This document shows positions 1-52,117 of a stretch of DNA of 52,117 bases, one piece after another. Made by a program: the position numbers and the translations under genes. The notes under the pieces were generated by a model. It worked only from the letters and a program-made list of their open reading frames with translations, was not told the origin of the DNA and did not search any database. The DNA comes from an uncultured Bacillota bacterium (GTDB taxonomy: Bacteria > Bacillota_I > Bacilli_A > Izemoplasmatales > UBA1188), in contig CALCVH010000063.1 in assembly GCA_937907585.1 (NCBI GenBank), positions 1-52,117 on the forward strand, read 5' to 3'. The first letter of the stretch is position 1; every line of letters starts with the position of its first letter.

Positions 1-175
1 TAAGAATGGCTACTTTTAGTATGCGATTATTAAGCCAAATAAAATAATTATGAAATTTTACTTGATTTATTTATAGTTGGCTCATAAAAACATTATAAAC
101 AATTTATATGCATAGTTAAAAAGAAAATTTGTTTAAAATAGTAAATATTTTAAAAGAAGAATAGACATAAAAATG

Positions 176-205
176 TTGGTTTTTTATTAAAAAATAGCAT
201 ATAAT
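176..205 (+). promoter_or_regulatory. candidate sigma-70 type promoter for the oxidoreductase gene
   Basis: TTGGTT (176-181), 18-nt spacer, TATAAT (200-205), just upstream of the first ORF. Confidence 0.4.
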
Positions 206-227
206 CATATTTGACGAGTATAGGTGG

Positions 228-1508
228 ATGGTTGTAGGAATGAAAAAAGTATATACTGTATCAATATTAGGAACAGGCTCTAGAGGAGCAGAATCTTATG
301 GTAGAATTATGATGGCTCATAGTGATATGTATAAGATTGTTTCTATATGTGATATCTCTGAAGTAAAAGTAGATAAATATCAAAAATTATTCAATCTTGA
401 TAAGAATAATTGTTTTACTGATGAAAATGAATTCTTTAAAGAAAGAAGAAGTGATTGTCTTGTTCTTGCGACTATGGATGAGGATCACGTTAGACAGTGC
501 ATAAAAGCGTTTGAGCTAGGATATGATGTTTTACTAGAAAAGCCTATTTCTCCTAAACTTGATGAATTATATGCTTTGCTTGAAGCACAAAAGAAACATA
601 ATAATAAGGCATTAGTATGCCATGTATTAAGATATGCACCACTATTTACCAAGATTAAAGAACTATTAGATAATAAAGTATGTGGCGATCTAGTAATGAT
701 TGATTCTATAGAACAGGTTTGTTTCTGGCATCAAGCACATTCATTTGTTAGAGGTAATTGGCGAAATAGCGATGAAACTTCACCTATGATATTACAGAAG
801 TGCTGTCACGATTTAGATCTACTCCAATATTATGCTAATAGTAAATGCGATACCATTTCATCAATCGGATCACTTAGATATTTTAAAAAAGAGAATCAAC
901 CAGCTGGCGCAGCTGATAGATGCACTAAATGTAAATTTGTTGATACCTGTACATTTAGCGCTAAGAGATTCTATATCGGTGAATGGAAGAAGATAGGGTC
1001 AGTAGAAAATGGTTGGCCATACAATGTTATTACAACTAAGCTTCCATTAACTGAAGAAAACCTATATGAAGCTATTGATAAAGGACCTTATGGAAGATGT
1101 GTCTTCGCTTGTGATAACAATGTAGTTGATAATCAAATCGTTATGATGAGATTTGAAAATGGTGTAAATGCCAATTTAAGAATGACCGCATTTACTCCAG
1201 GTGGTGGTAGAATAATGAAGTTCTACTGTACTAATGGATTAATTGAACTGCTTGATGCAGAAGAAAAGATTGTTGTAACTAAATTCTATGAAGAACCAGA
1301 AACAATAGATATAAATCTTCTTCTTAATGAAGGTGGCCATAATCATGGTGGTGGAGATGCAGGTATTATCGATTCATTCTACAAATTACTTAATGGTGAA
1401 AGAATGGTTGGTACATCACTTGAAAGCTCAATTGAATCTCACTTGATGGCCTTAAAAGCTGAAGAATCAAGACTAGAAAACGGAAAATTATTGAAAGTGC
1501 ATGAATAG
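228..1508 (+). CDS. Gfo/Idh/MocA family oxidoreductase
   Basis: Long ORF with an N-terminal Rossmann loop 'ILGTGSRG' and the 'LLEKP' motif typical of the family. Alternative start at ATG 240 (MKKVY). Confidence 0.85.
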   Translation: MVVGMKKVYTVSILGTGSRGAESYGRIMMAHSDMYKIVSICDISEVKVDKYQKLFNLDKNNCFTDENEFFKERRSDCLVLATMDEDHVRQCIKAFELGYDVLLEKPISPKLDELYALLEAQKKHNNKALVCHVLRYAPLFTKIKELLDNKVCGDLVMIDSIEQVCFWHQAHSFVRGNWRNSDETSPMILQKCCHDLDLLQYYANSKCDTISSIGSLRYFKKENQPAGAADRCTKCKFVDTCTFSAKRFYIGEWKKIGSVENGWPYNVITTKLPLTEENLYEAIDKGPYGRCVFACDNNVVDNQIVMMRFENGVNANLRMTAFTPGGGRIMKFYCTNGLIELLDAEEKIVVTKFYEEPETIDINLLLNEGGHNHGGGDAGIIDSFYKLLNGERMVGTSLESSIESHLMALKAEESRLENGKLLKVHE

Positions 1509-1521
1509 TGCACTTTTCTTT
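1497..1521 (+). terminator. weak intrinsic terminator overlapping the stop codon
   Basis: GTGCA (1497-1501) / TGCAC (1509-1513) 5-bp stem followed by TTTTCTTT. Confidence 0.35.
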
Positions 1522-1630
1522 CATAAAAAAAAGAACAAAAACACAACAAAATAGTTCAAATTAGTATTGAAAATAATATTGTTATTTATTAATATAGAGG
1601 TAATATTAGATTTTTTTGAATGAGGCCAAA

Positions 1631-4600
1631 ATGAAAAAGTTATTTATAATCTTATCGATGATAATTTGCTGCTCTTTTGCTTTTGTGTTATGTTCTTGTA
1701 ATAAGAAGACTGAAGAAAATAACACAACTACAAATATCGACAATCCATCTACAAAAATTACTGAATTTAGTGAAAAAGAAAAAGGTGATGTTGTCGAATT
1801 AAACAATCAAACAATTGATGTTTATAAAAAGAATTTAGAGAAACTAGGATATACATCAGTATCTTACGAAGAGACTGATGATCTTTGCGCTTTAAACGAA
1901 GGAATGGGATGGGTAATCCTTGAAGAGCCATTACTTGGTGGACTTCCATCTGTTGGATATCGTGGAACATTCCCTGAAGTAAAAGCAATATCACTTTCTA
2001 CAGCGTGGAGCTGTTTCGAAATAGAACCAGGAGTATATGACTGGCATGTTATGGATGAGACTATCGCATACTGGGCACAGTTTAATAAAGAATTCAATAT
2101 GCGACTCTGTACAGATAACTTATTCTTAAACCAAGGTGTTAAATGGGGAGCGCCTAAATGGCTAACTGAAGAACCATTTAATGTTCCATATAAGACACTA
2201 TCGGATGATCAAATATATTTTGATTTATCAAATGAAACATATCTTGAAAGACTTTCTATGTTCTTAGAAGCATTCGCAGCTCACTATCAAGATCCTGAAT
2301 ATCCATATAGAGACTTAATCAAAGTGGTTGAAATTAGAGGATATGGAATGGTTGGTGAGTGGCATTCTGGATGGAATGAATATGTTGATCTTGAACAAAG
2401 AGAAAGTGTTCTTAGAAATATTCTTAAGATGTGGAAAGACGCTTGGGATGACGATAAACTATTAGTTGTTTCATGTACATATGAATTTACACAATACATG
2501 GGATTAGGCTTAACTAAACCAAAAGATATGCAGGAATTCTGTGAATTCATGGGATATGATTACGCATTAGGAAATGGTATTACATTTAGAAGAGATGGCA
2601 TCGCTTTTGCGTTACAAGAATATGATCAAGATTTCGCAGTTTACTATTACTATTTAAATACTGGTTTACCACTTCTTGGAGAGATTGGTGATGGATATTG
2701 GCTACATAGCGATTCATCTCCATATCCAGTATTTGAAGCAATAAATGAAGCATTATATAAATGGAGAATTAACTATAACACAGTAATTGGTTGGGTTGCG
2801 CAAGACTTTGAAGAAGTAGTCGCTAATGAAGAACCAATTATCGATTATTATAACCACACTATAGGATATAGATTTATTCCTCATTCTGTTGAATATTCAA
2901 ATTCAGTTAAAGCAGGAGATAAATTATATCTTAATACATATATTGAAAACGATGGTGTTGGTAGATGTTGGGAAGATCATGATTTCTCAATCTATTTAGA
3001 AGACGCTAGTGGAAATACTAAATACATAGGAACTGATGCATCATTTAATCCTGTTTCAATGAATGGTGGTGAAGCGCATTACTTCAATTTAAAATTTGAT
3101 TTACCTGAAACACTATCAAATGGTGAATACACTATTAAGTTCGCAGTTAGTGATAGCGATGGTAATCCTAAAATCGCAATGCCTATCGCTGGAAATGATG
3201 GAACAAATAAATATTATCTTGGTAAAGTTACTGTTGGAGATAAAGCCGCTGTAGATTTAAATAAAGTTGATACACTAACTAAAGGTGAAACAAGTATCAT
3301 CGCTAAAGGAAATGGCGCAATTACCGCTAGAACTACTACAGTAGATGGCTCAGCTGCGCTAGTTGGAAGTGGATCTGATATATTTGGCGAAGGTCAAAGA
3401 CTCGAAAATGGTAAAGCATATTATGTTTCTTTCTTCTATAAAACAAATAAGAACCAAAACAACATAACTATTCTTGATGATTCAAGATATGTTGTAGGAG
3501 CTTATACTAAGGATGAAAGAAGCTGGGGCGATAAATACGAATGGTTAGATGTATCAAACAAGGTATCTCATAGAACTGTATTATTAAATGTTCCAGATGA
3601 TAATAAACCTTATTATCTTACATTTGCGTGCTTAAATGAAGCAGATGAAATCGCAATTGATAATGTTCAAGTTGAAGAAGCAGTAAAAGTTGATTCATCA
3701 TTTAGAATTAATCCAACTTATACTGATAAGAATGAAGATGGAAGCTATACTATGTTAAACACATATGTAAAGACATGGGGTGATGGCTTACAATTAAAAG
3801 AAGCTTTATACCCTCATACATCATATATGATTACATTCGACGCTCAAACAACAGTTGAGATTGGTAATGGCGCGTTCTTCTATGTTGGATTTACTGATAA
3901 TAACGTTGATTATGAAGAAAAATATGACGCTATTAAAGCGTTTGATAAATTAAGAATAGGTTCATTCTATACTCCAAAAGAATATGGATATCAAAAATAT
4001 TCCTATATGTTTAATACTGATAATTTCAATACTACTGATTATTATCTAGCATTTGGTATATATGGAATTGGTGGTGTTCAAATTAAGAATATTACATTAA
4101 CTATGCTTGATACTGATTTAAGTTATACAACTGATGACATAGTGGTTAAACATAACGAAAAAACAGATAAACATATTAAGCTAGAAGTTGGAGATACAAT
4201 TTATGAAAACTTTGAATCAGGATTCTTCAATGGCGGAATAATGTATCCAGGCATTAGATCTACCGGTATCATGACATCTGATCCTGAAAAGGTAATAAGC
4301 GGTAAATATAGTGCTTATATAGATAACTCAAAAGATAATGCGCCTGATATTCTAACTTATAACTATAATATCTTCTTACAATCTAATATAAAAGACTTTA
4401 GATTAGAATGTGGTGAAAGTTATAGGGTAGAATTCAAGGTAAGAGTTGTAAAAGACTTTATTAAAACATATGATGATGTTGATCCATGGGGAGCTTATTT
4501 CTACTTTATCGCAAGAGAAAATGGGACTTTCGCTCACGATAGAGGATATGTTGCGATGTCTCATGCGCCAAATAGAGTTAATGAAGCTGTGATGTTGACA

Positions 4601-4843
4601 GATTATGAAGTTGGTAAAGTATATTGTATTGAAACAGAATTCACTACAGTAAGCGCAAATTCATATGTTACTTTACAGTGGGGCGTAGGTAAAGATGGCG
4701 CAGTTGTAGTAGATGATATCGTCATCACAAGAATTGATAATAGTGAAGTTAATGTTCATTATGGATATTGCAAACCAACATTCCCTGCTGATAAATTAGA
4801 TGTTATTCTATACGATTATGTATTCGATAAGAAAGAAGAATAG
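1631..4843 (+). CDS. large lipoprotein with a glycoside-hydrolase-like TIM-barrel region (DUF4874/DUF4832-like by recollection) plus C-terminal beta-sandwich/CBM-like region
   Basis: Start trimmed to MKKLFIIL. Signal peptide with lipobox-like 'FVLCSC'. GH-like blocks 'AWSCFEIEPGVYDW' and 'GYGMVGEWHSGW'. About 550 aa of Gly/Asp/Tyr-rich beta-type sequence follow. Confidence 0.65.
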   Translation: MKKLFIILSMIICCSFAFVLCSCNKKTEENNTTTNIDNPSTKITEFSEKEKGDVVELNNQTIDVYKKNLEKLGYTSVSYEETDDLCALNEGMGWVILEEPLLGGLPSVGYRGTFPEVKAISLSTAWSCFEIEPGVYDWHVMDETIAYWAQFNKEFNMRLCTDNLFLNQGVKWGAPKWLTEEPFNVPYKTLSDDQIYFDLSNETYLERLSMFLEAFAAHYQDPEYPYRDLIKVVEIRGYGMVGEWHSGWNEYVDLEQRESVLRNILKMWKDAWDDDKLLVVSCTYEFTQYMGLGLTKPKDMQEFCEFMGYDYALGNGITFRRDGIAFALQEYDQDFAVYYYYLNTGLPLLGEIGDGYWLHSDSSPYPVFEAINEALYKWRINYNTVIGWVAQDFEEVVANEEPIIDYYNHTIGYRFIPHSVEYSNSVKAGDKLYLNTYIENDGVGRCWEDHDFSIYLEDASGNTKYIGTDASFNPVSMNGGEAHYFNLKFDLPETLSNGEYTIKFAVSDSDGNPKIAMPIAGNDGTNKYYLGKVTVGDKAAVDLNKVDTLTKGETSIIAKGNGAITARTTTVDGSAALVGSGSDIFGEGQRLENGKAYYVSFFYKTNKNQNNITILDDSRYVVGAYTKDERSWGDKYEWLDVSNKVSHRTVLLNVPDDNKPYYLTFACLNEADEIAIDNVQVEEAVKVDSSFRINPTYTDKNEDGSYTMLNTYVKTWGDGLQLKEALYPHTSYMITFDAQTTVEIGNGAFFYVGFTDNNVDYEEKYDAIKAFDKLRIGSFYTPKEYGYQKYSYMFNTDNFNTTDYYLAFGIYGIGGVQIKNITLTMLDTDLSYTTDDIVVKHNEKTDKHIKLEVGDTIYENFESGFFNGGIMYPGIRSTGIMTSDPEKVISGKYSAYIDNSKDNAPDILTYNYNIFLQSNIKDFRLECGESYRVEFKVRVVKDFIKTYDDVDPWGAYFYFIARENGTFAHDRGYVAMSHAPNRVNEAVMLTDYEVGKVYCIETEFTTVSANSYVTLQWGVGKDGAVVVDDIVITRIDNSEVNVHYGYCKPTFPADKLDVILYDYVFDKKEE

Positions 4844-4853
4844 GAGAACAACA

Positions 4854-6287
4854 ATGAAAATAAACATTAAGAAAATATGCATGTTTTTACTGTTAATAAC
4901 TACTTTGTTGTTAACGGTTGCGTGCACTAAGAAGACTTATATCTCAACATATACTGATGAACAAGGAAATGTTCAATCAGTAGTTGTTGAAGATGATAAT
5001 ATATTTGGCGGTGGTGGGAAGAAAAAGACTACAGTTAGAATCTATACTTTTAATAACCCAGCCGCAAATGAAAGATATTTAAATGCGATTAAGAATGATT
5101 TTAATGTTAAATATCCAAATATTAAAATAGAACTTCAAACATCAACAGGAAGTTTCTATACTAACTTATTAAGTGATTTCTCAGCTGGTACTCAGGCAGA
5201 TCTATTCTATATGGAACCAGGTGAAATATATCCATTCTTACAAGAAGGATATTTAGAACCTCTTGATTCATATTTTGATAATAGCTCTTTAATATCTCAA
5301 GATGATGTATGGGATATTAATAAGCTTGCGTATAGATATGATGAATCAACTGATACATTCGGAACTGATAGTGGAAGTACATACGCACTACTCAAAGACT
5401 GGACTACTGATGCGATGCTTTATTATAATAGAAGCTTATTCACAGATGAACAGCTTCAAGTAATAGAAAAAGATGAAGATAATGATGGAATATTTGATCC
5501 AATGAGCTATGAAGAATTTGAAACACTATGTCAAGAGCTTTTGGTTAAAGAAGGTAACACAATCAAACAATATTCATTCTTACCTGGTCTCGCTGAAGCT
5601 AAAGTATTATCACAGTTCTTAACTAATGCAGGATTATCTTGGTTTGATAAGAATACTTATAAATCAACTCTTTCAACTCCAGAAGTTAAAGACGTTATCG
5701 AATATTACTATAGAATATTAAGTTTAAATAATGTTAATAACGTTGGTTCAACTCATATGCCTCTATTCGAACAAGGAAAAGTCGCAATGATTATGGGTGG
5801 ATTATATAACATAAATGAAAATAACTTAGATAAATTTGGAGATAATTTAGGTGTTGCATATCCTCCAGTAAAAGATAAAACAAAAGATGTTAAACCATTT
5901 ACTACAGGCTGTGTTGCGCTCGCAATGAGTTCATCATCAAGAGTAAAAGATGCTGCATGGAAATTCATTGAATGGTATATGGATTATTTCGGAAAAGCTG
6001 ACGCTCAAGCATGTTCTAACTTCACTGCTAAAAAAGAATACGCAAAGTATATTATTGACCCTGAATTCAATGACAACGCAACAAGACTTAGAATTGGTAA
6101 GATATTCTATGCTTCACTCGATAAAGCAATCATTATAGAAAGAAATAAATATTGTTCACAAGCGTCTTTTGAATCCGCAGAACTTGCCTACGCTGGTGAA
6201 TACTTAAATGGAGACTTTACATTAAATCAGTTCGTTGAGGCTGTAGAAGGCAGAATCAATGCTGTAGTAGAAATTAATAGAGAATAA
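4854..6287 (+). CDS. ABC transporter extracellular solute-binding lipoprotein (carbohydrate type)
   Basis: Start trimmed to ATG 4854 (GGAG 8 nt upstream). Signal peptide ends 'LLTVAC'. Followed directly by two permease genes. Confidence 0.85.
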   Translation: MKINIKKICMFLLLITTLLLTVACTKKTYISTYTDEQGNVQSVVVEDDNIFGGGGKKKTTVRIYTFNNPAANERYLNAIKNDFNVKYPNIKIELQTSTGSFYTNLLSDFSAGTQADLFYMEPGEIYPFLQEGYLEPLDSYFDNSSLISQDDVWDINKLAYRYDESTDTFGTDSGSTYALLKDWTTDAMLYYNRSLFTDEQLQVIEKDEDNDGIFDPMSYEEFETLCQELLVKEGNTIKQYSFLPGLAEAKVLSQFLTNAGLSWFDKNTYKSTLSTPEVKDVIEYYYRILSLNNVNNVGSTHMPLFEQGKVAMIMGGLYNINENNLDKFGDNLGVAYPPVKDKTKDVKPFTTGCVALAMSSSSRVKDAAWKFIEWYMDYFGKADAQACSNFTAKKEYAKYIIDPEFNDNATRLRIGKIFYASLDKAIIIERNKYCSQASFESAELAYAGEYLNGDFTLNQFVEAVEGRINAVVEINRE

Positions 6288-6288
6288 A

Positions 6289-7194
6289 ATGAAATTTATG
6301 GTATCAAAGAAAACAAGAAAAACATTAACCGGAATAGCTTATATCAGCCCATGGATAATTGGGTTTTCTTGCTTTGGAATAATACCACTTGCTTATTCGT
6401 TCTATTGTAGTTTTTGTCAGTATAAATTAGGTGGACAACCTAAGTTCTTATTAAATACCGATAAGGGATTATTCTATAACTATATAACCTTATTCTCTGG
6501 GACATATGGAGATTTCTATGTTTCATTTAAGAACACTTTTGTCTTCACCTTCTTAACTACTACATTAACGATGTTAATTGGATTAACATTTTCACTAATT
6601 ATAAATTCTGTTCCAAAACTCAAAAGATTCTTCCAAACAGTATATTATTTGCCTGGTGTATTACCATTAATCGCTGCGACAATGTTATGGGAAGCGATGT
6701 TCGCTCAACAGGGAATATTAAATGGTATATTTGGTTGGTTTGGAGCAGAACCAATAATATTTATGAATCATAAGAATGCGATGGCAAGTTTGATTCTAAT
6801 GAGCGTCTGGGGTGGAATCGGTGGAAAGATCACGATGTTATGTCCTACAATCGCTAGCGTTTCAACTGAAATGTTAGAATCAATGGAACTTGATGGCGCA
6901 AACACTTTTGATAAGATTATCCACGCAATAATTCCTATGATTAGCCCAACTATATTCTATCTATTAATAATGGATATTATTGGAGGACTCCAAGTTTACG
7001 CACCAATGATGATGCTTGGAGGAGGAACAGCAACAGTATCTGCTACATTACAGATTTATAATTTAACATTTACAGATAGAGCTGTAGGCTTTGCGTGCGC
7101 ATACGCTTGGGTTTTATTTGTACTAATATTAATTATCACCATCTTATTCTTTAGATTTGGTGGAAAGAAAGTTTATTATGCGGATGGTGATTAA
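6289..7194 (+). CDS. sugar ABC transporter permease (MalF/UgpA-like)
   Basis: Six hydrophobic segments. EAA-type loop 'ESMELDGANTFDKIIHAIIP'. Confidence 0.9.
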   Translation: MKFMVSKKTRKTLTGIAYISPWIIGFSCFGIIPLAYSFYCSFCQYKLGGQPKFLLNTDKGLFYNYITLFSGTYGDFYVSFKNTFVFTFLTTTLTMLIGLTFSLIINSVPKLKRFFQTVYYLPGVLPLIAATMLWEAMFAQQGILNGIFGWFGAEPIIFMNHKNAMASLILMSVWGGIGGKITMLCPTIASVSTEMLESMELDGANTFDKIIHAIIPMISPTIFYLLIMDIIGGLQVYAPMMMLGGGTATVSATLQIYNLTFTDRAVGFACAYAWVLFVLILIITILFFRFGGKKVYYADGD

Positions 7195-7195
7195 T

Positions 7196-8071
7196 ATGAC
7201 AAGCTTTAAAAGATCTAAGAAAAGACAAAGATTAGTTAAAAACATATCCACATATACTGTTTTAGCTATCGTAGGACTTATAATGGTTGTGCCAACATTT
7301 ATTATGATCACATCATCATTTAAGTCATATGATGAATATTATTCAGATGTATTTAAACTGTTACCTGGTAAATGGATTTTTGATAACTACGTAAGAATAT
7401 TTACTACAAATGATTACATTTTTAGATGGGTATTCAATACATTAATTCTATTAGTTTCGAATACTGTAATAGTTACATTCTCAACAATTCTAATCGCTTA
7501 TGGTTTCTCAAAATATAAAAGTAAAATAAGCGAAGTACTATTTATGGTATTATTATCAACTATGATGATTCCTTGGGCAGTTACGATGATTCCATCATAT
7601 GTAATATGGGCGAAACTTGGACTTGTAAATACATATTGGCCACTAATATTACCATCAATTGGTGGTAGCGCATATTATACGTTTATGTTAAGACAAAATA
7701 TGAGGGGCATTCCAAATGAGATGCTTGAATCAGCTGAAATTGATGGCGCTACTTCATGGCAGAGATTATGGAAGATAGTTGTGCCAAATTGTACACCTGC
7801 GATTATTACTATGGTATTATTCACATCTATGGGTATCTGGGGTGATTATCTAGGTCCAAGTATCTATTTAAGAAAAGAAGAATTATATAACATTTCTGTT
7901 GGATTAAATTCATTAAGAGTTACTTCATCTAGCGCATCAACTGGTGGAAGAACTGACGCACCAATGTTACTCGCATCTAGTGTGCTTATGGCTATACCAT
8001 CTATAGTTATGTATTTCATAGGAACAAGAGCGTTTACAAAAGGAATATCACTACAAGGAAGCGATAAATAA
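7196..8071 (+). CDS. sugar ABC transporter permease (MalG/UgpE-like)
   Basis: Start trimmed to ATG 7196, 1 nt after the upstream stop. EAA loop 'ESAEIDGATSWQRLWKIVVP'. Confidence 0.9.
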   Translation: MTSFKRSKKRQRLVKNISTYTVLAIVGLIMVVPTFIMITSSFKSYDEYYSDVFKLLPGKWIFDNYVRIFTTNDYIFRWVFNTLILLVSNTVIVTFSTILIAYGFSKYKSKISEVLFMVLLSTMMIPWAVTMIPSYVIWAKLGLVNTYWPLILPSIGGSAYYTFMLRQNMRGIPNEMLESAEIDGATSWQRLWKIVVPNCTPAIITMVLFTSMGIWGDYLGPSIYLRKEELYNISVGLNSLRVTSSSASTGGRTDAPMLLASSVLMAIPSIVMYFIGTRAFTKGISLQGSDK

Positions 8072-8072
8072 T

Positions 8073-9026
8073 ATGAAAAGAAAGATAATATTTGATACAG
8101 ATTTAGGTGGAGATATCGATGATGGTGGAGCTTTATCTATCATTCATCAAGCGGTGAATAATGGATACGCAGAACTACTTGCGTGCACATCAAGTACATC
8201 TAATCCTTATTCAGTATCAGCGATAGACGCAATAAATGAATACTATAAACATAAAGTAGAAGTTGGCACAACTAAACTGATACCAGAAGGCGAAACAATT
8301 AATAGAGATGAATATCTTAAAAATTGTGATACCTGGTATGGAAAATATATTAATGATAATTATCATCATACTTATACAAAGGATAACGCAAGAGACGCTA
8401 TTAAAGTATTAAGAGAAGTTTTAAGTAAAAACATAACTACAGATGATAATGAAAAAGTAACAATAATAGTTGTTGGCACAATCATTAATATTGAAGGATT
8501 ACTAAAATCAGAACCTGATGAATATTCTTCATTAAATGGAATTGAGTTAGTAAAAAATAGCGTTAAAGAATTCTCTTTAATGGGATGTTTTTTCCCATCA
8601 GAAGAATTAAAAGATGTGTGGTTTGGTGATTTTCATATGGAAGCTGAAAATAATATTGTTCAAGATATTAGTTCAGCGAAATATACTTTTAAAAATTCAT
8701 CTGTACCAATCGTTGTTTCTCATTTCACACCTGGAATGATGACGATAACTGGAGAATTAATTTCAAAAGAAAGCGATGATAACCCAGTTAGCGCATCCTA
8801 TAATAAATTCTTTAATGGTTTAAGACAGAGCTGGGATCCAATTAGCGCATATTATGCTATATATGGACTTAATAATGTATTAACTATAAGTGAACCTTTA
8901 ACTATATCAATAGATGATAAAGGAATATCTACTTATAAGAACAATAAATCTGGAACACATTATCTTCTTTATGCGAAATCGTATGAAGAATTAAAAAATG
9001 AATTAAATATAAAAATGGTTAAATAA
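8073..9026 (+). CDS. nucleoside hydrolase-fold (IUNH family-like) protein
   Basis: N-terminal 'IIFDTDLGGDIDDGGAL' resembles the DxDxxxDD Ca-binding signature of inosine/uridine-preferring nucleoside hydrolases. No signal peptide. Confidence 0.65.
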   Translation: MKRKIIFDTDLGGDIDDGGALSIIHQAVNNGYAELLACTSSTSNPYSVSAIDAINEYYKHKVEVGTTKLIPEGETINRDEYLKNCDTWYGKYINDNYHHTYTKDNARDAIKVLREVLSKNITTDDNEKVTIIVVGTIINIEGLLKSEPDEYSSLNGIELVKNSVKEFSLMGCFFPSEELKDVWFGDFHMEAENNIVQDISSAKYTFKNSSVPIVVSHFTPGMMTITGELISKESDDNPVSASYNKFFNGLRQSWDPISAYYAIYGLNNVLTISEPLTISIDDKGISTYKNNKSGTHYLLYAKSYEELKNELNIKMVK

Positions 9027-9056
9027 CATTTAAATATAAGGAGTTAACTATTAATT

Positions 9057-12000
9057 ATGAAAAAACAAAAAATCATTTTTTCATCAATGCTCGTCTTATT
9101 TTTGATTGGTTTATTAACATCATTAATGACCTCAAAAGTAAAGACTGCAAAAGCAGCCGCTCAAACTCTATTTGAACAAGATTTTGAAGCTTGTGAATTA
9201 GTTAGCGGTTCTGATAATGTTTATCATGCATCAAACGGATTCGCTGGTGCATCTGATGGATTATCAATTGTTGAACAAGGTATTGATGGTAAGTCATTAA
9301 AAGTTGCTCATGCATTCTGGCCTAAAGCTGATGGTGGTTGGCAAAAAGAAGTGCTCTATAAAGACAATTTATTAATGGAATCAGCTGACGCTTATTATGC
9401 ATTATATTTTGAGGTAGAAGCATTTGGCAACATAGATTATATTTACTTTAAAGGCGCTAAAGGAATTGAAGGTGCACAAGTTGAATATAATGTTGGAGCA
9501 GGTACTATGCTTGCTCAAGGAGATGCTGGATTAAAGGCTGATTATGTTAAAGAAGGAAACGTTTATAAAGTTCAAATGTCATGGCAAGGCAATGGCGGAA
9601 ACAGTAAAGTATTCTTCTTTACTAATGTTCATTCAACAGATCCAGAAGGTGATGCTGGTTATTATCTAATCGATAATTTCAAATTCTTATCATCTGACGC
9701 TCCAATCGTTATGAACAATTTAAGTGTTCCAACTGAAGGATATACTAAATTATGGGGAACAGACTTTAATGATGTTGATCCTTCGACAGTTGGAAGCGAT
9801 GCAATGTATGCTGTAAATGGATTTGCTGGATTAGGTGATAGTGGACTTTCTATTGATCCAACTGGATTCAATGGCACTCAAGCATTAAAAGGTGTTTACA
9901 CTTTCTATGATAATGGATGGCAACAATCAACTATCTATGAAACTGCATATTTATGGAATAACTTCTGGACAAATGCATATAGACTTTCATTTAGTTTTAA
10001 ACCATTTGGTAAAGTAGATTGTGGTGATATTTACTTAAAAGGTAGAGCAGAAGAAAACTATCCTATCACTGCGATAATTAGATATGAAGTATCTACTGGT
10101 AGAATGTTCTTTAGCCAAAGAGATACCAGTGTAGTTCTAGGCTTAGATTATTCACATGTTGATGGTGTATTTACTGCGAACATTTATCTAAGAGGAACTG
10201 ATGGAGGCTTACTTGTTGAATACTTGGCTCATACTGGGGATCCTGCAAACGCAAATAGCGCATTAGATTCTGGATTATTAATAGATGATTTCTCATTATC
10301 TAAATGTGATAATTATGAATTAGATAAGAAAGCAGAAAAGATTATATACAAACAAGACTTTACAACTATCGAAACAACAGTTGTTGGAAGTGATGCAATG
10401 TACGGTGCTACTGGATTTGCAGGTCCACAAGGTTTAACAATCGATGAAAATGGTATCGATGGTAAAACATTAAAAGTTGTTCATACTTTCTGGCCAGTAG
10501 CTGATGGCGGATGGCAAAAAGACAGCATGTATCAAACAACTAGATTAACAGGAACTAAATCAGAAAACCTTTATGAATTATCTGCTGACATTAAGTTATT
10601 TGGTGCTGTTGGTCAAGGCGATTTTAAATTATTAATGGCCGATACACCTGTAGCGTCTGTTACACTTAAGAAAGATGGAACACATAAACTTAATCCTGGT
10701 GAATGTAATTCAGAAAAAATAAAGGATATCTTTGTAACATATGATTCTAATACTCAAGTATTCCATTTAAGTTTCAAATTTAATGGTACTAGCGAAACTA
10801 TTATGTTCATTGACTATATGAACACAACTGATAATGAAAGTGAAACTGGATTCTATCTTGATAACTTTAAGTTAGCTGCGGTAATGCCTAAAACAGCGAA
10901 AGAAACTGTTCAAGGAACATATGAAACTATATTTAGTCAAAACTTTGATTCTCTAACTGCAGGTACTAAATACGCTACTGGTGATCAAATGTATCAAGCA
11001 ATTGCTTTCGCTGGTCCAAACGATGCTACAAAAACTGATAGAGAAATCATTGCTGATGGAATCAACAATAACTCACTTAAAATCACTTATGATTTCTTTG
11101 ATAATAATTGTTCACAAGGTTCTTTATATCTTGACTGGAATAAGGCAGTAGGTGCTGCTTCAGAACTATATACAATCTATAAATTTGAAGTTAATATTAA
11201 GACATTTGGAGATGTAGATACTGAAATCTATAAGAATATGGGTGACTGGGTTGGAATTAACTTAGTTACTGGTAATACGTGGGGACCAGATGTATCTAAC
11301 TTTATCTATAGTGAATCTAAATTAGAAAATGGCGTTTACCATTATGTCGCATATCTATATGGTAATAACGGTTCATTAACAGATACATTTGAAGTTCATA
11401 TTGTTCCATCAAGTGAAGCCCCTACTGGACTAATCATTGATGACTATAAAATTTCAAAGAAAGTTTCTAATGAAGTTCAAGATGAACCAATTGTTGTTGA
11501 TTACACTCCATCTATTGGAAATGCTAAATATGAACTTGGCTCTAATCAAAATGTAGAATTCGTTGTTGAATTAAAAGGCCAAGATGTGACTTCATTAAAG
11601 ATTGGAGATAGAGTTTTAACTGATACTGAATATAAAGTAAGTGGTAATAAACTAACTGTTAATTATCAAGTATTAGAAGAATTAGATCCAGGTGAATATC
11701 AAGTTGCTTTATCAACTATCGAAAACGCAACTTCTTCATTAATGATTACTAATATTCAAGCTCAAATTTCAGGACACTATGTAAGTAGATATAGCACAAA
11801 CTTTGATGATATTGAAACTGGTAATTATACTGGTGATCAAATGTATCATATCAATGGATTTGCTGGTATGAATACTCAAGTAGTAGAAGACGGAATCAAT
11901 AATAAATCTTTAAAAGCGACTTATGAATTCTATCCTGTAACTGATGGTGGATGGCAAAAATCTAATCTTTATATTGATTCAAGTAAGACTCAAGCTAAAG

Positions 12001-14681
12001 ATTTAAATACTGTATATAAAATTTCATATAAGATTAAACCATTTGGATCATATGCGATGGTTGCGTTCGGTATCCAATTCGCTGATAACACATCATCATA
12101 TCCAAACGCAGTAATCTATTTAAAATCTGATGGATCATATTCTAACGATACAAATAATCTATTAATTAAATATGATGTTACATATGCTGATGGAGTATTC
12201 ACAGTAGATGCATATTATAAGACAGCTGGATATTTCTTATTCAATTACTGGCATATGCAGAGAACTGATGATGATGTTGAAACTGGATTCATGCTTGATG
12301 ATTACTCATTCTCAGTTGTTGAAAATCCAAGCGTAGTTCTTGGTGAAGATATCTACGATATCGTTGTTCAAGATCTCCCTGCAATTGTATTAAATCTTGC
12401 AGGATTTGAAGTACAACATGTTAAAGTTGATGGTGCTTTATTAGTAAAAGATACTGATTATGTATTAACTGATTTAGATAATGGTAATGCAAAACTTGAA
12501 TTAACTAAGACATATCTTTCAACAAAGAATGTTGGTGATGTAATCAACTTAGATATTAGAACTACTAAATCGACTAATTTAAGCGCTAAGGTTACTATAG
12601 TAAACGCTAAACCAATAATCACAGAAAAAGAATCTGTATTCGAACTTGACAGCAATAAAGATGTTGAATTAACTGTTGAACTAAAAGGTGGAGATATTAC
12701 ATCAATAACTCTAGGTGAAACTGTTCTTACAACTTCAGATTATGAATTATCTAATGGTAAACTTAGAATTAAAGCTCAATTCTTACAAACTATGACTGTT
12801 GGCAGTTATAAATTAACTCTAACAACAGGCGATAACGCAACTACAGTTATTAAGGTATCAGACGCTGATAGAACTATTGCTGGAACATATTCTTCAGTTT
12901 ATTCTCAAGACTTTGAATCAATCGACGCTGGACGCTATACAGAAGAACAATTCTATCCATTATCAGATGGATTTGCTGGACTTGGAAATGACACTCCTGG
13001 AAGACATGAAGTAACTCAAGATAAATACTTAAAAGCTTACTATAATTTCTTCCCAGTAGCTGAAGGTGGCTGGCAAAATGGAATGATCTATTTGAATTCA
13101 GGACGTACTCAAGCTAAAGATACTAACTTAATCTATAAGATTTCATTCCAGGTAAGTGGATTTGGCGCATGGGCACAAATATGTCATGGTATTCAAGTTG
13201 CGGAAAGCGGATATCCAAACGACTGGCTACATCTTTATAATGATGGAACTTATGAATTTGAAACAAATAATAACTTACTAGTTAAGAGTGAAGTTGAATA
13301 CCTAAATGGCACATTCAATGTAACATTATATTATAGAAGTGCTGGATTCTTCCTATTCAACTTATGGAACTGTCAAAGAACTGATGACAATGTTGAAACA
13401 GGTATTATTTTAGATAATTTCGTATTCTCTAAGATGGATATTCCTGAAGCAGTAAGCGGAAATAACAAATTCGATAAAGCAGTTAATAATAATCCTTATT
13501 ATCTAATTGATTTATACGGATACGAAGTTACATCTGTAACTGTTAAAGATTCACCTCTTACAAAAGATACTGATTACACATTAGAAGCACTCTTTGGTTC
13601 TACAAGAACAAGATTAGAATTAACTACTGCATTCTTAAATAAATATAGTGTTGGTGATTCATTAACTTTAGTAGTCACAACTTCTAAAGGTAATAGTATT
13701 GAATTAGATTTATCAATAGTTGATACAACTCCAACTGTTCCATCATCTTCAGATGTCGATGTAGCATTAAATACTAGCTTAGAATTAAGCGTTGATTTAA
13801 AAGGAGAAAATATCGCTACTATCTCATTAAATGGTAATGAATTATCAGGTAATGAGTTCACATTAAATACTGAAAAGACTCTCTTAACATTAAAGAAAGA
13901 ATATCTAGCTAAATTTGAAGCTGGTGAATATGAGTTCACATTAACTTCAACAAGTGGCGCTAAATCAACATTTAAGATCAATATCTCTAATACAACTCCA
14001 ACTATGGAAAGCGGTTCATTTAAGAAAGGTTCAACTGAACCTATGAGTGTAGCTGTTGATTTAATGGACAAGGAAATTACAGAAGTTTTAATTGATGATA
14101 AAGCGCTAGATACTGCTTCATACTCATATGAAAATGGTGTTCTAACTATTAATGTTAGCGCTCTTGAAACATTAACTGTAGGTGAACATACATTAAAAGT
14201 TAAAACTACAGGAACAGGTAGTGCAACTATCACTATTACTGATGCGAACCCAGAAATTACTGGTACGTATTCTATCAAGATGGGTGAAGACTTAGCCTTA
14301 ACAGTAGATTTACATAATAGAGAATTAACTGAAGTAAAAGTAAATTCATTCGTTCTTAACGCAAATGAATATACTTATAATAATGGAGTTCTCACTATTA
14401 AAGCTAGCGTTTTAGAAGAATTATCAGTTAATACTCATACAGTAACTATCACTACAGTAGGTGGCTCTACATCTATCGAGTTCACTTTAACTGAAGGTGA
14501 CACTCCAGTAGATCCAGGAAATCAAACTAATCCTCCTGTAACAGATAATCCTAATACACAAGTTGAACCATCTGAAACTGGTAAGAAGAAAGGATGTAAG
14601 AGCGCTATAGCTTCATCAATTCTTGGTACTATGTTATTATTAGCTTCAATCGTTGTGATTAAGAAAAAGAAAGAAGAATAA
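9057..14681 (+). CDS. giant modular cell-surface glycan-binding protein with C-terminal membrane or wall anchor
   Basis: 1874 aa. Signal peptide with an AKA/A cleavage site. Six ~180-aa modules and seven ~85-aa modules. Pro/Thr/Asn linker, then 'PSETG', a hydrophobic helix and a 'KKKKEE' tail. Confidence 0.85.
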   Translation: MKKQKIIFSSMLVLFLIGLLTSLMTSKVKTAKAAAQTLFEQDFEACELVSGSDNVYHASNGFAGASDGLSIVEQGIDGKSLKVAHAFWPKADGGWQKEVLYKDNLLMESADAYYALYFEVEAFGNIDYIYFKGAKGIEGAQVEYNVGAGTMLAQGDAGLKADYVKEGNVYKVQMSWQGNGGNSKVFFFTNVHSTDPEGDAGYYLIDNFKFLSSDAPIVMNNLSVPTEGYTKLWGTDFNDVDPSTVGSDAMYAVNGFAGLGDSGLSIDPTGFNGTQALKGVYTFYDNGWQQSTIYETAYLWNNFWTNAYRLSFSFKPFGKVDCGDIYLKGRAEENYPITAIIRYEVSTGRMFFSQRDTSVVLGLDYSHVDGVFTANIYLRGTDGGLLVEYLAHTGDPANANSALDSGLLIDDFSLSKCDNYELDKKAEKIIYKQDFTTIETTVVGSDAMYGATGFAGPQGLTIDENGIDGKTLKVVHTFWPVADGGWQKDSMYQTTRLTGTKSENLYELSADIKLFGAVGQGDFKLLMADTPVASVTLKKDGTHKLNPGECNSEKIKDIFVTYDSNTQVFHLSFKFNGTSETIMFIDYMNTTDNESETGFYLDNFKLAAVMPKTAKETVQGTYETIFSQNFDSLTAGTKYATGDQMYQAIAFAGPNDATKTDREIIADGINNNSLKITYDFFDNNCSQGSLYLDWNKAVGAASELYTIYKFEVNIKTFGDVDTEIYKNMGDWVGINLVTGNTWGPDVSNFIYSESKLENGVYHYVAYLYGNNGSLTDTFEVHIVPSSEAPTGLIIDDYKISKKVSNEVQDEPIVVDYTPSIGNAKYELGSNQNVEFVVELKGQDVTSLKIGDRVLTDTEYKVSGNKLTVNYQVLEELDPGEYQVALSTIENATSSLMITNIQAQISGHYVSRYSTNFDDIETGNYTGDQMYHINGFAGMNTQVVEDGINNKSLKATYEFYPVTDGGWQKSNLYIDSSKTQAKDLNTVYKISYKIKPFGSYAMVAFGIQFADNTSSYPNAVIYLKSDGSYSNDTNNLLIKYDVTYADGVFTVDAYYKTAGYFLFNYWHMQRTDDDVETGFMLDDYSFSVVENPSVVLGEDIYDIVVQDLPAIVLNLAGFEVQHVKVDGALLVKDTDYVLTDLDNGNAKLELTKTYLSTKNVGDVINLDIRTTKSTNLSAKVTIVNAKPIITEKESVFELDSNKDVELTVELKGGDITSITLGETVLTTSDYELSNGKLRIKAQFLQTMTVGSYKLTLTTGDNATTVIKVSDADRTIAGTYSSVYSQDFESIDAGRYTEEQFYPLSDGFAGLGNDTPGRHEVTQDKYLKAYYNFFPVAEGGWQNGMIYLNSGRTQAKDTNLIYKISFQVSGFGAWAQICHGIQVAESGYPNDWLHLYNDGTYEFETNNNLLVKSEVEYLNGTFNVTLYYRSAGFFLFNLWNCQRTDDNVETGIILDNFVFSKMDIPEAVSGNNKFDKAVNNNPYYLIDLYGYEVTSVTVKDSPLTKDTDYTLEALFGSTRTRLELTTAFLNKYSVGDSLTLVVTTSKGNSIELDLSIVDTTPTVPSSSDVDVALNTSLELSVDLKGENIATISLNGNELSGNEFTLNTEKTLLTLKKEYLAKFEAGEYEFTLTSTSGAKSTFKINISNTTPTMESGSFKKGSTEPMSVAVDLMDKEITEVLIDDKALDTASYSYENGVLTINVSALETLTVGEHTLKVKTTGTGSATITITDANPEITGTYSIKMGEDLALTVDLHNRELTEVKVNSFVLNANEYTYNNGVLTIKASVLEELSVNTHTVTITTVGGSTSIEFTLTEGDTPVDPGNQTNPPVTDNPNTQVEPSETGKKKGCKSAIASSILGTMLLLASIVVIKKKKEE
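9165..14492 (+). repeat. in-frame protein-module repeats inside the surface protein gene
   Basis: CBM-like modules at approx 9165-9692, 9738-10304, 10341-10880, 10911-11459, 11772-12314 and 12879-13433. They share 'G(S/D)xMY..NGFAG', 'DGGWQ' and a terminal '(I/L)(I/L)D(D/N)(F/Y)' block. X2/Ig-like modules at approx 11487-11753, 12330-12605, 12609-12860, 13449-13724, 13728-13991, 13992-14243 and 14244-14492. Confidence 0.8.
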
Positions 14682-14696
14682 TATATTAATTCAGTA

Positions 14697-14726
14697 AATC
14701 AGTCTCCCTTTTTTGGGAGACTGATT
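14697..14726 (+). terminator. 12-bp perfect hairpin after the surface protein gene
   Basis: AATCAGTCTCCC / TTTTTT loop / GGGAGACTGATT. No T-tract after the stem, so function is uncertain. Confidence 0.55.
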
Positions 14727-14740
14727 CATATCGTAAACAA

Positions 14741-17113
14741 ATGAAGAAAGAACAATTTATCAAAGAATCAACCCCATCTAAATCTGAATACTTTTCATGG
14801 ATTAATAATACTAATGAAGGTTCTAGCGAAGCTAACACAATGGCTAATCTAGAATTTTTTAAGTATCTATATGATAATTATTCAATGATTTTAGATATCT
14901 ATACACTTGATGCGGGAAATCTAGATAGTCCTTCATCTTCATATGAATATCTAGATTCATTAAAGCTTAAAAAACAATTTCCAAATGGCTATTACCCTAT
15001 TGTGAATAAAGCTAAAGAAATGAATACTAGATTAGGTATATGGGGTGGACCTGATGGATATGGCACTACTAGAGCTCAAGCAAAAAAGAGACACGATGAT
15101 TTAGTAAAACTATCAAAAGATTATAATTTCGCCCTTTTTAAATTTGATGCGGTATGTGGTGAACTGAAAATAGAAAATATAAAATATTTTGAAAAAACAA
15201 TCAATGATTGTAGGAAATACTCAAAAGATTTAATATTAACTACTCATAGAATTAATTTAGGTAAAGCGAGCTATCTTCAAAACACTTTCCTTTGGGAAGG
15301 TTTAGAAACATATACAGATGTACACTGTTATAATAAAATATGCGCTCCACATAATAGAGCTTATATTTTTAATAGAGGATATACGCCTGAATTAAAAAGA
15401 TTAACAGAAGATCATGGTGTTTGTATATCTTCATCAATCGATTATTTTGAGGATGATTTAATCTATCAAGCATTCAATAGATGTTTAATTTTATCTCCTC
15501 AAATATATGGTAATCCATGGTTTTTAAGAGATGATGAGCTTCCAATTTTCGCTCACATCTTTAATATGCATAGAAAATATAGAGATATTTTAGTTAATGC
15601 GTTAGCCCCATCTAATATAGATTTAGGAGATAATCCTATTATAAGAGGATCGTCTAATCATAAACTTATTTCAACTGGTAACGCTTCATGGAATAAAAAA
15701 ACAATCAATATTCCATTAAATGAGACAGTAGGAATAAAAACCAATAAAAAAATCGCATGTATAATCAAATTCCCTTATGAAGAATTCATTGGGATATTTG
15801 ATTATAATGATAATATAAAAATAGAACTAGAACCATTTAGAGCGTCTTTAATTGAGTTAGTCACTATTGATAAACTAGATAATGTAATTATTAACGCTAA
15901 ATATCAAATAGAAAAAGAAGACTTTGAATACAACATTAAAAAAGTAAAGATATTAAAAGCGAATGGTCCTATATATTATTTAAAAAACGGAAATAAACAA
16001 CAGCTATCTAATATAGTTGTTGATGATATAGAAAATAATCCATTATATATATCTTCTTTAGAAAGAAAAGAAGTTCCATCAAATTCAGAAGAACTTTATG
16101 AAAATATATATTTTAATTTAGAAAATGAAAGTCTAGAAAAAAGATCGATTAATAGAAGCGGTGAATCGAATATAAAAGAAGTAAATAAATGTAGAGAATT
16201 CTTCTTTAATCAAGATTCATATAATAAAAGAGGTTTAGATTCTTTAATTCCTTTTGATGGTAATAAAGATACTATATTTGATACGAAATCCATATCTTAT
16301 ATCAATCATAATAATAGAAAAGGGTTTAGAGTTCTTGGTGGTACATTAAGAATTGATTTAGGTGATATATATGAATTTGATACTTTAGAAATTGAATACT
16401 ATAAAAAACCTAAACCAGATTCATATATGTTTAGTGAAAATAATCCGATAGATAATTATGAATCATCTATAGATTTAAAATCTTGGATAAGAGGCACTTT
16501 AAAAGAAAATAAAAAAATAGAAAATACAAGCCTACCTGTATATGCGTATTATAGTGATAACTATCAATATGAAGATGGCTATAGAATGAAAGTTACGTAT
16601 AAAACTAATATAAATAAATCACGTTATATTAGAATACCTGAACAGGTAGATAGAATATACACTATTAAATTATTTAATAATAATATTGAGGTTAAACCAT
16701 TAAACCCTCATCTTAATTATCTATTTGCGCCATATTATAAAAGAAAAACAAAACATTATTTTGAAAAAGAATTATTATTAAAATCAAATAATAAATATCC
16801 ATTCTTATCTATTGCGGTTAATGGATATGTAGGATATGAAAATGTATCTACTGGAATAATTATTGATGATATTATTTATCCTGCGCCAAGAAGAGCGCCT
16901 GAATATCCATCTAACGCATTTGAATATCCAGTTCATCCAGTAGATTCTAACTATACCTTCTTTATTCCAATAAAAGAAGAATGGTTAAATAAAAAAGCTA
17001 AAGTATTCGTATTAATTGGTGAAGATGATAAATTAACTAATCTTCCTAAAATAGATATTTATATGTGTGATGAACATAAAAAAAGAGAAGGGGTAATACT
17101 TGAAATTGAATAA
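14741..17113 (+). CDS. cytoplasmic glycoside-hydrolase-like protein (clan GH-D/alpha-galactosidase-like TIM barrel suspected) with C-terminal beta-sandwich region
   Basis: No signal peptide. 'FALFKFDAV' resembles the (K/W)xD block of GH27/36-type enzymes. 'FRVLGGTLRIDLGDIYEFDTLEIEY' is discoidin/CBM-like. Assignment is weak. Confidence 0.4.
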   Translation: MKKEQFIKESTPSKSEYFSWINNTNEGSSEANTMANLEFFKYLYDNYSMILDIYTLDAGNLDSPSSSYEYLDSLKLKKQFPNGYYPIVNKAKEMNTRLGIWGGPDGYGTTRAQAKKRHDDLVKLSKDYNFALFKFDAVCGELKIENIKYFEKTINDCRKYSKDLILTTHRINLGKASYLQNTFLWEGLETYTDVHCYNKICAPHNRAYIFNRGYTPELKRLTEDHGVCISSSIDYFEDDLIYQAFNRCLILSPQIYGNPWFLRDDELPIFAHIFNMHRKYRDILVNALAPSNIDLGDNPIIRGSSNHKLISTGNASWNKKTINIPLNETVGIKTNKKIACIIKFPYEEFIGIFDYNDNIKIELEPFRASLIELVTIDKLDNVIINAKYQIEKEDFEYNIKKVKILKANGPIYYLKNGNKQQLSNIVVDDIENNPLYISSLERKEVPSNSEELYENIYFNLENESLEKRSINRSGESNIKEVNKCREFFFNQDSYNKRGLDSLIPFDGNKDTIFDTKSISYINHNNRKGFRVLGGTLRIDLGDIYEFDTLEIEYYKKPKPDSYMFSENNPIDNYESSIDLKSWIRGTLKENKKIENTSLPVYAYYSDNYQYEDGYRMKVTYKTNINKSRYIRIPEQVDRIYTIKLFNNNIEVKPLNPHLNYLFAPYYKRKTKHYFEKELLLKSNNKYPFLSIAVNGYVGYENVSTGIIIDDIIYPAPRRAPEYPSNAFEYPVHPVDSNYTFFIPIKEEWLNKKAKVFVLIGEDDKLTNLPKIDIYMCDEHKKREGVILEIE

Positions 17114-17121
17114 TTTAAGTA

Positions 17122-17979
17122 TTAGAGTCCGTTTCCTTCTCTATATTCTGTAGGTGACATTAGAACTGCTTTCTTAAAACATTTACAGAACTGCGCAGTT
17201 GATTGGAATCCACACATTTCAGCGACTTTACTAATCTTGAGGGATTTAACCTCAAGCAGTATCTCACAAGCGTATTGTATTCTTTTTGAGATTAAGTATT
17301 GACCTGGAGACTGATTCATCTTCTTAGTAAACAAAGTAGTAAAATACGCTCTTGAAACATTTATATCTTTACACAGCCCGCTTATTGTGATGTTGTCTGT
17401 GAATTTAGAATTAATATATTCAATTGCGTTTTCTAGTATTGATTCATTTTTAATGATATCGTTAGAATTCTTTACTTCATTAAGTTTTGATGAAATACGC
17501 TCTAGGACATTTATGCACATTCCTGTAACTTTTAAAGAGAATGTATCCTGGTTAATTGTGGATAGATCTAATTCATCAAGTTCATCCAGCAAAGCTTGGA
17601 GTTCAACAATATCTTCGTAACTGTAAGCGAATACCGCGTTATCTAATAAACCACTTTTTTGAAAGTATGTAACGCAGTCGATACCAGATAAGTTTATCCA
17701 ACAATATGACCAACCTTCATCGCTGCTTGGATAATATGATACAAGATTAGAAGGAGTTATAACGAAAGCGTCTCCTTCGCCAAGGTAGTATGTTTTATCA
17801 TCACAATTGAATATCCCCTTTCCTTTTGTGACAAAGTGAACAATAAAATTGTTCCTGTGAGTTGGAATATCGTTTCTATATGTTTTCTTTTCTTTACCAA
17901 ATTCTACAACACTTAATCCATTGAATGGGGATGAATATTCAACATAGGTTGTTACATTTTCTTTTTTAATGATATACAT
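17122..17979 (-). CDS. AraC family transcriptional regulator (cupin sensor + HTH)
   Basis: Start trimmed to MYIIKKEN (ATG at 17979). The C-terminus carries the AraC dual HTH ('SRAYFTTLFTKKMNQSPGQY', 'GFQSTAQFCKCFKKAVLMSPTEYR'). Confidence 0.9.
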   Translation of the reverse strand: MYIIKKENVTTYVEYSSPFNGLSVVEFGKEKKTYRNDIPTHRNNFIVHFVTKGKGIFNCDDKTYYLGEGDAFVITPSNLVSYYPSSDEGWSYCWINLSGIDCVTYFQKSGLLDNAVFAYSYEDIVELQALLDELDELDLSTINQDTFSLKVTGMCINVLERISSKLNEVKNSNDIIKNESILENAIEYINSKFTDNITISGLCKDINVSRAYFTTLFTKKMNQSPGQYLISKRIQYACEILLEVKSLKISKVAEMCGFQSTAQFCKCFKKAVLMSPTEYREGNGL

Positions 17980-18046
17980 ATCTAACCTCAATATTATAAT
18001 AAAATATATAGAACAAAAACACAATAAAAACATTAAAAGGAGTTTT

Positions 18047-19996
18047 ATGAAATATAGTAGTAAAGATCTTAAAACTGAAGAAAAGTTTAGAATAATCATT
18101 GGCGAAGAAGCTAAAACTGGATACATTGATGAAAAAATAGATGGAATAATATTAAGAGATGGACCATGTGGAGTTAGAAATATTGAAAAAGATGAAAAAG
18201 GTAATATTAAGCCAACTAGTACATATCCAAGTCCATCTGTTTTATCTAATACATGGAATAGAAAACTCGCTTATCTAGAAGGTGAATCAATAGGTAATGA
18301 CGCAATTGAAAACAATGTTGATATATTGTTTGGTCCTGGTGTAAACATCAAAAGAACTCCTTTATGTGGCAGGAACTTTGAATATTTTAGTGAAGATCCG
18401 TATTTAGCTGGATTAATGTCTAAAGAATATATTAAAGGACTTCAAAAAAAGGGAATAGGAGCTTGTCTAAAACATTTTGCGTTAAACAATAGAGAACATT
18501 ATCGTTTAGTATCTTCAAGCGAATGCGATAAAAGAACTTTAATGGAAATATACGCAAGACAATTTGAAATAGCGCTTGAAGCTAAGCCATACGTCGTTAT
18601 GTGTTCATATAATCAAGTTAATGGTGTTTATGCATCAGAAAATAAACCTCTTTTAGATATATTAAGAAAAAAGTTTAATTATAAAGGCGTTATAATGTCT
18701 GACTTTGGAGCGGTTCAATCAATTTACCGTTCATTAAACGCTGGTATAGAATTAATAATGCCTAGAATGGAAAAGTACGATAAATGGATTATAGAAGACT
18801 ATAATAATCATAAAATATCTGATGAAGTATTAAATAGATCGGTCGATAAGATATTAAAGTTAGAAGAAAAGTGTAAGAGTTTTAATAAGAAGATTAATTA
18901 TACTAAAGAAGAAAGACATAATAACGCAGTAAAGATTTCATTAGAAGGAATAGTATTATTAAAGAATGATAATAATATACTTCCACTTAAAAGAAAAGAT
19001 AAAGTGTTATTTGTTGGTGATGCAGTAAGAACTCCAACAATCAATGGTGGTGGCTCTGCCTTATGCGAGACTAGTTATAAAGAAAAAGATTTAGAAAAAC
19101 TATTTAAAAATAAAGTATGTGATTATAGTTTAGATGGAAGTGATGTTGATTTATCTAAATATGATAAGGTAGTAGTACTTATAAATGATGTAGTCGCTAA
19201 AGAAGGAGAAGATAGAAAGAGTATCACTCTTCCTAAAAAATCTTTAGATTTAATAAATGATATCACTTCAAGACATAATAATGTAATTCTAGGTGTTTAT
19301 GCTGGATCAATAGTTGATTTTACTAATATAGATGATAAGGTAAAAGGATTATTATTTATTGGTTATCCTGGTGAAGGCTGTAATGAATCATTATATAAAA
19401 TTTTATCAGGTAAAGTATCACCAAGCGGTAAATTATCAGAAACAATTCCTATGAATATAGATGATACGTATACAAAGCTTGATGAAGGTAATGGATATGT
19501 AGAAGACTATACTGATAGAATATTTGTAGGATATAGATATTATGATAAATATAATAAAAAGGTAAGATATCCATTCGGATATGGATTATCTTACGCTACA
19601 TTCAAATATTCTAATTTAAATATTATAAAAGAAGATAATGGAAATATTATAATCTCATATAATATTGAAAATACATCAGATATTGACGCAAAAGAAGTAT
19701 CAGAAGTATATGTTAAAGATTTAATATCTACAGTAATAAGGCCAGAAAGAGAATTAAAAAACTTTAGTAAAGATTTAATTAAAGCTCATGAGATTAAATT
19801 AATTACTTTAACATTAACTCCAAGAGATTTTATGTTTTATAGCGTTATAAAAGATGATTGGTATTTAGAAAGCGGAGAATTTGAAATAAGTATTGGTTCT
19901 TCATCTAGAGATATTAAATTATCAAAAATAATAAATATTGAAAAGGAAGATGAATATACCAAAGAATCTACTATTTTTGATAGGCCAAAGGAATAA
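18047..19996 (+). CDS. glycoside hydrolase family 3 (beta-glucosidase/beta-xylosidase-like)
   Basis: Start trimmed to ATG 18047 (AAAGGAG upstream). Motifs 'GRNFEYFSEDPYL', 'KHFALNN' and 'SDFGAV', plus a C-terminal fibronectin-like domain. No signal peptide. Confidence 0.9.
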   Translation: MKYSSKDLKTEEKFRIIIGEEAKTGYIDEKIDGIILRDGPCGVRNIEKDEKGNIKPTSTYPSPSVLSNTWNRKLAYLEGESIGNDAIENNVDILFGPGVNIKRTPLCGRNFEYFSEDPYLAGLMSKEYIKGLQKKGIGACLKHFALNNREHYRLVSSSECDKRTLMEIYARQFEIALEAKPYVVMCSYNQVNGVYASENKPLLDILRKKFNYKGVIMSDFGAVQSIYRSLNAGIELIMPRMEKYDKWIIEDYNNHKISDEVLNRSVDKILKLEEKCKSFNKKINYTKEERHNNAVKISLEGIVLLKNDNNILPLKRKDKVLFVGDAVRTPTINGGGSALCETSYKEKDLEKLFKNKVCDYSLDGSDVDLSKYDKVVVLINDVVAKEGEDRKSITLPKKSLDLINDITSRHNNVILGVYAGSIVDFTNIDDKVKGLLFIGYPGEGCNESLYKILSGKVSPSGKLSETIPMNIDDTYTKLDEGNGYVEDYTDRIFVGYRYYDKYNKKVRYPFGYGLSYATFKYSNLNIIKEDNGNIIISYNIENTSDIDAKEVSEVYVKDLISTVIRPERELKNFSKDLIKAHEIKLITLTLTPRDFMFYSVIKDDWYLESGEFEISIGSSSRDIKLSKIINIEKEDEYTKESTIFDRPKE

Positions 19997-20000
19997 TAAA

Positions 20001-20888
20001 GTGAAAAGAGAAGATTTGAGGATTAGAGATCCTTTTATAGTTAGAAAAGATAATAAATATTATATGTATAGAGCGGTTAATGATGAATCGCCTGAACGAA
20101 TTGATGTATATGAAAGTGATGATTTAGATAATTGGTATAATCCAAGAACCATATATACATTAACAAATGACACTTGGAAAGAAAAAGACTTATGGGCACC
20201 AGAAGTTCATGAATATCATAATAAATACTATTTATTTGTATCTATAAAAGGAAAGAATGGAATAAGAGGAACTGAAATTTCAGTATGTGACACGCCATAT
20301 GGCACATTTGTGCCTATCGCTAATAGAGCTCAAACTCCATCCAATATGAGTTCAATTGATGGAACATTCTTTTTAGATAATGATACTCCATATATTATTT
20401 TTTCTAGGGATTGGCCAGATAATTACCAAAAAGAAAAGAATGCATATGTCGGTCAAATATGCGGTCAAGAGTTAAGTAAAGACCTAAAGACTTTAGTAGG
20501 CGAACCATTCTTACTTTTTAATTCTGATGATGTTTTATATTCTAAAAAGTCTCCATCACGTCATATGTTTGAAGACTTAGGATTCATCACAAGATATGGA
20601 TCAGATGCGCCATTCATTAATAAACTTTCAAATGGAAAACTATTCTTAACTTGGTGTCCTTTCCCTAACAACAATTATGTAGTGTTAGGAGCTAAAGCCG
20701 ATAATATAAGAGGACCATGGACGCATATAGAAAAACCATTATTTGATAAAAATGGTGGTCACGCCATGTTTTTTACAACTACCGATGGTAAAATGAAAAT
20801 GGTAATCCACTATCCTGAAGAACATCTAAAAGAAAGAGCGCTTATACTAAATGCTATAGAAAAGGACGATCAATTGATTGTAGAATAA
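20001..20888 (+). CDS. glycoside hydrolase family 43 protein
   Basis: 'IRDPFIV', 'LWAPEVHEYHNKYYLF' and 'IDGTFFLD' blocks. GTG 20001 is preferred (AAGGA 8 nt upstream, 4 nt after the GH3 stop). The ORF track alternative is ATG 19938. Confidence 0.85.
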   Translation: MKREDLRIRDPFIVRKDNKYYMYRAVNDESPERIDVYESDDLDNWYNPRTIYTLTNDTWKEKDLWAPEVHEYHNKYYLFVSIKGKNGIRGTEISVCDTPYGTFVPIANRAQTPSNMSSIDGTFFLDNDTPYIIFSRDWPDNYQKEKNAYVGQICGQELSKDLKTLVGEPFLLFNSDDVLYSKKSPSRHMFEDLGFITRYGSDAPFINKLSNGKLFLTWCPFPNNNYVVLGAKADNIRGPWTHIEKPLFDKNGGHAMFFTTTDGKMKMVIHYPEEHLKERALILNAIEKDDQLIVE

Positions 20889-20899
20889 CTATAATTATC

Positions 20900-21012
20900 T
20901 TGAAAAAGGTTACAAATTGGGATTCAAAACATTGAAAAAGGTTACAAAACAGTCAAAAAAATGTTGAAAAAGGTTACAAAAGGCAGTAAAAAACCTTGAA
21001 AAAGGTAACAGA
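20900..21012 (+). repeat. four direct 17-bp repeats at an exact 32-bp period
   Basis: TTGAAAAAGGTTACAAA at 20900, 20932 and 20964. TTGAAAAAGGTAACAGA at 20996. Spacers are 15 nt and unrelated to each other. Confidence 0.9.
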
Positions 21013-21024
21013 AGTATATATAAT
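20996..21024 (+). promoter_or_regulatory. promoter of the first DUF4143 ATPase gene, with its -35 inside repeat 4
   Basis: TTGAAA (20996-21001), 17-nt spacer, TATAAT (21019-21024), 20 nt before ATG 21045. Confidence 0.7.
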
Positions 21025-21044
21025 ATGGTTGGAGATGATTATAT

Positions 21045-22400
21045 ATGCTGTGGAGAAAAAGACAAAAAGACATTATAGATTGGATAGATAATGGAAAAGA
21101 TGCACTGCTTGTTACTGGTGCTAGACAAATAGGTAAAACATATTTAATAGAAGAAACATTAAAGGAAACAAATGCTGATTATGTTACTTTTAATTTGATT
21201 AATCAACCTGAAATAGTAAAAATATTTGATTCAATCAATTCTTTTAATATTGATGTTTTTTTAGAACGTCTAACAATCGCTACAGCGCATAACTTAATTA
21301 AAGGTAAAACTATTATATTTTTTGATGAAATACAGGAATGTAAAGATATAGTTACTAAGATTAAGTTTTTAGTTCAAGAAGGTTCTTATAGATATGTTTT
21401 ATCTGGTTCTCTTCTTGGCGTCGAATTAACTGGTTTAAAATCTGCTCCTGTAGGATATTTAAGAAGCATTGAAATGTATCCTATGGATTTTTATGAATTC
21501 ACAAAAGCTTTAAATATTAAAGATAGTACCTTAAAAATCTTAGAAGATGCATTTAATGATGAACATGAAGTAGATGAGTTTATTCATAATAGAATGATTG
21601 AAGCTTTTAAAACTTATTTACTTGTTGGTGGAATGCCAGAAGCGGTAGTATCATATGTTGAAAATGGAGACTATAATAAAATATTAGGAATACACAATAA
21701 AATAATAGAACAATATAAAGTTGATTTTACAAAATATGAAATAGAAAAACGGTTGACACTTATAAAAACATATGAATTAATACCATCTGAATTATCAGAT
21801 AAAAATAAAAGGTACATAATATCTGATATTAATGAGGATGCTAAATTCGATAGATATGAAAATAGCTTTAATTGGTTAATAGATGCTGGAGTAGCTATTC
21901 CAACATATAATGTTAGTGAGCCTAGATTACCAATTGAACTAAATAAGAAGAGTAACTTATTTAAATTGTTTTTATCTGATATTGGCCTTTTAACTAGTTT
22001 GTATGGAAAAACGACTCAGCTTGCGATAATGAATAATGATAAATCATTAAATGCAGGTGCGATTTATGAAAATGTTGTTGCACAAGAATTAAATAGTCAC
22101 GGATATAAATGTTACTATTTTAACAGTCATAAACAAGGAGAAGTTGATTTTTTAATAGAATATAGAGATAAAATCCTACCAATTGAAGTAAAAAGTGGTA
22201 AGGATTATTTGAAACATAATGCGCTTAATAATATTCTAGATAATAGAGATTATGGTATAGAAAAAGCGTTTGTATTATCAAACGCAAATGTTTTAAAGAA
22301 AGATAAAATAATATATTATCCTGTATATATGTTAATGTTCATAGATAAGAACAATGAAGAGAATCCACCACTTAAAATATTAGATTTATCTACTTTATAG
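21045..22400 (+). CDS. AAA+ ATPase with C-terminal DUF4143 (PD-(D/E)xK-like) domain, COG1373-type
   Basis: Walker A 'GARQIGKT', Walker B 'IIFFDEIQ', C-terminal 'GEVDFLIE...LPIEVKSGKD'. Confidence 0.85.
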   Translation: MLWRKRQKDIIDWIDNGKDALLVTGARQIGKTYLIEETLKETNADYVTFNLINQPEIVKIFDSINSFNIDVFLERLTIATAHNLIKGKTIIFFDEIQECKDIVTKIKFLVQEGSYRYVLSGSLLGVELTGLKSAPVGYLRSIEMYPMDFYEFTKALNIKDSTLKILEDAFNDEHEVDEFIHNRMIEAFKTYLLVGGMPEAVVSYVENGDYNKILGIHNKIIEQYKVDFTKYEIEKRLTLIKTYELIPSELSDKNKRYIISDINEDAKFDRYENSFNWLIDAGVAIPTYNVSEPRLPIELNKKSNLFKLFLSDIGLLTSLYGKTTQLAIMNNDKSLNAGAIYENVVAQELNSHGYKCYYFNSHKQGEVDFLIEYRDKILPIEVKSGKDYLKHNALNNILDNRDYGIEKAFVLSNANVLKKDKIIYYPVYMLMFIDKNNEENPPLKILDLSTL

Positions 22401-22723
22401 GATAATGAAATATTTTATCACTTAAATAATGTATCAGACTCAATTATAGAATTAAATTCATCAGAATATGCATTCCTAGTTACAGATGGTGAAACAATTA
22501 GAGTCGGAATTATTGAATGTTTGGTTTTTGTTATAATTTGGAGATCACTACGTTTGATTTCCATTTTTTAACAAAGCTCCATTTAATATTTTTCATTCAT
22601 TATCTCTTCCGATCAACATATAACCACCTAGAATCGTGGCGAAATGTGCTAAAAAAACATAGATTTCGCCAGCATTCTCGATATTCTTAGTCTAGTTTTG
22701 ATATTAGAATTCCGTCTTGACAA

Positions 22724-22757
22724 TAAAAAAATCTTATCAAAACTATGATGATAAGAT
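22724..22757 (-). terminator. intrinsic terminator of the XRE regulator gene
   Basis: ATCTTATCA (22731-22739) / TGATAAGAT (22749-22757), a 9-bp perfect stem. On the minus strand it is followed by a T-run (22725-22730). Confidence 0.7.
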
Positions 22758-22818
22758 AAAGTGGATTTATTTAAAAATAAGATGACAATATATCTATAAT
22801 TCGTTAAATACTTAATAA

Positions 22819-23316
22819 TTACTTAATAAGATCTTTTATTTTATTTAAGAGTTCAACACTCAGTATTATGTCTTGATTCTTTATACTGTTAATCTTATCA
22901 ATAGAAACTGACTTTTCATTAAACAACATATCGAATTGAGAAAAAGAATATAGTTCATTCATGAATTCTATTATATTAGTATCATCTTTAAGATTTAAGT
23001 ATTTATTGATATTAATACATCTTTTATTATCTTGGTTATAATATATATAATCTTTTAATTTAACGAAATTACTATTAGTTAATGAAAGAGAGTAATTAGC
23101 ATTTTCATATAAACAATAAATATATTTATCATAACCGCAAAGATAATCTAAGCTTACTTCAAAAAAAGAAGCAAGCTTTTTTAACATTTCAATGTTAGGC
23201 TCTCTTTTATCTGTTTCATAGCATGCGATTGTAGAATAATTAATTCCTATAAATCCAGCTAATTCTCTGAGCGTTAATTTTCTTTCTTTTCTTAATTCAT
23301 TAATTCTATTTTTCAA
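22819..23316 (-). CDS. XRE family HTH transcriptional regulator with C-terminal extension
   Basis: 'LRKERKLTLRELAGFIGINYSTIACYETDKREPNIEMLKKLASFFEVSLDYL' is a classic Cro/C1 HTH. Confidence 0.9.
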   Translation of the reverse strand: MKNRINELRKERKLTLRELAGFIGINYSTIACYETDKREPNIEMLKKLASFFEVSLDYLCGYDKYIYCLYENANYSLSLTNSNFVKLKDYIYYNQDNKRCININKYLNLKDDTNIIEFMNELYSFSQFDMLFNEKSVSIDKINSIKNQDIILSVELLNKIKDLIK

Positions 23317-23372
23317 AATATCACCAACTTTATTATAACAAATGAATACGTTTTTTGAAAATAATATAAAAA

Positions 23373-23426
23373 ATTGTTGACATTATGCAAAATATTTATA
23401 TATAATATTGTTGACATAATGCAAAA
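23373..23426 (+). promoter_or_regulatory. duplicated 20-bp operator-like box plus promoter in the divergent intergenic region
   Basis: ATTGTTGACATTATGCAAAA (23373-23392) and ATTGTTGACATAATGCAAAA (23407-23426). TTGACA 23377-23382, 18-nt spacer, TATAAT 23401-23406. Confidence 0.65.
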
Positions 23427-23441
23427 AAGGAAGTAATAATT

Positions 23442-24026
23442 ATGAGCTATAAAAGTTACAAAGACTTTATTGAAGATCCAGGAAAGGTATATTTTTTAAA
23501 AAGAAAAGCATCTTTTGGAAATATAATAGACTTTGAGAAAAAAGGAAATAGAGTGGTTTTTTATTTGGGATACAAAGATGATGAATGGGGGTGGACAAAT
23601 AAAAATTACAAAGATCAAACAGGCAAAACGCCTGATTGGTTAAAACCAAGTGATGATTATTATGGTGATGATTGGGATGATGCATCATACGAACACAACG
23701 CTGGAAGAGTTTATGATGAATTCATTCAAACAGTAAGAATATATTATTATGATACAGATTGGAAGATAATTGAGCCATGCGATGGAGAAATAAATTCAAA
23801 ATATTCTAAAGAAGATTTTAAGAATGGAAAAGTACCTTGTATTATTATAATAAGAGATGAACTAGCCCAAAAATTCGATAATGAATATAGATTTTCATTT
23901 TGGTGGGATTATATTAACAATAATGAAGGCGATTACGATTATCAAAACGTAGAATGCTTTTACTTTGGCGATATTTTAATTAATGGTATAACTCTAGAAA
24001 GCAAAGAATTTGGCGGCACGTTCTAA
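23442..24026 (+). CDS. hypothetical protein, acidic and Trp/Tyr-rich, no recognised family
   Basis: 194-aa ORF with an AAGGAAG RBS, divergent from the XRE gene. No TM segment or signal peptide. Confidence 0.6.
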   Translation: MSYKSYKDFIEDPGKVYFLKRKASFGNIIDFEKKGNRVVFYLGYKDDEWGWTNKNYKDQTGKTPDWLKPSDDYYGDDWDDASYEHNAGRVYDEFIQTVRIYYYDTDWKIIEPCDGEINSKYSKEDFKNGKVPCIIIIRDELAQKFDNEYRFSFWWDYINNNEGDYDYQNVECFYFGDILINGITLESKEFGGTF

Positions 24027-24100
24027 ATATCGTCTTTTAAGATTCAAAATTATCAATTCTTGTATTAATAAAGAAATATTACAGAAAGATTATAAATATA

Positions 24101-24191
24101 TCTATACTTTAATTATACCAATGGTATAAATAAAACTTGACACCCATAAAATATTTATCTATACTTTAATTATACTAGTGGTATAAATAAA
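24101..24191 (+). promoter_or_regulatory. two 34-bp direct repeats, each with a TATAC-N5-GTATA palindrome, flanking or overlapping a promoter
   Basis: Repeat copies at 24101-24134 and 24158-24191. Palindromes TATACCAATGGTATA (24114-24128) and TATACTAGTGGTATA (24171-24185). TTGACA 24137-24142, 17-nt spacer, TATACT 24160-24165. Confidence 0.7.
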
Positions 24192-24205
24192 CTGGAGGTA
24201 AGCAA

Positions 24206-25561
24206 ATGGTGAATGTTAAAGAGTCGATAATTGAAGCAATAAAAATGCCTCATGAAGTTGAATGGATTGAATTTAAATCAAATTATTGGAATCCAAAAGA
24301 AATAGGAGAATATATTTCTGCATTGAGCAATTCTGCAGCAATACATGGAAAGTCATATGGATTATTGATTTGGGGTGTTGATAATGAAAATCATCAGATT
24401 GTTGGAACAACTATAGATTTTCAACAAGATGTTAATAACGAACCATTCCAACATTATTTAGCAAGACAATTGAATCCTAGCATTAACTTTGCTTTTTATG
24501 AAGAATATATTGGCACTAAAAGAGTTGTTTTACTTAGCATTCCGTCTGCAAAAAGTGTTCCTACCGAATTTAATAAAGAACGTTTTATTAGAATTGGATC
24601 AAGCAAGGAAAACTTAAGAAAATATCCACAAAGAGAAGCTAATCTATGGAATATTTTATCTAATGGCCTTCCTTCAATAACAAATGTAGATTCAGAAAGA
24701 CAGGATTTAACATTTGAAAAGTTGTTTCTATATTATGCTGCTAAAAATATAAAAATAGATTTAAATACTTTTAAAAAGAATTTAAATTTAATAAATGAAA
24801 AAACTGGAAATTATAATCTATTAGCTTTGCTATTAGCAGATGATAATGCAATAAGTTGTAGGATTTCTATGTTTAATGGTGAAAAAAAGTATCAAGGTTT
24901 AAAATCTGTTAAAGAGTTTGGAAATACTTGTATATTATACGCATTAGACGGAATTGCAAACTATGGAAAAGATGTTTTAAATTCAGTAATCTCAAGTGAG
25001 GAGAATAGAACACTAGAAAGAATAGATACATATTTATTTGACAACGATGCATTTAGAGAAGCTATTATCAATTCTTTTGTTCATAATAATTGGCAAAGAT
25101 TAAATTCTCCACAGATATCAGTTTTTTCAGATAGAATTGAAATATTATCTCATGGTATCTTAGGGCCTGATCAAACATTGGAAGGATTTTATAATGGTGA
25201 AAGCAAGCCTGTTAATCCAGCTCTTGCGCATATTTTTATGCAGCTAGGCATTTCAGATCGTTCAGGAAAAGGTGTTCCTACAATAGTAGAAAAATATGGG
25301 AGAGACTGCTTTACTTTTGGAGATGATTCAATAACTATAACTATACCATTTAAAATAGCAAATAAAATTGCAAGAAATAAAAAAGATAGAATTATAGATG
25401 AAATGAGAATCGATTCAAACGTTACTGCGCAAGATTTATCAAAAAAACTAAATATCAGTATTCCAATGATAAATAAACTAATCAGAGAGCTAAAAGCTTC
25501 AAATAAACTGGAAAGAATAGGATCAAATAAAACTGGAAGCTGGAAAATACTATATAAGTAA
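24206..25561 (+). CDS. AlbA_2/Schlafen-type divergent-AAA domain protein with C-terminal HTH (often annotated as a RecG-like putative DNA-binding or ATP-binding protein)
   Basis: N-terminal 'EVEWIEFKSNYWNPKEIGEYISALSNSAAIHGKSYGLLIWGVD' is AlbA_2-like. The C-terminus 'TAQDLSKKLNISIPMINKLIRELKASNKLERIG' is a winged HTH. Confidence 0.75.
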   Translation: MVNVKESIIEAIKMPHEVEWIEFKSNYWNPKEIGEYISALSNSAAIHGKSYGLLIWGVDNENHQIVGTTIDFQQDVNNEPFQHYLARQLNPSINFAFYEEYIGTKRVVLLSIPSAKSVPTEFNKERFIRIGSSKENLRKYPQREANLWNILSNGLPSITNVDSERQDLTFEKLFLYYAAKNIKIDLNTFKKNLNLINEKTGNYNLLALLLADDNAISCRISMFNGEKKYQGLKSVKEFGNTCILYALDGIANYGKDVLNSVISSEENRTLERIDTYLFDNDAFREAIINSFVHNNWQRLNSPQISVFSDRIEILSHGILGPDQTLEGFYNGESKPVNPALAHIFMQLGISDRSGKGVPTIVEKYGRDCFTFGDDSITITIPFKIANKIARNKKDRIIDEMRIDSNVTAQDLSKKLNISIPMINKLIRELKASNKLERIGSNKTGSWKILYK

Positions 25562-25714
25562 TAAAAAATAATCAGAATTAAATAAATGAGTTAAATAATA
25601 AAAGAAATAAATATTTATCATTAACGTAAATATAACGCCTTATTATAGTATATAGATTGAAAAAATATTATATATGATGTATCATTTGAATGAGCTAAAG
25701 CTCAAAATCTGGAG

Positions 25715-26332
25715 ATGCCCCTCCCTAAGCGTGGCAGTTGTAAAAATAGGGCTGAAAAGCCCTTTTCTTTTTGGAGGTTTTATGCTAAACAAATAGTCGC
25801 AGCTCGTTTTGGAAGAAGGCGAGGCGATAGAATGCAGTATATCGATGGACTTATAGATTTATTACAACATCTCGATAATGAGAATATTGTAGATCCTGTT
25901 GTAATACATACTGATCAAGGAAGTGTCTATTCATCTTTAGCTTATAATGAACTGATAAAAGATAGAAATATTAACCGTTCCATGTCTAGACCCGGAAAGC
26001 CAACCGACAATCCTGTTAATGAATCACTAAATGGATGGATAAAGGAAGAATTATTTATTGATTTTAAAATGTCTGAGTCGGAGAATCCAGAAGAATTAGT
26101 AAAAAGATATATTAAGTACTATAATTCAATGAGACCTAGTTGGGCACTTAATTATGATATTCCAGATTTGTATTATCAAAAATACATGAATAATGAAATC
26201 GAGCATAAAAATACTTTTGAGAATAGAGTACTTACAGAAGTGCCTAAATATGTCTTAAGAAAAATGTCTACTTCTATAAATGAAAATGAAACAAAAAATT
26301 CAAATATGAATACTTTTAAAAATGATAATTAA
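25715..26332 (+). pseudogene. 5'-truncated IS3-family transposase (DDE/rve core, C-terminal third only)
   Basis: 'VVIHTDQGSVYSS', 'SMSRPGKPTDNPVNESLNGWIKEEL' and 'YIKYYNSMRP' match the IS3 OrfB C-terminal region. Family similarity starts near 25830. The first ~40 codons of the ORF are unrelated sequence. No orfA or catalytic N-terminal part. Confidence 0.8.
25749..25772 (+). terminator. terminator-like hairpin inside a GC-richer orphan segment
   Basis: GGGCT (25749-25753) / AGCCC (25758-25762) followed by TTTTCTTTTT. Confidence 0.4.
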
Positions 26333-26395
26333 AAGAAAAAAACTTTTTGTGTCTACTTTTCTTGACAAGTGCAAATCAGTACAAAGTGAAATACA

Positions 26396-26494
26396 ATTCG
26401 TTTAAAAAAAGTGCGTTATTGTCTTAATATTCGTTTAAAAAAAGTGCATAATTTGATTGATATTCGTTTGAAAAAAGTGTAAAATGCATATAGG
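26396..26494 (+). repeat. three tandem 33-bp units upstream of the second DUF4143 ATPase gene
   Basis: Units start at 26396, 26429 and 26462. Each begins ATTCGTTT(A/G)AAAAAAGTG. Unit tails diverge. Unit 3 runs into the RBS. Confidence 0.9.
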
Positions 26495-26505
26495 AGAAGG
26501 ATTAT

Positions 26506-27852
26506 ATGTTTAAAAGAAAAGTTTATGAAGAAATGTTAAAGTGGAAAAACACTAAAGATCATAAACCATTAATAATTAAAGGTTTAAGGCAAATAGGAAA
26601 GACAACAATAGCAAGAGAATTTGGTAAAAATAATTATAAATCAGTTATTCTTCTAGATTTTAGAAAAGAAATTAGTTTATATGCAATATTTGATGGTGAT
26701 TTTGATATTGACCAAATTACTTTTGAAATTACACTGAGAAAGAAAGATGCAAAATTAATACCAAATGATACGCTCTTCATTTTTGATGAGATTCAAGATT
26801 GTCCAAACGCAAGATCATCGTTAAAATATTTTTATGAAGATGGTAGATACGATGTTATAGCCACAGGTTCTTTAATGGGAATAAAGAATTTTAGAGTTAC
26901 TAAGAAGCCATCTAGAGGTATTCCTGTTGGGTTCGAAGATTATTTAGATATGAAACCAATGGACTTTGTGGAATTCTTATGGGCAAATAATATTAGTGAA
27001 AACATAATAAATATGATAAAAATAAATATAAATGATTTGAAACCTATTCAACCTTTTGTTCATAATGAAATGTTAAATCTGTTTAATAAATATATATGTA
27101 TTGGTGGAATGCCAGAAGTTGTTGCCAAGTACATTGAAACAAATGATTTTAATGAAGTAAGAAGAGTTCAAAGAAGAATAATAACTGATTATGAAGCTGA
27201 TTTTGGAACACATTTAAATGATAATAATGAAATAATTGTTGATGAATATGCTAAAGCAAAAATACTAGAAATATTTCATTCTATTCCAAGGCAATTAGCA
27301 AAAGAAAATCAAAAATTTCAATATTCGACAATATCCAAGAATGCTAAAGGCAGAGATTATAAAACTTCCATTGAGTGGTTAGAAGATTATGGTTTAATAT
27401 CACTATGTCGAAATTTGTCTACACCCGAAATACCATTTGATGAATTTGCTATAGATGATATTTTTAAAATATATGTCAATGATACTGGTTTATATATTGC
27501 AATGTTAGATGATGATATCCCATCAGATATAATTAATGGAAAAATGGGAAATGGAAAAGGCGCTATTTATGAAAATATAGTTGCTGATGCATTTTCAAAA
27601 AATAATTATAAATTATATTATTTTCATAAAGATTCTGGCCTTGAAATAGATTTTATACAAAAGTTTAAATCTAAGCCATGCCTTATTGAAGTTAAAGCAA
27701 AAACTGGACGAACAAAATCAGCATCGGTTGTATTAAATAATTATGAAAAATATCACGTTGACCAATTGATAAAATTTAGTTCAAATAATATTGGATATAA
27801 TGATGGTTTATATACTTTTCCATATTATGCTGTTTCATTTTTAATGAAATAA
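26506..27852 (+). CDS. AAA+ ATPase with DUF4143 domain (paralog of 21045-22400)
   Basis: Walker A 'GLRQIGKT', Walker B 'LFIFDEIQ', C-terminal 'LEIDFIQK...CLIEVKAKTG'. Confidence 0.85.
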   Translation: MFKRKVYEEMLKWKNTKDHKPLIIKGLRQIGKTTIAREFGKNNYKSVILLDFRKEISLYAIFDGDFDIDQITFEITLRKKDAKLIPNDTLFIFDEIQDCPNARSSLKYFYEDGRYDVIATGSLMGIKNFRVTKKPSRGIPVGFEDYLDMKPMDFVEFLWANNISENIINMIKININDLKPIQPFVHNEMLNLFNKYICIGGMPEVVAKYIETNDFNEVRRVQRRIITDYEADFGTHLNDNNEIIVDEYAKAKILEIFHSIPRQLAKENQKFQYSTISKNAKGRDYKTSIEWLEDYGLISLCRNLSTPEIPFDEFAIDDIFKIYVNDTGLYIAMLDDDIPSDIINGKMGNGKGAIYENIVADAFSKNNYKLYYFHKDSGLEIDFIQKFKSKPCLIEVKAKTGRTKSASVVLNNYEKYHVDQLIKFSSNNIGYNDGLYTFPYYAVSFLMK

Positions 27853-27896
27853 GATAATTAAGGGTTTAGATATTAATTATTCTGGAGTTATAATTG

Positions 27897-27950
27897 AAAA
27901 TGCACCAACAATGAAAAGAAAACTGGAAACTGGAAAATCGTTTATTAATA
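27897..27950 (+). pseudogene. possible 3'-terminal relic of an AlbA_2/HTH paralog
   Basis: Translates to '..NNEKKTGNWKIVY*'. Compare the C-terminus 'GSNKTGSWKILYK*' of 24206-25561. The DNA 'aaaactggaaactggaaaat' versus 'aaaactggaagctggaaaat' (near 25530). Only ~17 codons are open. Confidence 0.3.
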
Positions 27951-28093
27951 TATAGGATATAAACTATTAATAACGTTTAGCGATGATGAAGTGTTGATTA
28001 GCACATTATGATTTAATTAGATTAACTTCAAAAAATAAGTATCCATTTAAATAAAATATGTTATAATTTTCTAGGCTAAAAAAGCTAGAAAAT

Positions 28094-29395
28094 ATGATGA
28101 CGTTAATTATTTCAATTATTTCTTTTATTCTTTTAACATTATCAATCATTTTCATAAAAGAAATAAATATTAAAAATATAAAAATTAGTACCTATTGGAT
28201 AGTGTCTCTAATCGGTGCTTTTTTACTGATTATTACTAAATGTATTCCACTTGATATATTAAAAGATGATCTATTTTCATCTAGCGCTATAAACCCTTTT
28301 AAAATACTGATATTATTCTTTTCTATGACATTCTTATCAGTGTTTTTAGATGAATTAGGTTTATTTAAACATTTAGCTATAGTGTTTATAAATAAAGCTA
28401 AGACAAGCAAAATAGCTTTATTTATAATAATATATTTATTTAGTTCTATATTAACTGTATTCACATCAAATGATATAGTTATACTAACATTAACGCCATT
28501 TGTATGTTTCTTCTGTATTCATGCGTCTATTTCACCTATTCCTTATTTAGTATCGTTATTTGTCGCAAGCAATACATATTCAATGGCGTTAATTATAGGT
28601 AACCCTACTAATATATATTTAGGTACTATGGCTGGTATTGATTTTATCAGTTATTTTAAAGTGATGATTATTCCTACAATTGTGTCTGGATTAGTTGAAT
28701 TTTTTATTCTATTTTTGATATTTAGGAATCAACTAAAAGGAAGAATTGAGCCATCAAATGATAAATATGATATTGATGATAAAGCTGATATGATAGTAGG
28801 ATTAATTCATTTAATAATCTGTTTAATCATGTTAATCATATCTAGCTATATAAAAATAGAAATGTATTTAGTATCTTTTGTGTCAGCTTTATCATTATTA
28901 ATATATATAATAATTAAACGAATAGTCACAAGAAAAGAACCAGTATATTTAAAGGCGACTGTAAAAAGACTTCCTTGGGCGCTTATTCCTTTTGTATTAT
29001 CTATGTTCGTAATTGTAAGTGCGTTAAACTATAATGATTCATTATCTTTCTTTAGTGAGTTTTTAAATAGTTTAAATGTTATATATAGTTATGGTATATC
29101 ATCATTCTTTATGTCTAATATCATAAACAACATACCCATGAGCATGCTTTATAGTAATCTTACTTTATCTTTAAGTGAAACTTCATATTTGAAAGGAGTA
29201 TATAGTTCAATCATTGGAAGTAATATTGGAGCGTTCTTGACTCCTATCGGTGCTTTAGCTGGTATAATGTTTACTAATTTAACTAATAAATATGAAGTTA
29301 ATTATGGTTATAAAGAATTTATTAAGTATGGACTTATTGTAAGTATTCCTGTATTAATTGTATGTTTGCTTACTTTATCTTTTATTTTAAGTTAA
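28094..29395 (+). CDS. ArsB/NhaD superfamily (CitMHS-like) anion permease
   Basis: 433 aa with about 11-12 hydrophobic segments. 'LIIGNPTNIYLG' motif. Confidence 0.7.
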   Translation: MMTLIISIISFILLTLSIIFIKEINIKNIKISTYWIVSLIGAFLLIITKCIPLDILKDDLFSSSAINPFKILILFFSMTFLSVFLDELGLFKHLAIVFINKAKTSKIALFIIIYLFSSILTVFTSNDIVILTLTPFVCFFCIHASISPIPYLVSLFVASNTYSMALIIGNPTNIYLGTMAGIDFISYFKVMIIPTIVSGLVEFFILFLIFRNQLKGRIEPSNDKYDIDDKADMIVGLIHLIICLIMLIISSYIKIEMYLVSFVSALSLLIYIIIKRIVTRKEPVYLKATVKRLPWALIPFVLSMFVIVSALNYNDSLSFFSEFLNSLNVIYSYGISSFFMSNIINNIPMSMLYSNLTLSLSETSYLKGVYSSIIGSNIGAFLTPIGALAGIMFTNLTNKYEVNYGYKEFIKYGLIVSIPVLIVCLLTLSFILS

Positions 29396-29426
29396 AATTA
29401 TATATATAAATAAAGAAGGAGAAAAG

Positions 29427-30458
29427 ATGAAAAAGTTTATTGTATTTATTATTACATTCATTCTAGTAGTGTCTGTAAGTGGATGTAAGAATAAAAAAGA
29501 AGATGAGAGCTTTAAATATTGGAATGAATCCAAATCATTAACAGCTTTAACTCAATATGTTAAAGATGTTACAGATGAAAAATCTGATCACTTTATCCCT
29601 GTAGAGGATAGAGTAGCTGTATTTGATATGGATGGTACGCTATGTGGAGAATTATTCCCTACATATATTGAATACTTATTACTTGAATATAGAGTACTAG
29701 ACGATTCTAGTTATACATGTACTGATGAAGATACAATCGCTACTGCGAATCTAATTAGAGAAACAGGAAGAGGATCATTCCCAAGCGATATGGCTTTAAG
29801 ACATGCTTATGCACAAGCTAAAGCATTTGAAGGTATGGAAATAAATGAATTCCAAAACTATGTAAAGAACTTCTTAAAAAGAAGTGCTGCAGGATTTAAT
29901 AATCTAACATACGCTAAATCTTTCTATTTACCAATGTTAGAAGTTCTATCTTTCTTACAATCAAATAGTTTTATTACTTATATTGTAAGTGGCTCTGATA
30001 GATATATCTGTCGTGCAGCAGCGTGTGAAATCACTAATGTACCAGCTAATCAAGTAATTGGTATGGATGTTAAATTAGAAGCTACAAATCAAGGTGAAAC
30101 TGATGGATTAGATTATCAGTTTAAAGATAATGATGTAATACTTAGAACTGATGAATTATTAATTAAGAATTTAAAGATGAATAAAGTGTTCCAAATCGCT
30201 CAAGAAATAGGAAAACAACCTGTATTAGCGTTTGGTAATAGTAGTGGTGATTTAAGTATGGAATTATATACTATCACCAATAATAAATATCAAAGTTTAG
30301 CTTTTATGTTGATTGCGGATGATGAGACTAGAGATTATGGAAATACTGAAAAAGCTAATAAACTAAAAGAAAACTGGGAAGGTTATGGATTTAATGTTAT
30401 ATCTATGAAAGATGATTTCAAGACTATTTATGGATATGACGTTACTAAGACAGAATAA
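29427..30458 (+). CDS. secreted lipoprotein, HAD-superfamily phosphatase-like
   Basis: Lipobox 'VSVSGC'. HAD motif I 'VAVFDMDGTL'. Late 'FGNSSGD' motif. Confidence 0.75.
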   Translation: MKKFIVFIITFILVVSVSGCKNKKEDESFKYWNESKSLTALTQYVKDVTDEKSDHFIPVEDRVAVFDMDGTLCGELFPTYIEYLLLEYRVLDDSSYTCTDEDTIATANLIRETGRGSFPSDMALRHAYAQAKAFEGMEINEFQNYVKNFLKRSAAGFNNLTYAKSFYLPMLEVLSFLQSNSFITYIVSGSDRYICRAAACEITNVPANQVIGMDVKLEATNQGETDGLDYQFKDNDVILRTDELLIKNLKMNKVFQIAQEIGKQPVLAFGNSSGDLSMELYTITNNKYQSLAFMLIADDETRDYGNTEKANKLKENWEGYGFNVISMKDDFKTIYGYDVTKTE

Positions 30459-30538
30459 TCATAATCATAAATAATATAAAGATTTAGATGATATACATTA
30501 ATACTGTACGTCATCTATTTTTTGTTATGTTGATTATA

Positions 30539-30599
30539 AACTTGTTTATGAACTGGTTAATATATAAGTGTTGAACTTATTTATGAACTAGTATATAAT
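30539..30599 (+). promoter_or_regulatory. duplicated 19-bp box plus promoter upstream of the HTH-DUF3990 gene
   Basis: AACTTGTTTATGAACTGGT (30539-30557) and AACTTATTTATGAACTAGT (30574-30592). TTGAAC 30571-30576, 17-nt spacer, TATAAT 30594-30599. Confidence 0.65.
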
Positions 30600-30630
30600 A
30601 TAGTTGTCTAAAAGGAGTTAACTATTTAAT

Positions 30631-31485
30631 ATGAATGTCAGCAAGGAAGTTCAATTATTGTGTAACGTGTTAAATCTAACAGAAACAGAACTAGGTTACG
30701 AACTAGGTGTTACATATGAAACTGTGAATAATTGGAAACATAATCGAAAAACTATAGATGAATCAAATCTAGAAAAATTATATTCCTATGCATATAGTAA
30801 AGGCATTAAATTCAATAATATTTATGAACAATTGCTTAAAGAAAATAATATTAGTGATAAAAATGTTGTATTATTTCATGGAGCAAAAAAAGCTTTTAGT
30901 ATGCCTATTGATATAGATAAATATTCAAAATCAAATAATGATTTTGGAAAAGGATTCTATTTAGGTGAAAGATATGAACAGGCAGCAAATTATATTTCAA
31001 ATATTAATAATGATAAAGTTTATGCATTTAAACTTAATACTAAAAACTTAAAGTTCTTTAAATTTAATGTCGATAATAGTTGGATGATAGCGATAACGTA
31101 TTATAGAGGCTGGCTTAAGGATTATGAGGATCATAAAGTTGTTAGAAAGGTATTAGATTCTATTAAAGATGCGGATGTGATTATCGCTCCAATCGCTGAT
31201 AATAGAATGTTTGATATAATAAATGAATTCATTGAAAACTTTATAACTGATGAACAATGTAGACACGCTTTAGCAGCGACAAACTTAGGTTATCAGTATG
31301 TATTAAAAACAAAAAAGGCAGTAGATTCTATCACATATTTACAAGAGATGTTTGTTTGTAAAAAAGAAAAGGAACATTGGATCGATGAGAGACTTTCTTT
31401 AGCGAAAACAGGACTTCAAAAAGTAAAAATGGCGAGGATAGAATATAAAAATAAAGGTCGTTATATCGAGGAAATACTAAAATGA
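30631..31485 (+). CDS. HTH (XRE-like) + DUF3990 domain protein
   Basis: N-terminal 'LTETELGYELGVTYETVNNWKHNRK'. DUF3990-like blocks 'VVLFHGAKK', 'DFGKGFYLGERYEQAANY' and 'ADVIIAPIADNRMF'. Confidence 0.75.
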   Translation: MNVSKEVQLLCNVLNLTETELGYELGVTYETVNNWKHNRKTIDESNLEKLYSYAYSKGIKFNNIYEQLLKENNISDKNVVLFHGAKKAFSMPIDIDKYSKSNNDFGKGFYLGERYEQAANYISNINNDKVYAFKLNTKNLKFFKFNVDNSWMIAITYYRGWLKDYEDHKVVRKVLDSIKDADVIIAPIADNRMFDIINEFIENFITDEQCRHALAATNLGYQYVLKTKKAVDSITYLQEMFVCKKEKEHWIDERLSLAKTGLQKVKMARIEYKNKGRYIEEILK

Positions 31486-32288
31486 AACCATTAGATTCAT
31501 TTGAAATAAAATTATGTCAGATGCAGGGAAGGATCTTTGAAGAATCCGTAAAAAGAACAAATTATAGTTCTCCTATTTTTATTAGGAGATTTATGTTTTC
31601 AAAAATTGCTAAATCATTTGATGATAAAAGCTATTTATTTCAATCTATTACTCCTGATGAAACATATGATTTATTAGATGAGGAATTTGGAAAGAGCGAA
31701 TATGGAAAAACAAAATACTCAGAAGATCAAATGTTTTGGATAGGTTATATTTATAGATGCATCTCTATTAAATACAATTTAGCTAGTAAAGTTGTATATA
31801 ACTTATTTAACGCAAGAGAAATAGTGAAATATTACAATATTGGTCATACTTTTGATATCGTTCAAGCAGCTGAAAGAATGATGGAAAATATTAATTATGA
31901 ATTTAATATTGAAGAGAAAAGCCTTAATTATATGCGAGAGTTAATGATTCTTGAAGGCGATGCGTTTTTGATAGGTGAAGAAATAACAGTATGTATCACT
32001 ATTCCATTTGGACATAAACATAATGGAATAACATATGAGTTAAACTATGGTTATATAAAAGAATTTAAATCTAGAAATGGAAATATATTATATGCGTATG
32101 TCTTAGGTGTAAAAGAACCAGTTGAAACTTTTAAAGGCAAAATAATAGCTATAATTCATAGACTCAATGATTGCGAAGACAAACTAATAGTCTCTGATAT
32201 AAATAAAGATTATACAAATAAAGAAATAGAAGATATGGTTAAATTCCAAGAAGTAAATTTCAAACATAAAATAATAAGACAAAATTAG
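31482..32288 (+). CDS. DUF3791-like domain fused to a small inorganic-pyrophosphatase-like domain
   Basis: ATGA overlap with the upstream gene. 'MFWIGYIYRCISIKYNLASKVVYNLFNAREIVKYYNIGHTFDIV' is DUF3791-like. The C-terminal 'NYGYIKEF..NGNILYAYVLGVKEPVETFKGKIIAIIHRLNDCEDKLIVS' is PPase-fold-like. Confidence 0.6.
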   Translation: MKPLDSFEIKLCQMQGRIFEESVKRTNYSSPIFIRRFMFSKIAKSFDDKSYLFQSITPDETYDLLDEEFGKSEYGKTKYSEDQMFWIGYIYRCISIKYNLASKVVYNLFNAREIVKYYNIGHTFDIVQAAERMMENINYEFNIEEKSLNYMRELMILEGDAFLIGEEITVCITIPFGHKHNGITYELNYGYIKEFKSRNGNILYAYVLGVKEPVETFKGKIIAIIHRLNDCEDKLIVSDINKDYTNKEIEDMVKFQEVNFKHKIIRQN

Positions 32289-32369
32289 AACACATCAATC
32301 TATTAAAAATCTAATTAAATTTACTTGGTGACTTACGCTAAAATTATAATAAAAAGAAAGGAAAAATAT

Positions 32370-33617
32370 ATGGCTAATTCACATTATGTTCCAAGGTTAA
32401 CATTAAGAAAATTTGCTGATAAACTTTGCCTTTTTAATGTTCGCACAGGTGAATATAAAGAAAATATAAAAATAGATGATTCTTTTTCAGTACAAAATTT
32501 TTATTCTAAAGAGGTCGAAGATAAATTAAACAAAAGGATTGAATCACAATTTGGAAATCTATTTTCAAATAAATTGTTAAATGCAGAAAACACGATAGAA
32601 TTAAATAGGAATGAACTTAATTTAATCAAAAAATTTTTGTTAATATCTGTTATTAGAAGCATGGGAAATGAAGAGTTCATGCAAATTGAAAGGAAATTTT
32701 ATGATAATCTAAAAGAATACAGTCTTAAATTTGCAAGAGAAAAAGGGTTGACTGAAGAAGAAATTAATTCACACCCTATAGAGCCACCATTTAAAGAAAA
32801 AATAATCAATGGTGAAACGCCTTTTGATTATTGGATGAGGACATTAAATGTTATTTTAGATACCGATGGAACTCCTCAGGCAATACTTGATCATCCATAT
32901 AAGACATATCCAGCACATAGGTGGGCTGAAGTTATAAATAACGGCTATGTTGCGTTCTGGGATTCTGAATTTATTCATGATGAATATGTTATAACTGATA
33001 TAGGAATGACGTCAGAAAATGAAAAAGGATGGAATGGAACGACTGTTCATAATGTGAAAAAGACTAACTTTTTATTAGATATCCTTAAAAAGGAAAAAGA
33101 CGAATCTTATAGAATGGAGATAGTTAAATATATGCATATGCATTATAATTTTAGTGAAAACTTTATGATGTTTCCAATATCTTCAAAGCGAATGATAGTG
33201 GAAATTGATCCGTTCTATAAGTTTAGATTTTTTGCAAGAAACCGTTATAATATGCCTGATTTAGATCATTTAACTAACCTTTCAAATGAAACCCTATTTT
33301 ATCCAAATACAAATAAATTTATTTTGCCTCAAGAGGGATTAATGCCAAAATATCACCCTGATGATTTATATATTTATGAAATTAAAAAGCTAACTAGTAA
33401 GGAAACAAGGTATTGTAATGAATTGTTTTTGGATAGAATAAACACTTGGGTTGGATTTAGTTCCTTGAATAAGGTTGTCGGTAGCATTTTTGCATATAAA
33501 AGAGTTAATTCATATCCGTTTGTTCCAAGGGTTGATTATACTGAATTGTATAAAATAATAAATGAACGATATGGCGCAAGCATTGATATAAAATCTATAG
33601 GAGGTTTTAGACGATGA
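32370..33617 (+). CDS. DUF4238 domain protein
   Basis: Start trimmed to ATG 32370 (AAAGGAAA RBS). N-terminal 'SHYVPRLTLRKFAD' plus 'NFYSKEVEDKLNKRIESQF' match the DUF4238 hallmark. Confidence 0.8.
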   Translation: MANSHYVPRLTLRKFADKLCLFNVRTGEYKENIKIDDSFSVQNFYSKEVEDKLNKRIESQFGNLFSNKLLNAENTIELNRNELNLIKKFLLISVIRSMGNEEFMQIERKFYDNLKEYSLKFAREKGLTEEEINSHPIEPPFKEKIINGETPFDYWMRTLNVILDTDGTPQAILDHPYKTYPAHRWAEVINNGYVAFWDSEFIHDEYVITDIGMTSENEKGWNGTTVHNVKKTNFLLDILKKEKDESYRMEIVKYMHMHYNFSENFMMFPISSKRMIVEIDPFYKFRFFARNRYNMPDLDHLTNLSNETLFYPNTNKFILPQEGLMPKYHPDDLYIYEIKKLTSKETRYCNELFLDRINTWVGFSSLNKVVGSIFAYKRVNSYPFVPRVDYTELYKIINERYGASIDIKSIGGFRR

Positions 33618-34423
33618 AATTATTTAATGATTCACTATCAACGAGATTTAATACTCTTGAAAGAAACATAAAATCAAAGAGCAATTCTTTTTATGATTCC
33701 TATCTCGATCTTTTAGAAGCTACAATTAAGTATTTTTTAGATGAAAATAACATAACATATGATGATTCTAGAACATGCGGTTTTCTTGTTAAAGAAGAAT
33801 CAATTAAGAATTTCTTGATGAATGTACTTAAGTTAGATGATTATACATATAACAAACTTCCCGATTATATCAAGAAATGCAATGACCATAAACACAAGAA
33901 AGAGAAAACGCTAGGAATAGATAGTGTTATCAACTATTTAAAAGTTTATTATGATTTGATTAATTATTATATTGTCTTTATAAAAGGGATAAAGATTGAA
34001 TATAACGTAGAATATTTCACTTCTATATTTGGCGAAACTGAAAGATTAAATAATGAATATAGAGAAGAGGTTTTAAGATTAAAAGATGAGCTAAAGGAAT
34101 CTTACGATAATAATAAGTTATCTAAACAGGATATAGAACAATATAAATCTTTATTATCTATCAAAGATATTGAACTATTAAATCTTGATGAACAGAATCA
34201 AAAATTACAAGCACAGATCAGCATTTTAAAAGATATCAAATTAAATTCTATGGAAGAAAAACTAAATAAGACTATTGATATGCTTAACAACATGCAAGAT
34301 TATTTAGTAGAAAATAGAATCATTGCTAGAAGAACATCAAAATTAATTGATGGTAGAGATATAACTGATGAAGAACTAGCAGCTGAAAGATTAAAGTTGG
34401 AGGCAATTAAAAATGGAAAATAA
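33614..34423 (+). CDS. hypothetical protein, helical N-domain + long coiled coil
   Basis: ATGA start/stop overlap with the DUF4238 gene. GGAGG RBS. Heptad-rich stretch 'LRLKDELKESYDNNKLSKQDIEQYKSLLSIKDIELLNLDEQNQKLQAQISILKDIKLNSMEEKLNKTIDMLNNMQDYL'. Confidence 0.7.
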   Translation: MKLFNDSLSTRFNTLERNIKSKSNSFYDSYLDLLEATIKYFLDENNITYDDSRTCGFLVKEESIKNFLMNVLKLDDYTYNKLPDYIKKCNDHKHKKEKTLGIDSVINYLKVYYDLINYYIVFIKGIKIEYNVEYFTSIFGETERLNNEYREEVLRLKDELKESYDNNKLSKQDIEQYKSLLSIKDIELLNLDEQNQKLQAQISILKDIKLNSMEEKLNKTIDMLNNMQDYLVENRIIARRTSKLIDGRDITDEELAAERLKLEAIKNGK

Positions 34424-35225
34424 ACCTCAAAATGTATTTGAAAAATTAGATTCTATTGAAGCGTCACAATCAGTAACAAATGCTCAAAACGGACAAATAC
34501 TGGATTTGTTAAATAAAATTAGTAGCCAACAAACAGTAGTACAAAAAAATGAAACCGGTCCAAAAACACAGTCTCCACTATCAAATCAATTTTTATTAAG
34601 AAGTTTTATTAGGAAATCAAAAAAGGAATATATTTGGTTTGGAACAATCGATGAATTTAATAAATCCAAAACGATTGTAAATATATTATGCGTTTCATTA
34701 ATAATAGTTGGAATTCTATCTACTATATTTACTAGTATTGCATTTAAAATGTATTCAACATTTTCTTTATTTGAAAACATCTGGTTAATATTTGCATGCA
34801 TTTTATTCTCGCATTCTGTTTACGCAAAAAAGAGGATGCTCGACACAGATTTAAGAGATCACTCTAATAGCGTCTTCGTTCAAGATGATGATGGTGTGTG
34901 GAATGATACTGGTAAAGAAAAGAAGAGATTTAAGTGGTTTAGAAGAATATCGTATATTGCAGTTGTATGTAATATAATTGTTATTTGGATTGAATCTAAA
35001 GGAGCAATAGCGATTTTAGCTACAATATTTGAACTAGCTTTTGCAGGAATCACAATTGGTATATTGTTTACATATATTAATCTATTCTGTATGTACAACA
35101 GCTTCATTTTATTTACTGGAAGAAATGCATCAAATACCGAAACTGTAACTCTTATATTTGATGTGATAGGTAAGAAGCTTGCACCTTTAGAAGAATATAA
35201 AGAAAAAATGAAAGATTATTTATAA
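34413..35225 (+). CDS. hypothetical integral membrane protein (4-5 TM) with soluble N-terminal ~95 aa
   Basis: 11-nt overlap with the upstream gene. GGAGG RBS. TM segments 'IVNILCVSLIIVGILSTIFTSIAF', 'IWLIFACILFSHSVYA', 'ISYIAVVCNIIVIWI' and 'AIAILATIFELAFAGITIGILFTYINLFCMY'. Confidence 0.7.
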   Translation: MENKPQNVFEKLDSIEASQSVTNAQNGQILDLLNKISSQQTVVQKNETGPKTQSPLSNQFLLRSFIRKSKKEYIWFGTIDEFNKSKTIVNILCVSLIIVGILSTIFTSIAFKMYSTFSLFENIWLIFACILFSHSVYAKKRMLDTDLRDHSNSVFVQDDDGVWNDTGKEKKRFKWFRRISYIAVVCNIIVIWIESKGAIAILATIFELAFAGITIGILFTYINLFCMYNSFILFTGRNASNTETVTLIFDVIGKKLAPLEEYKEKMKDYL

Positions 35226-35255
35226 ATATATTGAATATTTTGTTACAAGAACAGG

Positions 35256-35286
35256 GCTGAATTCGTGGAAATTCGGCTCTTTTTTT
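35256..35286 (+). terminator. intrinsic terminator of the DUF4238 operon
   Basis: GCTGAATT (35256-35263) / AATTCGGC (35270-35277), an 8-bp stem with one G-U pair, followed by TCTTTTTTT. Confidence 0.75.
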
Positions 35287-35294
35287 GATATAAT
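35286..35294 (+). promoter_or_regulatory. extended -10 element (TGATATAAT) for the small HTH gene
   Basis: TGnTATAAT match at 35286-35294, about 60 nt upstream of ATG 35356. Confidence 0.5.
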
Positions 35295-35355
35295 ATAAGC
35301 GTGTCAGAAGAATACTCTGGAGCATTGGTAGAAAAATACCTTCGCAAAGGAGGTA

Positions 35356-35580
35356 TTGCATATGACACAAGTAGATGAAAGACTAGCTAAGGTTGGTCAA
35401 AATCTTAAAAAATTTATTTCTGAATCTAAGTATAAAACACAGGTTTCTTTCGCTTTGGACGGAATGGGTCAAGACCCTTCAGTAATCCGTAGATGGATTA
35501 AACATGGTGTTAATAAATTAGATACTTTAATGTATATAGCTGAGGTTTTGGAAATAGATTTTATGGAACTTCTTAAGTAG
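35356..35580 (+). CDS. small HTH (XRE-like) DNA-binding protein
   Basis: 74 aa. AAAGGAGG RBS. The helix-turn-helix-like stretch 'YKTQVSFALDGMGQDPSVIRRWIKHG' and the 'LMYIAEVLEIDFMELL' tail are typical of XRE proteins. Confidence 0.7.
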   Translation: MHMTQVDERLAKVGQNLKKFISESKYKTQVSFALDGMGQDPSVIRRWIKHGVNKLDTLMYIAEVLEIDFMELLK

Positions 35581-35598
35581 AAGCTCCTTTTTCTTTTT
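35565..35598 (+). terminator. intrinsic terminator overlapping the HTH gene stop
   Basis: GGAACTTCT (35565-35573) / AGAAGCTCC (35579-35587), 8 of 9 bp paired, then TTTTTCTTTTT. Confidence 0.7.
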
Positions 35599-35622
35599 AT
35601 GTCCAAATTTTGGTTTTAAGCC

Positions 35623-35649
35623 TTGATATATATATATATATATTACAAT
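35623..35649 (+). promoter_or_regulatory. candidate promoter whose spacer is the (AT)9 tract
   Basis: TTGATA (35623-35628), 15-nt spacer made of the repeat, TACAAT (35644-35649). The spacer is 2 nt shorter than optimal. Confidence 0.35.
35626..35643. repeat. (AT)9 dinucleotide microsatellite
   Basis: Uninterrupted atatatatatatatatat read directly at 35626-35643. Confidence 0.95.
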
Positions 35650-35673
35650 GAAATAAATATTGTTAAGCTTAAT

Positions 35674-35699
35674 AGTAGTGCAAATAATGTCCTATGATG
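35674..35699 (+). repeat. leader direct repeat, copy 1
   Basis: AGTAGTGCAAATAATGTCCTATGATG. Partner copy at 35766-35794. Confidence 0.6.
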
Positions 35700-35765
35700 G
35701 ACTCCAATTTAAAACTAAAATGTAGATACAAAAGTAGATAATTCATCAATGTATTGGAAGAAAGA

Positions 35766-35794
35766 AGTAGTGCAAAAAGCGTCCTATCGTGATG
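35766..35794 (+). repeat. leader direct repeat, copy 2
   Basis: AGTAGTGCAAAAAGCGTCCTATCGTGATG. Shares AGTAGTGCAAA..GTCCTAT..GATG with copy 1. Confidence 0.6.
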
Positions 35795-35838
35795 AGTCGT
35801 TGCTTGATAAACTATAAGTGAAATTGGAGGACAAGACA

Positions 35839-36264
35839 ATGAAAAATGAAGTTAAAAAATATTTTATGGTAATCGCTAAGTGTGGACATGTAGGGAGAAA
35901 AAGTTACGTTCCGGTAAAATTTGCAGTAGTAGCTGAATCTGGTAAAAAAGCTGCTAAAAAGGTAAGACAATTTCCAAGAGTTAAGCACAATCATAAGGAT
36001 GCGATTCTAGATGTTATGTGTATTACACTAGAAGAGTTCTTAGAGATTAAGGAAGTTAATAATAACGATCCATATTTAAAATGCCACTCTAAACATGAAC
36101 AAAATCTAATTACTAATCTAACTGAAAGAATGGTAGAAGATCTACATAATGTAAAACAAACATTAGATAAGCAAATTAGGAAAGATAGAGTTGCTTATAA
36201 ATTAAAAAAATTCAAATTATTAGAAAAATCTTCAATGATGGAGGATTATTGCTATGCGTATTAA
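35839..36264 (+). CDS. hypothetical basic protein with Cys/His motifs
   Basis: Start trimmed to ATG 35839 (GGAGG RBS). 'AKCGHVG' and 'RVKHNHKDAI' motifs. Overlaps the nrdG start by 11 nt. Confidence 0.6.
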   Translation: MKNEVKKYFMVIAKCGHVGRKSYVPVKFAVVAESGKKAAKKVRQFPRVKHNHKDAILDVMCITLEEFLEIKEVNNNDPYLKCHSKHEQNLITNLTERMVEDLHNVKQTLDKQIRKDRVAYKLKKFKLLEKSSMMEDYCYAY

Positions 36265-36706
36265 TTCAATTAGATATAACAATTCTGTTGTCGATGGTCC
36301 TGGTATTAGAACTGTACTCTTTATGCAAGGCTGTGATATCAATTGTAAAGGATGCCAAAATAGATCGACGTGGGACACCAACAAAGGAAAAGAAGTAAGT
36401 ATTGATAATTTAATTAATGAATTAAAACAAAAAGTATTTAATAAGAAAATTACTATTTCTGGAGGCGAGCCATTGGTTCAAAAAGATGAATTAGTGAAAC
36501 TTATTGATAAACTTGCTGAAGAAGGCTTTGATATAGCTTTATATACAGGGCACACAAGAGATGAAGTCCCATCTGAAATTATTTCTAAAGTTAAATATTT
36601 AAAGACTGGTAATTTTATTCAAGAATTAAAAACAACTATTAAACCTTTTGTAGGTTCGGAAAATCAAATCTTTGAGGAGGTATCTAAAGATGAAACAACT
36701 AAATAA
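36254..36706 (+). CDS. nrdG: anaerobic ribonucleoside-triphosphate reductase activating protein (radical SAM)
   Basis: 'DGPGIRTVLFMQGCDINCKGCQN' contains the CxxxCxxC cluster and is the NrdG signature. 150 aa. Confidence 0.9.
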   Translation: MRINSIRYNNSVVDGPGIRTVLFMQGCDINCKGCQNRSTWDTNKGKEVSIDNLINELKQKVFNKKITISGGEPLVQKDELVKLIDKLAEEGFDIALYTGHTRDEVPSEIISKVKYLKTGNFIQELKTTIKPFVGSENQIFEEVSKDETTK

Positions 36707-38384
36707 TGATAATGCTGCTAATAGAACTAGCTATGTTGGATACGTATATAACGTAGGTGAAAAAGAATATAAAAATAAAATATTAAATAGTCTTCCAAAA
36801 GAATGGGCAGATTTACATAGAACAGGTGCAATTCATATTCATGACTTGGATGCATATGATTTAACTTATAACTGCTTAACATTCGATATCATCAATAAGT
36901 TCCCATATGATGAATTCAAGATGTTTAGTGAACAAGGTAAAATTATCCATTTGTTTGAATTTATCAAAGATTTATTTACTAAACTAGGTAATGAACAATC
37001 TGGTGGTATGACATTTGCCAATTTCGATAATGAAATAGCTGAAATCTTATCTACATTTGAAATTGATTATTCAAAGTATAAAGATTTAATTACTGATTCA
37101 ATTGCTGAATTAATATTATGGTGTAATGGTAATCATTCAAGAATGGGCCAAACTAGTTATTACGTAACTTTAAATATTGGTTTAGCTAAAAATGAATGTG
37201 CTAGATTCATTGCTCATGAAGTAATTGATAGATTCTTGAAATTAGGTGATATGGTATTTAAACCGAATATCGTATTTAAAGTAGTTGATGGAATTAATAA
37301 TAAACCTAGTGATCCAAATTATGATCTATTAAAATTAGCTTTATCTTGTACAGCTAAAAAGATGATACCTACATATCTTCTTTGTGATTGCAAAGGTGAT
37401 AAAGAAACTAATCCTGAAAGATTATCGGTAATGGGATGTAGAACTAGAGTGGTTTCTGATCTTTATGGTGAAGATGGTGCTATGGGTAGAGGTAATATCA
37501 CAAATATTTCTATTAATCTTCCTAGACTTGCCTTAGAGATTGATAAGAACAATAAAGAATTATCAATTGATGAGAAATTCGAACTTCTGAAATCAAAATG
37601 GGATGAAGTAGCTAGAGCTACAAAAGATATCTTACTTGATAGATATCATAAAGTATGCAAAAGAACTCCTGATGATTTTCCAACAAATAGTAGCTATCAT
37701 CTATGGTGCGAAGATTTCAAAGGAGATTTAGAAGAAGTATTCAAGCATGGAACATTATCACTAGGATTCATTGGATTAAGTGAAGCTATAGAAGTTATTA
37801 CTGGTTCAAAGTATTATTCAAGCATGGATAATTATATTATGACTTTAGGCTTCGTAAAACATATGAGAGATTATTGCGATTTCTTAAAGAATGAATACAA
37901 GCTTAATTTCTCATTACTTGCAACATCAGGCGAATTAATTAGTGGTAGATTCATTGAATTTGATAAAGATCTATATAAACCAGATGTTGATATTTTTACA
38001 AAAGGTTATTATACAAATTCATTCCATATAGATGTAGACTCAAGACTTCCTGGATATAAGAAGATCCAACTTGAAGGATTATTCCATGAAATATGTAATG
38101 GTGGATGTATTACATATATCGAACTTGGTGAAGCTCCACTAGGTAATGAAGAATCTCTAGAGGAATATATCAATATTGCAGCCGAAGCGGGAGTTCATTA
38201 TCTAGGATTTAATTTTCCTAAAGATGTATGTAATGAATGTGGAACTACGGGAGTATTTGATTATTGTCCTAAATGTAAATCACATAACATTACAAGAATC
38301 AGAAGAGTATCTGGATATCTTGAAATTCTAGATGGATTTACCAAAGGAAAGAAAGCTGAAGAAAAGAATAGGAAGAAAAATTAA
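36690..38384 (+). CDS. nrdD: anaerobic (class III) ribonucleoside-triphosphate reductase, short form without ATP-cone
   Basis: Start trimmed to ATG 36690 (GAGGAGG RBS). 'GAIHIHDLD' block. C-terminal Zn ribbon 'CNECG...CPKCKS'. Glycyl-radical motif 'RRVSGYL'. Confidence 0.9.
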   Translation: MKQLNNDNAANRTSYVGYVYNVGEKEYKNKILNSLPKEWADLHRTGAIHIHDLDAYDLTYNCLTFDIINKFPYDEFKMFSEQGKIIHLFEFIKDLFTKLGNEQSGGMTFANFDNEIAEILSTFEIDYSKYKDLITDSIAELILWCNGNHSRMGQTSYYVTLNIGLAKNECARFIAHEVIDRFLKLGDMVFKPNIVFKVVDGINNKPSDPNYDLLKLALSCTAKKMIPTYLLCDCKGDKETNPERLSVMGCRTRVVSDLYGEDGAMGRGNITNISINLPRLALEIDKNNKELSIDEKFELLKSKWDEVARATKDILLDRYHKVCKRTPDDFPTNSSYHLWCEDFKGDLEEVFKHGTLSLGFIGLSEAIEVITGSKYYSSMDNYIMTLGFVKHMRDYCDFLKNEYKLNFSLLATSGELISGRFIEFDKDLYKPDVDIFTKGYYTNSFHIDVDSRLPGYKKIQLEGLFHEICNGGCITYIELGEAPLGNEESLEEYINIAAEAGVHYLGFNFPKDVCNECGTTGVFDYCPKCKSHNITRIRRVSGYLEILDGFTKGKKAEEKNRKKN

Positions 38385-38385
38385 G

Positions 38386-38952
38386 ATGATATTTTACATT
38401 TCAGATACACATTTTAGAGATCAAGCCATTTTTGATAAATGTAAGAGGCCATTTAAATCATTAGATGAAATGGAATCAACAGTTATCAGCAAATGGAATA
38501 ATAAAGTTAATGATGAAGACGTTGTTTATGTACTTGGTGATATCGTTAAAGATGATGACGCATCAGCAATTCAAATCTTTAAAAAACTAAAAGGTCATAA
38601 GCATTTAATCGTTGGTAATCATGACCATTTAATCTTAGAAGAGATTAGAAAATCAAATATATTTGAATCAGTAAAATTCATCGATTTAATTATGGATAAA
38701 AATAGAAAAGTTTGTATTTGTCATTATCCACTAATGGATTGGATGGAATTTAATAGAGAAGGAATCTTGGTTTATGGACATATTCATAATAAGACACCTA
38801 AGAATGGATATGCTTATAAAATGATGAAAGATTATTATGCAAATCTACCTGCATATAATTGCGGAGTAGATGTATGTGAATTTGAGCCAAGAACACTAGA
38901 TGAACTTATTCATTTAAAGGAGGTAAACAAGGATGAACCATATATCAATTGA
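38386..38952 (+). CDS. calcineurin-like metallophosphoesterase
   Basis: Start trimmed to ATG 38386, 1 nt after the nrdD stop. Motifs 'ISDTHF', 'LGDIV', 'GNHD' and 'GHIH'. Confidence 0.85.
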   Translation: MIFYISDTHFRDQAIFDKCKRPFKSLDEMESTVISKWNNKVNDEDVVYVLGDIVKDDDASAIQIFKKLKGHKHLIVGNHDHLILEEIRKSNIFESVKFIDLIMDKNRKVCICHYPLMDWMEFNREGILVYGHIHNKTPKNGYAYKMMKDYYANLPAYNCGVDVCEFEPRTLDELIHLKEVNKDEPYIN

Positions 38953-39511
38953 GGGTATGGATGGAGTTGGAAAATCAACTACATGTGAATTGCTTGCTGA
39001 AAAACTAGGATATATATTTGTTGAAAAACCATTACACTATCTTCTTGATGATAGTGATGAAGAAATAAAGCAATATCAAAAAGTTGCTAAAAGGGTTAAT
39101 GAAAATCCTAATAGAAACTTTACAGCTTGGTATTATGGTTTAAATAATATTTATCTTTACGAAAAATTCAAAGATCAAAATATTGTTACTGATCGTCATA
39201 TTGTTTCAAATTATTGTTGGAGTGGAACAACATATAATAAAGATATCTATAATCTAATCTTAAAGAAGATTGGAAAACCTAAACTTACTGTAATTTTATA
39301 TGCAAAACCTGAAGCAATATTAGCTAGATTAAAGAAAAGAGATATTAATGATTCTGATATTTCTAAAGTTAGCAAAAGCGAAAAAGCATATGAGAGAATG
39401 ATATATTTTTGTGAAACTAAAAAACTTGAATATATTGTTATCGATACAACGAATAAAGATGTTGAAACAGTAGTTGATGAGATTTTAAAAAGAATTGAGG
39501 TACTTAAATAG
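38933..39511 (+). CDS. thymidylate/deoxynucleoside-monophosphate kinase-like P-loop kinase
   Basis: 'ISIEGMDGVGKST' P-loop and the 'VTDRHIVSNYCW' block resemble the dTMP kinase / dNK fold. AAGGAGG RBS. Confidence 0.7.
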   Translation: MNHISIEGMDGVGKSTTCELLAEKLGYIFVEKPLHYLLDDSDEEIKQYQKVAKRVNENPNRNFTAWYYGLNNIYLYEKFKDQNIVTDRHIVSNYCWSGTTYNKDIYNLILKKIGKPKLTVILYAKPEAILARLKKRDINDSDISKVSKSEKAYERMIYFCETKKLEYIVIDTTNKDVETVVDEILKRIEVLK

Positions 39512-39512
39512 G

Positions 39513-41966
39513 ATGAATGTAGATAATTTAAGACTTTCAAAAGATATGAAGTACGAAGCTCTATACTGGGCTTTAGGTTTTGAAGAGTTAAGTAAGGGAA
39601 TATTTACTAAATTCTACAATAAAAGCTTCAAAGTGGAAATTAATGCTGATAAGCAACTGGTTGACTTTTCAAATAAGATTTCAATCGTTAATGGCGAAGC
39701 ATTGCTTTTAACAACACATAAGAGTTTTGTTATCTTAGAATGTATTGATAAATTATTGACTATGGGATATAAGCCTAGTGAGATAATTGTTGATCTAGAT
39801 AATGAATACGACATTTACTGCAATGATTTATATATCAAATGTTATGAATGGAATCATATTGAAGAGGATAGAGTTGAATTTAAAAAAGATGTATTCAAAT
39901 CCGTTTCTTATGAATCAAGATTAATTAGCGGAGTAATAGAAAGAAGAACATCAATTAAAACTTCTGATGGATTAATTTATAATCATGGAATCTTTGAAAA
40001 TGAGTCAAGATTAGTTGATTATAAATTATATAATTCTAATGATATTATCTCAGACGATTTCATTATTAAAGCTGGCGTAGCAATTAAATACACAGGAAAT
40101 AAAAACATAATTATAGTTCCTGATGGGGTCAATGAATTAGCACCATGCTTATTTTGGGATAATCAGGTAATTGAAGAAGTAATTCTTCCAGATACTTTAA
40201 TTAATATCTCTGGTGATACATTCTATAATTCAACTAACCTTAGAAAAATTAATATCCCAAAGAATGTAAAGTTCATGGGAAATAACCCATTTGCTGGATG
40301 CCCTAATATAAAAGTTAATAATGAATCACCATATTTCAATTTAGTAGATGGCGTTTTATACAATAAAGATTTTACAAGACTTATATATTATCCAATTTCT
40401 AAAAAAGAAGATAAATACGAGATAAAAGAAGGATGCAGAATCTTAGGAAAACATTCATTTTACCTTTGCGACAATCTTAAAGAAGTAGTTATTCCATCGT
40501 CAATAATAAAATTAGAGAATAATCCATTTTCAGGATGCACGAAGATTAATATAGTTAATAAATCTGAGTATTATCACATTGATGATTCGGTTATTTATGA
40601 TAAGGATTATTCATCAGTAATCGGTTGCCTTAATTCTATTGACACTGATTGTCTAGTTTTAAAAGATGTTAAGAGAATATGTAGAAATTCATTCTGGAAC
40701 TGTAAAGGAATTAAAAAGATAGTTTTTCCGGAAACCCTTGAATCAATCGGATATAATCCGTTTGTTAGTTGCTCTAATATTGAATTTGAATCTCATAGCA
40801 GATATTATGTAGTTTACAACAATGCACTATATACAGCTGATAAATCAAAATTAGTTTGTTATCCAGCTAAATACGCAGTTAATGAGGTCTATCTTCCTGA
40901 TGAAACAATAATACTTGAGCGTGGAGCTTTCTCAGGATGCGATAAAATGACTGCCATCCATCTGCATAATGTTTCAATTATCTCTAAGACTTGCTTCACA
41001 AATTGTAATTCATTAGAAAAAGTATGCTGCTCAGATTTAGTTACTTATATTGGCGAATGGGCATTCGCGCATTGCACTAATTTAAAGGAATTATCAGTTT
41101 ATAAAGACTGCTTTATAGATAATAATGCAACATTGAACAGCCCTGTTAAAATCAACAAGAGAGATGAACTATCTAATTATGTCATAGAGTCAGACAACTT
41201 ATACACATTAAAATCAATGACTAATTTATATAAGAAAAAGATTAAGTCGATTTTAATTGATCCACCTTATAATTCTCATATTGACCACATTGGATATAAA
41301 GATACATTTGATTGTGATTACGAGAAGTTTATGGTGGATAGAATCAAACTTGCTAGCGAACTATTGACTATCGACGGTTTTTTAGTTATCAATATTGATG
41401 AAGGTGAAGTAAAACATCTTTCTTCCTTGTCAGTTTTAAAAGATTTATTCTATAAAATTAAAATTTATAAGTGGGAAAAACTTCATCCCTATTTTGATAA
41501 GAATAGGAGCGTTAACCCAAATAAAAAGGTTGTAAAATACGAATTCATCATCGTTTGTTATAAGTCTAAGGAATCTAAATTAAACTTAATAAAACAACCA
41601 TATTTGGATGGTGAAGTTTTAAAGGAAAAGGAATCTAAAGTTCCATCAACATTTAAATGCTTTGGTACTAATTCATCAGCAAAAGATGAAATAGCTGAAC
41701 TATTTGGCGATAGAGCTTACTTCCAAACTCCTAAGCCTTTAAAACTAATGAAGGAACTTGTGAGAGCTACTTCAAATAAAGACTCTATTATTTTGGACTT
41801 CTTTGCAGGATCAGGCACAGTTGGCCATGCTGTAGTTGATTTGAATAAAGAAGATGGTGGTAGTAGAAAGTATATTCTTATCTCAAATAACGAATCAAAC
41901 ATTTGCAGAAATGTTACACTTAAAAGAATGCAAATGGTCGATGATAAGTTCTACTTCATAGACTAG
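39513..41966 (+). CDS. three-part fusion: unknown N-domain + BspA-type leucine-rich repeats + beta-class (Type III Mod-like) N6/N4 DNA methyltransferase
   Basis: N-domain approx 39513-40061. About ten LRR_5-like units approx 40062-41114 (e.g. 'ILPDTLINISGDTFYNSTNLRKINIP', 'VIPSSIIKLENNPFSGC'). 'DPPY' at 41259-41270. 'FFAGSGT' at 41799-41819. 'EDGGSRKYILI' tail. Confidence 0.8.
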   Translation: MNVDNLRLSKDMKYEALYWALGFEELSKGIFTKFYNKSFKVEINADKQLVDFSNKISIVNGEALLLTTHKSFVILECIDKLLTMGYKPSEIIVDLDNEYDIYCNDLYIKCYEWNHIEEDRVEFKKDVFKSVSYESRLISGVIERRTSIKTSDGLIYNHGIFENESRLVDYKLYNSNDIISDDFIIKAGVAIKYTGNKNIIIVPDGVNELAPCLFWDNQVIEEVILPDTLINISGDTFYNSTNLRKINIPKNVKFMGNNPFAGCPNIKVNNESPYFNLVDGVLYNKDFTRLIYYPISKKEDKYEIKEGCRILGKHSFYLCDNLKEVVIPSSIIKLENNPFSGCTKINIVNKSEYYHIDDSVIYDKDYSSVIGCLNSIDTDCLVLKDVKRICRNSFWNCKGIKKIVFPETLESIGYNPFVSCSNIEFESHSRYYVVYNNALYTADKSKLVCYPAKYAVNEVYLPDETIILERGAFSGCDKMTAIHLHNVSIISKTCFTNCNSLEKVCCSDLVTYIGEWAFAHCTNLKELSVYKDCFIDNNATLNSPVKINKRDELSNYVIESDNLYTLKSMTNLYKKKIKSILIDPPYNSHIDHIGYKDTFDCDYEKFMVDRIKLASELLTIDGFLVINIDEGEVKHLSSLSVLKDLFYKIKIYKWEKLHPYFDKNRSVNPNKKVVKYEFIIVCYKSKESKLNLIKQPYLDGEVLKEKESKVPSTFKCFGTNSSAKDEIAELFGDRAYFQTPKPLKLMKELVRATSNKDSIILDFFAGSGTVGHAVVDLNKEDGGSRKYILISNNESNICRNVTLKRMQMVDDKFYFID

Positions 41967-41994
41967 TTTAAGAGGATTTTTCCTCTTAAACTAG
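41963..41994 (+). terminator. 14-bp perfect hairpin overlapping the methyltransferase stop codon
   Basis: CTAGTTTAAGAGGA / TTTT loop / TCCTCTTAAACTAG. No trailing T-tract. Confidence 0.5.
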
Positions 41995-42065
41995 TGACGC
42001 AAAGGGCATTTTATTTTAGATGTCTAATAAAAAGTAAAATAGAACTATAAAAAAGGAGACTTTGT

Positions 42066-43244
42066 ATGAGATATTTGTTTTTCGATATTGAATGTTGTAA
42101 TGGAAAAGATATATGTGAATTTGGTTATGTGATAACTGATACTGAATTCAATATATTAGAAAAAGATGATTTCACAATCAATCCAGAAAATAAATTTAAT
42201 CTTACAGGTAGACCTGATGGTAGAGATTTATATCTTTATTATCCTGAGTCTACATATTATAAAAGCCATAAATTTCCATATTTCTATGATAGAATCAAAG
42301 AACTTATTGAATACCCTAATCAATTAATAGTTGGACACGCTATAATTAATGATGCAAAGTTTATTAGAAACGCCTGCAATAGATATAATCTAGGACCTAT
42401 TAATTTTAAGTTTGCGGATACTCAAAGAATGTATTCTGAATTTACAAATTTAAGAAAAAGCATATCTTTAGAAACGGCTGGTGAAAACTTGAATGTAGAG
42501 AAACCTAAATATCTTCATAAGAGTGACGATGATTCTGAACTTACAATGAATCTTGTTAAAGGCATGTGCAAGGAACTAGAGTGTTCATTAGAGGAGTTGA
42601 TTGAATTATGCGATTCTTGTAGTGGTAAAAGTGAAAATTTTGATATCAAATATGATGATGTAGAGATTCGCCAAAAGAAAAGATATGAATCAGCTAAAAA
42701 TGGAAGCAATAATAATATTAGAGGTCGTAATTATAGAATGTTCCTACAATTTCTAGATGGAGTTAAACCTCAAGGAGATACTATTGAATCACAACTAAAT
42801 GGCAAATCATTATGCGTAAGTTTAAATTATGAAATTGGTCATTTTAAAGAAATGCTATCTTTGGTTCAACTTTTAAAAAATCATAATGCTACATATAACA
42901 TGAAAGCATCTAACAATGATATCTTCGTAACATACTCATTTAAGAACGATGAAGGAAATGAAAGATTCTGTACAAGACTAAAACATGTAAAAGATGCTAT
43001 TGAAGAAGGGAAAACAATTCAAATAATATCATTTGAAGAATTGCTTTCTATTCTTGGAGTTACAGAAGAAGATTTATTGTCAATGTCATTTCCTGAAGAG
43101 AGTAGTTTTTATAAGAAACCAAGGCCTAGACAAGAGAAAAAGACGCCTAAGATTACTAAATCTAAAACTCAAAACTCAACATTAGGCGATTTGTTTCCTG
43201 AATTATTTGAAAAACTAAGAAACGAAATAAATGATGAGAAATGA
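42066..43244 (+). CDS. DEDDh 3'-5' exonuclease (DnaQ-like) with C-terminal BRCT-like domain
   Basis: ExoI 'FFDIE', ExoII 'GHAIINDAKF', ExoIII 'HKSDDD'. The C-terminal 'LNGKSLCVSLNYEIGHFKEMLSLVQLLKNHNATY' is BRCT-like. Confidence 0.75.
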   Translation: MRYLFFDIECCNGKDICEFGYVITDTEFNILEKDDFTINPENKFNLTGRPDGRDLYLYYPESTYYKSHKFPYFYDRIKELIEYPNQLIVGHAIINDAKFIRNACNRYNLGPINFKFADTQRMYSEFTNLRKSISLETAGENLNVEKPKYLHKSDDDSELTMNLVKGMCKELECSLEELIELCDSCSGKSENFDIKYDDVEIRQKKRYESAKNGSNNNIRGRNYRMFLQFLDGVKPQGDTIESQLNGKSLCVSLNYEIGHFKEMLSLVQLLKNHNATYNMKASNNDIFVTYSFKNDEGNERFCTRLKHVKDAIEEGKTIQIISFEELLSILGVTEEDLLSMSFPEESSFYKKPRPRQEKKTPKITKSKTQNSTLGDLFPELFEKLRNEINDEK

Positions 43245-43437
43245 TTTGTTACTACATTCACGTATTCCTAAGTGTAGACATAAATAAACATATGTTCAAG
43301 TGGCATATAGTAAATTATCATTTTACAAATCACTGGCTATTTCTAAGTTAGATGAGTTAGTTAATTCGTTAATCTAAAAATAAAAATGTAGTATTAACTA
43401 CCAACCTAATTTTCAATAGTTTTATATAAAAAATAAT

Positions 43438-43460
43438 CCGATATCTCTATTTGATATCGG
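43438..43460. terminator. bidirectional-looking terminator between the exonuclease and TetR genes
   Basis: CCGATATC (43438-43445) / GATATCGG (43453-43460), flanked by an A-run upstream and a T-rich run downstream. Confidence 0.65.
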
Positions 43461-43461
43461 G

Positions 43462-43974
43462 TTATTTATTTAACATTATATTCCTTGCGGATTCAACTTC
43501 AATCTTATTTGTTCTAAATAAATTCACAACTGTCATGAACTTATAAACCTTAAGTATTATGTCAACTTGAGTCTTATCATCGTCGTGACCATACTTAAAT
43601 TGCTTCTGAAGCCTTTTCGCAAGATAAATAGCGAATTGTGGATTATAGTTTTCAGTCAAATCTAAAACAAATGTTTTATTTCTTGAACCGTTAATTTTGA
43701 CAATTTTATCGAATAACGCTACCAAGGCATCATCTAAAGTTGGATCTGCTTTATACTCTTTCGCAATACCATATAAATCAGAAAGAAGTATATCGTATAT
43801 GTCGTCTTTGCCTTCAAAATAGTAATAAAAGTCAGTTCTTAAGATTTTCATTGTATCAGTTAAACTAGAAACAGTGATTTTTTCATATGGTTTAGAAACG
43901 AATTCTTTTATCGCTGGTTTTAAAAGCTTTATCTGTCTGTCGTAGGATATTCTATTAAATACTTGTTTAGGCAT
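43462..43974 (-). CDS. TetR/AcrR family transcriptional regulator
   Basis: Start trimmed to MPKQVF (ATG at 43974, GGGGAGAA RBS). N-terminal 'ITVSSLTDTMKILRTDFYYYFEGKDDIY' is a TetR HTH. Confidence 0.8.
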   Translation of the reverse strand: MPKQVFNRISYDRQIKLLKPAIKEFVSKPYEKITVSSLTDTMKILRTDFYYYFEGKDDIYDILLSDLYGIAKEYKADPTLDDALVALFDKIVKINGSRNKTFVLDLTENYNPQFAIYLAKRLQKQFKYGHDDDKTQVDIILKVYKFMTVVNLFRTNKIEVESARNIMLNK

Positions 43975-44017
43975 AATAATTCTCCCCAAAAAACATACTA
44001 AAAAGATTATAGGTTTT

Positions 44018-44071
44018 TTGACATCTTTTGTCAATTGTATTTTTAAAATAAATAAATACTTATTTATAAGT
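44018..44071. promoter_or_regulatory. two palindromes in the TetR/MFS divergent region (operator candidates)
   Basis: TTGACATCTTTTGTCAA (44018-44034) and ACTTATTTATAAGT (44058-44071). Confidence 0.5.
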
Positions 44072-44152
44072 TAAATGTAAAATCTAAATTTGTGTAGGAA
44101 AAAGATAATTTTATTGTATAATGAAAAGAGACTAATACAAGAGGAGTTAAAA

Positions 44153-45637
44153 ATGAAATTAAACGTTAAAAGAACAATGTGGATTGGCTTAGCGTTCTTT
44201 GGAATTCTACTCGTATGGCAGCTATACAATTCATATTGTGCACCTATGTTATCATTACTATTTGCGAAGCATGATTATGCTAGCGAAGTCGCAGCAGGCG
44301 AAGCTTTAGGCTATGTAACAATGAAAGATTTGTTAGCGCATGACATTATAAAAAAGGAACAATTTTTAGATATCCAATGGAAAGTTGGAATCATCATGGC
44401 TTTAGACAATATCGCTGCGCTATTCATAATGCCTATATTTGGTAACTTATCTGATAAAACAAAGACAAAACTCGGTAAGAGAACACCTTATATTTTAGTT
44501 GGATCAATCGTTACTGCGATAGCTTTACCATTTATACCACTATTCTTCTCTAAAGGTATGGGAAACAATGAAGGAGCTATTCTAGGATTCCTTATCGGTA
44601 TGATTGTAACTATGGTAATCATTATAGTATTTATGATGAGCTATCGTTCACCTGCGGTTGCGTTAATGCCTGACTTAACACCAAAACCATTAAGAAGTAA
44701 AGCCAACGGTTTAATAAACATTGTTGGATATGTTGGTGGCGCTATTGGTGCTGTATTCGCTATGGTTATTCCTGTTACTAAATATTTTGATGGATCAAAT
44801 AAATCATTATTTATGTTAGAAATACCATTTATAGTATGTTCATTATTCTTACTTGGTTCATTAGTATTATTACTATTTAAAGTTAAAGAAAATAAATTAC
44901 ATGAAGAATTAGATTCAGAATTAAAGTTATATGAAGATTCTGGTGAAACAGAAGAAGCTATCACAACCAGTGAAAAGATGAGTAAATCTAATATTAGAAA
45001 TTTAGCTTTAATATTAGTTGCGGAAGTATTCTGGTTCATGTCGTTAAACGCTATAGAAACTTTCCAAACTAACTACTTTATGTTCTACCTTGATACATCA
45101 TCATCAGGTGGTGCAGTAATGACTCTATTAAGTGGCGCCGCAAGTGTTGCGGGATTCTTAATCGCAGGATTAATCGCTGATAAACTCGGAAGAAAATGGA
45201 CAATATTCATTGGTATTTGTGTAGTTGCGTTAGGATATGTAATATATTCATTAATACCTGGAAGAGTTACCGATGACGATGCTATATTAACATTTGAACA
45301 ATCATTACCTTGGTTATTCTTTGTTTTAATGCCTATAATCGGCTTCGCTACATCATTAATTCATATCTGTTCATTCCCACTAGTTACAGATTATTGTACA
45401 GCTGATAAACTTGGAAAATTCACATCACTATACTATACTGCGTCAATGTTAGCTCAATCTACTACTCCAATTTTAATTGGACTAATCTTCAGAGCGACTG
45501 GTTGGAACGCACTTCCAATATATTCTGCAGTACTAATGGGTATCGCAGGATTAGTATTCTTCTTCGTTAAAGCTCCAAAAGGAGGAGATAGAAGCTCAAA
45601 CGCAAAAGGTTTAGAAGCCTTAGGAGCTGATGATTAA
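44153..45637 (+). CDS. MFS transporter (GPH/SLC45-like)
   Basis: Start trimmed to ATG 44153 (GAGGAG RBS). 12 hydrophobic segments. 'GNLSDKTKTKLGKRTPYIL' loop motif. Confidence 0.85.
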   Translation: MKLNVKRTMWIGLAFFGILLVWQLYNSYCAPMLSLLFAKHDYASEVAAGEALGYVTMKDLLAHDIIKKEQFLDIQWKVGIIMALDNIAALFIMPIFGNLSDKTKTKLGKRTPYILVGSIVTAIALPFIPLFFSKGMGNNEGAILGFLIGMIVTMVIIIVFMMSYRSPAVALMPDLTPKPLRSKANGLINIVGYVGGAIGAVFAMVIPVTKYFDGSNKSLFMLEIPFIVCSLFLLGSLVLLLFKVKENKLHEELDSELKLYEDSGETEEAITTSEKMSKSNIRNLALILVAEVFWFMSLNAIETFQTNYFMFYLDTSSSGGAVMTLLSGAASVAGFLIAGLIADKLGRKWTIFIGICVVALGYVIYSLIPGRVTDDDAILTFEQSLPWLFFVLMPIIGFATSLIHICSFPLVTDYCTADKLGKFTSLYYTASMLAQSTTPILIGLIFRATGWNALPIYSAVLMGIAGLVFFFVKAPKGGDRSSNAKGLEALGADD

Positions 45638-45647
45638 TAATTAATAG

Positions 45648-45665
45648 AAGGGCGTATGCCCTTTT
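45648..45665 (+). terminator. intrinsic terminator after the MFS gene
   Basis: AAGGGC / GTAT loop / GCCCTT followed by TT. Confidence 0.6.
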
Positions 45666-45678
45666 ATAATGTAAATAT

Positions 45679-46575
45679 ATGAATAAATATCCATTAGATA
45701 AAGAATTAAAATTTTTAAGACATTTTAATGCGCCAGTTGGTAGAGGATTTCTACCAATTGGATCTTTTATATTAAAGATATGTCCAAAAGGTTTTAATAA
45801 AAGAAAAGTTAATATTAAGGAAATAAAAATAGATAAATTTAAAATTATAATTGTTACACCTCTTGAACTATTAAATGAAGTATCACCATGCCTCTTTTAT
45901 ATACATGGTGGAGGATTTATGTATAGATCGTTTCCTGGTCATTATCATTTAATGGAAGAATACGCTATTCAATCTAGATCAAAGGTTATAGGAATAGATT
46001 ATAACCTTTCACCTAAACATCCATTCCCACATCAAATTAATGAATGTATAAAAGCGTATAAGTATATATTAGATAATAAAGAAATATTAAAAATAGATAC
46101 AAATAATATCGTTATAGGTGGAGATTCTGCGGGTGCATCACTTGCGATGGATACTTTATTAAAAATAGAAGAATCAAATCTACCAAAAATAAAAAGTCTA
46201 TTTTTAATTTATCCTGTAGTTGATAACAGAGGAAATACAGAATCAATTAAAAGATTTACTGATACACCTGGGTGGAATTCTATTAATAATAAAGTAATGT
46301 GGGAATATTATCTAAATGGTAAAGATTATAAAACACCACTTTTAAGGATTGATGAATTTAATATAAAGAATCTATATATAGAACTGGCAGAATATGATTG
46401 TCTTCATGATGAAGGATTAGAATTATTTAATGCATTATCAGAGAAGACAGAAGTTAAAATATTAAATGAAACTAATAATACTTTCCACGCTTATGACTTC
46501 AACAAAAAAGCAAAAATAACCATAGATTCTTTAAATAAAAGAATAGAATTCTTAAAATTATCATTTAATGATTAA
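45679..46575 (+). CDS. alpha/beta hydrolase, hormone-sensitive-lipase-type esterase
   Basis: Oxyanion 'HGGGF' and nucleophile elbow 'GDSAG'. Confidence 0.85.
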   Translation: MNKYPLDKELKFLRHFNAPVGRGFLPIGSFILKICPKGFNKRKVNIKEIKIDKFKIIIVTPLELLNEVSPCLFYIHGGGFMYRSFPGHYHLMEEYAIQSRSKVIGIDYNLSPKHPFPHQINECIKAYKYILDNKEILKIDTNNIVIGGDSAGASLAMDTLLKIEESNLPKIKSLFLIYPVVDNRGNTESIKRFTDTPGWNSINNKVMWEYYLNGKDYKTPLLRIDEFNIKNLYIELAEYDCLHDEGLELFNALSEKTEVKILNETNNTFHAYDFNKKAKITIDSLNKRIEFLKLSFND

Positions 46576-46749
46576 TGCGGTTTCGTGGTGGAACGCTCAA
46601 AAAACCTCAAATGATTAAGAAAATAATACAGTTTCTAATTAAAAATAGTGTTTTTGATGAGAAAACATTTACTTATTATTCAATTAATAATTGATTTTTA
46701 TCCCCAAAAGTTATATAATTGGTGCGTAAATAACAAGGATGGTGAGAAA

Positions 46750-47796
46750 ATGAAAACATTTAATTACTCAAACTTAAAAAATAAAACATGGGATATTAAG
46801 ATAATTAATTATTTGACTCAAATCCATGAAGAAAAAGGCAAACAACAATTGTTTTTAAAACAAAAGCATGAAGAATTAGAAAAATTAGTTATTATCGCAA
46901 AAATACAAAGTACTGAATCATCTAATGAAATTGAAGGCATTAGAACAACTAATACTAGACTAAGACAATTAATAAATGAAAAAACAGCTCCTAAAAACAG
47001 AGCTGAAGAAGAAATTGCAGGATATAGAGATGCTTTAAATATTGTACATGAAAATTTTGATTCAATACCTATTACACCTAATTTTATTCTTCAATTACAT
47101 AAAGTATTGTTGTCTCATACATCAACTTCATTTGGTGGAAAATATAAGAATGTCCAAAATTATATTAGTGCGACTGATGAAAATGGTAAGTCATTTACTT
47201 TATTTACACCATTATCACCATCTGAAACACCAACTGCAATGCAAGAATTATGTGATGAATACAATAGAGCTCTTGGTGAAGGAATAGTAGATCCACTAAT
47301 TTTAATTCCATTATTCATTCATGACTTTTTATGTATTCATCCATTTATTGATGGGAACGGAAGAATGTCTAGATTATTAACAACACTGCTTTTATATCGT
47401 TCTGGTTACTATGTAGGAAAGTATATATCACTTGAGGCTAAAATAGCTAAGAATAAAGATTTATATTATGATGCATTATATGATTCTCAAATTGGATGGC
47501 ACGAAAATGAAGATGACGCTACGCCATTTATAAAATATTTGTTAAGTACGATTGTTAGTGCATATAATGATTTTGAAGAAAGAGTAGAATTAGTATCCGA
47601 TAAGAAGCCTAGTATTGAAGTGATTAGAATGGCAGTTAATTCAAAACTAGGAAAATTTACAAAGAGAGATATACTAGAACTTGTGCCTTCATTATCATCA
47701 ACTAGTATTGAAAGAAATTTAAAAGAATTATGTGATACAGGTGAAATAAAAAAAGAAGGTGTTGGCAAATCAACATACTATATTAGATTAAAGTAA
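46750..47796 (+). CDS. Fic family protein (class II type, N-terminal inhibitory motif, C-terminal winged HTH)
   Basis: Start trimmed to ATG 46750. Canonical 'HPFIDGNGRMSR'. 'SNEIEG' matches the (S/T)xxxE(G/N) inhibitory motif. The C-terminal 'TSIERNLKELCDTGEIKKEGVGKSTYY' is the winged HTH. Confidence 0.85.
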   Translation: MKTFNYSNLKNKTWDIKIINYLTQIHEEKGKQQLFLKQKHEELEKLVIIAKIQSTESSNEIEGIRTTNTRLRQLINEKTAPKNRAEEEIAGYRDALNIVHENFDSIPITPNFILQLHKVLLSHTSTSFGGKYKNVQNYISATDENGKSFTLFTPLSPSETPTAMQELCDEYNRALGEGIVDPLILIPLFIHDFLCIHPFIDGNGRMSRLLTTLLLYRSGYYVGKYISLEAKIAKNKDLYYDALYDSQIGWHENEDDATPFIKYLLSTIVSAYNDFEERVELVSDKKPSIEVIRMAVNSKLGKFTKRDILELVPSLSSTSIERNLKELCDTGEIKKEGVGKSTYYIRLK

Positions 47797-47908
47797 TAAC
47801 ATTAACTTTTTGTATTAAATCTGTTTTAAATAATTTACTCTTATAAAATATGCGTATACTAATAAATTGGTTTTAGATGGTATAGCACTATATTGTATTA
47901 AAGAATAT

Positions 47909-47942
47909 TAGATTAGAGTAAAATCTAGTCTATTATTTTTTT
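47909..47942 (+). terminator. intrinsic terminator after the Fic gene
   Basis: TAGATTAGA (47909-47917) / TCTAGTCTA (47924-47932), a 9-bp stem with one G-U pair, then TTATTTTTTT. Confidence 0.7.
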
Positions 47943-48060
47943 GGAGTTCAAATATATGAAAAAAATGACAAACTAAAACTTTTGTTTATCAAACCATACG
48001 AGAATACCCCATCCTCTTTAGGCTGGGGATGAAAATCGGATATAAATAACTAATATGTTC

Positions 48061-48089
48061 TTGAAAACAATTATATTATTTAGTATAAT
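48061..48089 (+). promoter_or_regulatory. promoter of the AbrB/ABC operon
   Basis: TTGAAA (48061-48066), 17-nt spacer, TATAAT (48084-48089). Confidence 0.65.
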
Positions 48090-48142
48090 AAGAAATGTAA
48101 GAAAATTCTTTTTTGTAGGAATATATAAAAGGAGAAAAAGAT

Positions 48143-48364
48143 ATGAAAGATATTAAAGAGGATAGATTTATAGTGAGTGTTAAAGTTGGACCAAAAGGAC
48201 AAATAACAGTACCAGCTGAAGCTAGAAAGATGTTTGAAATTAAAGAGGGTGATACTTTAATGGTAATGGGTGATATTAAAAGAGGAATAGCCTTAATTAA
48301 AGATACTGAATTTTACAAATTAATGGGAGCTATGTTTAATAATGGAAAAGGCGATCAGAATTAA
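48143..48364 (+). CDS. AbrB/MazE/SpoVT family DNA-binding protein
   Basis: 'VKVGPKGQITVPAEARKMFEIKEGDTLMV' is a swapped-hairpin SpoVT-AbrB motif. Confidence 0.85.
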   Translation: MKDIKEDRFIVSVKVGPKGQITVPAEARKMFEIKEGDTLMVMGDIKRGIALIKDTEFYKLMGAMFNNGKGDQN

Positions 48365-49073
48365 TAATTTAACAAAAATATATAAAGATATTGTTGCGGT
48401 AGATAATTTAAATTTAGAAATATATGAAGGAGAATTATTTTCTCTTCTTGGAGTTAATGGTGCTGGTAAAACAACAACTATAAAGATGTTATCTGGTTTA
48501 ACTATAGCTTCATCAGGTGAAGCTTATATACATGATTATTCAATTAATAAAGATATTGATAAAATAAAAGAATTAATTGATATATCAATGCAAGAAACAG
48601 CTATAGCTAGAAAATTAACTGTTGAAGAAAATATTGAGTTTTATGCAAAGTTATCAGGTCAAACAGTTGATGAAATAAAAGAATCTAAGGAAAGATTATA
48701 TAAAGCTTTTGAACTTGATAAAGTTCTCAAGAAGAAAGCTTCAAATCTTTCAGGAGGATGGCAAAGAAAATTATCAATTGCGCTTGCATTAGTATCAAAA
48801 CCTAAAGTTCTATTTTTAGATGAACCAACACTTGGGCTTGATGTTATAGCGAGAAGAGAACTATGGAAAATAATAAATGAACTTAAAGGAAAAATGACTA
48901 TCATTTTAACTACCCATTATATGGAAGAAGCTGAAGCTTTATCTGATAGAATTGGTATTATGAAAGATGGAAAATTACTATTTGTCGGAACAAAAGAAGA
49001 ACTATATTCAAAAACAAATAAAACAAATGTAGAAGATGCCTTTATTGAGGTTGTTTCAGGAGGTAGCTTGTAA
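48342..49073 (+). CDS. ABC transporter ATP-binding protein
   Basis: Walker A 'GVNGAGKTT', signature 'LSGGWQRKL', Walker B 'LFLDEPTLGLD'. Confidence 0.9.
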   Translation: MEKAIRINNLTKIYKDIVAVDNLNLEIYEGELFSLLGVNGAGKTTTIKMLSGLTIASSGEAYIHDYSINKDIDKIKELIDISMQETAIARKLTVEENIEFYAKLSGQTVDEIKESKERLYKAFELDKVLKKKASNLSGGWQRKLSIALALVSKPKVLFLDEPTLGLDVIARRELWKIINELKGKMTIILTTHYMEEAEALSDRIGIMKDGKLLFVGTKEELYSKTNKTNVEDAFIEVVSGGSL

Positions 49074-49825
49074 TGAAAGATTCAATATCTAGAATACTTG
49101 TTTTAACTAAAAGAAATCTAAAAGAAATCTTAAGAGATCCTTTGTCTTTAATCTTTACTTTAGGCATGCCGCTATTTATGGAAATATTATTTTATTTAAT
49201 ATTTCATAGTTTAACTAAGCAGTTTGAAATGAAATATTTAGCACCAGGAATAGTGGTATTTGCAGAAAGTTTCTTATCTTTGTTTGTTGGCTTATTAATT
49301 GCATTAGATAGATCAACATCATTTTTAACAAGATTATATGTTTCTAAAGCTAAATCATATGAATTTATATTTTCATATGCAATCGCAATGCTTCCTATTG
49401 TTTTAGTTCAATCAATATTATTTTTCTTGGTTGGTGGAATATTTGATTCATCTATTTTTGGTGTAGGAATGGTCTTAGCAATTTTATTTAGTCTTATTAC
49501 ATCCTTATTTTTCATTTCTATTGGAATACTTCTTGGTACAGTCTGCAGTGAAAAATCTATTGGTGGTATCTCATCAATAGTCATTGCTGGACAATCAGTA
49601 TTATCTGGAATGTGGTTTCCAGTTGAAGGCTTAAATGAAGGGATTATTACTTTTATGAAAATATTGCCATTTAAAAACGCTACAATTCTTATTCAAAATA
49701 TGATCTTAGGAGTTAATGATTCATTTAATGATTTTCTATTACCTTTATTAATAGTATTAGCGTATACAGTAGTTTCATTTGTTGTAGCAATAATACTATT
49801 TAAAAGAAAAATGAAATCTAGATAA
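49073..49825 (+). CDS. ABC-2 type transporter permease
   Basis: Start overlaps the ATPase stop (TAATG). Six hydrophobic segments. Confidence 0.85.
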   Translation: MKDSISRILVLTKRNLKEILRDPLSLIFTLGMPLFMEILFYLIFHSLTKQFEMKYLAPGIVVFAESFLSLFVGLLIALDRSTSFLTRLYVSKAKSYEFIFSYAIAMLPIVLVQSILFFLVGGIFDSSIFGVGMVLAILFSLITSLFFISIGILLGTVCSEKSIGGISSIVIAGQSVLSGMWFPVEGLNEGIITFMKILPFKNATILIQNMILGVNDSFNDFLLPLLIVLAYTVVSFVVAIILFKRKMKSR

Positions 49826-49918
49826 TAACATCATTATAGTATTTGGATTATTCCATCAGGTGAAGTGATATATAACAAAATGTACTTTTATTAATGCTGT
49901 AGTTCATAAAAGAACTAG

Positions 49919-49957
49919 AATTGTGATACGAGGAATCGGTCACAATTTTTTGTTTTT
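49919..49957 (+). terminator. intrinsic terminator after the ABC-2 operon
   Basis: ATTGTGA (49920-49926) / TCACAAT (49940-49946) followed by TTTTTGTTTTT. Confidence 0.65.
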
Positions 49958-50031
49958 AGGGGGTAAAAATATTAACCACTTTATTACCCGTTTATTCTTA
50001 TTTTATTAACCACGTTAAGATAATTAAACAC

Positions 50032-50060
50032 TTGAAAATGTGTATCAAATGTGATACAAT
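50032..50060 (+). promoter_or_regulatory. promoter with embedded palindromic operator for the DinJ-like/Fic operon
   Basis: TTGAAA (50032-50037), 17-nt spacer, TACAAT (50055-50060). Inverted repeat TGTATCA (50041-50047) / TGATACA (50052-50058) overlaps the -10. Confidence 0.7.
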
Positions 50061-50079
50061 ATTTTAGGAGATGATAGAT

Positions 50080-50412
50080 ATGCCTAAAGAAAATAAAAAC
50101 GAACTGATTCACATTAGAATAGAGCCAACAGTGAAAGAAAAGTCAGAAAATATTTTTAATAAGCTCGGAATTAATATGTCTTATGCTGTATCTTTATTTT
50201 TAAATCAAGTAATACTTAAAAATGGCTTTCCTTTTAATGTGGAATTGCCAAAAGTTAACGAAACTGAATTGGAATCTTTAGCTAAAATAATTGAATCAAC
50301 TGGTGGTAATGGAGTAGTAAGTGAAAAGAATCAAAAAATAATTCATTTGTATTCATTAGGCGAAATTGACTATGAGACGGCTGTATTTGCTATAAAGAGG
50401 AGTTTTATGTAA
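50080..50412 (+). CDS. RelB/DinJ family antitoxin-like protein with C-terminal extension
   Basis: ATG 50080 is preferred (AGGAG 9 nt upstream). 'IHIRIEPTVKEKSENIFNKLGINMSYAVSLFLNQVI' is a ribbon-helix-helix of DinJ type. Confidence 0.8.
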   Translation: MPKENKNELIHIRIEPTVKEKSENIFNKLGINMSYAVSLFLNQVILKNGFPFNVELPKVNETELESLAKIIESTGGNGVVSEKNQKIIHLYSLGEIDYETAVFAIKRSFM

Positions 50413-50414
50413 TT

Positions 50415-51110
50415 ATGAAAGATCCTTATGTATATGAAGGTACTAATGTACTAATCAATTTAGCAAATATTAAGGAACAAGATAAACTTGATAATTTTGA
50501 AACGACTTTATCACGTGTCGCAATCGTAGAATTATTAAAAAACCCTATTAATATAACTTCAACAAAAGATATATTTGAAATTCATAAAAGATTGTTTAAA
50601 GAAGTATATTCTTGGGCAGGAAACCCTAGAACAATAAACATTTATAAAACAGAACCGGTTCTTGGAGGCTTATCTGTCAATTATTCTGATCATAATCAAA
50701 TTATGAAAGATTTAAACAAAATTCAAAATGATATTGATTCAGTTGATTGGGTAAATAGTAGTAAAAAAGATATAATATCAAAAGTTGTTAGGGTTATATC
50801 TAGTTTATGGCAAGTACATGCTTTTAGAGAAGGCAATACAAGAACTATCTGTCTATATTTATATTTTTTTATGAAGAAATACAACTTGAAGCTTAATGTT
50901 GATTTTATTGGGGAACATTCAAAATTTTTTAGAAATGCGCTTGTGCTTGCTTCAATAGGAGAATATAGTGAATATGAACATTTAGAAATGATATTATCAG
51001 ATGCTATAAGTTTAAAGAAAATAATAAATGGTGAATCAAAATATCAAACAATAAAAGATTATAATCTAGAAAAATATGAATATAATTATCATCATTTGAA
51101 GAAAGATTAA
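50415..51110 (+). CDS. Fic/Doc family protein with a non-canonical active-site motif
   Basis: 2 nt after the antitoxin stop. 'YVYEGTNVLINLANI' N-terminus of the short Fic class. Motif 'HAFREGNTRTIC' in place of HxFx(D/E)GNGRxxR. Confidence 0.8.
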   Translation: MKDPYVYEGTNVLINLANIKEQDKLDNFETTLSRVAIVELLKNPINITSTKDIFEIHKRLFKEVYSWAGNPRTINIYKTEPVLGGLSVNYSDHNQIMKDLNKIQNDIDSVDWVNSSKKDIISKVVRVISSLWQVHAFREGNTRTICLYLYFFMKKYNLKLNVDFIGEHSKFFRNALVLASIGEYSEYEHLEMILSDAISLKKIINGESKYQTIKDYNLEKYEYNYHHLKKD

Positions 51111-51156
51111 TTATTATTGTGTTATATCAAGAAGGGAATTGATGGAGGAACTATAA

Positions 51157-51310
51157 ATGGACGCAAGAGCAAGTAATATAATAAGATTTATTGATGGAAA
51201 TGATAAAAATTTATAATTCCCATATATCAAAGACCTTACAGTTGGAAAAGAACAAATTGTAAGCAATTATTAAAGATTTAGTTGCTGAATATAAAAACAA
51301 TTATCTAACA
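51157..51310 (+). pseudogene. frameshifted, truncated 5' fragment of a DUF262 (GmrSD/ParB-nuclease-like N-terminal domain) gene
   Basis: Frame 1 reads 'MDARASNIIRFIDGNDKNL*'. The next frame reads 'PIYQRPYSWK..CKQLLK'. A third frame reads 'DLVAEYKNNYL'. Together these reconstruct the DUF262 N-terminal hallmark. Nothing downstream continues it. Confidence 0.7.
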
Positions 51311-51364
51311 TATTTTTTTCTAAGCTTAGCGTATGTGGAAGCAGTAGTATGTTATTTGTCTCCT

Positions 51365-51390
51365 AGCCTTAAAGGCGGAGGCTTTTTCTT
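51365..51390 (+). terminator. terminator-like hairpin
   Basis: AGCCT (51365-51369) / AGGCT (51378-51382) followed by TTTTTCTT. Confidence 0.4.
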
Positions 51391-51394
51391 ATTA

Positions 51395-51440
51395 CACGAA
51401 AGGGTGTTTCGAGGGTGTTTCAAAATTTAAGGGGTGTTTC
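51395..51440 (+). repeat. three copies of GGGTGTTTC
   Basis: Copies at 51402-51410, 51413-51421 and 51432-51440. The first is preceded by CACGAAAG (51395-51402). Confidence 0.8.
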
Positions 51441-51542
51441 ATTTGTATTACCACACTTGTTCTTATACATATTGAAACAACTGTGTTGATACGAGATTTC
51501 TATCTCAAATCAGCACTTTTTCTTTATTTTTAGGCATTTTTG

Positions 51543-51560
51543 GTAGGGTTCAAGTCCCGT
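51543..51560 (+). other. tRNA T-arm/3'-end-like fragment (not an intact tRNA)
   Basis: GGTTCAAGTCC at 51547-51557. No acceptor, D or anticodon arms could be folded from the upstream sequence. Confidence 0.4.
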
Positions 51561-51615
51561 ATTAATCAAATTGCCTAATTTTTATTGGCTCAAAATTAGC
51601 ATCAATTGTGTATTA

Positions 51616-51655
51616 CCACGAAAGGTCTTGAAAAACCACGAAAGCACCACGAAAG
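51616..51655 (+). repeat. three copies of CCACGAAAG
   Basis: Copies at 51616-51624, 51636-51644 and 51647-51655. Related ATTACCAC words occur at 51447 and 51612. Confidence 0.8.
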
Positions 51656-51716
51656 CTCTCTAATTACCATTTTAAATTAGAAGGATACTACCATAAAGAA
51701 CATGCAAAAATACTAA

Positions 51717-51926
51717 GTGATATTGATAACGCTAAAAAAGCAATTAGAAAAGAGACGACTTCAAGCCGATTATATTAGAGCATTTATAGTCGAGCTTGAC
51801 TCAAAGCCTAATTTAATTGAAGAATATGATATTGATATTAGGTCATATTTAATTGAAAAAGCAATAGTAAATCAAGATGGAAGCATCACGTTCATTTTCA
51901 ATAACGGAAAAGAAATTAAAATTTAA
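51717..51926 (+). pseudogene. C-terminal remnant of a large serine recombinase
   Basis: '..YLIEKAIVNQDGSITFIFNNGKEIKI*' matches the typical extreme C-terminus of Bacillota large serine recombinases. The upstream coiled-coil-like part ('YHKEHAKILSDIDNAKKAIRKE') is in another frame. No catalytic domain is present. Confidence 0.55.
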
Positions 51927-52062
51927 ACTGCGCAGTTTTTGATAGTACAGTAGAGACACCAGTGCATTCTTCTTGCTTTGGCGTTTTTTCTTTACAAAAA
52001 TATCTCAAGATAGTAGGCAAAATTAGTTCTATATAGTACAATATATTAAGAGGTGAGAATAT

Positions 52063-52117
52063 ATGGTCGTTTGCATTAAAGACAAAATCAAAAATATTAA
52101 CGCTGTCATTGGATGTA
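52063..52117 (+). CDS. 5' end of an unidentified ORF running off the window
   Basis: AGAGGTGAG RBS 6 nt before ATG 52063. Only 18 codons are visible ('MVVCIKDKIKNINAVIGC'). Confidence 0.35.
   Translation, partial: MVVCIKDKIKNINAVIGC

Follow-up and report, generated by a model that had tools for sequence, protein, structure and literature searches.

The genes at positions 32,370 to 35,225 on the forward strand of the window, the whole 52,117-nucleotide stretch of DNA analysed here, form a real operon that joins a DUF4238 protein to what appears to be a single membrane protein encoded as two chains. We tentatively interpret the locus as a composite anti-phage operon of two modules, for which we infer a membrane-acting function in phage exclusion or abortive infection.

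ORF calling returned three translationally coupled genes on the forward strand, as initially annotated: gene 1 (32370–33617, with its ATG at 32370; 415 aa), gene 2 (33614–34423; 269 aa) and gene 3 (34413–35225; 270 aa). Read directly from the sequence, genes 1 and 2 meet in an ATGA overlap at 33614–33617 and genes 2 and 3 share 11 nt at 34413–34423. Dozens of divergent loci repeat this gene order with overlaps of the same lengths (−4, −8 or −11 nt), so that the arrangement goes beyond chance. The strong ribosome-binding site that had been attributed to each gene is present for genes 2 and 3, where a GGAGG at 33600–33604, within the 3′ end of gene 1, and another at 34399–34403, within the 3′ end of gene 2, each lie 9 nt 5′ of the ATG, but the site of gene 1 is weaker (AAAGGA, 32357–32362, 7 nt 5′ of the ATG). 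Downstream, the expected good terminator was recovered as an intrinsic terminator at 35253–35287, formed by a stem-loop at 35253–35280 with an 11-bp stem and a 6-nt loop, followed by a T-run. On the upstream side, where a TATAAT hexamer at 32345–32350 is a candidate −10 element, the promoter scan did not return this hexamer and the terminator scan detected no terminator between the trio and the preceding gene pair, so that the insulation ascribed to the operon is only putative there. At this upstream end, comparison with related loci shows DNA similarity starting only at 32348–32376.

Gene 1 matches Pfam DUF4238 (PF14022) with a score of 58.5 bits (cut-off 27; E 9.4e-16), over profile positions 2–278 of 281, so that the family assignment first made from its HYVP N-terminus is confirmed above the gathering threshold. 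The N-terminal motif S4-H5-Y6-V7-P8 fits the pattern H-Y-[VI]-[PS], which is present in all DUF4238 subtypes aligned, and H5, V7 and P8 are invariant in alignment A3. Hydropathy analysis detected no transmembrane (TM) segment, and the protein is taken to be cytosolic. Its AF2 model (pTM 0.85) had no fold match in the PDB by Foldseek, and sequence and profile searches of the PDB returned nothing. Against PADLOC-DB v2.0.0, whichever DUF4238 model that version contains, gene 1 matched no family at E ≤ 1, nor did two other DUF4238 subtypes, and a literature search by the accession PF14022 matched only Plasmodium gene identifiers. The family had been described as lacking an assigned function, which holds for its mechanism, not yet established, but not for its role, as DUF4238 is a named single-gene anti-phage system that alone protects E. 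coli from phage T7 (PMC9122126), and TIR-DUF4238 proteins likewise defend (PMC11350192). Gene 1 shares PF14022 and the HYVP motif with this system (Rst_DUF4238 in DefenseFinder; Rousset et al. 2022, from the P2 prophage hotspot), and like it sits in a defence island or mobile-element hotspot and has close relatives that stand alone. It differs in that it overlaps the next gene by 4 nt in a three-gene operon, in that, both in the window and in about 33 of 58 related genomes, DUF4238 is translationally coupled to a split membrane protein, and in its hosts, which are gut Firmicutes as opposed to Enterobacteria.

Genes 2 and 3 are, as far as sequence comparison can tell, the halves of one membrane protein, cytosolic and membrane-embedded, respectively. 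The two are fused in one chain in about 45 cluster representatives and in 5 genome loci (L045, L051, L059 and L061 are among the loci with fused genes), and an HMM of gene 3 recognises the C-terminal region in about 45 relatives of gene 2, with E values down to 1e-75. These fusions replace the earlier idea of gene 2 as a separate coiled-coil adaptor, although the helical domain and coiled coil ascribed to it are borne out: its AF2 model is all-helical (pLDDT 87.7), with a head at residues ~1–140 and a coiled-coil stalk at ~141–266 that includes one long helix (191–245). The head carries an N-x-H-K-H motif (N90-D-H92-K93-H94, codons 33881–33895) in which, across alignments A1 and A2, N90, K93 and H94 never vary and H92 reaches at least 90% conservation, and R11, T14, S23, S25, F26, D28, E35 and G56 are near-invariant as well. 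Gene 3 begins with a conserved N-terminal helix (MENKPQNVFEKLD...), followed by a variable linker and four TM helices arranged as two hairpins, which agrees with the soluble head and 4–5 TM helices annotated at first, except that the head measures about 85 rather than 95 aa. TM hairpin 1 (residues ~87–137, 34671–34823) is the best-conserved stretch of the subfamily, with T104, T107, S108, Y114, S115, E121, N122 and W124 each at least 90% conserved, and TM hairpin 2, delimited by hydropathy (residues ~179–228, 34947–35096), contains the conserved N187, T204 and E207. Such conserved polar residues within the TM helices argue for a functional TM domain rather than a simple anchor. The external loops span only ~5–10 residues, which places the bulk of the protein on the cytoplasmic side; gene 3 has a hydrophilic N-terminus, which in the fused chains directly continues the cytosolic gene 2. 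This topology fits a channel or effector and would also be compatible with a scaffold, and contact between the two chains is most probably made by the stalk of gene 2 and the conserved helix at the start of gene 3.

We define the gene 2/3 family by an N-x-H-K-H head followed by a 4-TM domain that opens with a VFExLD helix, located either in the same chain as the gene 2-type head or in the next overlapping gene. The window genes belong to it by their motifs, by the fusions and by their matches to the g2 and g3 HMMs (E 2e-105 and 1e-137). Homologs number 513 for gene 2 (as clusters at 90% identity; 184 representatives at 50% clustering) and 118 for gene 3, whose position is filled by three size classes, with cassettes of 270, 230 and 423 aa and relatives of the membrane protein spanning 230–424 aa. 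Searches of Pfam, NCBIfam, PHROGs and PADLOC with genes 2 and 3, the fused forms and the gene 3 variants gave nothing significant, sequence and profile searches of the PDB with gene 2 gave only coiled-coil noise, and Foldseek of its model against the PDB and BFVD gave nothing significant. The only compact local Foldseek matches of gene 2, 2hsb and 2jpu, had a TMt of ~0.55 and non-significant E values of 5.5–8.0. By its PDB title, 2hsb is a HEPN domain protein. A HEPN assignment was considered for the gene 2 head and judged unlikely: there is no Rx4-6H motif, with no arginine conserved at HEPN spacing to N90-x-H92-K93-H94 in alignments A1 and A2, and no significant fold match. The Pfam scan returned no HEPN family. 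A programmed frameshift joining genes 2 and 3 was likewise rejected, given that gene 3 has its own GGAGG and ATG and that the split form is kept in hundreds of sequences of 269–271 aa.

In the composite reading, module A would be gene 1, a cytosolic member of a family that suffices for defence in E. coli, and module B would be the two-chain membrane protein of genes 2 and 3, with a helical head, a coiled-coil stalk and a 4-TM domain that bears conserved polar and charged residues within the membrane. Infection would trigger the cytosolic head, either directly or through DUF4238, and the TM domain would then open or perturb the membrane, such that the phage is excluded or the infection aborted. 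DUF4238 would add a second, separable activity from the same message, and strains could diversify their specificity by exchanging gene 1 and the gene 3 body while gene 2 stays constant. What speaks against this reading is that no fold or family match points to any biochemistry.

The gene 2/3 pair is strongly, but not invariably, linked to DUF4238. In about 33 of 58 species-level genomes the gene immediately 5′ of gene 2 encodes DUF4238, in most cases overlapping it by 4–11 nt, and the subtypes in this slot include some only 27–34% identical to gene 1; co-occurrence beyond close relatives, which the initial annotation had set out as a check, extends down to identities of ~30% (gene 1) and ~40% (gene 2). 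In departure from its first description, the trio is not obligate, since both modules are frequently found apart: of 78 metagenome loci with DUF4238, 34 have gene 2 next to it and 44 lack gene 2, and DUF4238 is absent from about 20 of the 58 gene 2 loci. This frequent separation counts against the composite reading and favors an explanation that we nevertheless consider unlikely, namely that two independent defence units share a hotspot, with DUF4238 acting alone as in P2-like prophages and a self-sufficient gene 2/3 pair merely co-transcribed with it where a variable island ends. Consistent with independence, the gene 2/3 pair elsewhere stands alone or is tightly preceded by Fic/PDC-S04, a Schlafen-type helicase, PLD-SNF2, an ADP-ribosylglycohydrolase or a small HTH gene; the temperate gut phage NatCom_17901 carries the pair without DUF4238, adjoining a serine recombinase; and intact DUF4238 widely persists once genes 2 and 3 are lost. 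DUF4238 copies with and without gene 2 were also indistinguishable by sequence in the alignment, leaving no signature of the association in DUF4238, and for this reason a physical DUF4238–gene 2 partnership is only a candidate. The C-terminal tail of DUF4238, considered as a docking signature for gene 2, yielded none in the subtype alignment. Against independence, DUF4238 fills the slot at more than half of gene 2 loci, far above what a minor family would reach in a random hotspot; the coupling (ATGA, −8 or −11 nt) is kept across DUF4238 subtypes ~30% identical; and one locus with the order 2-3-1 (L026) still holds all three genes in one operon.

The locus comparisons also show gene 2 to be the constant hub of the operon, around which genes 1 and 3 are exchanged as cassettes whose breakpoints coincide with the gene borders. 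DNA similarity between loci breaks at 33614–33617, at 34451 and at 35196–35230, and the 90%-identity cluster of gene 2 has 509 members compared with 1 each for genes 1 and 3. At L005–L008, a DUF4238 subtype 31–32% identical replaces gene 1 while gene 2 is 92–97% identical. Gene 3 is truncated or split in L008, L016, L017 and L073, and only a remnant of gene 2 is present in L063 and L065, a frequent decay as expected of dispensable accessory genes. The gene 2/3 family shows three textbook signatures of immunity genes: Rosetta-stone fusions, cassette swaps at gene borders and frequent decay.

Of two equally open role assignments, only one makes DUF4238 the sensor and gene 3 the effector. Taken as a full account of the locus, an arrangement with the roles reversed, in which the gene 2/3 pair is a membrane sensor or docking platform (like Kiwa KwaA or a superinfection-exclusion protein) and the upstream cytosolic enzyme an interchangeable effector, strikes us as unlikely. 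It would fit the other upstream partners, which resemble enzymatic effectors and not sensors, the sufficiency of DUF4238 for defence elsewhere, and the site next to a phage integrase, as for prophage genes that exclude other phages; the body of gene 3 is moreover the fastest-diversifying, cassette-exchanged part, as would be expected of a phage-facing specificity determinant. However, the short external loops leave gene 3 little exposed to an incoming phage, its best-conserved part is a polar TM hairpin, more reminiscent of a channel than of a surface for recognition, and fused or split gene 2/3 genes often stand alone behind an upstream gap of >200 nt, which suggests that no effector partner is needed.

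More doubtful still is that the gene 2/3 pair serves as a membrane hub that accepts interchangeable cytosolic defence enzymes and couples them to a membrane event such as phage DNA entry. The partners of such a hub would be DUF4238, Fic/PDC-S04, the Schlafen-type helicase, PLD-SNF2 and the ADP-ribosylglycohydrolase. Were this true, the hub would be a general adaptor turning stand-alone defence proteins into membrane-gated systems, exchange of the membrane-half cassette would re-tune specificity, and a first handle on DUF4238 activation would be gained.

The defence-island setting proposed for the trio is found both in the window, with PDC-S01, a PDC-M13/M42-like pair, SoFic and a methyltransferase, and at the related locus L147, with restriction-modification, GmrSD and SNF2 genes. 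Among the neighbours listed initially, Fic, AlbA_2, the methyltransferase and a toxin-antitoxin-like pair (RelB-Doc) were recovered, but DUF262 was found in no window ORF of at least 90 aa. An intact prophage was rejected for the window region, which has no structural genes in the 17 kb downstream or the 32 kb upstream; L147 runs straight into housekeeping genes, which also counts against it. The pair is overwhelmingly chromosomal, with 1 match in 50,697 phage records, and gene 2 was found neither in the IMG/VR scan nor in the plasmid search.

Contrary to its first description, the operon is not self-contained on its right side; an HTH gene and an nrdGD block are linked to it there, in a layout that recurs in a phage. 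The small HTH protein (35362–35580, forward strand, with its own GGAGG at 35349–35353), which may be a regulator, adjoins gene 2/3 across the family, lying ~0.1–2.3 kb downstream of gene 2 in either orientation in about 45 of 58 loci; in NatCom_17901, too, the gene 2/3 pair fills the space between the recombinase and the HTH gene. The promoter scan placed a promoter-like site at 35266–35294. Further downstream, a ‘KCGHVG’ protein (35818–36264, forward strand, start codon uncertain), with no Pfam or PADLOC match, overlaps the start of NrdG at 36254 and opens a conserved nrdGD block 3′ of the module; it is present in about 38 of 58 loci and in NatCom_17901, and occurs with NrdG/NrdD in about 35–38 of 58. 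Both nrdGD and the HTH gene usually lie 3′ of the gene 2/3 pair, an arrangement that holds even where gene 2 is only ~40% identical, and a defence role does not explain so tight a linkage. DNA similarity between loci spans gene 2 through the whole block, and the order is the same in the phage, all of which would suit a gene 2/3 pair that has no part in defence but belongs to a phage-derived or mobile block (HTH-KCGHVG-NrdG-NrdD-phosphoesterase-TMPK-MTase), with DUF4238 as an unrelated insertion; we regard this as decidedly improbable, because at seven loci (L016, L038, L040, L048, L051, L056 and L061) no nrd block accompanies gene 2/3 within 7 kb, gene 3 undergoes cassette exchange and frequent pseudogenisation, which would be unusual for a housekeeping or regulatory partner, and the upstream partners are overwhelmingly defence genes. 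Within such a block, gene 2/3 could be, for example, a regulator or membrane tether of nucleotide metabolism or element maintenance.

The composite anti-phage operon that we tentatively favor has counterparts among known systems, although for the trio as a whole PADLOC and Pfam yielded no already named multi-gene system, as had been the impression from the outset. RexA and RexB of phage lambda are a soluble protein of ~270–280 aa and a 4-TM membrane protein that are encoded near lysogeny functions and putatively act at the membrane. The gene 2/3 pair likewise combines a soluble protein with a 4-TM partner, near lysogeny functions in NatCom_17901, and the proposed mechanism would share the RexAB logic without homology, as gene 2 had no significant PDB sequence or fold match and gene 2/3 no match in Pfam, PHROGs or PADLOC. 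It differs from RexAB in its larger membrane protein (230–424 aa) with a cytosolic head, in the fusion of genes 2 and 3 in many lineages and in the usual presence of DUF4238 as a third gene. Kiwa consists of the multi-TM membrane protein KwaA and the cytosolic DUF4868 protein KwaB, and resembles the trio in pairing a multi-TM protein with a cytosolic DUF protein, possibly with a similar logic of membrane sensor and cytosolic effector; however, none of the three proteins matched KwaA or KwaB in PADLOC or Pfam, and the domains, gene number and fused forms differ. The TM effectors (2TM/4TM) of CBASS, Pycsar and retrons share with gene 2/3 the C-terminal multi-TM region, the cytosolic N-terminal domain and the fast-diversifying TM module, but the only match to them was a non-significant one to PADLOC ‘Effector 2TM’ (E 0.052), and no signalling gene, such as a cyclase or reverse transcriptase, is part of the operon. 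Genes for superinfection exclusion, ltp among them, are located in the lysogeny module, and the Ltp/Sie-type proteins of temperate Firmicute phages are membrane-associated and vary between phages (PMC3952083). By analogy, the place of the gene 2/3 pair of NatCom_17901 between recombinase and HTH gene would support an exclusion role. Ltp, however, is an externally tethered lipoprotein, whereas gene 3 has a cytosolic N-terminus and hardly any external loops, and neither its sequence nor the fused forms contain an N-terminal signal peptide or lipobox with an external domain.

DUF4238 is a validated defence family without a known mechanism, and a partner found in over half of the related loci offers a way in. 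The gene 2/3 family is large, confined to rarely cultured gut and rumen Firmicutes, and absent from all family and structure libraries searched; should it prove to be an exclusion or abortive-infection module, it would contribute a type of defence from a poorly sampled part of the microbiome, for which the separability of the modules, their fused forms and the alleles swapped in nature would serve as ready-made controls.

The three genes form an operon on the + strand, comprising gene 1 (32370–33617, ATG start, 415 aa), gene 2 (33614–34423, 269 aa) and gene 3 (34413–35225, 270 aa), and our ORF calls agree with the coordinates in the initial annotation. Both overlaps it reported, an ATGA between genes 1 and 2 and 11 nt between genes 2 and 3, are real in the sequence, as is the downstream intrinsic terminator, which the terminator scan places in a stem-loop at 35253–35280 followed by a T-run. 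The strong ribosome binding sites ascribed to every gene are present for genes 2 and 3 (GGAGG, 9 nt 5′ of the ATG), but gene 1 has a weaker AAAGGA, and the TATAAT hexamer noted upstream does lie at 32345–32350 but is not called by the promoter scan. The terminator scan found none between the preceding gene pair and gene 1, so the claimed insulation is shown only on the downstream side.

Gene 1 clearly belongs to DUF4238 (PF14022; 58.5 bits against a cut-off of 27 in a Pfam profile search) and is a newly added member of a known defence family. One DUF4238 gene from a P2 prophage hotspot confers strong T7 resistance (PMC9122126), TIR-DUF4238 proteins likewise defend (PMC11350192), and defence surveys list ‘DUF4238’ as a system. 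The family, noted earlier for having no assigned biochemical function, does have a recognised role, in anti-phage defence. The AlphaFold model of gene 1 is confident (pTM 0.85), and comparison with the PDB gave no matching fold (best E 0.32, TM ≤ 0.24).

Searches of Pfam, NCBIfam, PHROGs and PADLOC returned no match for gene 2 or gene 3, and the pair constitutes an undescribed family. By hydropathy, gene 3 has the hydrophilic head initially proposed and four TM helices, rather than ‘4–5’, forming two hairpins whose outer turns are very short. The first hairpin is the most conserved stretch within its subfamily, and the helices themselves harbour conserved polar or charged residues (T104, T107, S108, E121, N122, N187, T204 and E207). 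An exhaustive gene 2 search, clustered at 50%, gave 184 representatives; many are 400–530 aa long, and most of these long relatives bear a C-terminal domain of four TM helices. The gene 3 family profile matches ~45 of them full-length, with E down to 1e-75, in two fusion classes, where gene 3 follows either the gene 2 head directly (~405–415 aa) or the head plus stalk (~450–475 aa). Fused genes occur in five genome loci (L045, L051, L058, L059 and L061). In loci without a gene 3 profile match, the gene that overlaps the 3′ end of gene 2 still encodes a multi-TM protein, of ~230, 265 or 415–424 aa, with the same ..VFE.LD.IE.. start helix. This is a Rosetta-stone case, in which genes 2 and 3 are the cytosolic and membrane halves of one unit. 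Two gene 2 paralogs lie in tandem in some loci (L010 6074–7810, L094 and L054 4850–8458). Separately, some gene 2 relatives of 420–500 aa (P0364, P0382, P0425, P0450 and P0484) have a C-terminal extension without a TM segment or Pfam match, and the head may also be fused to non-membrane domains.

The gene 2 model is confident and all-helical (pLDDT 87.7), with a ~140-residue bundle followed by a stalk containing a single 55-residue helix, and neither the PDB nor BFVD yielded a significant structural neighbour for it. Compact local matches were only small four-helix bundles, one of them a HEPN-domain protein, at non-significant scores (TMt ~0.55, E 5.5–8), and gene 2 lacks the Rx4-6H motif of HEPN proteins. 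Alignments revealed an invariant N90-x-H-K93-H94 motif in the head together with a conserved segment, R..T.ERNIK..SNSFYDSYLDLLE. These point to an active or binding site, so gene 2 is no passive adaptor, in contrast to the coiled-coil adaptor first proposed. Tentatively, we favor a membrane-acting exclusion or abortive-infection module, in which the gene 2 head, in the cytosol, would be set off by infection and the gene 3 TM domain would perturb the membrane; DUF4238 would supply a co-expressed, separable second activity. The proposed logic resembles that of lambda RexAB, which has no homology to the trio.

The proposed check for co-occurrence of the trio in other genomes found it in part of the loci; the two modules are also found apart. 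Among 58 species-level genomes anchored on gene 2, every one a gut or rumen MAG and the majority Bacilli/RF39-like or Clostridia, a DUF4238 gene lies directly 5′ of gene 2 in ~33, nearly always with a 4–11 nt overlap, and these upstream subtypes include ones of 430–516 aa only 27–34% identical to gene 1. One locus (L026) keeps all three genes in the order 2-3-1. Conversely, in 80 metagenome loci anchored on gene 1, 78 of them informative, gene 2 lies directly 3′ of DUF4238 in 34 and not in 44; one lineage among the latter keeps a 40-aa gene 2 remnant and others are plain stand-alone DUF4238 genes. No sequence feature was found that distinguishes DUF4238 copies linked to gene 2 from those of the same clade that stand alone. 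The association is therefore specific and ancient, yet optional either way; that the modules are two independent neighbors sharing a hotspot is a rather unlikely alternative. Where DUF4238 is missing, the gene 2/3 pair stands alone behind a >200-nt upstream gap in some loci, and elsewhere lies tightly 3′ of HTH-Fic (PADLOC candidate PDC-S04, E 8e-100), a Schlafen-group-3 helicase, PLD-SNF2, an ADP-ribosylglycohydrolase or a small HTH gene. These alternatives to DUF4238 are genes typical of defence islands. Alternatively, though we consider this unlikely, the roles could be reversed: the gene 2/3 pair would sense at the membrane, and DUF4238 or the other enzymes would act as effectors.

In a 392-aa stand-alone DUF4238 clade (49–50% identical to gene 1; L114, L118, L130 and relatives, L124–L145), a small HTH protein comes next and then a 103–114-aa protein whose ...HPTLDHIRP... 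motif looks HNH-like; this may be a separate DUF4238 partnership. The module, of Firmicute type, also appears in MAGs labelled Bacteroides, Parabacteroides, Muribaculaceae, Paludibacteraceae, Parasutterella and Elusimicrobiaceae (L019, L021, L022, L037, L040 and L049), likely through binning contamination or mobile-element transfer.

Gene 2 is the constant hub amid swapped cassettes, with exchange falling at gene borders. In L005–L008 gene 2 is 92–97% identical to that of the window and gene 1 just 31–32%, and gene 3 is of another size class in L005, L006, L011, L066, L067 and L009 (where the contig ends). DNA similarity to the window begins at 33617 in L005/L006, ends at 34451 (gene 3 codon 13) and resumes from 35196–35202; in L007/L008 it begins at 33614. 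In L009, L011, L066 and L067 it begins at 32348–32376 and ends at 34423–34451, returning at 35222–35230 in all of these but L009. Clustering at 90% identity gives gene 2 a cluster of 509 members and leaves the window's genes 1 and 3 as singletons; gene 2 and gene 3 copies are commonly truncated, split or lost. Such border exchange with frequent decay is the pattern expected for immunity genes, unlike housekeeping genes.

The window comes from the chromosome of a low-GC Firmicute. Its first 21 kb carry sugar utilisation genes, and an island follows at 21–36 kb. This island contains two AAA_14 + DUF4143 ATPase genes, one a PADLOC candidate PDC-S01 (21045–22400, E 1.5e-179) and the other assigned to PDC-S01 from matching Pfam domains alone (26506–27852), flanking an AlbA_2/Schlafen-HATPase_c_4 gene (24206–25561) and an integrase-core (rve) fragment (25715–26332). 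Directly 5′ of the trio lies a DUF3990 gene with a 268-aa partner (30631–32288, 4-nt overlap); the DUF3990 protein is weakly similar to ART-PolyVal ADP-ribosyltransferase, the partner has no Pfam match, and the pair resembles PADLOC candidates PDC-M13/M10/M42. Of the neighbors initially listed, Fic, AlbA_2, methyltransferase and toxin–antitoxin genes are present, but no DUF262 domain was found in any ORF of ≥90 aa in the window. Two further ORFs, of 790 aa (14741–17113) and 194 aa (23442–24026), have no Pfam match at E ≤ 0.001; beside the former is a 1874-aa protein (9057–14681) with five CBM_X2 and two Shr-like haem-binding domains.

Unexpectedly, a conserved gene set follows the gene 2/3 pair even where gene 2 is only ~40% identical. 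A small HTH gene (~45/58 loci) is joined by a protein of no known family, KCGHVG (~38/58), which overlaps the NrdG start and is translationally coupled to it, and then by NrdG, NrdD, a calcineurin-like phosphoesterase, a thymidylate/deoxynucleoside kinase and an (LRR_5-)N6/N4 methyltransferase. The nrdGD block from KCGHVG onwards (35818–41966 in the window; also in L001–L062 and L146) is present in ~35–38 of 58 loci and in phage NatCom_17901, and could be a mobile or phage-derived element or an nrd operon native to the host. In the window its last gene is a single 823-aa ORF (39495–41966) fusing BspA-type LRR_5 repeats to an N6_N4 DNA methyltransferase, an unusual fusion, as the parts are separate genes in L001 and the phage. 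A SoFic-like Fic protein (46648–47796, PADLOC E 7e-43) and a RelB antitoxin with a Fic/Doc toxin (50071–51110) lie to the right of the block, which therefore has defence or TA-type genes on both sides. NatCom_17901 (L146; Ca. Heliusvirales), a temperate phage with normal structural genes, has this gene order too; its gene 2 homolog (39% identical) and 412-aa gene 3 variant adjoin a serine recombinase without DUF4238, in a region usually occupied by temperate phage exclusion genes (PMC3952083). Between its gene 3 variant and HTH gene (4312–5581) are two genes whose 225-aa (...RNQTMHH...) and 205-aa products appear by eye HEPN-like and nucleotidyltransferase-like and could be a toxin–antitoxin pair; the 225-aa protein has no PADLOC match. 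NatCom_17901 was the sole match among 50,697 phage records, IMG/VR and plasmid searches gave none, and on an 838-kb chromosomal contig the nrdGD block passes directly into housekeeping genes; the gene 2/3 module is therefore mainly chromosomal, at a variable defence island edge, and also present in at least one temperate phage. A function outside defence, linked either to this block or to a phage-derived one, is improbable.

The trio is not proven to be an obligate three-component system and is best filed as a DUF4238 defence gene plus a membrane module. This module, whose function we infer throughout, is widespread, shows clean comparative signatures and is directly testable.
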